From positions 62,001 to 126,000 of the forward strand of contig RSEE01000142.1 in assembly GCA_003971905.1 (NCBI GenBank): DNA of 64,000 nucleotides, in the 5' to 3' direction. Source of the DNA: Moniliella sp. 'wahieum' (taxonomy: Eukaryota). Shown here piece after piece: positions 1 through 64,000 of the stretch; positions within the stretch are counted from its first letter, which is position 1, and every line of letters starts with the position of its first letter. Made by a program: the position numbers and the translations under genes. A model generated the notes under the pieces. It was not told where the DNA came from, ran no database searches, and was given only the letters and a program-made list of their open reading frames with translations.

Positions 1-196
1 CGTCTGGAAAATGAATGGATCGACGGTCAGGACTTCGTCTCTTCATCCGCACCATCCAAAAAAGGGGTGCGGGAGGAGGGGGGGGTAACATACATAAGTG
101 CCTGCAGAGACGGGGTCCAAGCGGAAGCAGAGAGAAGAGTCTCTGGGGTCAGTATCTACGCTTCCAAAGCAGAAACGGGAGGAACGGAGCGTACAT
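1..196 (-). CDS. 5' end of an unidentified gene running off the left edge; start codon apparently split by an intron, followed by an 8-nt micro-exon
   Basis: Minus strand reads gccAT | intron 194-102 (GTACGC...TACTGAC...CTGCAG) | exon 101-94 GCACTTAT | intron 93-4 (GTATGT...CCTGAC...TTTTCCAG) | ACG. Spliced, this gives ATG CAC TTA TAC G (MHLY...). A pyrimidine-rich leader lies upstream. Confidence 0.55.
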
Positions 197-2840
197 GGCA
201 GTGGTGGTCAGAAGCGGGGGATGGGGGTGTGGCAAAGACAGGGAACAGAGATGATCTGGATGAACAATGTTGCTCAGAGTGTGGTGGCCGTAAGAAACCG
301 ACGGGTGTGAAGCCGGAGGAGAGAGTGCTTCACGCTTAGAAAGGGCGAGGAAGGAAGGAAGGCCGAGAGGTGGGAAAGAAGGAAGAGGAGAGGAACGTGT
401 TGCGGTTGCCCAGCGTGTGGTGCGTCAGCATCTTGTAGCAGCTACGAGTAAAACCCATACCAGGCCGGATCGGCTGCTGCCATAGGAGCGGGTGTACCGC
501 TCTTCATCCTTGCCGGTTAGGGCCACTGCCAGCGCAAACACCAAAGTGTCCAGTGGCTAGTGGCAAAAGAAGCCTGAAAATCACTTGGGCCCCTCACTCC
601 GCCCAAGGCGACTGGGCACTGTGCAACCTCGAACCAGATTGGACACTCGCGGGATGCGGGATCTGCCGGCCAGGCATGAGGTGCAAGAGGGCCTGGGATC
701 TGAGACCAGAGGGCGTGGCCGGGCTCAGGAGCGGGGCCAGTGTCCACACTGTGGGCGCCCCCGCACCGCTCCGATGCGGAGGACGCGGAAGAAGCCGGCA
801 AGCACCCGGTACGCCTTGCGACGCCCTAGGGGTCGTGTCAGCATGTCAGATCGTGTCACTGTCACTTGCCCAGCCACTGTGACACGTGACATGCGACTAG
901 TGACATGAGTGACAAGGCACTATTAGTCATTCTGGTCACTGCCCTGCAGATGAAGCAGCGCCACCGGCGGTAGGGGCCTTGGGGCCGTTTGCCTTGGGGT
1001 CCGCGCTTAGCGGTTCCCGGTAACCGGTAACCAGCTAGGCGAGTGACTAGTGACGAGCTATTGGTTACGAGTGACAAGTTGCCAGTTGCTAGCTACTGGT
1101 TAGGCCGTAGGCCGTAGGGCGAAGCGCTCACACGCCAAGGTCTGCCAGTGTGGGCAGTGTGTTACACCCTGGCGGGTGGGAGCCGCAAGCCGCAAGCCAC
1201 CAACTGGCGCTGCTGGCTTCTCGCATGTCGTGGCGCACGCTGGCAACAGACGCATGTTCCGGCTCCCGCCGGGGTGTGCCCTGGCACACCCTGGTGCCAA
1301 AGGGTCTGAAGGGTCCCGGACCCAAAGCTAGCATGGCGCCGCGTGGGACGCAGCACTGACGCCGGCGCAGACCGCGGAGTGGAGAGGCTGCAAGCTGCAA
1401 CAGGGAGAAAATCGATGATCGATGATGTCGATGATGCACGATGCATGGTGGTTGTAAGAGGAAATTCAGTTGAAGCGCTGCGCAAAAGTAGCATCGGCGT
1501 CCAGTCGCCTCCAATGGCCCACCAGGGCCCAGTTCCGACCACCCCCTGGCGTTGGCAGTGGGCAGCTGGGGAACAGCACTTCTGAAAAGTGTGCATTGTT
1601 GTCGGCTCAGCCTGAGCGCTCAGCGTGCGGCCAGCAGCAGAAACGGCTCCTCTTTTTCCCCATGGCCCACACTACGTCTCGCGGCTATCCCTGGCTTTCC
1701 AGCCTCTCGTCGTACTTCAAGCTCTTCAATACGCTTGAACTTCAAGCTTCCTTTGCTCATATCTTAGCGCTTCGTAGATCTTCTCTCTCCTGAAGCCTTT
1801 TCCGGCAGATCCGCCATCTTCACACGCCATCGCCATCGTCCTGCCAGCAGCACGGAACATAATGGCAACACTAAAGCGCTGGTCCAGATTCTCAGGTCTC
1901 AGGCCTCAACGGTTGATCGAGGCCTCAGGCCTCATCGGCAGCAAGCGCCAAACACCCTACCATGTGTATACATGTCACACCCACGATCCCACGATCTGTG
2001 CTCGATGGCCGCCCTTGTTCGCCTCCCCAAGCGCCAAGCTCCGCAAGACTCTACCATTTGGGCCGGACTCGATCATGTGAAAGAGCGCCCGGTCCGAACA
2101 TGCAGGATGCATGATACATGATGCATGATGCTTGCTGGTGGTGACATTATGGCTGCGACAAGATGATATGATGATGTTGTTGGTGATAAGCGTGATGCCC
2201 TCTCCGATCTCCACACTCGCACTACCTGTGCTACCCCACACAGTGTGCTGCGCCATCTACGGAGCCTGTTTTGTCCCTCTCTCTATGTACTAGCCAACCG
2301 TCTCTGCAAGTTACCGCGAGTCTCCATGCAGAGGTACTCCAGTCTACGCTCATGCTTACCAACTTATCCCACCGCACCTGTTACGCAGTCTGGGATCAGA
2401 GTATCGTAGATCACAGGGCCCTCCCTCTGGCGTTCTGTATTTAGCCCAAGCTTGCATGTGACATGGATCACTTTCGCGCAGTGTTACAAGCGATATGGTT
2501 AGAGTTAGTAGTTACTCAAGTACTCAAGGTTTAAGAGCCTCAAGCTTCAAGTTGAAGCTTCAACATCTGTTGGGTGCTCAGACTGAGCACTGCTCAGCCA
2601 CAGTGAGCGCAGCTGACTGAGTTACTGAGCTCAGCCCGCTCAGTCTAAGTAACTCGTACGCAGTACTCAAGTGCTCCACGTCGGCGCGTCAACGTATCAA
2701 CCGAGTTCCCAACAGAGCTTTATTGTGGTTAACGACATTAATAAAGGGAAGTGCTGAGACATGCCCAGTGCAAGTGTGCAAAGTCCCAGTTGACCGTTTG
2801 GAAAGCTAGCTGTGACGCCCAAGGGGTATGGGTATACAAA

Positions 2841-2935
2841 GGCAATGTGCCCGAGCGGTTAAGGGGATTGATTCGAATGCGCTTCGAACTATCAATTAGG
2901 CTTTGCCTGCACAGGTTCGAGTCCTGTCATTGTCG
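2841..2935 (+). tRNA. tRNA-Ser(CGA) with 13-nt intron (2878-2890)
   Basis: Acceptor stem GGCAATG/CATTGTC, anticodon stem ATTGA/TCAAT with CGA at 2874-2876, long variable arm AGGC-TTT-GCCT, T-loop GTTCGAG, discriminator G, then an oligo-T Pol III terminator (2936-2942). Confidence 0.95.
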
Positions 2936-3835
2936 TTTTTTTGCCTCGAAATAGCAGCGTGGAAAGAAAGCCACGAAGACAGCGAGTTGGATTGAGGTGA
3001 TTGTATGGTGCACAGAGAGGCGGGTCGGCGAAAAGGAATGTTATTAGGGCCTACACGGCCCGCGGAGGACCGGTGAACTTGGGCCTTGTTGAGTTGAACG
3101 CCAAAACGTATATAATAGACTTGAACGTAAGAGTGGACTCGGCTGAATCGAGTCACCAGGGATGGAGAGGAACTACATTTTACGCTCAGCGGAGTGAGTC
3201 ACTGAGCCCCACGATTGAACTCACTGCCGGTACGCGTTTTTTCGTCAAAAGGGATAGAATGATCTTTGGGAGGGTAGCGCACCATGCCCACCAATGCTGA
3301 AACTGAGTATAGTAGTGTTCCGTAAAGCTCTCAGATGCAAGCGCACGAAACGCGTTTGACGTACATGGGAAATTCTTTTCGCTCTCTATTTGGTAGCTAC
3401 TTGGTATGGTGTGTGCGGGTGGGCGCGGCCCGAGAAGAGGGAGGAAAAAGGAGAAAGGAGCAGGGCCAGGGTCAGGAAGGAGAGGCATGGGCGGCATGGA
3501 CATGCGCATACTTGGCAGGGGGGAACATCAGGACTTCTATAGGGAAAGAAATGGCGGGGAGGCACTTGGGGTCTGGTCAAGTGCTATGAAAGAGATGAAG
3601 AAAAGAGGTAAGCACCGAGTACTGGTGAGTGAAGAGTAGGGTAGCACAAACATTGGCAAATGGACATATGTGTCAAGGCAGGAGGCAAAAAAGGGTCACG
3701 GGGGTAAACGTAGATGTGAAAAGACGGTAAGGGTGGAAACGGGAACGGCAAGGAAGAAGGTGCGGAAGGGATGGGATGCGTGGTGGTGGTGGTGGCGACG
3801 GACGGGGGGAGGGGGTATGACGGGAGGGCGAGGAG

Positions 3836-4922
3836 GTCAAAGGCCAGCCTCACATGATCCCATGGTTTTGGTCGGGAGTAAAGGGGACGTATGACTGGTT
3901 CCGTCAGAAGAGGGAGAGGACTCTTCACTGGACAATTCGTGGCACAAGATCGAACGGGCGCGTACCGTCGGGCCCGAGGGCAACGGCGAGAAAGCAGGTT
4001 CCCGTCCCATCGTCCGTGGAGGGTGGGGGAGAACGTGGCTCCCCGTGCCCTGCGACTGGTGGGGAGGGGCGGAAGCGGGATTTGAGGCGGCGGCGTGGCG
4101 GCCAAATGGGGTGGTAGGTCATTGAAAAAGAGCAAATCCGTCAAGCCCGTGACAGAGGTGAGGTTGGTTATGCTGGGACGACGGAGCGGGGAGAGCGGGG
4201 AATAAAACGAGCTTGCCTCCGCCACCTCAGGAAGGGGCGGTAGAGCCGGAGCCGAGCCGACTGTTCGTGCCCGTGGACGGCCGCCTCTCCACATCTCTGT
4301 TTGCTTGGACAGGCCCCTGGCCCTCCCCTCGTACGGTGGATGGGGGAGACAGCTGCCCCGGCTCTCTCGCGCAGAGGAAGATACAGCTGGGCCATGCTCT
4401 CCTCCAGGGAACGGAGGGCAGATTGGGTGCGCTCACTGGGCCGCAGCTGGGGGGAGGAGGCAAGCTGAAGCAGGCCGAGGGTGGTATCGCTCAGAGGAAG
4501 GAAGGTGCGCTGGCGCGGGGTCTGGCTGGCTGCGTCTTCGGGGGCCAGTTCGCTGTGCCCGTCGTCGTCGTCTTTAGGCAGGAGGGGCAGGGCATGAAGA
4601 GACAAGATGGGAGAGGGTGGTTGGGCACCACCGTGCCGGGCGGCACGATGGACTGAGAAGGCGGGAAGAGGCGGCAGAGGAATGTTGGGTGGCCCGCCAG
4701 GGAGCGGAGCGGGGGAGGTGAGGCAAAGTCGGGCGGACGCTGGGTGGGGTGGGAGATGGATGCGCTGCGGCGGTGGGGGGTGGGGGTGGGAGTGGCAAGG
4801 GGCATGGTGGGCTGTTGTGGGCAGGCAGGGACGAGGGGCGTGTGGGTGTGGGTGTGGCTGCGGCGGCGCTTGACCTGGGCGACAAACTCGCGGCGGCGGC
4901 GCAAGAGCAGGTCGGCGTCCAT
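3836..4922 (-). CDS. Hypothetical low-complexity Pro/Ser-rich protein (frameshifted; 3' end uncertain)
   Basis: Protein-like segments in successive overlapping minus-strand ORFs: MDADLLLRRRREFVAQVKRRRS, TQSALRSLEESMAQLYLP, RRPSITNLTSVTGLTDLLFF. No family recognised. Confidence 0.4.
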
Positions 4923-7509
4923 GCCAGCGAGCGGGGCGGGGAGGATGGTGGAAGGGGGGGGTGTGGCGGGGAGGAGCGCCAGCGGCGTGCGCATCCAGGA
5001 TGCATCCACGCAGCTTGTCGCGTGTGCTGCCTTCGAAGACACTCTGTTGTTGACATGGGAAGGGGTCCTGTCATGTCACATGTCACCGGTCACCGGCCAC
5101 ACCACTGGCCCTGTGCCGATGCCGAGGGTGGATCGCCGCAGGCCGGCGTGCATAAATGATGCACATTGCATCCCAGCGCATGTGCGGCTCCCACGTCAGC
5201 GTCAGGCAGCTGCAGCCCAGCGCCCGGCCCTGCCCGGCCGCGCCCGATTTGCCGCAGGCTGCCAGGGGACAGTCGGGAGAGTGGGAGGCCCTTGCACGGG
5301 ACACTGCGTCCTGCATGCGCACTGCACTGGGCACTGCACGCGCACCGCACTGGCACTGCACTGGCACTGCCCTGGCGACCCAAGCTCCAACGTACTCCAA
5401 CGCTGCACATTGTGAATGGGTGACAGCGGTATGTGACAGCGTCGCACAAACAAAAAACAGCCCAATCGCGCCGGGACGAGACAGCAGGCACGCGCACTGG
5501 GGCAGCGCAGCCACCCACGCCCACCCGACGCCCACCCACGCCCGCCCAGATCCACCCCCTGGCGCATGCCCAGCTCCCACGCGCACTGACGTGCTTGCGC
5601 CCCCAGCCAGCTGGCTGCGGCCTACGCCACCCTGACTGTCATGTGCGGGGTACACAAGCGTACATGGTACACCCCCTGCAGCCCCCCCCCATGCGTTGCC
5701 CCACTGCTTTCCCAAGGCATGCACATTGCATGCAGCTCATGCAGGCCTTCCACAACGGCACCACTCGCCCGGTTCCCTCCGATCGCCAGGCGCCGGAGGA
5801 GGTGTCTCTACCACAGTCAGCACCGTCTGTGACATGCATGTGACACGGGCCATGTTAGAATCAGTGATCAGGATCATCGATCAGACCGATCGGGGATGGA
5901 GGATCAGCGATCGCATCTCAGGTACCAGCCAACCCAGAATCCCAGACCCAGGCGTCTTCGATCATCGACAGGCGGACCCCGGTCCGTGATAATGGGCGTG
6001 GAAACGCTCGGCATTTTGTCCGTCTACCTCTACTCGACTTTTTTCCCACCGATCACTAGTTCGTCCGCGCCCAGGCGCTCAGGCTGCCTCTCTATAAAAC
6101 GACTACGGCCTGTGAGATCGGAGATTTCTGAGGGACTCAGGGAAGCTTGAAGCTGGAAGGCTTGAAGTGAGGCCGCCTGGGATTGATTTTCTTCGAAAAA
6201 GAACAGTCTCATCATCGGTCCTAACCCGTCGCGGCTAGCTCCACGACCCTTCGTGTGTCCAGGGCACCAGCGATCAACGCATGGACGTCAGCACGTCAGC
6301 GCTGCGTCAGCACTCTGTATACTCTGTTCCTCCGTATACCGATTCTATGTGCTCTGCCATTCCTGATGAGGCTTTTGATGATGCATGGCCGGTGTTGGCA
6401 TGCATGAAAATAACCCCTCCACATTTTGTTTTTTGGTTTCCTTGGCGCCAAGGGCTCGTGGCAGAAACCGTATATAGCACCAGTGATGCATGGTGCATGA
6501 TGCAGATGCCCGGTGGAGGGAACTATAGAATGTGAGAGAGGGTATATCGTGCTCGAGAGGATTCCTCTGCGCGAGGTCCTCTTCTGATTGATCGGTGTCG
6601 CTCGCTTAGTGCGCTTAGTGGACAGAAGGGTTCCACTCGCACACCACTGCGCACGCTACGTCCTTGCTCTGCCGATCGGTCATCGCCGCTCTGTGTCTCC
6701 TCTGTCCTTCGCCTCAGATCAGTGTGCTTGAAGCTTGCAGGCTTGTGGCTGGCTCACCACCACGTTGCCTTCGCGCCTTGTCGGGGGCTCTGAAGGCCGC
6801 TCTATACTGCAGCTGAACCCACATAGGATCCCCGAGTGCTCCCTCCCAACTTGCTCTCTATAGTAGACTGCATATTGAACCATGCAGCTTATAATTGTGC
6901 CCCACACAGGACAATCCCTGCGGTTTCCCTTCTCTTTGTGGAAGCCCCTTTTTTCCCACCGTTTGCCCCCATCGGTTATGCAGAAGGCGAATATATAACG
7001 CTGTACTGACAACCTTCCCGACGGAGGCCGAGGAGAAGCCAGCCCTCTGGCACGTCGAGCAAGGGGACTAGGGCGTAGGCTCGAAGCACGAGGAGCTTCG
7101 TTGCAAAGAGTCGTTGTCCCTATGTCTTGGCTATTAGAGGTATCCTCCTGGGGCTGAGTGCTATAGCGAGTCCGACGGTGTCGAACGTTGAGGGAGGGCG
7201 AGCCCCATTTGGCTGAATCCGCCCCCAAATTAACCGATGCAAGAAGTTGGCCGCTCCCATATAAAGACGCTGCGGTGGTCCTGAACCGACTTTTTAATAT
7301 AGGAGTTGGGCGCATTCTACAAACGCCTTTTGGCCTTAGCTGGTGGGGTCGAGGGGCACTCCTTTTGACTCTATTACCACGTAACTAACATAGGCACAAC
7401 AGGGCTGATGGAAGCGAGACTCCTGTCGAGAGGCATAGAGCTTGTTCTCCCAGAGTCGAGTCAGAACCTTGTACACGAGAGCCGGATGTTCCTCCTCGGT
7501 TCGCAGCAT

Positions 7510-8080
7510 TGAGCGGTTCCATCAATAAAACCAACCACACTCCTGCGCCAGGCCTTGGGACCAAAAGCCACGGGGAACATCGGGTTCATCAAAGACATGA
7601 ACGTCGCCGGCGGATTCTTCGTGGTCAGGCCGTTGTTCATAACAAGGTTCTCGGAGGCGCCCATCGTTGTCACCAAAACAGTCTTGGGAACGTGCCCCTC
7701 CAATACACAACCCAGATTGAAAGGGCCTGACACAGGTCAACATGTGAAGCAAATATTTTCGTCCCGTGAAGGTTGTCCAAAGCAACATCTGCCAAGAGCA
7801 GCAAAGCAACCTGCTTCTTGACAGATGCCAAGTCCAGACCCTGGTAGTTAACCACGAGAGTTATAGATCGTCCGTCTTGTTGATGTAGAACACAGGTGGG
7901 CCCTACGGTGAACGAGACCGACGGATGCATCCTCGTTGAGGTTCTCCTTGATCCAAAACAAGCCCAGTGGTCTTCGGCCTCGTCTGGGGTCAATGGGCAC
8001 GGAGGTGAGAAAGTTGGATTGGCACCGTCTTGGGTCTCAATGGCGTGGTCAAAACCTGGCCGGTGAGGGGTGAGGAGGCA
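7510..8080 (-). mobile_element. Heavily degenerate Ty3/Gypsy retrotransposon reverse-transcriptase relic (element may extend over roughly 6550-8970)
   Basis: Collinear decayed RT motifs across frames: PHRPGFDHAIE (cf. PHRxYDHxIE), LVVNYQGLDLASVKK (cf. LCVDYRGLNxxTVKN), LDNLHGTKIFASHVDL (cf. LDxLxGAKIFxKLDL), EGHVPKTVLVTTMGASENLVMNNGLT..PATFMSLMN (cf. EGDEWKTAFRTxxGxFEYLVMPFGLTNAPATFxxxMN), VVGFIDG (cf. VVVYLDD). Confidence 0.8.
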
Positions 8081-10171
8081 AACAGTTGGCTCGACGAACG
8101 GGAAAGCCGTCAGGAAAGTTCCTCTGTACCGCTGGGGCAGTTCGCATGTGATAGTCACTTCGTCCAGGGCTAGGGTATGCTCGGGGAAAGGGGGAAAGAG
8201 ACCACTTTGTCCGTGCAAGGGCGAGTCACCTCCACCGTTGACGACTGGGGCAGAATTGACGCGTCGCTGTGGTTCTCGGCAACCACTGCGAGGTTCAGGG
8301 AGGCTATGCCGCCAATCTGTGCGTCCGGGTCCTCCTCTTGCCTTCAGACATCGTTTCCTCCCCCGCTCCGAGGCGTTCGCCAAGGCTACAACTCGCCTCG
8401 CTGAAGCTGCCAAGCGCATATAACACTATGCCAGCAATCAGAGCCTCTCCTGGCAGCTTCACTGGACTTGAAAGTCAACAAGAATGTCTATAGAATTACC
8501 GGCTGGACTTTTATCTTGGGACCTCTCCTCAAAGTGACCTCTTCCTTTGACCTGGCCTTGTCGATGGCCGCTCCAAACCCCCAGAGGGGCTGGCGCTGGA
8601 TATTGCCGACGGTCGGTAGACCTACCGTGTCTAGATGCTCGACTGTCGCCGGGACAGAAGGACCCACTTGTACTTCGTTAACTGGACGGGGTTTCCCGTC
8701 AACCCAACGAGTTGGTCCCAGCTTCTGAGCTCGGCCACCGAGCTCCAGGAGCGGTTGCTTTCCATCGTGACCACTCAGATGCTCTGATCCTTGTTCCCCC
8801 ATATCCCGTCGAGAAGTAGACAAGTATACCTACGCGTAGGCAAGAAGCGTAGTAAGGGGGGGGGGGGGGTAAAGCCACGGGCCGGCGACCACGCCGCCTT
8901 GCACCCAGCTACACTGCATCTACTCCCTTTTCTTTGTTCCCGCTTATCGTCTGTTGTTTCATATACCATTTCTCAAGTTCTCTATCTTTCGCTATCGTTC
9001 TCGCTATCTCGACTCGACTTCTCGTCCTCACCACGTAACCCACACCAATCGTCTCTCTGAACCGCGCCATGGTCAATGCGCCCAGCGCTCCGCAGCGCCC
9101 CTTGGCCCTGCGTGCTGCACCCACACTGGCGAGCCTGCAACGCCCGTGTCCAGCGCGCCCTACACCTGTGCACCGCGTATGCGGTGGACGACGTTGGTGC
9201 CCGAACCGCGGCCACTGCCCAAATCAAGGCGCTGCGACCCAGACCGCATGCGAGTACACTCTGCGCATCGACCGGATCGTGGACATGGGCAAGGCCGCTG
9301 GCGTCGACCCCGAGGCATTCGCGTGGCAAATCCTCGCAGAGGCGCCGATCGACGATAACCGCTGCCGCCTGGCCCAGGAGCAGCACAAGGGCGTACCGCG
9401 GTAGCCGGCCATGACGAACCTGGGGTACGACACGAAGGTGCTTCCCCCCCCCCCCCCCCCCCGCGACGGGCAAGCGTGCTGGGCGCGAGCGCGAGCGGGC
9501 GCCCCAGGCCGACGGCGTAGGCTACTGCACCTTCCACCAGCTCGGGGCACACGACTGCCGAGTGCCGCGCCCTCCAGCACCGCCGGGCCGAACCGCACCA
9601 TGGCCCGCCCACCTACCGCCCTGGCCCTTAGCCCTCCAGACCCGTGCTTGGCGCACCTTACTCTCCCCCGCCCAGGGCGGCCTGGTAGCTAGCACGGTCC
9701 GCGGGCCCGTGCATGCCGCCTTCGTCTCCGTCTCCGCCCCGTTCCTGCCCCTGCCCGCCAAAGCAGCAAGCGGTAGGAACTCGCGGCGGTTCCGTCGCTG
9801 GCGCCACTACCGATGCACCTGTGCTTGCGCTCACCACTTGTCGAAAGAAGCGTAGCATCCCTTTTTCAATAGGCTCGCCCTGCAGGTTTGCGTTATTACA
9901 CGCTTGTAGTCTCAAACTTCAAACTTCATGGTTGGCATGCGATTCTGCTCCGTGGGTGGGAAGCCGAATGCGGGCGCAGGGTTGGTGGATGGGACCATGG
10001 TCGTACGTGCAGGATACCATTTCTTGGAAGCCATCATCGTCGCGGGATAGGCTGCCGGTGAGCCCTTTATCGATTGTTGATTATCACGATACAGGACGGA
10101 GGGCGGCCTGGACGAGGTTAGAGAGATGGGAGAAAAAAAAGCGCAGTGCGGCGTAGGTTGAGGACGGACGC

Positions 10172-10232
10172 CACGTGACGGGCTACGTCATGGTTACGTC
10201 ACAGGCTACGTCACTGGGTAGTGGTTACGTCA
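10172..10232. promoter_or_regulatory. Cluster of four CRE-like TACGTCA elements plus one CACGTG
   Basis: CTACGTCA at 10183 and 10206, TTACGTCA at 10194 and 10225, CACGTGAC at 10172. These resemble ATF/CREB bZIP sites and lie about 1.1 kb upstream of the MARVEL gene. Confidence 0.35.
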
Positions 10233-11357
10233 TAGCCCCTGGCTGAGCTCGGCGGAGCCAGCGCTGATCCCGAGCAGCCTCAGGCAGGCGACCGGCCCCA
10301 GGCTCAGTCTGGGCACAGTCTGAGCAGGTCTGAGCAGGTCTGAGCCAGCCGCCAAGATCAGCGACGACAGCAGCGATCAGTTCCACGGACAAGACGGCAT
10401 CGGATTGTGGGGATGCGAGACGAGTTTGGTTGGTTGGTTGGTCGGAATGGCTGACACGCCCGGATGGGATGGTACTGGGGAGGCCTGAGGCCTGTGAGGC
10501 GACAGTTGATGCGCCGGGGGCCGATGGCCACCAGCATCGCTGGTACTCGGACATTCCGTTCTCCGGCGTTAGGTCTTAGGCCTTACCAGTCAAACTTGCA
10601 GCTTCATGTGCTTGCCTCTGCAAGCGGCGCCTCCGGCTGGCTGGCGGCCGCGCTGGCGGGACGGGGGAGGTTGACGATGACGCCGACGCCGACGCTGGGA
10701 ACTGGAAACAAAAAAAGAACTCCCTAGAAGGGATGACCAGTGAGCGGTGACTAGTCGATCAGACCTACAAGAGCGAGCTGGGCAGGGCAGCACGCGCGGC
10801 CAGCCGCGGACGGGGAACGGCGCTCAGGCGCTCAGCGCGCTCAGCCCAGGAAGCAGGCAAACGCCGGGCGTGTCTCCGCGGGAGGGTGGGCATGTCATGC
10901 ATCACACATCACACATCACACCAGCGCTCAGCGTCCTGCCTCGGGTGCGCGTTTAGTTGGACAGGGCGCCGGGGCAGCGAGCATGCAGCGTGGGCGATCG
11001 GGCACAGGAGCAGTGCTGCGCACGGCGGCGCGCCCCGCGCATCCCCGGCTGCGGCTTGGGCTGCAGTAACTAGCAACTAGTAACTAGCAACTCAGTATTC
11101 ACGCAGCAGCCCACGCGCTGCGCTGCCCCGCCCATCACACACTGCCCCTGCGCCCGCCTTGGTCTGTGCGCCCTGCTGCTGCCGCCCGCTGGCGGCCTGT
11201 GGCAGGGCGCGAGGTATAAGTATACGCTCGCCACAAGTATACGCTCGCCACCCTCTCCACCCGCGCTTCACACGCCCTGCGTTTTTGTCTTCGCACCCCT
11301 CAGTCCATCCTCGTTCCTCACCACCACTACCACCGCCCCCCATCGCTTTCCTCCGCC

Positions 11358-11993
11358 ATGGTTGATGCCAGCACCATTGTCCGCCGCGGCGCCCCGGTCA
11401 CTCTGGGCGTGCTGTCCCTCTTCTCTCTCGTCGTTGCCATCATTGCCTCGGTCTTGGTCCACGACTACAATGCCAAGGATGCTGCCAAGGGCGAAAAGTC
11501 GTCCGTCAAGGCCCGCGTTCGCTTCTTCCTGTTTGTAGGCTGGTTCTCGTTGTCTTCTCGACAGCTTATGTGCGTCTTTTTCTCCTTGCCTCCGCGCTCC
11601 ATCCACATTCAGGGCTGGGCCGCTGGATGACTGACCGGTTAGCTGACCCGCGTACACTTACTAACCCGCCCCCTTCCTTCCCCTTCCCGCAGGTCGTCTG
11701 CTTCCTGACTGGCATTGGCGGCGTGTTTACGTCGATCGTTCGCACTTGATTTCATTTTCCTCGACTGGGTCTTCTGGCTCTCGGCCGCGGCGGCGCTCAC
11801 GTCGTCCATGGGCGGCGGTCAGAACTGCTCGCACTCGTCGTTCAAGTACTGCTCGGCGAACGAGGCGCTGATTGCGTTTGGGTTTATCAACTTTGTATTG
11901 ACAACGTGCATGTGTGCGTGGTGGACCGTCATTGGCGCCGGTGCGTTCCGTGGCGGCGACTTGAAAGAAACATTTGGCAACTCGAGGGCCTAA
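11358..11993 (+). CDS. MARVEL-domain membrane protein, NCE102-like
   Basis: Four hydrophobic segments; motifs RVRFFLFVGW, FIFLDWVFWLSAAAALT, C-x6-C loop then EALIAFGFINF. Intron 11570-11692 (GTGCGT...CTAAC...CAG). Small indels present. Confidence 0.75.
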
Positions 11994-12800
11994 ATCACGC
12001 CTAACGCCTAATGTCTAATGTTCAACGCCTAACGCTAAGCACTGTCTGCCCGCTCTGCTCTGCTCTGCTCTGCCCTGCGCGCTCGGCACTCCGATACGAT
12101 ACCCCTTTACCCTTGTGGCGCGTACCTCGCTGCTGGGGGTACGGGCTTTCCCCCCCTCGCTTTCTCTCTCTTTGTCGTTCTAGTCGTTAAGACCACCTTG
12201 TTTTTCTTGCTCCCTTACCGTCCCTATCTGCCTCCCTCGCCCTTGGCGCAAGTTTGTAGGAATTGTACATGTGCCTTTGGCTCGATCTGCCTTTTTGAAT
12301 GCCCTGAATGTCTTTCCCCTTACGCCTTCGACGCCGACGCACGGTTGTTGCCCGCCCGGTCCTCTACGGATGGGTGCCATGTAAATAATGCAATTGAACC
12401 AGCGTATGATGATGGGTGGGGTTCAGCCATCCATCCATCTGATCAACCTCATTTGAACTGAATATTGAATCTCGACATTGTGCAGCATGCCCTCGGTAGA
12501 GCTCATTGAGGTACGAGCTAAGTCCGACGTCCACCAGGCCAGACTAGCATGAGCGGCCAGCGCTTAGCGCTTAGAATGCACAATGAGACTTGCGATTGAA
12601 TCTCCGGGATGCCGGACTGCAGGACCGTCGCCTCGCCATGTAAAGCTGCATGTTGCTCTCTGGGGCACCACTAGAACCTAGCAAACGGGGTAGACAGGCA
12701 GGCAGATCGGCTGCTCGCTCGGGACGCCAGGACGCGTGCGCGGGACCCAAACTGGCCATCCCATCACCAATCATTAAATCATCTTACATTTTCCCCTTCG

Positions 12801-15138
12801 TCACTCTTTCTGCCGCACGGCCCTCTTGCTTGCGCGCAAGCCGGACAGGTACTGTTCGATCCACACGTCCCGCTCCTCGGGGCGGTGGGAAAAGGCGCGG
12901 TACCGTGCATCGTCCTTCAACACAGCACGCACCTCATCCAGATCAAACTTCATGCCCAACAGATCCTGCTCCATCTCCTCGTCCGCATCTGCGTCTGCAT
13001 CTGCATCTGCGTCCGCGTCCCCGCTCCTGCTCCCGCTCCCGTGTCCGTCGGCCGAGTCGGCCGGGCCAGGCTGCTCCGAGCCGGAAGCAGCGTGTCGGAG
13101 CTCCTTTTTGGTCTGCTGCAGGCGCCCCCAAAACTCCAAAAACGCATTCTCGCGCAGCATGGTCTGGAACGCCTCGTACGCACGTTGGGTCCGCGCCTCG
13201 TTCCACGCGACAAAGGACCGCTCCAGCGCGTGCTCGACCGCGTCCCCGTCGGCATCGGCATGGGTATCGGCGTCAGCGCCGGTGCCATGAAGGTGGAGGA
13301 CGAGCTTGTCGAGCCCGAGGCGGGCAAAGTCGCGGTCCTCGCGAACCTGGGGCACAGTTTCGTCCATGGACCGGTCGAGCGTCGGCGCGGCACGGGCAAA
13401 CAGTTGGTCCAACTGGGACTGTTTGCGGGCCAGAAGACGGGCCTGGTGCGCCAGGAAAAGCGATTGCTGTTCGCCCGGCGGAAGCGGCACCGCCCCGCCC
13501 CACACGTCGCGCGATACAGAGAGCGAAAAGGGCAGGTAGGCATCCTGCACCTTGTCCACCAGCCGTTGCTCGTACTGCGCGCGCGCCGTCTCGTGTTCCG
13601 CGTGGTGCGCCACGGAACGCAGCGTCGAGGCCAGCCCGGCCTTGTGGCGCGCGACTTTCTCCCTGCGCTGCGCAAGCGCTTCCTCTTGCTTGGACCGCTT
13701 GGCTGTCGTCGTAGGGGCTGGTGCGGGCGCCGATGCCGGAGCCGGCGCGCTCGCCACCCATTCGGCCCACAACTGAGCCCGGCGCGTCGCGCTGCCCACC
13801 GCATCGTACCGTGCATCGCGATCGAGGCCGAGCTTGACCCGGGGCCAAGCGTCGGCGACCAGCTTGGCGCTGGCGTCGGGCGCGAGCGAAGCGACGGACC
13901 GCCGGACCGCAAGCTTTTCCTCCGCCACCCGTTCCTCGAGCAAGTGCACAAACGCTTCCTCGGCCTGCTGCGCTTGCCGGCGCTTCACCTCGCCCAGCTG
14001 ACGAAGATGGGCCTTGAATGTGCGCTGGTCCGGGCGGAAGCGCGGGTCTTGGCCATGGCTCTGTTCAAAGTCGGCCCATTGGGTCCGGGTCGAAGTCACC
14101 TTGTCCTTCAACAGCGCGAGGAAGTCCCCGTCTTGGTTGCGCGACACGGTGGGGGCGGAGGTAGAGGTAGAGGTAGAGGCACGTGGTGTGGCGGGATGGG
14201 AGTCGAGGTGGGTAGGGGCGCAGGCTGAACGCGGGCCTGTTTCGCCGCTCGTTTCTCCTTCAAACGGAGCTTGCACCATTCGTTGAACGCGTCTTCCCGC
14301 TCGCCTTTGGGCATGCGGGCGTACGCGGGCAACGTATCAAACTTGCCCTTCTCCAGTTCCCAGGGCGCCATCGCGTTCACCTCCTTGGCTGTGCCCGTGA
14401 GACTGGTGAGCATCGCATAAAATGCCTGCACGGGGTCTTCCTCCTCCGCGGCGGCAGTTGTGCCTACCTCTCCTTCTGCCTCCTTGTCCTCCGTCGCCGA
14501 GGCAGTATCCGTTTCAGCCAGCCGCTGCGCCTCAGCCGCCTTGGCAGCTTCGGCAGCTTCTGCTTCAGCAGCCATCTCGGCCGCCATTTGGAGTTGCCAT
14601 TCTTGATCATCATCATCATCGTCGTCGTCTTCGTCGTTGTCGTTGTTGTTGTTGTCGTCCTGCTCCTGCTCCTGCTCCTGCTCCTTCTCTTCTTCCTCTT
14701 CCGCCCTGTCATCATTGGTATGGACAGCGGGGATTTCCCAGGCGCGTGTTGGAGGGGCTGGGCGGGGCGGGGGAGGCGGCGCGTGGGCGCTTGGCCGGGT
14801 GGTCGGGGGAGGCAGCCCTGCGCTTGGGCGGGTCGGGAAGGTGGCCAGAGACTCTGCTGGGTGTCGGGGGGAAGAAGAAGCGGTGGTGGCGGTTGGTTGT
14901 CACCCGCAGCCACGGCCGGCCGGGCACCCAGGCGTAGGACAGCGCGGTCTCCCATCGCGCGGGGGCGGCGGCAGGAGGCGGCGGCGGAGGCGGGGCAGGT
15001 GCGGAAGCCGGCGCGGAGCAGCGCAGAAGAGGGCCGCTTGTAGGTGCTGGTGCGGGAGGCCCTGTGCCAGTAGTACGTGTGGCCCTGTGGGGCCTTGTGC
15101 TCCGTCCAGCCGGCCGGCAGCGGAGGCAGCGCTCCCAT
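12801..15138 (-). CDS. WW- and FF-domain protein (TCERG1/Urn1/dre4-like splicing/transcription factor)
   Basis: N-terminal WW domain PLPAGWTEHKAPQGHTYYWHRASRTSTYKRP, second WW-like segment (PWLRVTTNRHHRFFF), acidic EQ/D tract, and FF-like repeats (FYAMLT..PWELE..REDAFNEW; FLALLKDKVTSTRTQWADF..DPRF; DARYRAF..ERDVWIEQYL). Several frameshifts. Confidence 0.85.
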
Positions 15139-15414
15139 CGCAGCAGTTGGAAGAGCAAAATACTTCCGTCCCTGGGGGTACTTGGCCAATGCGCACCCCG
15201 CCGCACGTGACCCCTGAGGTAAGCAGCATGAACGTTCAGCTGCTGGGCCGGCACGCCTCACCGCACCGCGTCGCGTTGGCTGCCCCCGTGCCGCTGCGCG
15301 CGCGGCGGCACTGCAGGCTGGGCGGAGTGTGATTGATGACTGGTGATTGCTGCGTCGCCGCGTCGCCGCTGCCACTCGACCCGACGACACCCCCCCTCTC
15401 CCACCACCGCCGCC

Positions 15415-18400
15415 ATGTCGCAGAGCTCGGTGTTTGGCGCTGCGCCGCCGCGCCAGCGCTCCCGCCTCAGCTTCAAGGGCAAGCTCGCCAGCAAGGGCAT
15501 CAGCACCGACCGCCTCCTCCGCGACCTCAAGACCGTCCAGGCCGAGCTCGCCCAGATGGACCAGGACGACGTGGACCTCGACTCGCTCCTGCCCATCACC
15601 AAGCAGCTCGTCCAGCCCACCCTCATGCTCCACAAGGACCGCGGCGTCAAGATCGCCCTCGCGTGCTGCCTCGCCGATGTCCTGCGTCTCTTTGCGCCCG
15701 ACGCGCCCTACACCGCGCTCGAGCTGCGCGTGCGTACCCCCCCCCCCCTAGCTCGCGTCGCGTGTGCGCACTAACCCCCCCCGCCGCTTCCCCCACAGGA
15801 CATCTTCCAGTTCTTCATCCACGAGCTCACGCTGCCCGCCAAGACTGGCCACGGCTTGGCTGTGCCCCAAGGCCCGCGCTACTCGGACTACTTTTATCTC
15901 GTCGAGTCCCTGAGCACCGTCAAGTCGATCGTGCTTGTATGCGACCTGAATGGCGCGGAGGACATGATGACCGACCTGTTCCAAGGCTTCTTTGAGATTG
16001 TCTCGTACGTCCTTGGCTGCGGTGTGTGTTGATGCGGGTCTTTTTGTGTGTGTACTTACTAGCCCCGGTCCGCGCTGCGCAGACCGACGATGGCCAAGAA
16101 CCTCGAGATCTGCATGGCGGATATCCTGGCCCAACTGGTGGACGAGGCGCAGCAAGTGCCCGAGCCGGTCCTCGAGCTCTTGCTGGTCAACTTTAACCCC
16201 AGGCGATCAAGGCCAATCCCGCCGCGCACAATTTGGCCGTGCAAGTGTGCCAGGCGGCCGAGCACCGGCTGCAAAAGTATGTCGCGCACTATTTTACCGA
16301 TGTCATCACCTCGTCCCTTGACGATGAGCAGGACCGGAACGAGCGGGACGGCAACCTGACCCGCACCTACACGCTCATCATGGAGATCAACCGTTCCGTT
16401 CCGCCTCTTTTGCTCAACGTGGTGCCCCAAATGGAGGGGGAGCTAACGTCGGAAGACCAGAGCTTGCGCTTGATGGTCACGCGCGTGTTGGGCCAAATGT
16501 TTGGCGAGCGTCGTTCGCTCGCTGCGGCCGGCTCAACGTCGGAAGGTCTGGCAGAGGGCGACTTTGCGCGGACGTACCCGGGCGTATGGAAGGCGTGGCT
16601 GCGCCGTGCCAACGATAAAAGCTATCATGTGCGCATTGTTGGCTCGAGTCGGCCCAGGGCATCCTACGCTACCACCCTTCGCTCGTGCCCGATATGATTC
16701 CCATCTTGACGCAAAAACTGCTCGATCCGGATGAAAAAGTGCGCACGATTGCGGCCCGTGTGCTGGGCAGCATGGATTACGAAACGGCACTGCATCGGAC
16801 GCCCAAGGTGCTGCTGGAAGCTCTGGCGGAGCGGTGCATGGACAAGAAACGTACTGTGCGGGAGAATGCAATGAACGCGCTGGGCCGCCTATTTCACCTT
16901 GCCTTCCCTGAAATCGAGAGCCACGACCGGGCGGCATTGAGCAATTTGCCTGGATCCCAAGTGCGGTGCTTTCCGTGTTGAAAACGTCGGATGTATCACC
17001 AAGATGTGGCGGATGTGGTGGAACGGTGGATTTTGCCCTTCCCTTCGTATGGGCTGGGCTCGAACCAGACCAAACTCCGTTCCTCCCAGTCCTCTTCCCA
17101 AGGTTCGAGCCAGTCCCAGAGCCTGACGGCCGGCGTGGCGTTTACGGGGCAGCAGATGAATCGGCCTGGGTGGGTCGGCTGCTGTTGGTGCTCAAGTATG
17201 GGGATGGGTTTACCAAGTCGGTCATCTTTAAGCTGGGCAACCTGGTCGAACCGCTGAGCATCTGGGCCCGGTTTGTCGATGCGTGTGAAGCGTACAATGG
17301 GGGCACGATGGACGAGGACGAAGTGCGTAAGAAGCAGGAGCTCAAAGTGTTGCTCAAGGCGGTGGCCAAGGTGTTGGGGGAGCAACCGGGGGCGGATAAA
17401 GTGGCGAGTGAATTGCTCGAGTTTGCACGGATGAATGATCTGCGTGCGTACCGCCTGTTGCGGGTCAGTATGGACCCGAAACAGGACATGAAGAGTCTGC
17501 TCAAGGCGCGCTTGGAGCTGCGTCGTCGTCTCGAGGCCAACAACAAGTCGCTCGTCCCGACCCTGATGCATTTTTGGCGCGGGGCCAGTTTCCCGCTGGT
17601 CAACCGCACCACGGTGAGCCAGTTGCTCAAGGGCATCCAGCAAGGCCGCCTGGCTCGTCGGCCGCGAGCCAGGCCAGTGCCGATTCCCTCTTGCCCCTCG
17701 GCCCCAACAAGGTGAGCTTGGCGGGTACGAGGTGTTTGTGGAAAACGCGACGGCCGTCTTGACCCAGGTGACCAAGTCCCACCCCACTATGCTCATTCCC
17801 TTTGTGCCCGAACTGATCCGGATCGTTCGCGATGGCGAGGCCAGTGGCGACGAGAACCCGTATGCGACGACGGTGGCGCTGCGTGCGCTGGCGGTGATTG
17901 CTCGTGGGGATCGACAAGCGACCAAGTTGATGCGCGAGCCCAAGGCCATCGACGCCCTCTGCCATTTCGCCCTCGAGGGCCAAGTGGAAGAAGCCAAGTT
18001 TGCCACCGAGACGCTGGCGGCGATGAGCGAGCGCGACACGTTGCTGCGGCAAGGCGAAGGTGCGGCGCGGTACACGGCGCCCGGCGGGGCGCCGCTGGCC
18101 AAATCCGATCTGCTCACCGCGCAACACGCACTGCACACGTGCTCACTACGATTTCCGATCAACTGTGTGGTACGGGAGGGCAAGTTGGCCAGTCACCTGG
18201 CTGCGCTCCTGGCTTTGGTCAAGTACGCGCCCGATGTATTTGAGGACCGGGCCCAGTCGATCATCAAGGACGTGCTGGCCGCAATCAAGCGGCCGTGGAT
18301 GGAAGTGAAGGACGAGGCTGGCGGCATGCGCGCGGTCCAAGCCGAAGAGTGGATGGAGGAGGAGGAGCAAGAGGAGTGGGTCGAAGCGGAGGATGTGGAC

Positions 18401-19590
18401 GACAATACGCGGTCGCGCATGCTGGGCTTGCGGGTGATCACCAAGCGGGCCGAGGTGTATGCGCATACCGAGCACGCCGAGATGACCGTCAAGCCCATCT
18501 GCGGTTTTTGTACCATGCCCTGGGCGCCGGCGAAGTGGACAGCGCCACGGGCGAGCCCAAGAAACCGAATGCGTTGCCTGCCATGCCGGGCCACGCGCGC
18601 GCCTGGCTGCGCTTCACCTCGGCCGCCTGCCTGCTCAAGTTGGCGCGCCACAAGGCGTATGCGATGCTGGTGACGCGCCAAATGCTGCCGTTGGCATTTG
18701 TGGTGCAAGACCGAAGCTTTGGTGTGCGCAACCTGTTCTTGCGCAAGCTGTGCGCCTACCTCTCGTGCAACAAACTGCCCCCGGCGTTTTATGCGGTCCC
18801 TTTCCTGGTTGCGTTGGACCCCGAAGAGGAAAACTTGCATCTGGTGCGCTACTTTTTGCGCAAAGTCATCTGGGGCGTCTCGACCGCCCAACGGTTCAAG
18901 ACGGTGGAATACACCTTTGCTCGCTTCCTCCACCTGCTTGCGCACCACCCCGACTTTCACCGGGAGGACGTGACGGAAGCGCTTCAGTTTGCTCGCTATG
19001 TCGACTTTTACCTGACCAGCGTGGCCAACGAGGAGAACATCAATTTGTTCTGGTACATGTGCAGCCGGCTCAAGACGCTTCGTGCGGCAGACAGCGTCGG
19101 CGCAAGTGAGAACTTGTATGCGCTGTGTGAGCTGGCGCAGCTGCGGATCAAGCGCAAGGCACTGTCCAATGGCTGGACCATTGAACCCTGGCCGGGCAAG
19201 GTGGCGATGCCCTCGACATTTTCCGTCCCTTGCCCAACAAGGAAGTGCAGAAGGAAATTTACTCGCGGCAGTACTTGCCCGAGGTGGTGCGGCGGCTGAC
19301 GAGGACTTGGACCAAGTCTCCAGCCGCAAACGGCCGCCGGCCGAAAAAGTGATTGACCTTCCCAAACCAACCAAGACGTCCCGCGCGCTCGCGCTCGCCA
19401 GCCCAGCCCCACCGACGATTCGGACGAGGAGATGGAAGAAGCGCAAGAGCAGGCTGAGGCCACACCCAAACCCACGCGGGCGCGGCCTAAGCCTAGGGCG
19501 GCCAAGGCCACGGCCTCGCGCGCGGTCGGCGCTGCGGACGAGGTTCCGAGGACAACGAGGAAGAGGAACAGGAGGATGAAGATGAGGGGG

Positions 19591-19622
<32 letters not shown>

Positions 19623-19698
19623 CGGAGAAGGAAAGCAATCCGCCTCCTGCGAAGCGCGCGCGTCGGGCTGGGCGCCGTTGAACCGAGAACCGATCTGA
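15415..19698 (+). CDS. PDS5: Sister chromatid cohesion protein Pds5
   Basis: LHKDRGVKIALACCLADVLRLFAPDAPYT, LLLNVVPQMEGEL, KLLDPDEKVR, ERCMDKKRTVR, EYTFARFLHLLAHHPDF, SENLYALCELAQ. Introns 15730-15798 and 16005-16082. Multiple frameshifts; 3' end approximate. Confidence 0.95.
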
Positions 19699-19916
19699 TC
19701 TACGTTTGGGGTCTATGCGTCTATGAACCCGGTGGGCTGTCCTTGACTCGGCCGAGGAGGCGCTTTTAGTTGATACAATAATGAACCCGTTTTAAGCAAA
19801 CAAGAAAGAAAGGCTACAGACCCCGCGCGTAGCCGACACGCGCCATCCCACAGACAGACGCGCCATGCCGTGCCATCCACTCTACCCCAGGCCAGGCTGA
19901 ACTGATTAACCACTAC

Positions 19917-20982
19917 TCAGGCGGGCGGCGCGTCGGCATACGAGCCTATCCGACTGGCTAGTCGACTGAGGAAGAGGTACGCCACCACCGCAGCGGCAAA
20001 TGCGACTTTGCGTTGGCCTAGACTGAACAAGGTGCCGAACATGCCCCGTGGGGGCGGCGCATTCGGCATGTCGTTGACCTTGCCTCCCCGGTTGGCTTTC
20101 CGGTTGGCTCGCCGCGCCGCCGGCCCCGTCAGAAGCCGCTCTTCCGTCGCGCGGGGGGGGGAGCACGGTGACGGAATCTACCGCGGCGGTGGACCGAGTC
20201 GGGACAGGAGCGGTGGCAGGATCAAGAGAGGCAGGTGGGTCGGGGGCGCTGGACGGGGGTGGGGCGGGCCGCTGGCCCATGTTGGGCAGGGGGTGGCGGT
20301 CGCATGCGCGTACTCGGGAAAGAGCGCAACAAATTTACGTTGCTTGATGTTCCAGGCGTGGGAGGCCTGTGCGTACGCCCTCCGATCGGCAGCGCTCGCC
20401 GACACACTTCCGGTCGTCATCTCTTCGCCCGTCATGAACGACAGCAGGCCCACGAGACTAGCCCCGCGTCATCGCGTCAGTTGGGTCAGTCAGGCGTGCA
20501 TCGTGCGCGGCAAGCAGAGGGGGAAGGGACGTACATGTTGGCCACACTCCAGCTGGGGTTCCAGCTGCCAGGATGAAAGTCGCTCATCGAGGTGCAGATC
20601 TTGGTGTTGGGACTGAAACGGCCACTGGGCGTCTGCACCTTGATGCCCCTGGACACCGGCCAGGCGGGGGTCAGCGAGGCGTCGCGAGCAAGGGACCCGG
20701 GGAGGAGACGTACGGAGGCTTGAACGGGTAGTCGCTCGGGAAGAGGAGTTGGCCCCAGTACTCTCCCCGTCATAAGGGGTGTCGGGGGGGCCACGGAGAA
20801 GGAAGTGCCACTCGAGCACGTTGTCTTCGCGCGGACGGGCATAGCAGTAGGGCGGCGCATCGGCTTCCATGTTGATGGCCTCCTTTGCGAGCTGGGGGAC
20901 GGGAAGCAGCGTCAGCAGAAGAGCAATGGGGCGCAGGGCGGGATGGACAACATACGCGCTTGGCAGCGGCTTTGCTGGCCAT
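19917..20982 (-). CDS. UBC6: ER-anchored ubiquitin-conjugating enzyme E2 (Ubc6/UBE2J2)
   Basis: [106 protein letters not shown]-terminal hydrophobic anchor [13 protein letters not shown]. Three short introns. Confidence 0.93.
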
Positions 20983-21948
20983 GGTGGCGGGGAGCACGGG
21001 CGATGGCGGTGGCGGCTCGGCGGCGATGGTGGTGGATTGAGCTGATTTGGCCCGCCAATCGCAGCGCCTCAGCGCCAGCCGCATGCAACTTTCAAAACGC
21101 CCGCCTCTTGCGTGTGTTGCATTGCACCCCTGCGCTTCAATGTTGCAAGTAGCACGTGCAGTGCTGAAACATTCAACGTTCAAACATTCCACGCGCCACT
21201 CACTCGGTGGCGGCGCTGACCTCATCGACCTCCGCTCTCCGAAAGCTATTTATACTGAACTAGTAATACTATGTGCGGCCCGCCCTGTACGCGCCCTTTT
21301 TCGGCGCTTCGCTAGAGAAGCAAGCCCCGAAAATACTCGGTGCGTACCCACGCCCAAGTCAACCCATCTCCGATTATCGCCTCACGTCTCAAGCGCCAAC
21401 CTGTAGCGTCCCGGTCAGATTGATATCAACGGTTTATCGCGCTCAACTGAGCGTTTTGATATCCGCTACGCACTGTCCCCTGCTGAATTTCTCGCCCCCA
21501 AGAAATCGTGCAACAAAATACCTTGTGGAGGTAGTAGGGCACTTGAAATACTGATCGAACTGATCTCTGGTAGGCGCGCCTCCATTCTCGGCGCCATGCA
21601 GTAGGGAGACGAGCACATCAGCAGGGCGTGTCTATTTTCGGCCGCCAAACCCCAATCTCGGCCGTGCGGTGATCTCGGTCTTTGCGGTATTGGCACTCAC
21701 TGTGGAGGGTTCGCGGTTAGGTTAATTGCAGTAGCTCCAACAAACACATGCACACTGCAATACAATCCACGCTGCGTGGTTTGATGGTGCTCCGTGCGCC
21801 CCTTGCCCCAACAGCACACGCCACAAAGGTTTATAAACGAGGCTCTCTGGGGGCATACGCGTTTCGAGTCGCCACCAATAACTCTTTCCTTCCAGCTGCA
21901 TCCGCCTCGCCTCTTTTCGTCTGCGACCCAACACCGAACAACAACGCC

Positions 21949-23217
21949 ATGTTTCATGCTGGCTTCAAGGAAAAAGATGAATCCAGGATGGGTTCGCCAA
22001 CCCGTACTCGGATTATCACGAGCCCACAGCTTCCTCCTTCTCGGACGAAGACGAAGTTGGCTTCCCGCCGATACGAAGGAGCGCCCTTCTTCGCCCTCTA
22101 GTGCATCGCGCAAGCGATCGGCGTACACAAGTACGAGTGGGAGTGCGAGTCCTCCCGAGTACACCCGTCATGACCCCTTGTTGGCGGGTAGTGCCTCGGC
22201 CTCGGCCTCCCCAGCCCGGTGGGGACAGTCCTCGTTCGCGGGCTCAACGGCCCCTGGCAAAGTACCTGCCGGCCGCACCAACGCTCGCTAGGCCTCTTCC
22301 CCTCCTGGGCCCAGCACAACACGCAGCAAACGTTCAAGCTTACTTGTCCGCCTGCGTTTTCCTCCAAGGTATTTGCCACGGACGTGCGGAGCGGGGTGAC
22401 GCTGCTTCAGTGGAAGAGCCTGGCACGGCAGTTGCTCTCGGGCTTTCGTCCGTCAGCCTTTTTGGTGGAGAATGCACGGACGAACGAGCCGCTGCTGGAG
22501 TGCAGCACGACATGGCCTCGGAAAGGGGCGAGTGGATCCTTTCGCGTCCGACTGGCAGGATGGGCCAAGGTCAAGGCCAAGGGGCAGTAGGCGAGGTGCT
22601 CTGCACCGTCTCCCCCTCAGCCGGGGATGGGTACGGATCGACGATGCAGATGGACGTGTGCTTTGCCAACTCGGCGGGGAATGGAGCGGAAATGCAGTTG
22701 GTGCTTGTCTATGACCCTATGGAGGCGCGATGGGACTTGCTTGACATGGACGGCACCGTGCTGGGGCAAGTGGAGCAACAGGGCCAGTTTGCCAACGAAG
22801 CAGTGGTGACCAGTACGTTCCTTTTTCTCTCTCTCTTTCTTTCGGTCCGAGACTGACCACGTGGATCCACCTTCAGTACCAGCCTATGCCGATACACTCT
22901 TCTTTGTCGTCTTGGCCATGATCACGCGCGAGGAAGACTTGATCCGTCAACAGCAACCGTGCGGTACCGGCCCGGTGATGGGCGGGGGCATGGGAAGCGC
23001 CGGTATGGTTCCGGGTATGGGGGTGCTAGGTACCGTGCGAGGAGGCCTGCGCGGGGCCCTGCTTGGTCCGGGCCAAGTATGTGGGACGCCGGCGCGGCGG
23101 ATTGCTGGGGGGCGTTGTGGCTCGGGCTCCGATTGGTGGAGGCGCGGAAGTGGGGGGCCGTTCCAGGCGCCTCTGCGCGCCCCTCGCCGCATGAGGCGGA
23201 ATGGGCTGTACTATTGA
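21949..23217 (+). CDS. Probable LURP-one-related / Tubby C2 (Tub_2)-like protein
   Basis: Beta-rich segments VFATDVRSGVTLLQW, MDVCFANSAGNGAEMQLVL, DGTVLGQVEQ and a terminal helix VT|IPAYADTLFFVVLAMI resemble fungal LURP-one-like proteins. Intron about 22813-22876 (GTACGT...CTGAC...CAG). TATAAA near 21831. Frameshifted; ends approximate. Confidence 0.45.
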
Positions 23218-24131
23218 TCGAATGATGTGCTGAGGCCTGGGCGTGCTGCATTGGTCAGTCACCCAAAGGGACACGACCAGCGGCTTGCACCAGAGGGGGG
23301 TTGTGTATCGAGGAGTTCTCTTTCTTCCGCAGCCGTTCGTATAGCCGAGCAGCAATGGACACTGAACATACGAACGTTGTGAACGTAGTAGACTCTCTTG
23401 TTTTCGCTTTGTCACGCTCCTCTTAGGTAATAAGAAGGCGCCGTATCTTCTTGGCGTGCATGTTGCTTCGCCCTGCCAGCGATGCCTGGCCTGGCGTTGC
23501 GCGGGCTCTGGTTATCGATCTTGTCTGCGAGCGGGCGCTCGCTGAGCACGGACATGTGACAAGGGAGATGCAATCCACGCTGGAGGAGCCGGGGGGCGCG
23601 CGGAACACCGGACGCGGAAACGCGATAAATGAGCGGAGCGCGGGCGGTAGGGTTGCTGCTGCGCGGGGCGCGGCGTGGCTTTGCGTCTGCGGCGGCCGTG
23701 CACGAGAAGGTTTGCGCCGGCACGGGCGCACTGTGGAGCGTGACCATTCTTCTGGTGGCGGGCGCCGCACCACACCCCTGTCCACCTCACCCGTCACCAC
23801 CCCCGCCGCCCCGCACGGCGCCAGTGCGCGTGCGTTGGGGCCCACGCCCCGCTGTCTCAGCGGGCGCGCAGCGGGCGAGTGTCGGGCGGAATATCACGCA
23901 CCGCACGCCCGCTCATGCGTCGCGTGGGCGGCGTGGCAGCGTGTAGGGTTGGCCCAGGCCGCCCAGCCTGCCACACTGCTCAGGCCGGCCGCGGCGGACG
24001 ACGGACTAACCCCCTCGACACGCGACCAGCGCCCCCCGGCCTTTGCCCAACCCCCCCCATCCATCTCCCACCCGACGACGACGCCCAGACCTCCAGCCTG
24101 TTGCACTGCGTCGCGCCTCTCCGCTGCGACC

Positions 24132-26649
24132 ATGGCTCCTTCGCTCGTCTCGACGCCGCCCCGGCGTCCGACCCCTTTGTCCGCCGCCCCCTGCACGCCG
24201 TCCGCCGCGCGCCCGCCCCTCCGCCCCCGCCCGTGCCCGCGACGACACGGCCGCCGCCCAGAGTCTGCGCGCCCAGTTCCCCGACCAACTGCGCCAACTC
24301 CGTGTGCTCTTCCCGACTGGTCCGATGAAGACCTGCTCTTTGTCCTCGGCGATGCCGGCGGCGAGGTCGAGGCCGCCGCCGGCCTGATTGGCGACGGCTT
24401 TGCGACCCAGTTTGCCTCGGTCAAGACCCACCCCCCAAGAAAGAACCCCGGAGGGCACCCTGTTCCTTCCTCCAGCCCCGCCCCTGCCTCGGTCGCGCGT
24501 GCCGGCCGGCCTGTCTCCTCGGCTGCCGGCCGGGGCGGCGGCCGGGCCGGCCGCGGGGGCCGTCCCCAGGGCCCCGGAACCAAGTCGAATGCCTCGTCGG
24601 ATGGCAAGACGGCCGCTGCACCTGCACCTCCTGCATCTGCGCCCGCCCCCAAGCCCGCCGCCTAGTTGGGCCGACAGGATCAAAACGTCGCAGGCCAACA
24701 AGGCCGCTGCCGTGGCCGCCGCCCGTGCATCGCGCGCTGCGGCCCAAGCGTCCCATGAGCCCCCCAAAGCGGACGATGCACCGCAAGAGTGCCACCGAAG
24801 ATGCGTTCCCGCCAGTGAACGAGTCGGCGCCCTCGTCTTCGTCCCCGGTTGCGCCTGCGGTGCCGCCTGCGGCGACAGGCGACGCTGCATCCAAGCCCGC
24901 TATGAGCTGGGCCCAGATCGTGACCCACCCCAAGCCGCTCCCGCCGCTGCGGCCCACGAGGAGCCGCGCCCTGCCGAAACGGAAGCAACCGAGGCGACCG
25001 AATCGCACGAGACTGCACCCGCCGCCGCCGAGATTGCGCCGGAGCACGAGGCTGCCCCGCTCCCGAGGCACAAGAGAAGAACCGGCCCCTGCCGCTGCCC
25101 CCGAAGAAACCGCGGGAGCCGAGTCAGGGTCTCAACCCCACCCCGAACCCCTCCCTGAAGTCACTGAATCTGCTCCGGAACCTGCTTCGGAGCCCGCGCT
25201 AGCGCGGCGCCCGAACCGGAACCCGAGGCGGTGCAAGAAGAACCCCCCAAGGCATCCTCGCCTGCACCTGCACCTGCACCTGTTCCTGCCCCGCTCCTGC
25301 TGCTGCTCCTGTCTCTGTCTCTGCCCCCCCCAGCGCCAGCAGCCGCTGGAGGAGCCATCAAGATCCCTGCCACGCGCAAGCAAGCCCAGCCGCTCGTCAT
25401 CCCCGGTGGTCCTGCGTCGCTGGAGAGCTGGGTGTGCAGTTTGGTTCGTTGGGGGTCGAGTCGGAGGCTGCGCTGCGCTGGCTTCCGCTGCGCCGACTCC
25501 CGCCGCTGCCGCTGCACCTTCTCGGCCGCTGCCCTATGGATGCGAGCGCAGCTGTCGAGCCGCCGCGTGGCGCGGCGCCTCCCGGTGCGGCCTCGTTGCC
25601 GCCCAACCCATTGACAGGAGCGCCGGCCATGCCGACGGCCGCGCCGGGCCTGTACGACCGGTTCCATCCGTCGTTTGCGCAACCTCCGCATGCGGCGCAG
25701 CCGGCGCGCAGCGGCTGCCTCAGCCCCCTCCCGTGCCCACGCCCAATGGTGCCTTTGCCACCCGCCCATCCCGACGGCGCAGCCCATCCGCCGACTGGGT
25801 TTGAGGGGTACACGGGGTACGGGTTCCCCTCGGCGCCGGCCCCGACGGCAGCCACGGCGCCGTATGGGCTGGGCGCGACGCCGGGCGCCCCCTGGCGCGG
25901 GGCCGACCCAGCCGCCGCCGCCGCCGGCCCAGCAAGAGTACGGGTACCAAGGGCGCGATGCGCGCAACCTGAGCCACTTTTACGGCGGCGCGTACGACCC
26001 CAGTGCGCTGCACCTGCGCGGGGAGGACAAGGCGGCCGGCGCGGAGCCGGCGGCAGCCGTGCCGGGGGCAGCGGTGCCGACGCCCGGACAAGCGGGCCCG
26101 CCGACGCAGCCGCCGGCGCAGCCGCAGCAGTACCCGGGCATGATGCCGTACTTTTACCAGCCGTACTACATGCCGAACCAGTACCAGTACGGGCAGCCGG
26201 GGTACATGCCGGTGTATGGGCAGGGCCAGCCGCAGGTGGGCAAGTATGCGCCGGGGCAGGAGGGGGGCTACTACGCGACGCCGGGCACGGAGTTTGGAGC
26301 GGGCGGCGGCGGGGCCGTCGGAGTACAGCAACAAGCGTACCAGCCGGGGCTGCTGAAGCCGACGGCGCCGGCGGCGGGTGCGGGCGCGGGCAAGTCGTCG
26401 CCGGCGCTGGCGAATGCGGGGCTGGACTACCGCTTTGACAACAAGGCGGGCGCGGCGCGGCGGGGCGCGGGCGCGGCGGCGGGCGCGCTGGAGCAGGGCA
26501 CGCCGCGCTCGACGCCGGCCAGCGCAGCGCGCGCCCAGCCGGGGCAGAGCTTCTACCACTACGGCTACAACCAGACGGGCTACGGCTCGTACCCCTACAC
26601 CTTCCCGCAGGGCAACGCACGCGCTGGCGCCAGGCCTGAGGGCACGTGA
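24132..26649 (+). CDS. DEF1: RNA polymerase II degradation factor Def1-like protein (CUE domain, low-complexity Pro/Gln/Tyr tail)
   Basis: CUE-like QLRVLFPDWSDEDLLFVLGDAGGEVEAAAGLIGDGFATQFASVK, plus KPAMSWAQIV, VQFGSLG and GMMPYFYQPYYMPNQY. Frameshifts present. Confidence 0.8.
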
Positions 26650-26839
26650 CATGAATCGCATTCCATCGCCTGGGCTGCTTGGGGGAGCTAGCTACGAGCA
26701 TTCTATAGGCCACCGCACGGCGCCCGTGTGGCGTGTGCCCACCGGCTGCCCCTTCCCACCGCCACCGCCCCATAGCATGCACCCACACTTATAGCATCCG
26801 CAGCATGTAGCATCCAGGCCACCCCTCCCCCACCTCCCC

Positions 26840-29209
26840 ATGTCCCTCGCCTCCCCCGCGCCCACCACGGCGCCGTGGCCGTCGGCGACAACTACCCCGT
26901 CGTCCCCCCTGCCCTGCCCTGCCTGCGCGCCACCACCGTCCCCGCTCTCCACCGCACCCCACTCGGCGTGCCCGCCGCCCCCCTCGCGCCCGCCGCATCG
27001 GGAGGCGGGTGGGTGCCGAGCGTTGGGCCGTCGATGGCGTCGGTACCGCTTGGCTTTGGTCCGGTTCCGTCGCTCGGCCCCGACCTCGCCCTCGCCCTGC
27101 CGCCCGCGGCGAGCGGGGTGGGAAGCGGACTGCCACTGGCTGAGCCCAGTCCCGCACCTGCGTTGCTTGCTGTCGATGCGTGCTCGACGTTGGAGGGCGA
27201 GGCGCGGGCGCAGGCGACGGCCATCATCCACTCGCTCGTCACTGCCGCCTGGCAGTTGGGTTGGGACCGGACTACGGTCGCCAGCCGGATCACCGAGCAA
27301 CTCAATCAGCGCCTGGGCCGCTCTTGGTCGACGATCGTCGGGCCGTCGTTTGCGTTTAATGTGCGGGAGCGGCCGCACAGCTTGCTCAACCTCCGTACGT
27401 GTGCGCCTCGTTGATTTGCTTGTTGCGTGTATTGTGTTGTGTTGTGTCCTGTTGGGCAAGGGTTGACCGTGTACATACATGCGTGACTAGGGATTGGCGA
27501 CTGGTGGGTGGCCGCGTGGAAGGGCGAAGAGGTGGGCGTGGGCAAGTCGAACAATAAGGAGGTGGGAGTGTACCGTGTCAAGGGGATCCAGACCGAAGTG
27601 AGCAACAAGGTGATGGAGGTGGTGCGAGAATCGATGGCGCAAGCGTCCCTGGTCGGTGCCGAACTTACCTCGCACATTCTCCAACGGCTTCACCAGCTCC
27701 TCGGGCCCGGCTGGCACCTGGTACCCGAGACGAATGTCAGTCTCTACACGCAGTTCCCGTCGGCCTTCTGTTTCCGTGCGGGCGAACAGGATTGGACCGT
27801 GTGGAACGAGCGGGACGCCAGCACGCATTCCCTCGGCTCCCTCAGCACCCTTGCTTCCGGCATGGTCTTGACTGGGACCGGTGTCCGTGACGTGCGTGAC
27901 TTTAGTCTGTCCGGCTTGTCTGCCTCGCAGAAATCGTACGCCACGTCAGCCTCGACGACGCTGGTGCAAAAAGTGCAAAACTACGTGGCGAGCTACGCGG
28001 CACAAGTGCAAGCCGGGCAGGAACGGGTGCAGATTGGCTCGTCGCACATGACTGATGCGTCGTATCACAATGCGGTATTGGATGTTTCCCTGGCGGCGAT
28101 TGCCGAAGCTTCGGCTACGGTGGACAAGCAACAGACCACCACCCTTGTCACCAACCGTCTGCGTACCCTCTTTGGTCCGGCCTGGCACGCACACATTGCC
28201 ACCGACACCTTTGTGCCGGTAAATGCGCCGGCGCTGCAGGTGCTCACCTACCGTCTGGACGACAAGTTTGTTACGCTCTGGCAAGCGCAAGCCACCGCAG
28301 TGCAGACCACATCCGAACCCGAGATGGAGATGGGGATGAAGATGGGCCACGCCGCAGCCCTGCAGCACAATAACAATAGCAGCAGCCTAACGACCACCCA
28401 CCAGGCCCTGCAGCACAACAAGCCTAGTCTGCTCAAACAGGCAGCGGGAGTAGCTGGTGGAGCTGCGATGGCCGGGTTGGGGTATGGACTGTACAAGCAC
28501 CATCAGCATACCGACCACAGCGATCACAACCCTCCCCCCGCGCTCAGCCGGGATCTGGATACGGTCCACCAAACCCTCAATACCACCACACACATCCAAA
28601 CGGGACCCAGCACGACCAGCGTTGACGCCCCCAGCCCCGTGGCCGTTGGAACGTTGGCTGCGGCGCACAAAGCCATCCGGGTCGAGGAATCTACGCTGGC
28701 GGCAGCCGAGCAGGCCGTGCTGCTAGAGGTGGCGGCGGAAGCGGTGGCGTGGCACTCGATGGCCGCGCGCACGTTTGCGCTCTGGCTCGAGTCGGCGCTG
28801 AACCGGACGATGAAGTGGGATGGGTGGCACGTTGTGGTGGAACGGGGCGAGTTTGGTGCTTCGTCCTACTCGGACTACCGCGAGGCGCTGAACCGGATCC
28901 GGTTTCACTGGGACGACAAGTACGTGACGGTGTGGCAAGGCGCGCAGCCCACTGGCCGGGGCCGGGGTGTGCGTGGACGCGCTCCGCGCACCTCGGTGAC
29001 GGATACGTTTGTGTGGAGTGAGCAGGTGCCGATCGGGACGGATTGGACGTGGGTGCAGGAGGGGAGCTTGCCCCTCCCCCTCGGCAGGTTCGATTGCGGG
29101 ATCGGTGTGGGGCTCCGGTTCAGCTGGATCGGACTCGGGATCGGTTAGCTCATCCGACTTAGCGTCCTCGTCCAACTTTACAGCTTCCACCTGGTGGTCC
29201 AAGCTGTAG
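26840..29209 (+). CDS. Uncharacterised protein with four tandem divergent dynein light chain (LC8)-like domains; probable C-terminal PTS1 (-SKL)
   Basis: Four roughly 85-95 aa repeats with the LC8 pattern (strand-S-x-L/M, two helices, L-x3-(L/F)GPxWH/GxxW, strand, F-x-(I/L)G/D-x3-V-x-x-W): about 27163-27525, 27565-27810, 28027-28290, 28672-28941. Phase-1 intron 27395-27490 joins the two ORFs in frame. Start needs a 1-nt correction (alternative ATG 27034). The SKL frame is reached by a 70-nt intron (29018-29087) or a 1-nt indel; otherwise the stop is at 29148. Confidence 0.75.
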
Positions 29210-30229
29210 TCTCTATCCCTCCGAGTCATGCACGATGCGCTTTGCGTCATCTCGAGGAAACAAATGTCCCTCTCTCGCCTCTCTCTTCGCCCACGTCCAA
29301 ATCATCTATAGCCCCACAGGTTTTCTCCTTCCCCTGCCCTGCCCCGAATGTCATCACTCCTGGGCCACAATAGGGCGAATACATTTTGGTCAACTTGACA
29401 GCTTTTCTCACTGGTCTTCCTGGTCGCTTTGTTATCATCTCTCCCCCAGGGCCGAGAAGAGGTACAGTAATAGAAGTGTTGGTACAAAACGTCATATAGC
29501 GGTGTCGGTATAACCTAGACGGCTGTCCTGGCAAACTGTGAGTACCTGTCGAGGAGGCAGGCCGGGGACAGGCAGGGTGGACAGGCTCGTGTCTCCCTCC
29601 CCAAAACTCGCAGTGTGCTCTGTATGATTTAGGGGGGCTGGGTGGTGCGCTGCGGATGGCCTCTCGGGAGGGGGTCGAACACAGCACCGGTAGGGCAAGG
29701 CTTCTCTGCCCTGGAACGCTGGCCTTGTGCGAGCATATGTGCGATCCAAGAGGGGAGATGGGACGCGATCTATTCCAAGCGGTGGGGGTCATGAATATAT
29801 CAGTACTCCGTGGGCGGAGCGCACAGACTGGGCCCGTGCCCGCCAGGCGCCCAACGAGGCCGCCCACCGCAGCGGCTGTTTCTCGGCACATGTGGAGTGT
29901 GCTGGGGTGCCAGGGTGGCGCAGTGCTCCCACCAAGGAGAGATCCAAGAGCGGCTGACGTGCTGCCGTGCCAGCCGTGCGCTTTGGCTTCGCTTGGCCCC
30001 TCGTGCTCTCCTCTGCGAACGACCCCTTAGGCCGCACCCGCCCCCCCACCGCCAGCATACTAGCCTGCCCGTCCCCACCGGAAGATGGAAGCTTAAGCAC
30101 ACATCCTCTGGCCCCCAGCCCATCTCTCTCGTATCCGTTTTGCGCATGCGGTGGATTAGTAGCTGCTGTGCATCGTGCGCTCTTCTTGCTCCGTCGCTCG
30201 CATCCAATGAGAAATGAAGTTGAAGTGTC

Positions 30230-30237
30230 TATATAAA
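30230..30237 (+). promoter_or_regulatory. TATA box of the second LC8-repeat gene
   Basis: TATATAAA about 140 bp upstream of ATG 30376, with CCAAT at 30204 and a CT-rich leader downstream. Confidence 0.6.
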
Positions 30238-30375
30238 GCCAAAGCACAAGCCTGTTCCCTTCCCCCACCCCTTTCCCGCAGCCCCTACCCCCTCTTCTTC
30301 CCACCGTTGCAAGCGTGACCACTCGCGCCCGTACCACCGCGCACGTCCCATCTACTGCCCCTCGCCACCATTATC

Positions 30376-32381
30376 ATGTCCTCCTCGCTTTCATCTTCGC
30401 TGTCCATCACCGTGTCCACCGTCGAGTCGACGGTGCAGGAATCGCTGACGTCGCTCGTCAGCGCCGCGCTAGCGCGGCTGAATGGCGCGCCGCTGCTGGA
30501 GCGCACGCGTGCCGAGCTGGCGCGGTACATTATCGCTACCGCCGAAGCGCGCCACGGACTGTTTTGGCACTTTGTCATGGGCAGTGACTGGGTGTATGCG
30601 TCGCACGAGCAGGCGAATGCGGCTGGGGCACGGTTGGAAGGCGTGCTGGAGTACCAAGGCGAACCGATCAAGTTTACCCTGTGGCAAACCAAGTGGACCG
30701 GCGCGGCGGGCGCAGGGGCGCCGGGTCCACCCCAGTTCACCGCCTCGACCCTCCCGGGCCCGATCCAGTCCCGCCTCGTGGTCCTGATCCAACAGCTGTA
30801 CAGCCTGCATGGCGCCCAGGCCGCCGCTCTCGCCCCCGTCTTTCTCGCCGACAACCTCAATGCCAGTTTCGGTTCGGGCTGGGTCGTCGTCGTCGGCACA
30901 GCAGCGGCGTCGTTGCAGAGCAGCGTGTATGCCACGTTTCGTACGTTTTTTTCATTCCATTTCATTTCTTGTCTTCTTGCCTCACGCCAACCTTGGCATA
31001 CACTGACCTCGCTTGCACCCTATCGACGCTCCTACAGAGATTGGCAAGGACGTGTTCACGCTATGGAAAGCCCCGGGCGGGAGCCAGGAGGAAGAGACTT
31101 CGGTGTACCTGACCGGGACGCGCTTTGTCCGCCAACAACCCATCCCTGCTCCTAGCTCCATCCTGACCCCTCGCAGTATCGACGTGGTCGTGCCCTCGGT
31201 TCAGCCCGTTCCGCAGCTGGCTCCCCAGCCGGTGGCTCCGTCTGTTTCTACAACGTCTGTTGTGGAAGTGCAGCAGGTTCCCCAGGTGGTGTACCAGCCT
31301 GCTCCTCAGCCTGCTCCTCAGCCCTTCTTCCAGCCCAGTCCGCAGCCTGCCCCGCAGCCCATCTTCCACCCGGCTCCCGCTCCGCAGCCGGCGCCTGAGC
31401 TGACCACCCAGGTGGTCCAGATCTCCCAGCCCGTTCCGCAGCCTGTGCCACGGTCTATCCCGCAGCAGCTTGTGCCGCAATCCAGTTCGCAAACGTTCGT
31501 GGGGGTGCCTGCGACGCTGGCTCCGCCTCCCGCGGTTCCGACGACGCAGACGCAGCAGTCCGAATGGTCCGAGCTGCACACTTCGATCCAACACTCGCTG
31601 GTTGTGCCCGAGGCGTCGGTGGACAAGCTGCGTTCGTCGATCGTGATTGAGCGTACGACGCTCGCTGCGTCCGAGCAGAGCCAAGTGATCAACCTTGTGA
31701 TTGCCACCTTGCTTCAGCACATCTCTGCGGGCAAGACCACGTCGCCTGCGGACTTGGCGGTGCTGAAGCAAACGCTTTCGACGCAGCTGGATGGATGGCA
31801 AGTGCTTGTCGGTCCCTACGGCTCGCACGTCCGTAGCGATGCCAAGAACCTTCTGGCGTTCTGTACGTTTTTCCCATACTCTTTTCTGCTTGCTATGGCT
31901 CCAGCCGCGTATTGACTCTGTGTGGGCAGCCATCGCGGGCTACTACCTCGCGCTTGTCCGCCCCTCGCGGAGCACCATCAAGGTGTCTCTCACGACGACG
32001 ACCGTGGGCGAGAAGGCTGTGGAGCAGGTGGGCATTGTGGAGCAGGCGGTGGATGGGCAACCGTCGGGCCAAGTCAAGGTGGTTGCCTCGGACTGGAAGA
32101 CGGCGAACGACCAGGTGTCGGCGCGCCTGTACGGGATCATTGGCGGCGCGCTCTTGTCGCAACAACAGCACCTGCTTGCCCTGGACGAGCTGGCGCACTA
32201 CCTGGGCCAGCGGGCCAGTGCCGCGCTCGGCGCCGGCTGGACGGCACAGGTCTCGGAGCAGCCGTTTGCCCCGGCCATCGCCTCGGTGTTGGGCGCGAGC
32301 TATGTTGTGGCGTCGGCGCAGGTGGGGGGCAAGACGTTGCACGTGGTGCTGTACCATTCGGCGCCGCGCCCCCATCTGTGA
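30376..32381 (+). CDS. Second uncharacterised protein with four divergent LC8-like domains and a Pro/Gln-rich central linker
   Basis: Exons 30376-30940, 31038-31862 and 31930-32381 splice in frame with no frameshift. Domains about 30406-30693 (ELARYIIATAEARHGLFWHFVMGSDW), 30733-31075 (FLADNLNASFGSGWVVVVG), 31640-31964 (LDGWQVLVGPYGSHVRSD) and 32073-32360 (LAHYLGQRASAALGAGWTAQVS). Ends APRPHL*. Confidence 0.8.
31290..31460 (+). repeat. Imperfect 12-bp coding tandem repeat (CAGCCTGCTCCT/CCG) encoding (QPAP)n
   Basis: cagcctgctcctcagcctgctcctcagccc...cgcagcctgccccgcagccc...ccgcagccggcgcct within the linker of the second LC8-repeat gene. Confidence 0.7.
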
Positions 32382-32896
32382 AAGGGCGTGTTTGGGCGGT
32401 TGGATCCATGGTGTCTAGCCTCGTTGGGGGGGGGGGGGGGGGCGTCACATGAGCACCACATTCTACACGGACACCTCTTCCCCTGATGCTGGGGGCTGGG
32501 GCCATTTCCCACCAGCTATAGCGTGTGATATGATCTCTGATTGTTTTGATGCCTAGCTGTGCACGAGGAGGGCGGTAGGGGATGTGACAGGATGGCGTGT
32601 TGTGGGCTGCCTGGGGCTGGGGAGCGGGAGGAAAGAGGAGGCAGTCGCATGGCCAGCTGAGTGTATCCGTCTGTATTGGATGGGTACCAGAGGCTCTGTT
32701 CTGTCGTGCGCTGCGCTGCGCCGCTTACGTGTGCGTGCAGCTAACCCTACGCTCGCTGCACCCGGTGCGGGGGACGGGATGACATAAGCAGGCAGGCGGC
32801 TGGGCCAGTGCGCGCACCCTCGCAGCCACCCGGACGAGCTGAGCCACTCAGCACGCCGCCCCAGGCCTTCGTCCCAGCCGCCTCCATCCCTCCGCC

Positions 32897-34213
32897 ATGG
32901 CCGACGACCGCCCCCTTGTCGTCGACAACGGCACCGGCTTCGTCAAGGCTGGCTATGCCGGCAGCAACTTCCCCGCCCACATCTTCCCCTCCATTGTCGG
33001 CCGCCCCATCCTGCGTGTCGAGGAGCGCGACCATGTCGATGTCGAGATCAAGGACATCATGGTGGGCGACGAGGCCGCCGCCGTGCGCAACTATCTCCAG
33101 GTCTCCCAGCCGATGGAGCATGGTGTGGTCAAGGACTTTGCCGACATGCGCCATGTGTGGAACTACACCTTTGACGAGAAACTCAAGGTCGACCCCCAGG
33201 GCCGCAAGATCCTTCTGACCGAACCCCCGATGAACCCCAAGCGCAACCGCGAGGAGATGTGCCAGATCATGTTTGAAGAGTATGGGTTTGACGGCGTGTA
33301 TGTGGCGATCCAGGCGGTGCTCACCCTCTATGCTCAGGGGCTGCAGACCGGCGTCGTCGTCGACTCGGGCGATGGCGTAACCCACGTGGTGCCCGTGTAC
33401 GAAGGATTTGCTCTTCCCCACCTCACTCGCCGTCTGGACGTGGCCGGACGCGATGTGACGCTACCTCATCAAGCTGTTGCTGATGCGAGGCTATGCCTTT
33501 AACCGCACGGCCGACTTTGAGACTGTGCGCGAGGTCAAGGAAAAGCTGAGCTACGTCAGGTGAGTGCCCGCCCCCCTCACTCACTCCTTGCACACCCTCC
33601 TGACCCTTCTCACCAGTTACGACATTGCCATGGACAAGAAACTGGCTGAGGAGACGACAACACTGGTGGAGCAATACGAAGTATGCAATGCGGCCCCTTT
33701 CTCCCTTCTCCCCGCTCCCTTCTCGTAGCCAGGGCCCCTAATCGCTAACGGTATATTCTCTCTTCAGTTACCCGATGGCCGCATTATCAAGGTTGGTTCC
33801 GAGCGCTTTGAGGCACCGGAATGCTTGTTCCAGCCCGAGCTGGTCGATGTGGAGCAGCCAGGGATGGGAGAGCTGTTGTTTAACACAATCCAAGCTGCTG
33901 CTCTGGACACGCGTGCTGAACTGTACAAGCACATTGTGCTTTCCGGTGGTTCGTCCATGTACCCTGGTCTGCCCAGCCGTCTGGAAAAGGAGATGAAACA
34001 ACTCTACCTCACCCCGTCTTGCACGGCGACGCTTCCCGTCTGCCTGGCTTCAAAATCCGGATCGAGGACCCACCGCGTCGCAAGCACATGGTGTTCCTTG
34101 GCGGTGCGGTGCTGGCCGACATTATGAAGAACCGCGAGTCGTTCTGGGTCAGCCGGCAGGAGTGGTACGAAAAGGGTCCTGCGGCGCTGGACAAGCTAGG
34201 CCGTGACGCTTAA
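32897..34213 (+). CDS. ARP2: Actin-related protein 2 (Arp2/3 complex)
   Basis: [116 protein letters not shown]. Introns 33560-33616 and 33681-33767. Two small indels. Confidence 0.97.
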
Positions 34214-34289
34214 CTAGTCAAATGAATGCATACTTGCTGCTGTCTGCTAACGCTGGGAAAAGGGAGAGAGGAGGGCAAGGCAGTCCAAT

Positions 34290-36528
34290 TCATTCAGAGT
34301 CGTCTTCCGACGCCTCCTCTGCTTCATCATCGAGCAAGGCTCGGGCGGCCTGGCGAGATACCTTGCCTTTTGGCTGGCGTGGCTCTTCCTCCTCCGAGCT
34401 TTCATCCGACTCTTCCGACTCGTCCACAATAAAGTCTTCCAGGCTGCCGGCCTGGTCGGCTTCTTCGTCGGTTTCCTCCTCGGAATCCGATTCTTCCGCG
34501 TCGGTGGGCTGCTCTTGGCTTTCCTCTGGATCGGAGGAGGACTGCAAGGCATTATCTTCCATTGCCTCGCTACCCTCCTCGTCGCCACCCTGCTCGCCTT
34601 CTGCCTCGGAATCCTCCTCCTCGGCCGATTCAGGGCCCGAGTCGTCAGCCCCAGGGCAATGTCTTGGGTGTCCCCATCTTCTTCTGCTTGGACCACAGGC
34701 GCCTCCTCCGTCGCATCCTGAACCAGGTTGGCGCGCATCTCGAGTTGCGCCAGAATCAGGTCCAGTCGGCCACGCAGCTCGGTAAGCTTATCCCTCCCTT
34801 TGAGGCGCGCTTCCAGCGCGGCATTCAGCTCGGCCAGCCGGTCGACCCAGGCCGGCAAGGTCATTAGGTAGCGCGTGTGGGTGATGAGTACCAGTCGGAC
34901 CCACTGGATGAGGCGGTGGGTACGCATGGGTCCCGTGATCGGATTCTCGAGTCGGTCCAAGGCCGCTTGCAATACCTGGACCGCAACGGGGCCGACCAGG
35001 CGTTTGACCGCTCCCTTCATAACCGCCGCAGCGAGGTGGGCGTGGACCAAGAGTTCAGTGACCATCAGCTCATTCGAAGCTGTTACCCTTCCGTCAAGGC
35101 ACGCGCCAGCGCCGTCGCATCCATCTTGCCGAGCGAAATGCCATAGGTCACAGACCCAGTTGCCGAGTCGGAGCCGAGGGAAGCATGCATGTCGAGTCCC
35201 TTGAGGCGCGCCTCGAGCGACGGCTCGGCCACTTCCATCTCTACGTCCACCGGCGAGTCGCGCTGACTTGGGGGCAGCGCCTTTCCCACCACCACTTCGG
35301 TCGGCTGCGTGTCGATGGAGAGGAAAGAGGGGTCGAGTTGCGCCAGCTGAGCCAAAGGACATAGGGCCGGTCTGGCGAAGCACGAACGACCACCGTCATC
35401 ATTCCCAGGTTGGCTCCATTGGATACGACGAGTGTCACTTCGGTCTTGCCAGAAGAAGAGGCGGAGGGCAGGGTGGCATCCACCACGGTTTGGCCTTCAG
35501 GTACTGTCGCCTGGACCGTCGTGGTTGTGGGCACGGTGAAGCCCTTGGACTTGCGTCGCTTTTTGCTCGAGCCAGCTGCGTCGGAATCAAACGTGCTGGG
35601 CACGAGAAAGAGATACGTTGTGCCTGTCACATCGACCGGCACGACCCTGGTCGCGCCCGTCGCGTCGGGCCCGTACGCGCCAAGGGCGTAGATGGGGGCT
35701 GAGGTGACGAGGTGCGCTTCAGGAACGGGGTGCCTGCTTGCTTCTTCTGGTACGGACCAAATCCGTGCTTCGTTCGACCCACGGGTGGTAGAGATAAATC
35801 GCCTGGGACCGATCCAGGTCAACTGCGTGAGCGGTTCGCCATGGCTCGTGAACGTGTGGGAAGGGGCGGGGGAGCGGGGAGCCCGGAGCAGCAAAGGAAT
35901 ACAAGTGCACGTCCGTGTCGCCCACAAGGAGCCCCGTTGCGTTAGAGGCGAGTACCTTGGGCAACTTGGAGTCTGGCACCTCGATCCGGCCCAACGGAGA
36001 GCAGGTCGTCGCCGCCCCGTCCTGAACATCAAACATGCGCACCATCCCGTCCGCATACCCAGCGTAGAGATAGTTCCCCTCGGAGGTGATACTGATTACC
36101 GACCGTTCCTCCGCAGTCAGGAGATCGTCGACCAGAATTTGGGTCACCACAGCCCGGCTAGGGCTCAAGAGCAGCACACGGCCATCGTGCGTGCCAAGCG
36201 CCAGGCGGGCGGGAGGGGTGCTGGTCTGTGTGCCGAGGGAGCGCCGTTTGGCGTGCTTGGCCACGGGGGGCGAGAGCCAGGCGAGACAACGTGTGTGTAC
36301 GTCGGCAAGTTCAAAGTCGGACAGGAGCTTGGTGGGCGTCTGGGCGCACTGGCCGGCGTCGGTGTGTGGCGGGGAGGAGAGGGAGAAGACGCGCAACCGG
36401 TCCTTGCCCGTCTGGGGGAGCAGGGAGGCGAGCAGGCTCCCATCTGGCGAAAAGGCATGCAGATCGGGGCCAGAAGAAGCGGACTGGGACGACCGGCGTG
36501 CCTTGCGGGCCGCTTTGGATTTGGCCAT
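34290..36528 (-). CDS. UTP5: U3 snoRNP / SSU processome subunit Utp5 (WDR43-like): WD40 region, Utp12 domain, acidic tail
   Basis: AFSPDGSLLA..DRLRVF, LALGTHDGRVLLLSP, YAGYADGMVRMFDV; Utp12-like IQWVRLVLITHTRYLMTLP..LEARLKGRDKLTELRGRLDLILAQLE; D/E-rich C-terminus. Frameshifts present. Confidence 0.8.
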
Positions 36529-36815
36529 GGCGTGCAGGCTGGGGAAGAGAGGGGAGTTGGACTTGTAGAGAAAAAATAACCCAGTAGTGGGTGAGCGTTG
36601 AGGGCATCAGAAAAAAAATGGCGGAACTGCGGCCATTCCGCCTCGGCCGGGCGATGATCGCGTACTATCCCTATGTGGTGGCGCCCAGGACGGGGGGTAT
36701 CTGGCATGACCATGACCTATGAGTTCCCCGCCATCCTCTTTCCTGCCGTACTTGTCTCGACAATACAATGCCATGGCTGTTGGGCCCTGAGAATCACTAA
36801 GGAACCATGAAAAAC

Positions 36816-37908
36816 TTACTTCCAAGCCAGAGCCTTGCGAGCCATAGCCAGCGCGCCCTCCTGGGTTTTGTTTCCTCCAATAAAGCCCGAGGCGTGGACG
36901 AAGACGCCGCCAGGAATGCCCGTGACGTCCGACAGCTGGTCATCCCGCACACCGCGCCACGGCTCGGGGAGAGCCTTGCGGGAGATGAAGCTCGATTCGG
37001 AGACGGGGACCGCTTGAATCCGCCAGCTGCCCGCCTCGTCCGGGAAGACAACGTAGAGGATGTTGTGTCCTCGGTCAACCCCAGCTTCTTCTCCCGCCCG
37101 AAAATGTGCGACTTCCAATTGACGTACTCGGTGAGGAGGAGAATGCGCCCATCGGCGTCGGGAACGAGCTCGGTGCGCTTGGCCAGAGCCGCGTCGACAA
37201 GTTCCCGAGCAGGCAGCCAGGACTTCATCGTCCACTCGACGCGGTTCCAGAACTCGGTCCCGGCCATAGCGCTGGCCTGCTCAAAGCGCTCCATCCGGCT
37301 CGCATCGTTCTTCAGCTCGGGCTCGTTCCAGGAAGGGTTGAGCGTGCCCACGCGCGCGCTTAGGTCCGTGCGCGACGTGTACCGCGGCTCCCCATCAAAC
37401 GCCGAGATGCCATTGTCAATCCCGTCGATGGCCTGCACAAAGTCGTCGTACAGCTTAAGCCACAGTTCCTCCACCAACTCCTTGTCCAGCTTGGGGAAGT
37501 TGTGAGCGAGGATTTCTTGGCCAAAATGCCTGTCCTTTCGTTAGCATCGAAGGGTAATCGGTCGGCGCGCCGGGAGCTGGCGCGCGCACGGGAGGAGTGA
37601 AGGGGGAGGGGGGGGAGGTACACATACTTCCAAGTCAGACCGGCCGAAGAAAGCTTAATGGCGTGGTTGTCGTCAAAGGTGGTGTTGAAGCCGCGCTGGT
37701 GATGGTCGAACCGTTGCTTTTCCGGCTCGTACGTGGCACCTACATCGACCACAATCGTGCCGCGGTCGATGAGTGCCGGGTCACGAGTGCGGGTAAGGGG
37801 GAGCTGGCTGAAGCGGGGCAGACGGCGCAAAAGCGATACGGCCAGCGCCTCGTCAGCGTGAAAGTCGCCCGAGTGGGTCACGATTCCGAGGGGCTCTTGG
37901 GCGGACAT
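36816..37908 (-). CDS. MYG1: MYG1 (GAMM1) family exonuclease
   Basis: THSGDFHADEALA, VVDVGATY..RFDHHQRGF, KLSSAGLTWK|HFG, AIDGIDNGI, SRKALPEPWRGVRDDQLS..FVHASGFIGGNKT. One intron about 37531-37627. Confidence 0.95.
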
Positions 37909-38549
37909 AGTGGTGGGGCTGGGCCGGTGCGAGGACGCTTGGGAGAAAAGGAGTGGCCATGGGGTTTAGGCGGACGTTGCGATTTTGCGAAGAAAAAAAA
38001 AGAGGCAGCGAATGGGTGCGGTCGGCCTTTGCTTGAATTTACCAGTGCTGGCCCCAACACCAATTTCTGCGGGGGAGGGTAGGGTTTGCAATTAGTAATA
38101 GATGAAATTGCAACACAGACACACTGCCCCTGTGGGATGGCTTTTGTGTGGTGTGTCGACTGGGCGAGGCCATCCTTGGTCCGTCCCCAGAGACGTGCTG
38201 AAGGCGGGGCGAGGCGTCGCGAGCGCAAGCTCGCGTGCGTGCAAGCCAGCGGCAGGCGTCTGGCCGGACGCGGCCGGTCCGTCCCTCTGCCGGTCCTCAG
38301 CATCCCAGCCAGGCACTGCCCGCTATGCTCTCCCTTCGCTCTCCCTGGGAGCCTACCTCTGCGCCGTTTCTCTCTCTTCACCTCTGCCCAAAGGTACGTC
38401 TCCTTCCACGCCCCCGTTCCTGATACTGACTTGTCTAGCACAGCGCTGATCCAAGCGTGCAAGCAAGCTACGGCTCAGATGCCCCCGCTTCTGCTACCAC
38501 GAGCGCCTCAACGTGGCCGATAATTGCTGCATGTGTCTGGTAGAGAGCA

Positions 38550-39095
38550 ATGGAGGAGGCGCTGGCGGGCTCACCTGGATTTGCGCAAGCGTTCCAGGCC
38601 GCGCAGAGGGCCATGATCGTGGTGGGCAGCGCGGTACTGGAAAATGCGGACGGCAAGCACATTCTTAGCGGTATTGCCTAGCACATCAAGGATCGCTTTG
38701 CCCAATTTTTCGCGCCTGAATGGAACGGACTGAGCATCCTGCAACGCACGGCCTCCCGCAACGACGCGAACGAGCCTCGGCCTTGCTCTTTCCGAGGCAG
38801 CAAAGAAGACGGAGCCCAAGTTCATGTACCTGCTCGACGCGACCGACTTTGGCCCTGCCTCGATTCCCGAGGAGGCGTTTGCTGTGTACCAAGGACATCA
38901 CGGCGACATGGAGGCGCAGTATGCGGATGTGGCCCTGCCGCCGGTGCTGTTACACGGAGAAGAGCTGATTGCGGGCGGCAACTTGGCGGAGGGAATGGGT
39001 GTGCCATTGATCAACCCGATCAAGAACTTTTACTAGACCGGCCACATCAGTCGTGCATCGCCGACGATGGTCAAGTGTGTCAAGGCCTTCATCGA
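38550..39095 (+). pseudogene. Decayed C-terminal fragment of NADH:ubiquinone oxidoreductase 75-kDa subunit (NDUFS1/NUAM)
   Basis: [83 protein letters not shown]. In-frame TAG at 38679 and 39034, frameshifts, an internal deletion after YTEKS, and no N-terminal Fe-S region. Confidence 0.8.
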
Positions 39096-39549
39096 ACAGT
39101 TGCCGCGGGAGCCGATCGAGGAGCCGCTGCCCGCCGCACGCCCACCTTGTGTGAAGCGCACGGAGGGCACCTGTGCGGTCCGCCGCAGGGGAGCTCTTGC
39201 TATAGTATTCTGCATTGCATTGCGTTGGGCTTGCTTGGCTTGTCCTGGTTTGAAGGGCCATCGGGCGTTGAGACCATCGAGGCCGTCGGGGCGGAGAGGG
39301 AAGACAAGGGCCGAGGCGAGCGCATAGGATGATTATAGCACCCGCCGAAGCAAGCGGGCGGTGGAAACTGCTGATAGCACGTGCGATTTGGATTGATGTC
39401 CGTCGCGGCACTAGGCCAGTCTCTGGCCTCCCCCGTTGCCAATTTAGTCAGTCCATGGACCAGAATGAGCTTGCGTGAAGCTTGACTCGACGGGCGGACA
39501 ATTTCTGCCGTTTGCCTCCCACCCCTTCCCCTTCCCTCCCCCCACCAGC

Positions 39550-41135
39550 ATGTCCGCCGAGCAGCCGTGGAACCTGTACGAGGGCCACCGGGTGCCCGCT
39601 AACCTGCTCCCGCGCCCCATCCCCGGCCCCACCTCAGTCCAATCCAGCATCCTGGCCAGCGGCCAGTCCTACCTCCTCTTCCCGCGTTTCCGCCTCGACA
39701 GCGGCACGGTTTTGACCAATGCCGTCGTGGCGTACAAGACGTGGGGCGAACTCGACCCGATCAGCAAGGGAAACGCGCTGGTTGTCACGCATGCCCTGAC
39801 AGGCAGTGCCGACGTGGAGGACTGGTGGGGACCGCTTTTGGGCCCCGGCAAGGTCTTTGACCCGACTCGCTACTTCATTGTCTGTGCCAACGTTCTCGGC
39901 TCCCCCTATGGCTCGTCGGCGCCCACTACCCACAAGGGGGGCGAGCTGACTGACCGTGCCTCGCCCACTGCGAAAGATGGGTCGGAGTGGTGGGGGCCTG
40001 ACTTCCCGGAAACTGTGGTGCGTGACGATGTGCGTCTGCAGAAGGCGCTGTTGACTACCTTGGTGTTCACCACGTGGCCGCCGTGATTGGGGGTTCGATG
40101 GGCGGCATGGCCGTGCTGGAGTGGCCCCTGTGTTCCCTGTGCGCTACTTTGTGCCTGGGTCGAATGAGAAGCAAGAGCGGTACATTGATGCCATTGTGCC
40201 GATCGCCACAGCTGCCTCGCATTCGGCATGGGGAATTAGCTGGGCCGAGACTCAGCGGCAAGCCATCGCATCGGACCCAGCCTACCACGACGGATACTAC
40301 GATCCTGCTGACCCTCCGCGGTCTGGACTAGCGGCGGCTCGTATGGCCGCCCTGCTTACCTACCGCAGTCGCGAGAGCTTCGAATCTCGCTTTGGCCGGC
40401 GTACGGGCAACAAAAAGGCGCCGCCGTCGCCGCCCAAGGAGGCTCCCAAGGATGGGGAAACTCCGGACGGGCGAAATGGCGAACGAGCCCCCGCCCAAGA
40501 ACGTGTTTAGTGCACAGTCGTATCTGCGCTACCAGGGTGACAAGTTTGTCAAACGGTTTGACGCCAACTGCTACATGCACCTTAGCCAGAAGATGGACTC
40601 TCATGACGTGGCCCGCGGCCGTCGTACGTGGGGCTCGGCTGGCGGACAGGAGCACGAGTGGGCCGGTTTCTCTGATTTCTGGTGGCGAACTGGCCTCGGT
40701 GGGGTCTGCGCATGCGGACAATGTTCCGTTTGGCTCGGACGACGAGCACGCAGCCACGGTCCAGTCCGTTTTGGGAGTCCTATCGACCGGCAGCACGCGT
40801 TTTGGGGCGCGGGCGCCTGCTGTGCACATTGTCTCGATCGAATCGGATGGTCTGTTTGCTCCGCCTGAGCAAACCTTTCTGGCCAACAGCATCAAGGGAA
40901 GCGCATTTGACTCGGTCCGCAGTTCGGATGGGCATGACGGCTTCCTGCTCGAGTTTGAGCAGATGGACGATTTATCCAACGCTTCCTCCACGCCCATCTT
41001 GCATCGATTTACGCCACACCTCAGGGCGCAGGCTGGACCAAGTGGCATGATTGGCCCCAAACTGCTGAGGCGGGTCCGAACCACAAGGTCAAGGAGTCGA
41101 CCTTTGGCGAGGTGGAAGACCCGACCCGCTGGTAA
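39550..41135 (+). CDS. MET2: Homoserine O-acetyltransferase
   Basis: VAYKTWGEL, HALTGSADVEDWWGPLLG, CANVLGSPYGS, nucleophile motif GGSMGG, SWAETQRQAI, SAQSYLRYQGDKFVKRFDANCY, GHDGFLLE, C-terminal STFGEVEDPTRW*. Frameshifts present. Confidence 0.95.
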
Positions 41136-42516
41136 CTTTGATTAACCCAGCAGGGCCGCCCCATTCTTCAAATCGTTTTACCTGCTCCCAACATAATGAT
41201 ATCGGAGCGCTCTGAGCCGCTCCCTCTAGACGACGTCCAACCGTTCGCCTTCACCCACTGTGTATCCAACATTGCATCTGTACTTTGCGCATGTATCAAC
41301 TACCATGTCCGCGCGTCCCGCGTGTATCCAACTACATGGACACTTCCCAATCATCATCATGATATCCTTCTCTTATACCTTTATACAGCCTGCAACGCGC
41401 AAAGATTAGTTCCTACTACTATACATGCTGTACATAGGTTTGTTCCCTCTGACAGGTTAGAAGAACCCCTTGCCGTCTCGCACCAAGATCAGCGCTCAAT
41501 GGCGGATAAGGACCACAACTGTGTCGTTTTCCTCGTTTCGGTTTTCCTCGTTTCGGTGTCCTCGGGGTCTCTTGCGCCAGCTCCGTGCCCTCGAGGGAGA
41601 GGCGAGTTCAGCAGTGGACTTGGCCTGGCCCCCATGTTGCGATTCGTAATTTCGTATGGGATTTCGTTCACCTGCTTTTCGCCTGTGTTTCCAACTGCTC
41701 TTCGTCATCTCCCCGAGAGGACCGCATTATATCTCCTCTCTATTGAAAGACATGCCAGCCTGTGGCGAGTATCAAGAGCGCCAGTTCTCGGTTTCTACTG
41801 CTCTCTCCGGGCCGGGGAACCACGCCTTGCAGATGGCGAACGATGGGGCGTATCTTCTCTCATCGACCTTGGTTCATGAGACGCATGTGAAAGGACGTTG
41901 TGCTGCGATGAGAAAAAATGCGTTTTGGCTGATGTGGTCTCTCGGCTTCTTCATCACCTCGGCTGCGGTCTTATCACTGAGTATTGAGAGAGGGCTAGCC
42001 TTTTCCCAATGGTCGTGTCATTTGTGCCTTCCCCAATCCAACCACCAGCAAACTACTATAGCGGCGTGCATCCCCGTCTGTGCACACGCCAACGTTCGCG
42101 CCAATGTAGTATGTATACCGCGCGCGTCAAAACCGATTTTCGCGCCTCTCCCTTTTTTGGCCATTCAACTGGCATGCCTTGCCCACATGCATTGACCATA
42201 GTTAGTCGACTCGACAAGAACACTGCAGTAAGTCACCCTTTTGCCAGGTTTTCTTTGCCCCGCTTGCCGCTGATTCCCCACCCATATAGACTTGAAAGCA
42301 GGACTAGATAGCAGATAGCAAACAGGCATGGGGGCACTCTGTACGGAGATAGTTGACTTGCAGTCAAGTATTTTTTCCCAAGCACAATTCGCCGCCTTCT
42401 TGGCGGTTCGGTGGCGACGTAAGATTGCTTCCATCGCATTCGGGTTAGCCCCCTATCCTACAGTCCATTCGCTTCTTTCGCCATCTTTCCCACCAACTGT
42501 TTTGTTTGTTGCAACG

Positions 42517-43519
42517 ATGGCAGCCCTGAACGACCTGAACCCGATGCCATGGTCCTCCGTGTGCGCGCTTTCAATCGCTTCTATACGCACCAAGCTGGCG
42601 TACTCGACCGGTACTTGGGATCAGATCTGAGCCTGACCGAGATCCGTATTATGTACGAGTTGGCTCATGCCGGTCTACCCCCGGCACAGATGGCCACAGG
42701 CCCCAGTCCCGGCTTAACCTCCACTCAGCTTTCCACTCAGCTCGGATTGGATGCCGGCTACCTTTCCCGCCTACTCAAAACCTTTGTCTCCCGCGGCTGG
42801 GTGGCGCGCACGCCGGACCCAACCGACAAACGACGCGCACTGCTCCATCTTACTCCCTCGGGATGGGAAGCGTATGCTCCTCTGCTCCACAAGTCCAATG
42901 AAGAGGTCGCTGCTCGCCTCGCCCCCCTGCCTCCTGATCAGCAAGGTGAGCTGGCTCAGGCCATGGATACGATTGAACGTGTCTTTTCCATGGCCCCACC
43001 GGCGCTGGAACTACGGGAGCCAGGGCCTGGCGATCTTGGCTGGGTAGTGTCCCAACACGGAGAGATATACGCCAAGGAGTACGGGTGGGATGCGTCGTTG
43101 AGGCGCTGGTCGCCGACCTTGCGGCTGGGTTGCTCCGCACCCTCGACCCTGCGTATGAACGTGGATGGATCGCGGACCTAAACGGACAACGGGTGGGATC
43201 TATCTTCCTTGTCCGTTCCCAGCCTGGCGTCGCCAAGATTCGCCTCCTGCTCCTCACCCGGGCCGCACGCGGCATGGGCCTGGGCTCCACCCTGGTAGAT
43301 GAAGCGTTGGCGTTTGCTCGCTCCAAGGGCTACACCCGCGTGGAGCTTTGGACACACTCTTGTCTCCAAGCTGCACGCACCCTCTATTCGCGTAGAGGGT
43401 TCCAGCTGGTGGAGGAGAACCCGTACGTTGGGTTTGGCGGGCACGAGCTGGTGGGCGAACAATGGTCGTTGGATTTGGAGGCCGCGCCTTCCTCCCCCTC
43501 GGGAGCAGCCAACATGTGA
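42517..43519 (+). CDS. Bacterial-type bifunctional MarR-family winged-HTH / GNAT acetyltransferase, intronless
   Basis: VRAFNRFYT..GVL..YLGSDLSLTEIRIMYELAH, LGLDAGYLSRLL, PDPTDKRRALLHLT (MarR); PGDLGWVVSQHGEIYAKEYGW, ERGWIA..GSIFLV, AKIRLLLL..ARGMGLGSTLV, LWTHSCLQAARTLY (GNAT). One indel near 43098; start at 42517 (needs a 1-nt fix) or 42549. Confidence 0.9.
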
Positions 43520-44257
43520 ATTAGAAAGCGATTCCGTTCCCTTCGTGTTGAACAAGCTGCCCTTGCACCACTTTGGCGAGGTGCTAGTCACGCCTCTCAA
43601 GGAGGCCATCCATTTGACACCACTCATCTTGCTTTCTCCTTCTCATGCTTTCTACTAGAGATGTGCTCCAGACTTTTTGTGCTAATACTTGCTATGTTTC
43701 CCATTTTAAGGAACCTCTCAACTTCTTGAGTCTTAGGTCCCACCAGTCCGTCGCAGAATACGCCTGTGTTGTATAGCTTCCCCTTCACAAAAACGCCAAC
43801 CTCTGCGTCAGGACTTCCCCACATTACTCCTACGAATTGGCACTTGTGGAGGATATACACTACTGCTGTAGCCGCACAACCATAATCCCCAAAAATGGAA
43901 GGAATACTGCAAGCGGAGGCAATAAATGAGAGAGAGTTATGATCACAAGTTGCAAGTATGGCGAAGAGCGGCCTGTTGCGCAGGCGCTAAGGCAGCTAAG
44001 CTAGCTGTGCTTATATGTCACCGTCCTATGGGAGTTGGAAACGTTAAAGCGCGTCTCGAAGCACCCGAGTACATAAACAACTAGCGAGGGACAGCCTAAC
44101 AAGATGGCTGGTACACGACCCACCCTAGCACTTATGTGCCCGTGTTAGGGAACTGCTGATGGATACATAAGTGCATTGCGCAATTGTGGACCTTGGCACC
44201 CAGGCCCCAGCCCGACTCAGGCGTCATGAGAGCTGTCAAGGTCAAAGGCGCTGCTAT

Positions 44258-45366
44258 TTAGAAGGACAGTTTCAATCCACTCGGGATGTAGCGCTCGCCT
44301 TCAGTCGTAAACGTCGCGAGGACACTTTCGATTTCCGCCAGATCCTCCTTCGAGAGGGTAATGGTCGCAGCGGCTACATTCTCGTCAATGTGCTTGATGT
44401 TGGTCGAACCGGGGATGGGCAACACGTCCTCTCCCTGCGCAAACAGCCAGGCAAGCGCCACCTGTCCCGGCGTGTACCCTAACTTGTCTGCAATCTGTAA
44501 GTAGAAAAAAACGTCAGTTCTTGCTTTTCGTCTCGGGAAGTTTGTGGGTGTGGAAGGGGGGGGAGGTGGGAGGGAAAGGGCGGGGGGGGGGGGACGCACA
44601 GCCTTGACCTTGTTGACCAGAACCAAGTTCTTGGGGAAGTTTTCCTCGCTAAAGCGTGGGTTGGAAAGACGGAAGTCGTCAGGCGTAAAGTCCGCGCGGG
44701 ACTTGATCTGGCCCGTGAGGAAGCCACGTCCCAAGGGCGAGTAAGCAACAATTGCCGTGCCGTTCTTCTTGGCCCAGTCGTAGATGCCATTGGTGAAAAT
44801 GTTGGGCGTAAACAGACTAGCTTCGACCTGAAGCGCATCAATGTGGACGATCTTCTCGGCGCGTTCCAGCTGCTCCAGCGAGTACTCCGACACGCCCACG
44901 TACTTGGTCTTGCCGGCCTCCTTGAGCGCCTTCAAGCCTTCAAGCGTGGGCTCAATCGGCTCCACAGCCCGGTGGGCATAGTATAGATCGACGTGATCCG
45001 TGTTGAGACGCTTGAGCGACTTTTCCAGGGCCTGGAGCGTGTACTCGGTTGAGGGCGGAGTGATGCCCCTTTCCCCCGTTTCGGAGATGGAGAAGATATG
45101 CTTGGTAGCGAGGAAAAACGAGTCGCGTGCGCCTGGATGGCGCTGGAAAAAGGAGCCAATCTGTTCTTCATTTTCTCCCAGCGAAGGACGCGTGCTGTAG
45201 ATGTCGCTGGTATCAATGTGGGTTACCCCTGCTTGATGAGATGGGCCAGGACAGCGTCGACTTCGTGCTGGGTTTTGGGCGCGCCGTAGAAGGCGGCGAG
45301 GGACATCAACCCGGCACCCAGGTTGGACACGGACGTTGTGCCGATCTTGCGTTGCGGAAGAGGCAT
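44258..45366 (-). CDS. Aldo-keto reductase, yakc/AKR13-like
   Basis: LGAGLMSLAAFYG, IDTSDIY, FLATK, DLYYAHR, KYVGVSE, AYSPLGRGFLTG, DDFRLSNPRFSEENFPKNL, QVALAWL..PIPGST. One intron near 44496-44600; TATAAA at 45436-45441 on the minus strand. Confidence 0.92.
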
Positions 45367-46969
45367 GCTGGGGGGAAGGCGAGAGAAGGTGGTGGGGAGG
45401 GCAGACGCAGCAGGAGGACTGGGGATAGCCTACCCTTTATATCCCGCCCAGGCGCCCCACATACTTTTCCGCGGACGCAGCACCTGGCGTTTTCTGCTGA
45501 TGCGTGCTGACGTTTGTGCCAGTGGGGCGGACGCACGGACGGCATGGCGATATCCGCCTGCCGTTGAACGGGCAAAGCAGGTGTTGGTGTGACGAGGGGG
45601 TGATGCAAGATTGTAGCTTTGGCTGATGCTGTGGCCGCCAGCACGGGGCCACTCAGCGCCACCAGAGGCTCGGCCTGGTGCGTGGTGCGGGCAGCCCTGC
45701 GCAGCCCCTTTTTCCCCATTCTGTCGGTGTGCGCTCGTGTTGCGTGTCTCCCGGCGTCTCCTCGCCGCCACGACACCATTCGCTCGTTTGCTTCGCTCTC
45801 CTCGGATAGGCGGCGTGCTCGCTTCTTGCACCCGTTGGACATGCTGGAAGCTGGACCTGCCTTCTAGCTTACAGCCTGTGCGCCCGAGAGAGTGCTCTGA
45901 TTCACGGGGTGCAGCAGTGGTCGACACTCAATGATTGGATACTCGATTAAAGATGGCGTGCACGCGTGCACATCGTCCGGTATTGGACGTTGGGGCAGGC
46001 AGAGATTAATTCGATTAATGAGTACTCAGTGAGTGTAACTCAGACTGAGTACTCAGGTACTGAGTCACGAGAGTCACATGTCAATTGCCAACTCAGTCTC
46101 GAGACACACGTTGATCGGGTTGATCAGCAGCATCATCGATGGAGCATCGACCTCATCCATCTCATTGCGCCACCACCTCTCGCCAGCTCCCAGCGCGGAA
46201 TGCGGCCATCGTCCCTTGTCGACAACAGCCGTGCCACTGCGCCGAGGGCGGCCGGGCTAGGCCTGCCCCGAACAGGCGCTCGTTCAATCGTTTACGCGAG
46301 CAACGTGCGCGCCGCGCTTGGGCGCAACCATTGTGCATTGCAAGGGAAGCGGACCGCCGACCGGGGCCGGCAGCGGCCGCCTTCCATATAAGATCTAAGA
46401 TCGACCTTTATCAGATTGTGGCTGTCTAACGTGCTCAACGCTACACACTCCGACTAAGTTATCAGTACCGAGTACTACTCAGTACTCAGTTGGTTCCGCC
46501 CGCTCGAGTCTCCATCTTCTCTCCCAGTTCCCTTCTCTTCCAAGTTCCGAGCACCGACGATGCGCGGATCGGCCAGCAGGTCGCCCTGTTCTCAAATCTT
46601 ACTTTGTGCCCTGAGTGGTGAGACGGCAACGCGACCGCACGACGTACTACCCTTGCCTCCCCCCGTAACGCGTAACATAAGCAGCAGAAACCCGTCCCCA
46701 GCAACTTGGATGTGCAAACACTCAACATACGCAACAGGCAATGGCCCAGCTCTGCTCCGCTCCCGCTGCTGCTCGTTAAAACCTGATCTACTGTATCTGG
46801 GAGCTGGATCGCCCAGAGCGCGTTCGAGCCGAGGCCGAGCTGCGTTTATTGTGCCCCAAGATCGTGCCATGGCGGGAATCGACTACGGAGAAAGGGAACC
46901 CCCATGGTGAGATGGATGAAACGCAATGAATGCCATTAGCCTTGGGGAAAGTGAGTGAGGCCGCAACGA

Positions 46970-48016
46970 TTAATCCAGCTTGGACTGAGCCTTGTCGTTG
47001 TACTCGGGGTGCTTGTCCTCAAAAATGTCATAGTTGCAGTCGTCCGACTGGTCGCACACACGCGAGGGCGGGTGCGCGTTGGCGGCCGCCTCGATCGCGT
47101 CGAATTCGGCCTTGGTGAGGGTAATGTAGGCCATGTTGGACTCGATGCGGGACGGGGTGACACTCTTGGGCAAGACCACCAGGCCACGGCTCAGGAGCCA
47201 GGAAATGACGACCGTAGCAGGCGGCACGCCGCGTGCCTTGGCCACCTCCTCAATCGCCGGCGACGAGTTGTACTTGGCACCGGTCGAGCCAAGCGGCGAG
47301 TAGGCCTCGACGACAATGTCGTGGCGCTGCAGCCAGTCAATCAGGTCGGGTTGCGGGTTGCCAAAGTTGACCTCGATCTGGTTGGCCACCGGCTTGATTT
47401 CCGGCGTTTTGGAGAATGTAGCGCGTCTTGCGCACATTAAAGTTGGAGATACCAATGCTCTTGACCAAGCCCTTCTTGACCAGCGCCTCCATCTTGCGCC
47501 ACGTGGGCAGAGGGTCATCGGACATCTCCTTGTTGATAATGTACTTGCCCTCGCTCGTCTTCTTCTCCTCAGTGGGGAGCGAACCATCCGAGGTGGGCAC
47601 CGGCTCAAAGGCAACAGGCCAGTGCACGAGGTAGAGGTCAAGGTATTCCAGTCCCAGGTCACTGAGCGTTTTGCGCACCGCCGCCTCGGGGTCGGCGTGG
47701 TGGATCTCGTAGCACTTGCTCGTCACAAAGATCTGGTCGCGCGGCACGCCCGAGTCCTTGATGCCTTGGCCCACTTCATTTTCGTTGCCGTAGCACCAGG
47801 CAGCGTCAATCAGCTTCTGGCCGTGGGTCAGGGCGTGGGCCACAGCCGTCTCCACCTGGCCGGGGGCACTCTTCCAGGTGCCGAGGCCCAGAGAGGGGAT
47901 GGTGTTGCCGTTGGACAGCTTGTAGGAAGCAACAGGCCTGATGGCAGAAGACGTATCAGCACCTGGGGCAGAGAAGAGAGGGAGAGGCGTGGGACATACT
48001 CGTGGTAGGAAACCAT
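46970..48016 (-). CDS. Aldo-keto reductase, GCY1/YPR1 (aldehyde reductase)-like
   Basis: LSNGNTIPSLGLGTWKS, IDAAWCYGNENEVG, IFVTSK, YLDLYLVHWP, VKSIGISNF, PVANQIE, AYSPLGS, VLPKSVTPSRIESN. Intron about 47938-47999; one indel. Confidence 0.93.
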
Positions 48017-48902
48017 GGTGGAGAAGAGAGGTGTGTGGTAGAGGTGGTGGTGGTGTGGAAGACGAGTGCATGGCACGGGGCCGAGGTGTTAAATAGGCCC
48101 AAGGGCCTGGGGAAGCTGCCGAGCTACCTACGCGCAGAGATAATCGATCCAGCGATAGTCGACAGTCGGGGGTGGATCGCGGGTGGCACGGACCACAACC
48201 ACACCTGCCTCTTGGGGGGAGCCGAGGGAGGGAGGACACTGGCGCTGTGCCGCCATCGGGTAATTCTCACGTCGCAATATAGCCGGCCGGCAGCCACGTG
48301 GCGCTGCAATTGCTAATTGAGTGGGCGTTTGGTTTGGCGCTGGGCGCTGGGTGGGGGCCATGTAACAGTTGGCCACACCCAGGCCAGGCGGCAGATCCCT
48401 GACAGATCTCAGCTCGCGGCGCAGAAGAGACGGTGCCTGTCCCTCTGGCCTCAAGCTCAAGCCGCCTGCGCCGACCCACTCGGTCGCCTCATCCATCCAT
48501 CGTCTCGCCTTGCCGGCCGCCACAGCCTATCTCGGGGGCCATGCCCGCTGCCCCCCTTTTCCAATTCTCTCGTCGGATATACACTGGCAGACAGACGCAC
48601 AACCCGCGGGCCTACCGGCCTACCCCGCCTCCTCTCTCCATCAACCGAACAAGAGCTTGTGACGCGGCCCCCATCTCGCGCGCCTGCCTTGCGTTGCAAC
48701 AAGCCGCCAGCTAATTCTATGCTTTAGTTGTATCACTGTCTGGAGAGCCAGCCCTGCCAAGTCACTATAGTACCTGTGCCCGCACTCGCCGTGCCCGGAA
48801 GGATGAACGTGGAATGAGCGACTTCGGCCAGATCCCGCCTTGATCAACGATTAGATTAGAACGGTGTGTCCCTCGATGGATACAATCGCCAAAATAAAAA
48901 AG

Positions 48903-48998
48903 TGGTCAATATGAGGCTTGAACTCATGACCTTGGCATCACCAACACTCCGAGGCGGATGTATTAGTACCACGCTCTGACCAACTGAGCTAATCGACC
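48903..48998 (-). tRNA. tRNA-Ile(AAT) with 22-nt intron (48939-48960)
   Basis: Minus strand reads GGTCGATTAGCTCAGTTGGTCAGAGCG-TGGTA-CTAATA-[intron]-A-TGCCA-AGGTC-ATGAGTTCAAGCCTCAT-ATTGACC-A, followed by a T-run terminator. Confidence 0.95.
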
Positions 48999-49028
48999 GA
49001 TGCTACTCTCCGCCAGCACGCACATCGT

Positions 49029-50639
49029 ATGCCGACAGCTGCTTTGCCTCGCTCGTTCGCTGGCTTGCTTCTTCTTGCCTGGCCTTGGCCACCTGCTGGG
49101 CGGGCGAGCGCAGGATGCCACCTCCTTCGCGTCTGGGTGTCGTCGTTGCCGCGTCGGGCGGGAGCGACTCGGTGGGGCTGCTGCTGCTGTGTGCGCAGGT
49201 GGCCCGCGCCGCGCCCTGGCTGCACGTGGAGGCGGTGACGTGCGACCACGGGTTGCGCGCCAGCAGCGCGGAGGAAGCGCGCGGGGTGGCGGGCCTGGCC
49301 GCGCGCCTGGGCCTCCGCCACACCACCTACCGTCTCCCCGCCGCCCCCGCCGGCAGCAGCAGTGGTGCCAGTGTGGATGCGCGCGAGGACGCGCTGCGCA
49401 CGTGGAGGTACCGCTGTCTGGCGTCGCATCTGCACACATCCCGCGCCCACGTCCTCCTCACCGCCCATCACGCCCAAGACCAAGTGGAGACAATGGCTTT
49501 GCGCTGGGCCGGCGGCTCGCGATCCGCCTCGGACGGGCTGGCTGGCATGCGTACCGTCACCCGTCTTGCGCCCGCTCGGTTTGGTCTGCCCCCCTGGCCG
49601 TTGGCGCAGCAGGCGGAGCAAGCGGCGGCGGCGGTGGGTGGCGACGCGGTGCGGGCGCATGGGGTGGCGCATCGCATGCTCGTTGCGGACCAAGCGCCCG
49701 GGATGGAAGAGCAGTTGCTCGTTCGTCCGTTTTTGCAGGTGAACAAGACGACGTTGCGCAACGTGTGTCTGGCGGCGGGGAGCGGTGGTTCGAGGACGAA
49801 AGCAATACCGATCCCACAGTCGGCGTGCGCAACGAGATTCGTGCGTTTCTGGCCGACCCAGAGGCGGACAAGGTGAGTGAAGCAATGCGGTGCAAGTACA
49901 CGTCCCTTTTCCAGGATCTTGGCTCGGCGTTCGAGCTGGAGGACTGGAGTCCCCAGGGTTTGGCCCGCCTCGCGCAACTGGCCGCCCAACGCAACCAACT
50001 GGACTGGAGGCGGAAGCGGTAGCGATGGCCATGCAAATCCGCCTGCCTGCCCCGGTCTGGATGCCAGACACGACGCGTTGGGGGCTGCCGGCGCATCCAC
50101 GTTCGAGTCTGCTGGTTGGACCGTACCCGGCGTCAGCACCGGCGCCGGTCCGCGCCCACGCCCTCGCTCTCCTGCTCGATGCCGTGTCACCGTTCCCCAG
50201 CGGCAGCCCCGAAGCGCGCGGCCGCTCTTCGCGCTCCTGGGACGCGGCATGTACCTTGTTGGACCCCGGCCCCGACCCCGACCCCGACCCAGCCCTCCGA
50301 CCCGGCCCAGGCAAGCTGACCTTGGCCGGGGTCCAAATACGAAGGACAACGATCCGTACCCGAGGCCAGCCCGTCACCAGGGCCATCGTCTTGTCGCGCC
50401 AACCGCCGACGCGGGAAGAACAGGCAATCGCAACGAGTGCGCTGGCTCACTTGCCCGAAGCGTGGACGCTGCTGGACCAACGCCTGCTCCTTCGTCCCTC
50501 GCGACAGGCACAGGGGGTGGAACAGTACTGGGCTCGGCCCGGGGTGCAACTCCAGTCCACCCTGCCTCCGCTGGTTGGCGAGTTGGTGGTTCGGCTGCAA
50601 CAGGCTGCGGAGCTCTACCGCCACGGTCCTGGTCGGTAA
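49029..50639 (+). CDS. tilS: tRNA(Ile)-lysidine synthetase-like PP-loop ATPase (TilS family)
   Basis: VVVAASGGSDS (PP-loop), TCDHGLRASSAEEA, RTWRYRCL, LLTAHHAQDQVETM, GLAGMR, LVRPFLQVNK, WFEDESNTDP..RNEIR. Frameshifts; start may be 49000, 49029 or 49115. Confidence 0.88.
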
Positions 50640-51002
50640 ACGGATAGGCATCACCGCGTCTCCTCCTCTCTCTCGCCTTGCGGGCGTTCATCGACGTGAC
50701 CTTTCGGTCAATCCATTAATTACTATTCAAATGAGCGACAGGGCTCGGATCGAGGGATCCGCAGCGTTCGTTAGCGCTACGCGGGGCTGGCAAGAAGGGT
50801 AAAGAGAGCCAAGGGGGGAAAGGGATTGCAAGGAGTGCAAGGAGAATAGGGTAGACAAGGGGAATAAGAGGGAAGGAGGGGGCAGGCAGGGGAAAGAAGG
50901 GGTCAGCACGGCATCGGACTGACCAGCAGTCCCTGCGTCGTAGCCACCGCTGCCGTCTGCTCAGCCAGTGTTCCGAGCCAGGCGTTCCAGAGCGCTTGAC
51001 GT

Positions 51003-54000
51003 TCACGCCAAGTCAGGGGGGGGAGGCTTGGGCCGATCCGGACCAAGTAGCGATTCGAGTGCTTTGAGCGCTTTGGCCAGCGCGTAGCACGCGCGTGCCA
51101 AGCTGGCCTTATCGCCGGCGCTCACCTCGCCTCCGGCGCGCGTACGCTCCTGGACAGCGACCAGGACATCACATGGTCCCGCCAAGGCGCTCAGCACCCG
51201 CTCCGCTTCCGGATCGGTGCCCTTCTCCCGACCGCGTAGCCGAGGCAGATGGTCCACCGAGATGGCCTGGATGGCCATGGCAAACGTGACGATCTGTCCC
51301 AAGGAACTGGTCAGCGCCTCACCCGTTGGTCCCGTCGGTCCTGCACTGCGCAGCAGGCCGAGCAACTCGGACACACTACCAAAAATGGCACGGGTTTGCA
51401 CCTCAATGTACCGTCGCAACTCGAACGTTTCCGCCTTGGGACGTTGGTGCACGGGCAAGGTGCCTTGCGACCAGACCGACATGCGGCCCGCCCCGGACGT
51501 CGCCGTGCTCGTCCGTGCTCCTGCCGGCTCCGCACTCGTCTCATCCAGCTCGTCGTCCCGTCCCGCGGAGCCGGTGGGGGTGGTGGCAACCTTGGCTCGA
51601 GCGGAGGCGAACGCGCCTCGTCCCGTTTTGGCAGCGATCGGTCCTGCTCGGCCCACGAGGGCGAGACGGGATTGGAGTGGTAGGCACAGTGGTATCGGGC
51701 GAAGGCGGGGCCGAGGGGGGATCTTTAGTGGGAGTGAGCTTTCGTATTGGCGGGCGGGAGAAGAAGGCCGTGTCACCGGCCGAGGTGGAAGTGGAAGCGG
51801 ATGAAGTGGAGGCCAAGGGGTGCTCGGGCTCGGGATCGCCATCCAAAGTCAAAGGCGTGCCCAGCATCTGGCCCAATTGGTCCAACAAGGCTTGCACCGC
51901 CCTGTCGAGGTGTCCTTGGGTCGTGGGCGTAGGGTTGTCCCCCCGTTCCCGCACCGAGGAAATCAGGTGCTCCAACACGGGCCCCACCGCCGCGCAACGT
52001 TCCGCCGTCTGGCCGCGGCACACAGTCGTCACAGCCTTGGCGACTTGTTGAACGGCGAGGAGAACCTCGTCAGAGGCACCTACATGGTTGGCCGCTTGCA
52101 GCTCCTCCACACTTGCCAACAGGTAAGCCACGTCGCTGCCCGTATCGGGCAGGTGCGCTTCCGTTCCGCCCGGGGACGAGGCGAGGCGGATAGTAGCGCG
52201 CAAAGCACGATATTTGCGTTGCCACGTCCGAAGTTGTCGTTGGGCCTCGTCGAGTTGCCGTCCTTGGCGCTCATTCTCGCGCAGCAGCTCGTCGTTGGCC
52301 CGGCCTAGGGCTTGCATCTCTGCCATCAACGCTGTTACTTTTTCTCGTGCCGCCAGCACGCTCGGGGGAACCTCCACGGCACGCGGGGGCAAGGCCAACT
52401 TGGTCTCCAATGCAGCCTTGTTCGATTCCAACTGGGCGCGCACCTGGCTCTCCTCTTTAAGCGCATGCTGGCATTTTGTCAAGGCAGCATGGGCAACTGA
52501 AAGGTCGGAACGCAACTCGGTTTCGGTGTGACGGAGGGATTCCAGTTGTGTTCGAACGAGGTTCAACTCGGTCCTCAGATCCTCTTTGCTCCCCGCAGAC
52601 GCTTGTGGCGGAAGGGCCAAGGCAGTGTTCGAAGGTGGACTCGACGCACTCGGCGCACTCGGCTCTGAGGACGCAGGGGCCATTTGAGCCAGCTCCAATT
52701 CCAGGGCAGCCATCGCATCTTCGGGCTGCTGTCGCGTATCTGTAGGTGATACTGCATTCTCGCGAGCCTGCATGCCTTGCTTGTCCCACCCCCATGATTT
52801 CAATCCGCCAATTCCCCTCAGGGGGGGGGGTAGGCCAAGCCGACTTGGCTTGGTGTGGGGCGAGGGGTCGACCGGTGAGGCGTCCGAGTCTGGCGTGGTC
52901 TGCGTAAGGGAAGGGCGAGGCGCCGGATGGCTTGGGTCCCAGGTAAGTGAGGTGGGCGTGGTGGATGAATCGTCACTTTTCCTGTCGAGGAAACGGGGCG
53001 ATGGAAGAAGGCGGGGCGCCCATAGCGCTGGCGGTCGCAGCGCCTGCACTGGCGGATGCGGGCGGGCCCGGAGCCGAGCGGGAAGCAAGCGGCAACGCGG
53101 CGACGGGGCGTTCTACCGACGTTTCCCGCGACAAGACGCCCGAGGAAGATTCTCCCCACGAGAAGCGCCAGGTGCCATGGGATGAGCGGGGAGAGTGCCG
53201 CGGCCCGGCAGCTTCGTCATGGGACCCAGGTTGAGGCGAGGAGGAAGTCCCCAAAGCAGCAGCAGGGGTGGGATCAGGGTATGGACGAGAGCGATCCGGC
53301 CGATCCGGTAGCTCGTGGACAGAGTCGAGGCGTTCCGAGGCAAACTGCTCCGAGAAGGTGTTGCTGTGACCCGAGTGAGCATAGGCCGGGTTGATGGGCG
53401 GCAAAGGAGGGACGGTAGTGTCGTCGGACAGCCGCCAAGGCTGGTGGGATGGGGTGAAGGAGGATTGGCTGGTGGCCGAGGACAGGCCCAGGGACCGCCA
53501 AGAGGTAACCGCGTCGGGTTCGGACGTCTGGCGGGCGAGGATATGTGGGTAAGAGTCGGAATGCGGTTCAAGCATCTGTTCTTCTAGGCCCGAGCCGTCG
53601 TGGCCGTGGGCGTTGCCGTGGGGGTCGTGCTCTGCGTCCGGATCTGTGTCCGGCTCGGGGGGGCGTAGGGCACCTCGATCACAGCATCCTCGACGGTGGC
53701 CTTGGAAGGGGAGGGAAGGATGTGCTGGGTGCTGACGCTAGGGGCGGCCGAGGCAGGCGTAGTTGGGGAGTAGGGGAGGGAGCGAAGGCGGGGACGGGGC
53801 CGGGGGTGGGGGTGGGGGCCGAGGGTGGGACGGGGGTGGGCGGGGCAAGATGGGGGTTGCGGCGCTCAATCTCGAGGTAGACGTCGGCGGCAAGGTCCTT
53901 GAAGCGGCCGTTGGGCAGAGCAGAGAGTTTGGTGCGCGTGGCGTTGCGTTTGGGATGGTAGGTGGGCACGGGCGGCAGGGGGGGGGACGGGGGGGGCGGT

Positions 54001-54460
54001 AGGAGTGGTGCGCGCGCGCGCGAGGGCGTCGCGGCGGAGAAGCTCGTCGTAGACATCGGTGCTGAGCTCGCCAAACTGGTTGGGGGAGAGACGGAGGAGC
54101 TTGCCGCGGGCAGCGCGGCGGTCGTTGGGCGGGGCCGAGGGCGGGGGCAGGGGGGGGGGGGGGGGCGAGGGAGGCATGGAGGTTGTGGCGCCTGAGGAAG
54201 GCGTCGAGCGCAGCGTGGTGCTCGGCGGCGATGCGCTGGAGACTGCGGGTGCTGCGGCGGCGGGTGCGCTGGCGGGCGGGCGCCGGGGCGGGGCCGGGGG
54301 CGGGGGCGGGGAGGGTCGGCAGAGGGCGAGTGGGTGCGGCGGAGGGCAGAGAAGCTGAGGCCGCTGCTGACGCTGGCGCGCATCTCGCGGAGCGTGCGGT
54401 GGGTGTGGAGGGGCGAGGCGGGGGGGGGCCAAAGCCAGCCCCAGTGGGATCGGCGTTCAT
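51003..54460 (-). CDS. SPA2: Polarisome scaffold Spa2 / GIT-like protein
   Basis: Two SHD repeats (ARGKLLRLSPNQFGELSTDVYDELLRR and KRNATRTKLSALPNGRFKDLAADVYLEIERRNP), a central coiled coil, and a GIT1_C-like end (ELRRYIEVQTRAIFGSVSELL..LARACYALAKALKAL). Frameshifts present. Confidence 0.88.
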
Positions 54461-55057
54461 GGGTGGGGGGGCGGCGGCGATGGAGGGGAGGGCGCTGCGG
54501 GTGGCGAGCGGGCCCTTGGAGATGGCGCGGCGGCTGTGGGTGCGGGCGGCTGGCGGTGCCGCCTGCTCTGCATGCATCACACTCGCCGTGGCGCCGGCAT
54601 GGGGCCGCTGCTTACCTCAGCACGCGCCGGGGGGTGCGCTGAACGTTTCACATCACCGCTGGGAATGGGAGAGCCCCACATTGTACGTAGCTGCGCCCAC
54701 ACCAGTGTATTTAACCCCGCTCCATCCGTCGGCGCTCGGCGGCCACCGTTGGTTGCACGCACAGCACGGCGCCCGGGCAAGTGGGCAGCTGGCCCGGCCG
54801 AGCCACGCCACGTGCAACGCCGCCTCGCACACCCGTCCACCGGGTGTAGAGCGGCACATCCGCATGCAGTGCAGTCAAACCAACCAAGGTGTGTGTAGAT
54901 GTCGGCGCCTCTTCGGCTGGGTTGTAGACGCCCCCCGCTTGGCCAGGGGCAGTCTATAACCCCCCTGGGCGTGGTGCTGGCTAGCCTCCAGATGGGGCGG
55001 GCAGGATCCCTACCCTCGCTCCTGCCCCCCTCCTTTTCCCCCCACTGTCCCACGCGC

Positions 55058-57895
55058 ATGTCGACGCCTTCCCCCCTCCCCAACCCGTGGCCGAGGCGTG
55101 CGCCCCCCCGCCGCGAGCCTGCCAGTGGTCCAGACCGCGCTGCAGCAAGCTGAGGCGGACCGCGATGTGGCGTTGGCCGAGCCGGCGGAAGCGTGTGCGG
55201 AGCGGGACGTGGCGTGTGCAGAGCGGGACAGTGCGCAGCAGGCGCTCGCGCTCGCCGAAACGCGCGGGCACCAAGCCGCTCACGAAGCGCAGACGCAGTT
55301 GGAACGGATGCAGAAGGCGTATGACCAAGCCAAAGTCGAAGCGCACGATGCGTTGGGTACTCGCGACCATGCACGGGCCGAGCGCGATCTGGCATGGAGC
55401 CGGAGAGACGAGGCGATGGCAGCGCAGCGCGCATTGCAGGACGAATTGCAGAGTGCGCAATGGAAGCGCGACGAGGCGCTCCAGTGGGCCGAGCGCGCCC
55501 GCCAAGACCAAGAGACGCACAAGCACGTCGAAGCACAGCGCCAACGTGACCTAGACCAGCTTCAGCAGTCGCTCCGCCAAGCAAGGAACGATATGGCCCA
55601 GCGGAATGAGGAGCTGGAACGGGTGCGCGCCCAGCACGCCAGTCTCGAAACAGCCCAGCTCCGGACGGTCCAACGTCTTTCCCAGGCCCAGGCCCAAATC
55701 ACGGCCCTGGAGCAAACCCTGGCTGAAATGATGAGCCAAAGGGAGCAAGAGGACCAAACGTGGTCCCGCACGGTCCAGCAGGGGGAAGCGGCGGTACGTC
55801 AAGCGCAACAAGAGCGGGACGAAGCGATGGCCACCGTCGCGCGTCAACGCAAGCAGATGGAGCAAGTGCAACGTGCACTTACCCAGGTCCAGGCCACTCA
55901 CGAGGCGGACCGGGCCACGTGGAACATCCAACTCGCGCACGAAAAGCAGGACAGGGAGCACTTGCAGCACCAGCTCACCCAGCAACGGCACAAGGTACTG
56001 TGGCGCAGGAGGGAAAGAGGTGGAGACCGAGTTGGTTGCCGCGCGCACGGAGCGGGATGAGGCGGTGCAGAAAACGCACGAAGTGCAAGCCGCTGCGGAG
56101 CGAACGTTGAAGAAGACGCAGGAGCAAGGGGAGCAATGGTATGCCCAGCTGGCCAAGGTGGAGAAGGCATGGGAGGAAGCCGTGCGCCTGGGCCAGCACG
56201 CCAAGGGCGAGCGCGACGCTACGCAGAGCCAGCTCCACACCACGCGCGACGAGAACTATCTCAGTGCCAAGCCAGGCTGACCACCGCCGAGGAGGCCAGC
56301 AAGAAGCTTCGCGAGGAGAAGGAAGTGCAGGAGAAGCAATGGAAACGTTCGCTTGCCATCGCGCACGAGGGTCGGCACAAGTGGGCGGTCAAGTTCCGGC
56401 TGAGCGAACAGGGCCGGCAGCAAGGCGAAGAGGAGTTGCTGTCCGCGTTGGACGAACGGGACCAAGCCAAGGCCAGTGCGCAAGCCGCGGAGCACACGCG
56501 CGCCGACACGGAGCGCGTGTTGAACAATGTCATGCAAGCCCGGGAGTTGCTAGCGCAGCAACTGGCCAAGGCTGAAGATGGGTGGGACGAAGCGGTGCGC
56601 AATGCACAGGCCACCTATACCGCCCAACTAGCTCTCTTTCACAGGGCAAGGGACGAAGCAGCTGATGCCAAGAACCAGGTCAATCAGCTTACCCAGCGCA
56701 TTACTCATCTCGAGGCCCAGCTGACCCAGGCCCAGTCCGATCACGCAGTGCTAAAGGGCGAGCGCGATCGCGCCCGGTGCCTCCACCTGGAAGGGCAGGA
56801 CGAGTTGGAGGAGGTGCGGGACCGTTGGGAAGCGGCGCAGCTGGCGTTCGAGTTGGATACCAAGGCAGCCTGGGCCCAGGTCGCATCGGCGGACCAACAT
56901 GCGTCTCGTCTCAAGGAGAAAATTACCAAACTGCAAGACCAAGTCCGGCGGCTGCGCAACCCCGAATCGTACGTGGACGGACCGGATGATGAGGACGGAT
57001 ACCTATGCAAGTTGATTGTCTCCCGGGCCCAGGCGCTGCAGCGAGCGTATGAGTCTGAGGAACGGGCTCAAGAAGCACGTGAGCAATTGGTGGATGCGTT
57101 GGAACGGGCACGTCAGCTGAGGAAGACTTGGAACGGGTAAAGAAGAAGGCGGTGGAGGAGCAAGGTCTGCTGCGTCTCTCTCGTTCCACTGGACATGCCC
57201 CTTCACCTCCGCTGACAGATCCGGTCTGGACCCGTCTGTTGACCACAATGGGCGAGCGAGATGATCTCCGGGCGGCAGTCAAGACCCTTGTGGCTCAGTT
57301 GGATCAGTTGGCAGGGCGAAACGAGGAGAGACAGCAGCAAGGACACGTAGCTGGACACGACCCAGTTCCCGCAACACCTCCTTCTGACGGAGTGAAACTA
57401 GCAGGCCCCCAGGACGAACCAGCAACATGGTCTGTGCTCCTCTCCGAGCTGAACCGGCTGCATCATGAGTTGGACGTGGCGCAGCGGGGTCAGGCCAAGG
57501 TCCAACGGGAGCGCGAGTGGGTGCGCAACAAGAATATGTGGGCGCACCGGCGCCGGCCGACCGGTCTTGTATCTACTAAGGACCGCTTCTGCCCCCCGGG
57601 TCGAGGGCACCGCCTCACACTTTTCTGTTGTTTAATTGGTCCCAACAATGCCTTATCAGCATGGATTCCCGCGAGTTCGAGGCACAAACGAACCCCCACC
57701 GCATGGTGCACGCAGGCTATGAGGGAAATAATAGCGTTTAGACTAGTGTGGTCCAAAGCAGAAGAGAGGGAGCGAGGTTGCGCAACGGAGGAAACCATGA
57801 ACAGCAACGACACGGGGAGGTTATTAGGGCAGACTCATTACAGCGGCTGCCAGAGGGGCATAAGTCATCGGATCGGATCCCATGCCGTCAAGTAA
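55058..57895 (+). CDS. Long coiled-coil protein of unknown function (3' end uncertain)
   Basis: Several hundred residues of A/E/Q/R-rich heptad-like sequence with recurring ERDxA words across joined ORFs 55098-56060, 55873-56280, 56136-57140 and 57128-57895. Confidence 0.65.
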
Positions 57896-57903
57896 AACTC
57901 GGT

Positions 57904-60166
57904 TTACCACTGACCGGGGTCGGCGGGGCGCAGTTCGCGGTAGAGCGGTACCCAGGCACGGTGCCGGGCCAACTTCTCCATTTCCTCGAGCGTGTCGGGC
58001 AAGTCTTCGACCCGAGCCAGCCTTCCTTGGCAGCCAGTGCGACGGCAGCCGAGACCTTCATGCTGACGTTGCGCATGTCGGTCAGGTCGGGCAAGAGGGA
58101 CGCATCCGGGTCCTTGAGCGCCGGGCTGAGCGAAGCAATCGCATCTACCCCGGCGACAATCATGCTGTCGGTCAAGTGCTTTGCCTTGGCCAAGATCACG
58201 CCGCCGCCCAAGCCAGGGAAGCCAAGTGCATTGTTCGATTCGGCCACCGTGTACATCTTGTTCGAGTTGGGGATGGGCACGGGGGGAAGGGGAGCCGGTA
58301 GCGATCAAGGCACGGCCATGCGACCATTCGTTGATCTCGTCCGGCCGGGCTTCGGAGAGACGGGACGGGTTGGAGAGCGGCAGGATGGCGGGGCGCTCGC
58401 AGTGCGCCGACATTTCCCGCACCACAGCCTCGGTGAACGCCCCCCCCTGGCCCGATACGCCAATCAGAACAGTAGGTTTCACTTGCTTGACCACTTCCAG
58501 CAGGGGGAACCCATGCCCCTCTTTGGGCGCGGGCCAGTTGGCCACCTCTTCCTTCTCTCGGGCAAAGGGAACTTGCGCTTCGCGCAGCTCAACCTCGCCC
58601 TTGACCAGCAACCCTTCCCGGTCGATGAGCCACAGCCGCTTGGCAGCCTCTTCCTTACTCAGACCCTGGCGGATGGAAATGGCATCGCGAATTTGGGCTG
58701 CAATGCCGAGGCTGGCAGTGCCCGCGCCAAAGATAATGTACCGCTGGTCCTTAAGCGTCGACTTGGTCACCTTGACCGCCGACAAGACCGCAGCCAGCGT
58801 CACAGCCGCTGTGCCCTGGAGAAAACGAAAACAGGTGAGTCTGGGTTCAGGGGATGGGAATGGGAATGGGAAGGGGGACGTGGCCAGTTCCAACATACCT
58901 GCTCGTCATCCCAAAAGACATTGTACTGCGGCCGGTACTTGAGCAGCAGACGGTGGGCATTTTGGGTGCCAAAGTCCTCGTAGTGAAGCAAAGCGTTGGG
59001 GAAGCAGGTGCTGGCTACGCTGGTGTAATCGTCCATAAAGGCATCGTACTCAGCTCCACGCAGTCGAGGGTTCCGCCAGCCCAGGTACAACGGGTCGGCG
59101 AGCATACTCGCATTGTTGGTGCCGACATCCAGGCCGATACTAAGCATGCGCTGGGTCAAAGCCGCCGCCGACGGCGTAGATGGTGTTCTTGCCAATGGCA
59201 ATGTTAATTCCGCCAACACCTAATCGAAACGGTTAGCAGTCGTGTGGGATGGGTGCTACCAACCAAAAGAGCCGAGGAGAGAAGAGAAGCGGAACACGTA
59301 CCCTGGTCGCCAATGCCCAGAATTCCTTCACTGTCTGTGCACGTCAGCAAATCATAGTCCGGTCAAGTGGCCATAGTGCGTGATGGCGTCCTGGATGTAC
59401 TTGCGTCCGGCGTCGCGGTCGCCACCAGAAGCGTCAATGGCAGCCTTGTACGCCGGGTAGGAGAGGGTAGGAGATGGGTGCCATCGGGGCGGCGGAAGAT
59501 GCGCGAGTAGTTGGTGATCGCAGACCCGACGACGGGGGTGTAAATGATGCGCAGGGTTTCCTTTAGGTTGCGGAACAGCAGCGCATAAAATAGAATCGCA
59601 TTCTGGTCCTTCAACGAGCGCAGAAAGGTGTACTGCATAATGTCACCGTCGTCCTCATTGCCGTACTTGGCGATGCGTTGGCGCAGCTTGAGCTGGTTGT
59701 ACGCCCGGTCCACCTGGGTGGACAGGGTGTGGATGCTGTGGGGCAAAAAGGGGCTGAGACCAAGCGACTCACGCTCGGCCCAACTGTGCGCGGCACCGTA
59801 GTTGCTCATCGGGTCTTCCAGCACCTCGCCCCCGCGCTTGTGGACATACAACACCGGCAGCGGCGGCGAGCCAGGCGGGTTGCTTGGGTGCACCGTGCGC
59901 TCGGACGAGGAGCCGGGGGCCCCGGCAAGCGCGTGGGGCGCCGGACGCGCACGACGCGACGGACCGTAGGGCTGCTCTTGCTTGGGCGCCGCAGCGCCTG
60001 CCTTGGTGTGCTTGGCCTCGGTCGCATAGCGACGACGATGGGCCGACGGGTCGGCAGCGGTGGTGGAGAGGACACGCCGGGCAGCCACGAAGACGGGAGG
60101 GGGCGCGCGGGCGGTGGTGGCCGCCGCGGCCGCGTGGACGGGGCGTGCGAGGCGCGGGAGCAGCAT
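57904..60166 (-). CDS. MAE1: Malic enzyme with a predicted mitochondrial presequence
   Basis: Arg/Ala-rich N-terminus; FLRSLKDQNAILFY, IIYTPVVGSAI, TDSEGILGIGDQG, LDVGTNN..LADPLYLG, HYEDFG, DDEQ|GTAAVTLAA, FGAGTA, PLSNP, ESNNALGFPGLG. Several introns. Confidence 0.95.
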
Positions 60167-60839
60167 GGGGGGAGGAGGAGGAGGTTGCTGCGCACCGACG
60201 GGAGGACGGCAGATGGGAGTCTGGCAAGAGCGGTCGAGCCACTGGAACGGGGCAACCGGTAAGATCGTAAGAGAGCACAGCACGGCACACATATCCCACG
60301 CCACACTGCCCCCTGCGGCGGCCCTAGCATCGAGCATCTAAAAGGGGGTCGTCAGGTCAAGTGGCGCAGTGCTGCGGCCGAGACGCGAGGCAGGAGGCGA
60401 GTGCGGCGGCCCGGCGGCTGAGCGAGTTCTTCGCCGCCTCGCCGCCCCAAGTTCGCGCTGAGATTTGGGCCTTGGAGCCGTGGGATCGTGGGAGCCATGG
60501 GAGGCCTTGGGGGCTACGTTTGCCGTCTGAACCTCCGCTACCACCTTCCGTCAGTTTCGTTGGCGCTCATCTTGATGGCCACGACGCAATGGAATACATT
60601 TTGTACACAACAGCACAACAGGGGGCAGACACACATCGCAGGCGGCTAGGGCAAGCTAGAGCCCACATGCACACATCGTGTACGCAACGGCAGGCAGATC
60701 AGGCACAAGAAAAAAAAACACAGGCAGCAAACAGGGGGGGGGGTAGGTAGCGATAGATGTAGAGCAAGAGCAAGGCAGTGGGGAGGATAAGGTGGGGGAG
60801 AGCAAGACAGGACCGGCGCCACCCGAACCAACGTCGACA

Positions 60840-63800
60840 TCACCTTGTCCGCATAGGCCCCAGCCTACCACCGGCTCAGTCGTCGCGGTGGCCCCGGTGG
60901 AGGTCCTGGCGGCGGCGGTGGGCCGCGAACCCGCGCCCGACTCCCCAAGGGCGACCAGGACGCGGTGGATAGCCCACCGCGTCTCCGCGTGGGTCACGAG
61001 GATCGCGTGGGTCGCGTGGATCACGAGGGTCGCGAGGTCGCGTGGGTCACGAGGGTCGCGTAGGTCGCGTAGGTCGCGTGGGTCGCGCAGGTCACGCCGC
61101 GGCGCATTAGGCACCCAGGGAGGAGGATAATACGGGGGTCCGGGGGGCGGGCCGACCGAGTACGGGGCATGCCAGCGTGCGCGGCTGGATGGGGCGGCAA
61201 GTGCGGTGGTCGGTCTCGCTGCAATCGACGGGCCTCGGCAGCGGCCAAGCCCATCGGTCGCTCGTCCATCGCGGCCATGTTGCTCCGGGGCCCCATGTCG
61301 TCCCGTCGGGGACCAGGAGGGAGCATACGCGGGGGCGGCGGAGGAGGTGGACCGGGTGGGTTGGTCGGCGCGCCGCGTGGGCCCTTGGGAGGGTCAAAGG
61401 CGCCTGAGCCTGGGCCGGGGCGCATTGGCCGAGGACCACCCAAGGGCACGTCAGGTGGTGGCGCCGAGCCAAGTACGGGAGAGATACTGGGCCGAGCAGT
61501 AGGCAAGCCCGCAGACCCGAACGAAGATGATGGGCTCGGCCCGGGCAGGGGGAATGGGCCAGGGGGCGGGGCGGCAGCGCACGGAACGTCGGGGCGGGGG
61601 GAGAACGGACTGGCATGGCTGGAGAGGTCGGCAGAGACAATCCCCCCCGCACACTCGGGGAGGGCGCATGTTGCGCTGCAGCCGAGGGGGAAGCGACGGC
61701 GAGGGGGGACGACGCATCGTAAAAGAAGGGAGCGAATTAAGCGGAGACTTCTTCTTGGGAGGCGCAGGCGAAATCGCACCATCTTCCGAGGCGGGCTCGA
61801 AACGCGACCTCGGCACACGCGACCTGGGGGATGGGAATGGGCACACTGGTTTCAGAGCTCAGCGAAGGGGTCGGAGCCGATGCAGCAAGCGGAGCCTCTT
61901 CGACACCCGACATGGGCTCAGGCTCGGGGGCAGGACGAGGAGGCACGTCTCGTTCGACTGGGTCATCGGCCGCTGCCTGGCGCTTCTGTGCCATACGCTG
62001 CCGGTACGCAGTCAACGACAGCTTGGTCCGTTGGGGTTCTGGATCCGGCACAGGCGCGGGGACAGGACCGGGGGCAGGACCAGGAGCAGGACCAGGACCG
62101 GGAGTAGTAACGGGTGTTGCAGGCCCAGATTCCTGTGGCAATGCCGTGAGAGGAGCCGCAAGAGAGGCACAACCGCATCGCGTGTGGGGGCCGGGGTGGC
62201 AAGCGTAGGTGGGAGCGGAGGCGGACCTGGAGGAGGAACAACGGCCACATGCGAAGTCTCTGCCGACCTGAGCTCGTTCTCATCTTCCTCTTCAGAAAAG
62301 TCAAGCACGCGTCGCTTTTTGGGGACGTGGAGAGAAATCGACTCGCGAGCCCGCTTGTGGTTCATTCGCTCTGACGGAATGTCCCCGTCTTCCTGCCCAG
62401 GACTCTTCCCTCCCGGCTTCCCTCCCGAGATGGGCGCCGGCGAGAGAGAAGGAACCTGCTCTGCTTCTTCGCTCTCCTCAGCGTCATTCTGCTGCGCCTC
62501 CTTCTGCTGCGCTTGCAACTTGGCCGCCCGAGCCCGCTCTCGCGCCTCACGTTTGCGTTTACGGTCACGAGCGCGTTCCCGCTCTCTCCGCTCCTCAATC
62601 TCCTCTTGAGTCAGTTCCTTCTTCCGTCTCCGGACCGGGGACGAGGGGCCTGAGGTTCCACCTCTTGTTCTTGCTCTTGCTCTCGCTGTGGCTCTTGCTT
62701 CCCCTCGTGCCGAGAAACAAGTTTCTCCCCATCCTCTCCACCCGAGGAAGAATGAGACTCCGTGTCGCTTCCAGCCAACTGTTGCAGCATCCGGCGTACC
62801 CGCACAGCTGCTGCCGACTTGCGAGCCTGAAACGCGCTCGGCGCCGGGTCACGCCGCCGAGACCGACGCCGATCGTCACCGGATTCGGACGCGGGCTGCG
62901 TCCTCCTGCCGGAACTGCGACGACGCGAAGCGTCGCTCTCGCCCGAACTGCTCTCGGCCTCCTCCTCCTCTTCCTCATCCGAGTCGGTGTAAGTGCGGGA
63001 ACGGCGGGGCGGGCGCCGTCGGGTGCGACTTTTGGCCTCGCCCTCTTCTTCGCCAAAGTCAAACATGCGAGGCAAGTTCATATCGGTCCGAAGGGCTTTG
63101 CGTTTCCCCCGGGTGCGGGACGAGAAGGTGGAAGCGGCAGCAATGGAGGCCTCGCGGGTAGCAATGTGTTGTTGGTGCATAGCTACTTCCGTTTCATCAG
63201 CTTCCGAGTCCGAAGAAGACAGCGAAGCCTTGATCCGCGTTCCTTGCACCCGCTTCTTGAGCGGTAAGACACTGTGGGTGCATCGATCACCATAGCTTTC
63301 GCCGGTGGCGTATGCGCCAACTTGGGCAACGAAAGAATCGTCTCGTCCGCCGTAGGATCGGTTGGAACCTCATCGTACTCTGGGTCGCTCAGCCCCGATA
63401 GGGGGTCGGTGTCATATGCTTGCTCAGGCGTGGGCGAAGGGACGCGAGAACGCGAACGAGAAGCCGAACGCGAGGTTGGGCCGAAGGCGGAGCCTAGTGT
63501 CTCGGGATCAATTGGGCCCGATGAAGGGACAGGGAAAGAACTGCGGCCCCTGCTGGCACGTCCCTTGCTAGCAAGCCAGCCGCGACGCTGGTCGAGCAAC
63601 GGTCGAAAATCAGGGGGTTTCGGCCGACGCTTTCGATCGTTTCCTGTCGGCAGGTCAGGTGCAGCTGCCAAAGGGTCCACGATTGTTTGCGACAGAACAG
63701 ACGCTGCAGCCGCATCCAGAAGTGGCATGCCTTGTCCCACACGTAGCATCTGGGCTACTGCGCAATCTTGCCTCCGGGCCAGGTTGGACGCTGTCGTCCC

Positions 63801-64000
63801 GCCGCCTGCCGAGGCTCCCACTGCGTTCCCAACACAGGCGCAGAGTGTCGAACCAAGCAAGTCTCGACTCGCTGCATTCATCCGCCGGCTAAGCAATGTG
63901 CCTTCATAAGGGAAGTCCCCCTTCGCCGCCAAGGCTGTGTGCGCAGCGGCGCGCTCTGTAGGGGTCAAAGAGACGCCCATTCCATCGGATGGTGTGAACG
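60840..64000 (-). CDS. 3' part of a large low-complexity nuclear protein entering from the right edge; possibly Set3-like chromatin protein
   Basis: Continuous coding-like minus-strand frames. Cys cluster LCACV..DCAV (post-SET-like), acidic and basic tracts, RTKLSLTAYRQR motif, PPKGPR and (RDP)n tail. No SET or PHD core is visible inside the window. Confidence 0.45.
60987..61097 (-). repeat. Imperfect 9-bp coding tandem repeat encoding (RDP/RDL)n
   Basis: About a dozen units of the gggtcgcgt/gggtcacga/aggtcgcgt type on the plus strand. Confidence 0.8.

Follow-up and report, generated by a model that had tools for sequence, protein, structure and literature searches.

The question raised by the locus analysed here is whether the position of introns can disclose how an array of very diverged protein repeats was built up. 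Internal repeats can keep introns at equivalent codons, and gene structure can serve as evidence of their homology. Gene structure has recently been used to recognise very diverged homologues (PMC9168663). The window, by which is meant the whole stretch of 64,000 nucleotides that was analysed, holds two adjoining fungal-type genes in tandem on the + strand, each of which encodes four repeats; a hidden Markov model that was built from the repeats themselves finds exactly these eight in the window and none elsewhere in it. Since the repeats share only 10-30% identity with one another, an intron site that recurs among them provides a marker of the build-up of the array which does not depend on sequence similarity.

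Gene 1 (27034-29148) has one predicted intron and a product of about 672 residues. Its start codon is uncertain, because 27034 is the first in-frame ATG of a frame that is already open from 26776. Exon 1 (27034..27394) encodes a low-complexity N-terminus, followed by the part of the first repeat, g1R1, that ends with strand beta4. Intron 1 (27395..27490, 96 nt) separates it from exon 2 (27491..29148), which supplies strand beta5 of g1R1, the three intron-free repeats g1R2 (27565-27819), g1R3 (28024-28296) and g1R4 (28669-28950), and the stop codon. Gene 2 (30376-32381) has two predicted introns and a product of about 613 residues. Its exon 1 (30376..30940) encodes g2R1 (30400-30699) and then g2R2 to the end of beta4; intron 2 (30941..31037, 97 nt) is followed by exon 2 (31038..31862), which comprises beta5 of g2R2, then a linker rich in P/Q, and g2R3 as far as the end of beta4; and intron 3 (31863..31929, 67 nt) is followed by exon 3 (31930..32381), with beta5 of g2R3, the whole of g2R4 (32067-32369) and the stop codon. 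All of these features lie on the + strand, and the three introns are the only ones in the two gene models.

All of the repeats are very diverged, mutually homologous LC8 folds, as is seen from the Pfam family PF01221, from a profile search of the PDB and from AlphaFold models. Canonical LC8 is a single-domain protein of about 89 residues and about 10 kDa, which dimerises with itself by strand swapping and binds peptides of the TQT type. The repeats follow the order of elements found in LC8, DYNLL and Dyn2 (beta1-alpha1-alpha2-beta2, the beta3 region, beta4 and beta5), and all of them (8/8) have the Trp of the TWH motif known from canonical LC8, with the next His present in 4/8. A profile of the repeats aligned by hhalign with 45 canonical LC8 sequences gives a probability of 96.4% and an E-value of 1.1e-9, and 38 of the 43 matches of the repeat profile in the PDB are dynein light chains, with a further two being DLC-like domains (best E 2.3e-4). 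The PF01221 model scores 30.1 bits against gene 1 exon 2 (cutoff 29.1; E 6.2e-7) and 26.2 bits, below the cutoff, against gene 2 exon 1; it matches 5/8 single repeats at E<=10, all of them under the cutoff (best 25.4 bits), and reaches E 1.8e-5 with the part of g1R1 that lies in exon 1. Comparison of the repeats with each other yields similarities of up to z 14.3, the value for the pair g1R4-g2R3 (BLAST E 1.5e-6). The fold itself was judged on two of the eight repeats, both intron-free: the AlphaFold models of g1R2 (pLDDT 82, pTM 0.73) and g2R4 (pLDDT 86, pTM 0.78) have only LC8-type chains among the top PDB matches listed by Foldseek, with TM values of 0.6-0.74. The repeats differ from LC8 in that four domains, connected by linkers, are placed in each chain, in that their identity to LC8 is only 10-19%, and in that the beta3 strand NFGS(Y/F)VTHE, the strand of the peptide groove in LC8, is not conserved, its motif being absent from all eight.

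A preliminary description of the locus had held that the three introns are all phase 1, begin with GTACGT and interrupt equivalent residues, and when coordinates, phases and split codons were derived again from the sequence they were matched exactly; the three introns also all end with AG. Intron 1 splits codon R121 (C|GG) in SLLNL-R-IGDWW, intron 2 splits Q189 (C|AG) in VYATF-Q-IGKDV, and intron 3 splits S464 (T|CC) in NLLAF-S-IAGYY. The split codon lies 9 residues ahead of the last aromatic residue of the repeat in every case, and in an alignment of all eight repeats the three codons fall in one column under three MAFFT modes. The residue of LC8 to which this column had been assigned, the Y of FIYF-Y-LG, was also borne out: MAFFT alignment of the repeats with nine canonical LC8 sequences places the column on the second Y of YF-Y-LG, and hhalign likewise sets R121 on this Y. 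In the AlphaFold models of both g1R2 and g2R4 the column corresponds to the penultimate residue of beta4, while the equivalence of the residues in the intron-bearing g1R1, g2R2 and g2R3 is drawn from sequence alignment. An intron at this penultimate residue leaves beta5 to the exon that follows in every case. The probability that three random intron sites would share both column and phase is 1.5e-6, and it is still only 1.2e-4 if a displacement of one codon in either direction and any phase are allowed.

A shared site of this kind could have been present before the array arose, if the founder was a copy of the canonical LC8/DYN2 gene of the lineage and the Y codon of that gene was already interrupted by a phase-1 intron. 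Such an inheritance is in keeping with the homology of the repeats to LC8 and with a branch (support 83/90) that divides all of the repeats from canonical LC8. The preliminary description had suggested looking for the intron in canonical basidiomycete DYN2 genes; in all of the 120 canonical LC8 genes sampled the codon for the Y in question (the second in YF-Y-LG) is free of introns, the sample consisting of metagenome contigs that cover the codon, with yeast DYN2 included and no gene from an identified basidiomycete. By reading, 18 of the 120 genes have introns elsewhere, near positions 18, 38, 45-51, 56, 60 and 73 of a 91-residue reference in which the codon of interest is 79. In yeast DYN2, identified by 100% identity to residues 24-92 of PDB Dyn2, those 69 codons lie in one exon; passages in three papers give the yeast gene two introns and state no positions for them (PMC3287188, PMC4338336, PMC2133080). 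The composition of the sample leaves some room for an origin of the intron in DYN2, but given the genes that were covered such an origin appears improbable.

Part of the coincidence would be artificial, a product of ORF-guided modelling in an assembly prone to errors, if at least one of the introns had been mis-called, other sites being used, or if the genes were unexpressed relics. The gene models were indeed built from open reading frames and signals in the sequence, and the assembly has apparent frameshifts in neighbouring conserved genes (two in Arp2, around 33447 and 34005, and one in MYG1, around 37070). The frame also stays open with another donor at 27401 (GTGCGC, same phase, 6 nt downstream) or another acceptor at 31176; the former, however, preserves the phase and moves the site by two codons only, and the latter would delete beta5. 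Only with the chosen sites is beta5 restored in register in all three repeats. A crude independent scan for introns that bridge open reading frames recovered the same three coordinates, and retention of any of the three breaks the frame, through in-frame stops or through a length that is not a multiple of three. Each intron contains a branch-like YTRAY motif (TTGAC at -28 in intron 1, CTGAC at -35 in intron 2 and TTGAC at -18 in intron 3), the acceptors are TAG, CAG and CAG respectively, and the GC content is 0.50, 0.47 and 0.51 in introns 1, 2 and 3, against 0.64-0.65 in the exons. In donor, branch motif, acceptor, length and GC content they resemble an intron inferred by homology in Arp2, MYG1 and PDS5. 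Open reading frames of 553 codons with GC3 values of 0.77-0.79 argue for real coding genes; GC3 alone does not separate coding from non-coding open reading frames in this GC-rich window. Taken with these observations, a mis-call of the sites or a relic status of the genes must be considered very unlikely. The GTACGT start that the introns have in common adds little to the case, because it is a common donor in the window, where it occurs 26 times against 11.9 expected and is also present at other candidate introns.

The exons that precede the introns end in CTCC|, TTTC| and TTCT|, none of them a proto-splice site of the AG|G type, and the introns have no significant similarity to one another beyond the splice signals (z 0.6, 0.0 and 1.6), which argues against recent copying or gene conversion among them, and this possibility was rejected. 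In the five intron-free repeats the corresponding codon is uninterrupted, being CGT (R216, 27775..27777) in g1R2, CGT (28252) in g1R3, CAC (28906) in g1R4, CAA (30655) in g2R1 and CAG (32319) in g2R4, the last of these placed by the structure model; all five are on the + strand. Parallel gain at one codon in three repeats that had already diverged, owing for example to a preferred context of sequence or structure, can formally be reconciled with a repeat tree that needs only two changes of state and with the RGATTGGC (codons for I-G) at the start of two of the three downstream exons, but it is scarcely credible in view of the probability given above for random sites, the lack of a common proto-splice motif (C|GG, C|AG and T|CC follow CTC, TTT and TTC), the different downstream context of the third site, and the similar contexts, with codons that begin with C, of the five repeats which have no intron. 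One codon and one phase, with no proto-splice site and no shared intron sequence, make descent from one intron the best reading: the three introns are best explained, from the sequence, as copies of a single intron, and at least the repeats that bear them would have multiplied as intron-bearing DNA.

How far back the intron goes is a separate matter. The preliminary description had derived all eight repeats, by duplication of DNA, from one intron-bearing ancestor, with loss of the intron in five. As regards the three repeats that bear introns, the identity of codon and phase (P ~1e-6) upholds the derivation, while the further claim that the founder of all eight carried the intron is not established, as the tree and the AU tests cannot separate gain from loss. 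The tree is poorly resolved, with long end branches throughout and only one of its 14 inner branches starred, and the presence of the intron requires a minimum of two changes of state on it. A clade of the three intron-bearing repeats, which would mean one gain and no loss, is not rejected by the AU test (p 0.35), and neither is a sister relation of g1R4 and g2R3 (p 0.60), which would mean at least one loss. The strong similarity of this latter pair favours at least one loss. An intron-bearing founder of the whole set of eight, which calls for at least two losses, and a single gain in a sub-lineage are not told apart by the tree.

The history that we consider probable begins with an LC8-like unit in which a phase-1 intron was already present, or was gained a single time, at the codon in question. 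Duplication of genomic DNA that included this intron would have multiplied the unit, at first inside one gene and later by the doubling of the gene into a pair; the actual splicing at the three sites, the direction of gain or loss and the mechanism of recombination are parts of this history which we infer. The copies would then have diverged until only position, phase and splice signals were common to them. Of the repeats that have no intron, some may have lost it precisely (at least g1R4, which among the repeats is nearest to the intron-bearing g2R3), or may descend from units that never bore it. Because introns 2 and 3 share their phase, the 825 nt (275 codons) of exon 2 of gene 2 form a symmetric 1-1 exon, and according to the exon-shuffling rules of Patthy symmetric (1-1) exons allow in-frame tandem duplication. 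Such an exon is of the type that can be copied or removed in frame when introns recombine unequally. Here the intron lies inside the domain, before its last strand, rather than at the domain border.

The logic by which homology is recognised here is the same as in other duplicated domains with conserved intron position and phase, applied to a family without detectable relatives elsewhere. Gene 1 exon 2 has no homologue in a word-index protein search or in a metagenome scan, and a phmmer search with it against 1.84 billion representatives gives one match (E 9e-5), which involves a Gly/Ala-rich segment instead of the repeats; protein searches with the repeat profile and with gene 2 exon 1, the latter among longer proteins, give no homologue, and no orthologue was found with which the intron pattern could be compared. 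Both the repeat profile and the g2R4 model have flatworm DLC-like domains among their matches, and the flatworm tegument TAL/CaBP proteins (PDB 5x2d, 9voa and 5fx0) similarly use diverged LC8-like domains as modules in larger proteins; theirs, in contrast to the four-fold tandem array in a fungal-type genome, is one DLC-like domain after EF-hands, in animals. Two papers describe this fusion of a DLC-like domain to EF-hands (PMC12347358, PMC5431922), and flatworm EF-hand/DLC fusions of this sort were all that a search of the literature for tandem LC8-like domains turned up.

The shared site indicates that the copied material was genomic, intron-bearing DNA rather than cDNA, and, should relatives come to light, the presence of the intron could be used to date the duplications. 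As far as the introns are concerned the principle is well known. The proteins are more unusual: LC8 is normally a tiny dimeric hub of one domain, and four of its folds in a single chain, for which the protein searches and the metagenome scan gave no homologue, would be an architecture new to the fold. It may be speculated, quite tentatively, that the two genes belong to a lineage-restricted family of single chains with four LC8 folds, which grew as a unit bounded by a phase-1 intron specific to the family was duplicated in frame, and in which adjacent domains pair like the halves of an LC8 dimer to give a covalently linked, asymmetric hub with a new binding specificity. If this were so, genes 1 and 2 would be the only detectable members of the family. 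As a minor observation on the same window, ARAGORN reports no tRNAs in it, and Rfam finds two.

Common descent from a single intron is the best explanation for the three introns that interrupt the LC8-like repeats of genes 1 and 2. These two genes, which are arranged head to tail at 27.0-32.4 kb on the forward strand, contain four repeats each (g1R1-g1R4 in gene 1 and g2R1-g2R4 in gene 2). Gene 1 (672 codons; 27034-27394 and 27491-29148, with the first in-frame ATG taken as an uncertain start) has one predicted intron, in g1R1 (27395-27490, 96 nt), and gene 2 (613 codons; 30376-30940, 31038-31862 and 31930-32381) has two, in g2R2 (30941-31037, 97 nt) and g2R3 (31863-31929, 67 nt). All three are of phase 1, start with GTACGT, end with AG and carry a YTRAY branch-like motif 18-35 nt before the acceptor, and they split, in that order, the codons of R121 (C/GG), Q189 (C/AG) and S464 (T/CC); these intron coordinates, phases, split codons and starts, as claimed in the preliminary description, all proved exact on recheck. 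The GC content is 0.47-0.51 in the introns versus 0.64-0.65 in the exons, GC3 in the two genes is 0.77 and 0.79, and retention of any of the introns would truncate the frame or shift it. The same introns were recovered independently when the full window was searched, in a crude way, for GT...AG stretches that join two open GC3-rich frames. That search offered only two alternatives: another donor, 6 nt further downstream and with unchanged phase, and a distant acceptor whose use would remove strand beta5. The shared hexamer adds little, since donors of this sequence are common in this genome: GTACGT occurs 26 times in the window against 11.9 expected (a count reached in 0 of 100 shuffles), and also at other candidate introns. 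One further copy, at 28920-28925 (+) within the g1R4 coding sequence (codons K-Y-V), lies 14 nt downstream of the intron-equivalent codon; it was treated as coding sequence and probably reflects coincidence.

The eight repeats, which are anchored on an invariant Trp, are homologous LC8 folds. An HMM built from them has exactly eight matches in the window, and repeat-repeat local alignments exceed shuffles with z scores as high as 14.3 (g1R4-g2R3), followed by 9.4 (g1R2-g1R3) and 8.4 (g1R3-g1R4). Against Pfam Dynein_light (PF01221, cutoff 29.1 bits), gene 1 exon 2 scores 30.1 bits and gene 2 exon 1, below the cutoff, 26.2 bits; five of the eight single repeats match weakly. When the eight-repeat profile was compared with all PDB sequences, 43 matches were obtained at E<=10 (best E 2.3e-4), of which 38 are dynein light chains and two are DLC-like domains, and hhalign, run against 45 canonical LC8 sequences obtained by translating metagenome loci, gave a probability of 96.4% (E 1.1e-9). 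AlphaFold models of g1R2 (pLDDT 82.4, pTM 0.73) and of g2R4, the most diverged repeat (pLDDT 85.7, pTM 0.78), follow LC8 in the order of their elements, the top Foldseek matches listed for both are LC8-type chains only (TM 0.6-0.74), and 16 of 30 ESM-Atlas feature matches are Dynein_light clusters (score 0.90).

The claim that the introns interrupt the residue aligned to the Y of LC8 was borne out by MAFFT, HMMER and hhalign. The three split codons share one column under all three MAFFT strategies; when nine canonical LC8 sequences are added this column falls on the second Y of YF-Y-LG, with which hhalign pairs R121 and opposite which HMMER places the column's consensus residue in its alignment to solved LC8. 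Counting back from the final aromatic or aliphatic residue of beta5, the split codon, or its equivalent, is found nine residues earlier in all eight repeats. In the models of g1R2 and g2R4 the column is predicted to be the penultimate position of beta4, immediately ahead of the Gly turn; both of these repeats are intron-free, and the equivalence of the split codons in g1R1, g2R2 and g2R3 is that indicated by sequence alignment. All five intron-free repeats have C-initial codons in the column (CGT, CGT, CAC, CAA and CAG, the last from the g2R4 model), as do two of the three split codons.

The coincidence of intron sites is real and non-random: if three introns are dropped randomly into 3855 coding positions, the probability that they share column and phase is 1.5e-6, or 1.2e-4 when any phase and a displacement of one codon either way are allowed. 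The exon contexts (CTCC/GG, TTTC/AG and TTCT/CC) do not have the AG/G form of a proto-splice site. Recent copying or gene conversion of the introns was rejected, since beyond the signals no intron pair has significant sequence similarity (z 0.57, -0.03 and 1.63), and the shared site is therefore old.

Under common descent, one ancestral intron would have given rise to all three by being copied with its repeat as genomic DNA, and homologous introns and duplication at the DNA level are supported. The preliminary description had gone further, placing the intron in the ancestor of all eight repeats with five subsequent losses; this part is not established. In a maximum-likelihood tree, canonical LC8 and the eight repeats fall on opposite sides of a branch (support 83/90), the intron-bearing g1R1 and g2R2 pair weakly (81/78), and a minimum of two intron-state changes is required. 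AU tests do not reject the three intron-bearing repeats as a clade (p 0.35), which amounts to one gain and no loss, the same three together with g1R4 (p 0.43), or g1R4 and g2R3 as sisters (p 0.60). Two or three intron-state events would suffice for the observed pattern. At least one precise loss is likely, because the closest relative of g2R3 by far is the intron-free g1R4 (BLAST E 1.5e-6). Recombination with cDNA is expected to give 3'-biased intron loss, and the pattern in gene 1, in which only the 5'-most repeat keeps its intron, fits such a process, whereas gene 2 has no such bias. Flanked by two of the introns, gene 2 exon 2 (825 nt) is a symmetric 1-1 exon and could be duplicated or deleted in frame through recombination between them.

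A link between this intron and canonical DYN2, checked on metagenome LC8 loci, was not established. A degenerate pattern for the strand NFGS(Y/F)VTHE retrieved 121 loci from metagenome contigs, in 114 of which the frame stays open from the pattern as far as the stop codon. Three others are truncated at a contig end, two of them beyond the intron-site codon, and a further two contain TAA or TAG in frame, as seen in variant genetic codes. In these last two (L066 and L090) the triplet stands at the conserved Gln of LGQ, which is consistent with organisms that read TAA/TAG as Gln. None of the 120 canonical loci covering the second-Y codon has an intron there, in a sample with no known basidiomycete contig and with many contigs that may be assembled transcripts; introns lie six codons upstream of it at locus L039 and four codons downstream at L093. 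The gene is in two or more pieces at 26 loci, at 18 of which we read the gaps as intron-sized, with boundaries near positions 18, 38, 45-51, 56, 60 and 73 on a reference of 91 residues, where the intron-site codon is 79. The sample includes yeast DYN2 (100% identity to PDB Dyn2 residues 24-92), for which PMC3287188 and PMC4338336 give two known introns; both must lie upstream, because all 69 codons for these residues are in one exon. These results argue against a general LC8 intron at the second-Y codon, and a lineage-specific one is compatible with the sample. At one locus (L081:117-583), a complete gene is directly followed by three additional copies, in tandem, of the final ~20 LC8 codons, which may represent a genuine micro-duplication or an error of assembly.

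The principle of the shared intron is textbook; more novel is a four-fold LC8 architecture without detectable relatives. Word-index searches of 5.8 billion protein clusters found no homologue with gene 1 exon 2, with the repeat profile or, among the longer proteins, with gene 2 exon 1, and scanning metagenomes with gene 1 exon 2 also gave none. In a phmmer search of 1.84 billion representatives with that exon, no repeat was matched, and the sole match (E 9e-5) was to a Gly/Ala-rich hydrophobic segment of gene 1 (28387-28509 (+), residues ~420-460), which lies between g1R3 and g1R4, is followed by His-rich residues, and may be membrane-associated or a glycine zipper. The matched protein, P0001 (478 residues), contains the motif four times. 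For tandem LC8-like domains, a literature search yielded nothing but flatworm EF-hand/DLC fusions. The repeats keep the Trp core and fold of LC8 but not the beta3 strand that forms its peptide groove, so that canonical TQT-motif binding appears doubtful from their sequences. The close spacing of g1R1-R2, g2R1-R2 and g2R3-R4 suggests a putative intramolecular pairing resembling the LC8 dimer.

The window, with a GC content of ~0.62 and GT-AG spliceosomal introns, is therefore eukaryotic and fungal in style. No functional link to genes 1 and 2 is suggested by the neighbouring genes: upstream lies a PDS5 homologue, and downstream are Arp2, a WD40 protein of the Utp12 family and MYG1. Ahead of gene 1, the gene at 25615-26648 (+) has no Pfam match; its 3' end encodes a long, prion-like tail of low complexity that is rich in Q, G, Y and P (GC3 0.86). 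Just 3' of the gene 2 stop codon, a run of ~20 G (32427-32446) may be a weak spot of the assembly. The Arp2 gene (32898-34210 (+); Pfam Actin, E 4.6e-57), with two inferred introns (donors GTGAGT at 33560, phase 2, and GTATGC, phase 0), can be read through only with two frame changes not attributable to introns, near 33447-33450 (~2 nt missing in a CGCG stretch at RDVT-RYLIK) and 34003-34008 (1 nt missing in a CCCC run at KQLYLTP-VLHGD); indel errors of the assembly are the probable cause, a pseudogene being less likely. MYG1 (UPF0160; 36800-37965 (-)), with one intron (37530-37627, GTATGT), has an apparent frameshift near 37070-37076, where adjoining profile positions 87-239 and 236-318 fall without a gap in ORFs of different frames. 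Two tRNA genes identified with Rfam, at 2841-2935 (+) and 48903-48998 (-), were both missed by ARAGORN in default mode; at ~95 nt each versus the 71-position model, they probably contain introns.

Follow-up and report, generated by a model that had tools for sequence, protein, structure and literature searches.

Two tandem genes, here called A and B, in GC-rich DNA of Moniliella sp. 'wahieum' encode proteins of about 610-670 aa, each built from four highly divergent modules with a predicted LC8 fold, and we think it somewhat probable that these proteins would act as dimerisation or scaffold hubs. Both genes lie on the + strand of the analysed window, a stretch of 64,000 nucleotides, with 1.2 kb between them. 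LC8 is generally viewed as a dimeric hub that is small, stands alone and is conserved to an extreme degree. Four strongly diverged modules of its fold joined in one natural protein, and this in two genes side by side, would mean that the hub can also serve as a repeating unit, and A and B would offer a natural system for asking how the LC8 dimer and the specificity of its groove diverge. The practical value of such a system hinges on the expression of A and B and on the existence of relatives.

Gene models and flanking DNA

Gene A comprises two exons (27034-27394 and 27491-29148) that splice into an open frame of 672 codons (672 aa), and gene B three exons (30376-30940, 31038-31862 and 31930-32381) that yield 613 codons (613 aa). 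In gene A, exon 1, whose codon log-likelihood favours the called frame, encodes a 43-aa N-terminus rich in Pro, Ala, Gly and Leu and then most of repeat A1. The intron that follows (27395-27490; 96 nt, GTACGT at its start and TAG at its end, phase 1) falls directly before the last strand of A1 and has a GC content of 0.50, compared with 0.64-0.77 at codon positions 1 and 3 of the exons. Exon 2 (open frame of 553 codons, GC3 0.75) supplies this last strand, repeats A2-A4 with their linkers, and a 69-aa tail closed by a TAG stop.

A motif scan placed a TATA-like element at 30230-30235 (+ strand), some 145 nt ahead of the ATG of gene B. Exon 1 of this gene encodes B1 and most of B2, and here too the codon log-likelihood favours the called frame. 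Intron 1 (30941-31037; 97 nt, GTACGT...CAG, phase 1, GC 0.47) precedes the last strand of B2, with which exon 2 begins before continuing through a 188-aa linker rich in Pro, Gln, Val and Ser (P 17.5%, V 12.7%, Q 12.4%) into most of B3; a 12-nt short tandem repeat lies within this exon at 31295-31323. Intron 2 (31863-31929; 67 nt, GTACGT...CAG, phase 1, GC 0.51) precedes the last strand of B3, and exon 3 carries that strand, a 36-aa linker, B4 and a TGA stop. The 5' junctions of the two gene B introns are 75% identical over 28 nt, and all three introns of the locus have GTACGT...YAG ends and a GC content of 0.47-0.51.

Across the two genes GC3 is 0.77 and 0.79, the codon bias is host-like, and the called frame has the best codon log-likelihood of the six in both. 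Because codon usage and GC3 fit the called frames, the genes look real, and by these measures A and B are intron-containing, protein-coding genes in tandem arrangement. The true N-terminus of gene A is uncertain, as the frame of A1 opens at 26776 and its first in-frame ATG is at 27034. The initial annotation placed the start of the locus at 26840, but the ATG at this position does not share the frame of repeat 1. Of the flanking genes that it named, DEF1 and ARP2, the former is without a Pfam match, and for the latter (32843-34124) no more is borne out than membership of the Pfam Actin family. No hydrophobic stretch in A or B reaches a transmembrane-like score (maximum Kyte-Doolittle 19-residue mean 1.3-1.4).

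Eight divergent repeats and their relation to LC8

As first described, A and B each contain four repeats of roughly 90 aa (82-97 aa) in adjacent genes on the same strand. These are, in gene A, A1 (27163-27522 including the intron, residues 44-131), A2 (27562-27807, residues 145-226), A3 (28021-28284, residues 298-385) and A4 (28666-28938, residues 513-603), and, in gene B, B1 (30400-30687, residues 9-104), B2 (30727-31069 including the intron, residues 118-199), B3 (31634-31961 including the intron, residues 388-474) and B4 (32070-32360, residues 511-607). The three peptides originally quoted as examples of the repeats are all present in the translation, in repeat 1 of A (across the intron), repeat 3 of A and repeat 1 of B. 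Gene A has linkers of 13, 71 and 127 aa between its repeats and gene B has linkers of 13, 188 and 36 aa, which agrees with the closely spaced pairs proposed earlier (the first and second repeats of both genes, the third and fourth of B). Each of these three pairs includes one domain that an intron splits. These linkers are of low complexity and probably disordered.

Leave-one-out profile searches against the window's 1329 six-frame ORF pieces recovered the left-out repeat in eight of eight cases, with E-values from 2.4e-8 (A2) and 2.5e-8 (A4) through 3.2e-4 (B3), 5.1e-4 (A1), 9.1e-4 (B2), 1.2e-3 (A3) and 1.3e-3 (B1) to 0.01 for B4, the weakest member. No unrelated ORF piece appeared at E<1 in any of the eight runs; a separate profile made from the four repeats of A returned one, at E 0.63. 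The A-only and B-only profiles align to each other with an hhalign probability of 82% (E 1.1e-5), BLASTP relates A4 to B3 (31% identity, E 3e-10) and A2 to A3 (27% identity, E 1e-7), and A3 has z-scores of 10.5 against A2 and about 8 against A4. On these comparisons the likeness among the repeats is more than chance. As had been claimed, the copies diverge strongly from one another (10-33% identity when the rows of each alignment are compared with its first), and the best A-to-B domain pair scores only 38 bits. As paralogues, A and B are not simply collinear: A4 is most like B3, and A2-A4 resemble one another.

In the alignment of the eight repeats, only the column of the strand-2 Trp is invariant, and the strand-2 edge is the best-conserved segment. 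Hydrophobic core positions are kept throughout, and the strand-3 region shows the greatest variability in both length and sequence. All three introns occupy the identical alignment position and phase within the repeat unit. We propose that the array was built as an LC8-like module was duplicated again and again at the DNA level, that this ancestral module carried a phase-1 intron ahead of its last strand, and that three of the eight modules still retain it; the locus is on this view a clean case of domain amplification with the intron carried along.

The link to LC8 at the sequence level comes from profiles. The Pfam family PF01221 (Dynein_light, gathering cut-off 29.1 bits) matches three of the five exon pieces at E-values from 6.3e-7 to 1.2e-4. 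Exon 2 of gene A scores 30.1 bits summed over two stretches (E 6.3e-7), the better of them in A2, while exon 1 of gene B (25.9 bits over two stretches, the better in B1; E 1.3e-5) and exon 1 of gene A (22.8 bits, in A1; E 1.2e-4) fall below the cut-off, and the Pfam search of exon pieces gave no PF01221 match for exons 2 and 3 of gene B. Taken one by one, four of the eight repeats match this family at E<=10 (best E 1.8e-5) and four have no match, and the Pfam matches are weak on the whole. When the PDB was searched with the eight-repeat profile, the top 19 matches (best E 1.7e-4), and 23 of 31 overall, were dynein-light-chain or DLC-like chains. With the A-only profile all 36 matches were dynein light chains (best E 2.1e-4); the B-only profile reached LC8 chains only at E 0.011, and 11 of its 29 matches were LC8-type. 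Phmmer with single exon pieces as queries found no PDB LC8 chain.

AF2 models were built for A4 and B4 (two of the eight repeats), without templates and with no canonical LC8 in the alignment; both used the same eight paralogous rows, and the models are therefore not independent. They have nearly identical scores (pLDDT 85.7 and pTM 0.77 for A4, 85.8 and 0.78 for B4) and the topology strand-helix-helix-strand...strand-strand. Foldseek searches of the PDB returned 72 matches at E<=1e-3 for A4, with TMq 0.71-0.80 and all those listed LC8-type or DLC-like. For B4 no match reached E<=1e-3 (best E 1.6e-3), and again all those listed were LC8-type or DLC-like, with TMq 0.57-0.73 for LC8 chains and 0.40 for the last listed, a DLC-like domain. 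The initial annotation had called the repeats LC8-like and had proposed modelling them for the LC8 alpha/beta fold; the Pfam and PDB profiles and the predicted folds of A4 and B4 (TM 0.57-0.80) support this, and the modules are predicted to have the LC8 fold of a strand, two helices and then a four-strand sheet segment. Tctex-1 (PF03645; yeast Tda2) was considered as another identity and rejected: it is absent among the Pfam matches to E 10 of the exon pieces and the eight repeats, and no Tctex-type chain is among the matches listed in the A4 or B4 Foldseek searches.

Putative function of the modules

Canonical LC8 (DYNLL1-2, yeast Dyn2) is a stand-alone, highly conserved homodimer of about 89 aa, in which the strand 3 region forms the swapped dimer and the peptide groove. 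The modules of A and B are of similar length; they share its Gly-x-x-Trp strand-2 motif, and A4 and B4 share its fold and order of secondary structures (2xqq, 1cmi, 4ds1 and others). A and B are nevertheless not canonical dynein light chains, because they are too long, with four modules fused into one chain, because solved chains are only 10-18% identical to A4 and B4, and because their strand-3 region is the most variable rather than conserved.

In the reading that we favour, the modules would retain basic LC8 behaviour and pair through the conserved strand-2 edge, the partner being either the neighbour in the same chain, across a 13-aa or 36-aa linker, as in the putative intramolecular pseudo-dimers of the initial annotation, or a module of a second chain. 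Paired modules would bind extended peptide segments, and A and B would thus be covalently multivalent dimerisation or scaffold hubs of the cytoplasm or nucleus. We infer the pairing and the peptide binding by analogy with what is known of LC8, together with the invariant strand-2 Trp. The linkers of A and B show no enrichment of TQT-like motifs (3 against 1.2 expected, P 0.13, and 2 against 2.3 expected).

The modules might instead have kept the LC8 fold and lost LC8 pairing, serving as independent monomeric binding modules or folded spacers, in which case the proteins would not be dimerisation hubs. We regard this as unlikely, although several features point towards it: the region responsible for the swapped dimer of LC8 varies most among the repeats, it appears in the A4 and B4 models, at lower confidence (10-residue blocks at 70-78), as a short helix and not a swapped strand, and the residue following the invariant Trp, which we take to correspond to the LC8 interface His, is His in only four of the eight repeats. 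However, a swapped strand cannot appear in any monomer model, the edge through which pairing would occur is the best-conserved segment, and two pairs of modules are joined by linkers of only 13 aa.

The hub reading also has a more specific and, in our view, improbable form, in which A and B would constitute a putative and so far unseen class of 'covalent LC8 ladder' proteins. Here two chains (A with B, or either with itself) would be zipped in register through four LC8-type strand-swapped interfaces into a rigid rod whose peptide grooves, up to eight in number, would not be equivalent. Such a rod would be a self-contained version of the duplex scaffolds that LC8 forms with disordered clients, and would have evolved in a single fungal lineage as an LC8 gene was duplicated at the level of exons.

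Relatives and known systems

No orthologue or other relative of A or B turned up in the ESM Atlas, in a profile search, in a word search of 5.8 billion sequences or in phmmer run exhaustively on 1.84 billion representatives, and this tells against the reading favoured above. There is a small chance that both proteins are members of a known or annotated family, in related basidiomycetes for instance, that lies beyond the reach of these searches. In the phmmer library E 1e-3 corresponds to about 41 bits, and because the best A-to-B pair falls short of this score, relatives no closer than A and B are to each other would be missed. The lineage-specific, neofunctionalised family of the initial annotation is accordingly a putative one, its restriction to a lineage being judged from searches of this reach. 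In word-based searches long proteins may crowd out relatives. The source genome also seems to be absent from the protein collections, with exact matches for none of ten ORFs and a best match of only 57% identity for the neighbouring Utp12 gene. Against a known family, full-text literature searches brought up no account of several LC8 domains in one protein, and the flatworm fusion of EF-hands with a DLC domain was the sole multi-domain context, in keeping with the earlier statement that a described fungal multi-LC8 protein is not known. Judged from the sequences and models, the four-module architecture is real and unusual, a variant within a known fold family, and its like was absent from the databases and papers searched.

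We give little credence to the view that A and B are duplicates of an LC8-derived gene in decay, orphans that evolve fast, are confined to one lineage and do little or nothing: the empty searches and the extreme divergence between copies would fit it, but the spliced frames are intact over their full lengths, splice signals are intact and codon bias host-like, both folded domains (A4, B4) gave confident models, and all eight repeats preserve the Trp and the positions of the hydrophobic core.

By sequence, the repeat profiles match best to divergent LC8-family light chains of axonemes, such as Chlamydomonas LC10, Tetrahymena LC8_1a/2a/3a and kinetoplastid paralogues (7kzm_P, E 1.7e-4; 9y6s_6Q, E 2.1e-4). 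In these axonemal chains the LC8 fold tolerates strong divergence, and axonemal LC8-family light chains pair as heterodimers within one complex. They are, however, single-domain proteins of 87-129 aa that belong to ciliary dynein, whereas we see nothing that would tie A and B to cilia or dynein.

The only divergent DLC/LC8-like domain described within a larger protein that our literature searches found is that of flatworm tegument-allergen-like (TAL)/CaBP proteins, a lineage-specific family in which one DLC-like domain is fused to EF-hands (bioRxiv 10.64898/2026.04.22.720116). DLC-like domains of TAL proteins (5fx0, 5x2d, 9voa) are among the PDB-profile and Foldseek matches of the A and B repeats. 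An identity with TAL/CaBP, which would call for a pair of EF-hands at the N-terminus, was rejected, as A and B have no EF-hand or other Pfam domain to E 10 and carry four modules per chain, not one.

A functional analogy, and only that, may be drawn with Dyn2 on Nup159 (4ds1, among the A4 and B4 fold matches), a 'beads on a string' assembly in which several LC8 units sit along disordered chains. There the LC8 dimers are separate molecules that bind client motifs, whereas in A and B the LC8-like units would lie within the disordered chain itself.

Gene structure and surroundings of the tandem pair

Genes A and B, each of which encodes four LC8-like repeats, lie in tandem on the + strand at ~27.0-32.4 kb, with a spacer of 1.2 kb (59% GC) between them. 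Gene A was modelled with two exons (27034-27394 and 27491-29148, +; 672 codons, TAG stop) and gene B with three (30376-30940, 31038-31862 and 31930-32381, +; 613 codons, TGA stop). The three introns (96, 97 and 67 nt) all begin with GTACGT, end in TAG or CAG, lie in phase 1 and have a GC content of 0.47-0.51. The GC3 of the exons, 0.77 in A and 0.79 in B, with a GC2 of ~0.50, agrees with that of Pfam-supported reference exons (actin family, malic enzyme, Utp12, FF domain), and by codon-usage log-likelihood based on these reference genes the called frame is the best of six in both genes. A TATA-like element is found ~145 nt upstream of the gene B ATG. On these features of the sequence, we take A and B to be real genes.

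The initial annotation placed the start of gene A at 26840; the ATG at that position, however, is in another frame than repeat 1, whose own frame opens at 26776 and has its first ATG at 27034. Upstream of this ATG (26776-27033, +) the frame is still open, has coding-like codon usage and is the best-scoring one, so that the true N-terminus of gene A is uncertain; a further exon may lie upstream, or the N-terminus may extend beyond the model.

Pfam matches in the neighbourhood are PDS5 (17618-19296, +), a weak ubiquitin-conjugating enzyme fragment (20493-21068, -), an actin-family protein (32843-34124, +), a Utp12-domain protein (34250-35395, -), MYG1 (36800-37965, -) and malic enzyme (57904-58896, -). 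All are ordinary housekeeping genes of eukaryotes and have short introns, which would fit a fungal chromosome arm. The actin-family protein had been named ARP2; Pfam bears out the family, and we describe the protein as ARP2-like. The name DEF1 for the + strand frame ending at ~26649, which encodes a Gln/Pro/Tyr/Gly-rich low-complexity protein, is provisional, as Pfam gave no match. The interval 24000-26650 is very GC-rich (72.5% over 24001-26000), and long open frames overlap there on both strands; a G-rich homopolymer-like run lies at 32420-32445, ~40 nt past the gene B stop.

Kinship of the eight repeats

Numbered from the N-terminus, repeats A1-A4 occupy residues 44-131, 145-226, 298-385 and 513-603 of the gene A protein, with linkers of 13, 71 and 127 aa, and B1-B4 occupy residues 9-104, 118-199, 388-474 and 511-607 of the gene B protein, with linkers of 13, 188 and 36 aa. 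The repeats are 82-97 aa long and, in MAFFT alignments, 10-33% identical to the first row, with one invariant Trp. In a leave-one-out test, in which a profile built from seven repeats was searched against 1329 stop-to-stop ORF pieces from the six frames of the window, the omitted repeat was recovered in all eight cases (E = 5.1e-4, 2.4e-8, 1.2e-3 and 2.5e-8 for A1 to A4; 1.3e-3, 9.1e-4, 3.2e-4 and 0.01 for B1 to B4), a result that is mildly circular in that all rows had previously been placed in one alignment. The initial observation of tandem genes with four LC8-like repeats each is confirmed. No unrelated piece among the 1329 reached E<1 in any of the eight runs; a separate profile of the four A repeats drew one, at 0.63. 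Searches of the 64-kb window for further repeat copies or a canonical LC8 found neither.

Compared by hhalign, the four-repeat profiles of A and B match with a probability of 82% (E 1.1e-5, 32 columns). The closest individual pairs are A4 and B3 (BLASTP E 3e-10, 31% identity; shuffle z-score 13-15), A2 and A3 (E 1e-7, 27% identity; z-score 10.5) and A3 and A4 (z-score ~8), whereas the remaining pairs score between -1.3 and 5.1. From this distribution, genes A and B are not simple collinear copies. Apart from remnants of 18-38 nt, no recent DNA-level repeats were found.

The introns within A1, B2 and B3 interrupt the repeat at the same point, just before the last strand, and in the same phase (3 of 3), which gives the kinship of the repeats independent support from gene structure. 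At their 5' junctions the two gene B introns share 75% identity over 28 nt. Given the common position and phase and the similar junctions, we conclude that the module was duplicated at the DNA level together with its intron, which five copies later lost.

Relationship to the LC8 family

Three of the five exon pieces match the Pfam family Dynein_light (PF01221), to which the small dynein light chain LC8 belongs, with E values of 6.3e-7, 1.3e-5 and 1.2e-4; of these, gene A exon 2 alone, with 30.1 bits summed over two stretches, exceeds the gathering score of 29.1 bits. Taken singly, four of the eight repeats match PF01221 (best E 1.8e-5), and neither exon pieces nor repeats have a Pfam match to Tctex-1 or EF-hand. 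Single-sequence phmmer searches of the PDB, with gene A exon 2 or gene B exon 1 as query, had no match at E<=1; only profiles reach LC8 there. With the eight-repeat profile, ranks 1-19 are all dynein light chains or dynein light chain (DLC)-like domains, as are 23 of the 31 matches overall (best E 1.7e-4). The A-only profile retrieved dynein light chains exclusively (36 of 36, best E 2.1e-4), and the B-only profile is weak alone (best E 0.011; 11 of 29 of LC8 type).

Repeats A4 and B4, the latter the weakest of the set, were modelled with AlphaFold2 without templates, from an alignment of the eight paralogous rows only; the two models cover two of the eight repeats and, sharing one alignment, are not independent. 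Both were predicted with similar confidence (pTM 0.77 and pLDDT 85.7 for A4; 0.78 and 85.8 for B4) and have the same order of elements: strand, helix, helix, strand, short helix, strand, strand. The short helix, of lower confidence, is the equivalent of strand 3. In a Foldseek search of the PDB, A4 has 72 matches at E<=1e-3, and those listed, among them human DYNLL2 (2xqq) and yeast Dyn2 (4ds1), are all LC8-type or DLC-like, with TMq values of 0.71-0.80. B4 has none at E<=1e-3 (best E 1.6e-3); its listed matches are likewise all LC8-type or DLC-like, from LC8 chains (TMq 0.57-0.73, probability 1.00) to a DLC-like domain, the last among them (0.40, probability 0.77).

The LC8 reading put forward in the initial annotation is thus supported by the profile matches and, for the A4 and B4 models, by the predicted fold. 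We consider it very probable that A and B are real genes with eight LC8-fold modules. The architecture is one of four such modules per protein on low-complexity linkers, different from the stand-alone, conserved light chain of the LC8 family in the strict sense, and is of interest to specialists in LC8 and hub proteins.

Relatives, pairing and linkers

When gene A exon 2 was searched by word index against 5.8 billion clusters, none of 8000 scored candidates passed, and the eight-repeat profile found no match among longer proteins. In the ESM Atlas, gene A exon 2 had no usable match, and those of gene B exon 1 were all below 0.9; one cluster at 0.86, with PF01221 in 18% of its members, is a lead only. 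Exact look-up of 10 ORF translations in the protein collection found none, an uninformative result since most are exon fragments. A protein search with the neighbouring Utp12 fragment gave one match, 57% identical and covering 38% of the query, and the source genome seems to be absent from the collections searched. An exhaustive phmmer search of 1.84 billion representatives gave one match, P0001 (E 9.2e-5), which we reject as a relative: the match is confined to the Gly/Ala-rich A3-A4 linker (query 301-341), and its BLASTP E is 5.7. In a library of that size E 1e-3 takes ~41 bits, more than the 38 bits reached by the best domain pair between A and B; a relative no closer than A and B are to each other would therefore escape these searches.

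Full-text searches of the literature gave no protein with several LC8 domains. The only larger DLC contexts among the abstracts and passages retrieved were fusions with EF-hands in flatworms and families of single-domain DLCs that have expanded (among others bioRxiv 10.64898/2026.04.22.720116).

LC8 dimerizes through a swap between strand 2 and strand 3 and binds its client peptide as an added strand. Because this is established for LC8, the modules of A and B might likewise pair and bind extended peptides. Conservation among the repeats is highest at the strand-2 edge, which includes the invariant Trp. Intramolecular pseudo-dimers would be favoured by the short linkers, of 13 aa between the first two repeats of both proteins and of 36 aa between B3 and B4; the alternative is pairing from chain to chain. 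Against the canonical LC8 mode count the variability of strand 3, the most variable part of the repeat, the residue after the Trp, which is His in only four of the eight repeats, and the TQT-like motifs, which are not enriched in the proteins. We propose a pairing-scaffold mechanism tentatively, by analogy, and judge it possible but somewhat short of probable.

Gly, Ala, Ser, Leu and Thr abound in the linkers of gene A, and Pro, Val, Gln and Ser in those of gene B. A role as carriers of LC8-binding TQT motifs was rejected, such motifs showing no enrichment over shuffles, and the Gly/Ala-rich linker of gene A was ruled out as a transmembrane segment (maximum hydropathy 1.3). Neither protein has a transmembrane-like hydrophobic stretch, and no signal peptide is obvious by eye. 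The Gly/Ala-rich stretch at 28435-28500 (gene A residues ~436-456), with a Gly-Tyr-Gly-Leu-Tyr-Lys-like end, is the sole part of gene A matched in the 1.84 billion proteins. P0001 (478 aa) contains four copies of a stretch very similar to this one, and Pfam finds nothing in it beyond sub-threshold or low-complexity matches; what the two proteins have in common may be a short motif or mere composition. In the Pro/Gln-rich linker of gene B (31197-31459) there are four direct repeats of 38 nt, degenerate and with 66-76% identity to the reference copy, as well as a perfect tandem of 12 nt at 31295-31323; local slippage or duplication seems to have lengthened this linker.
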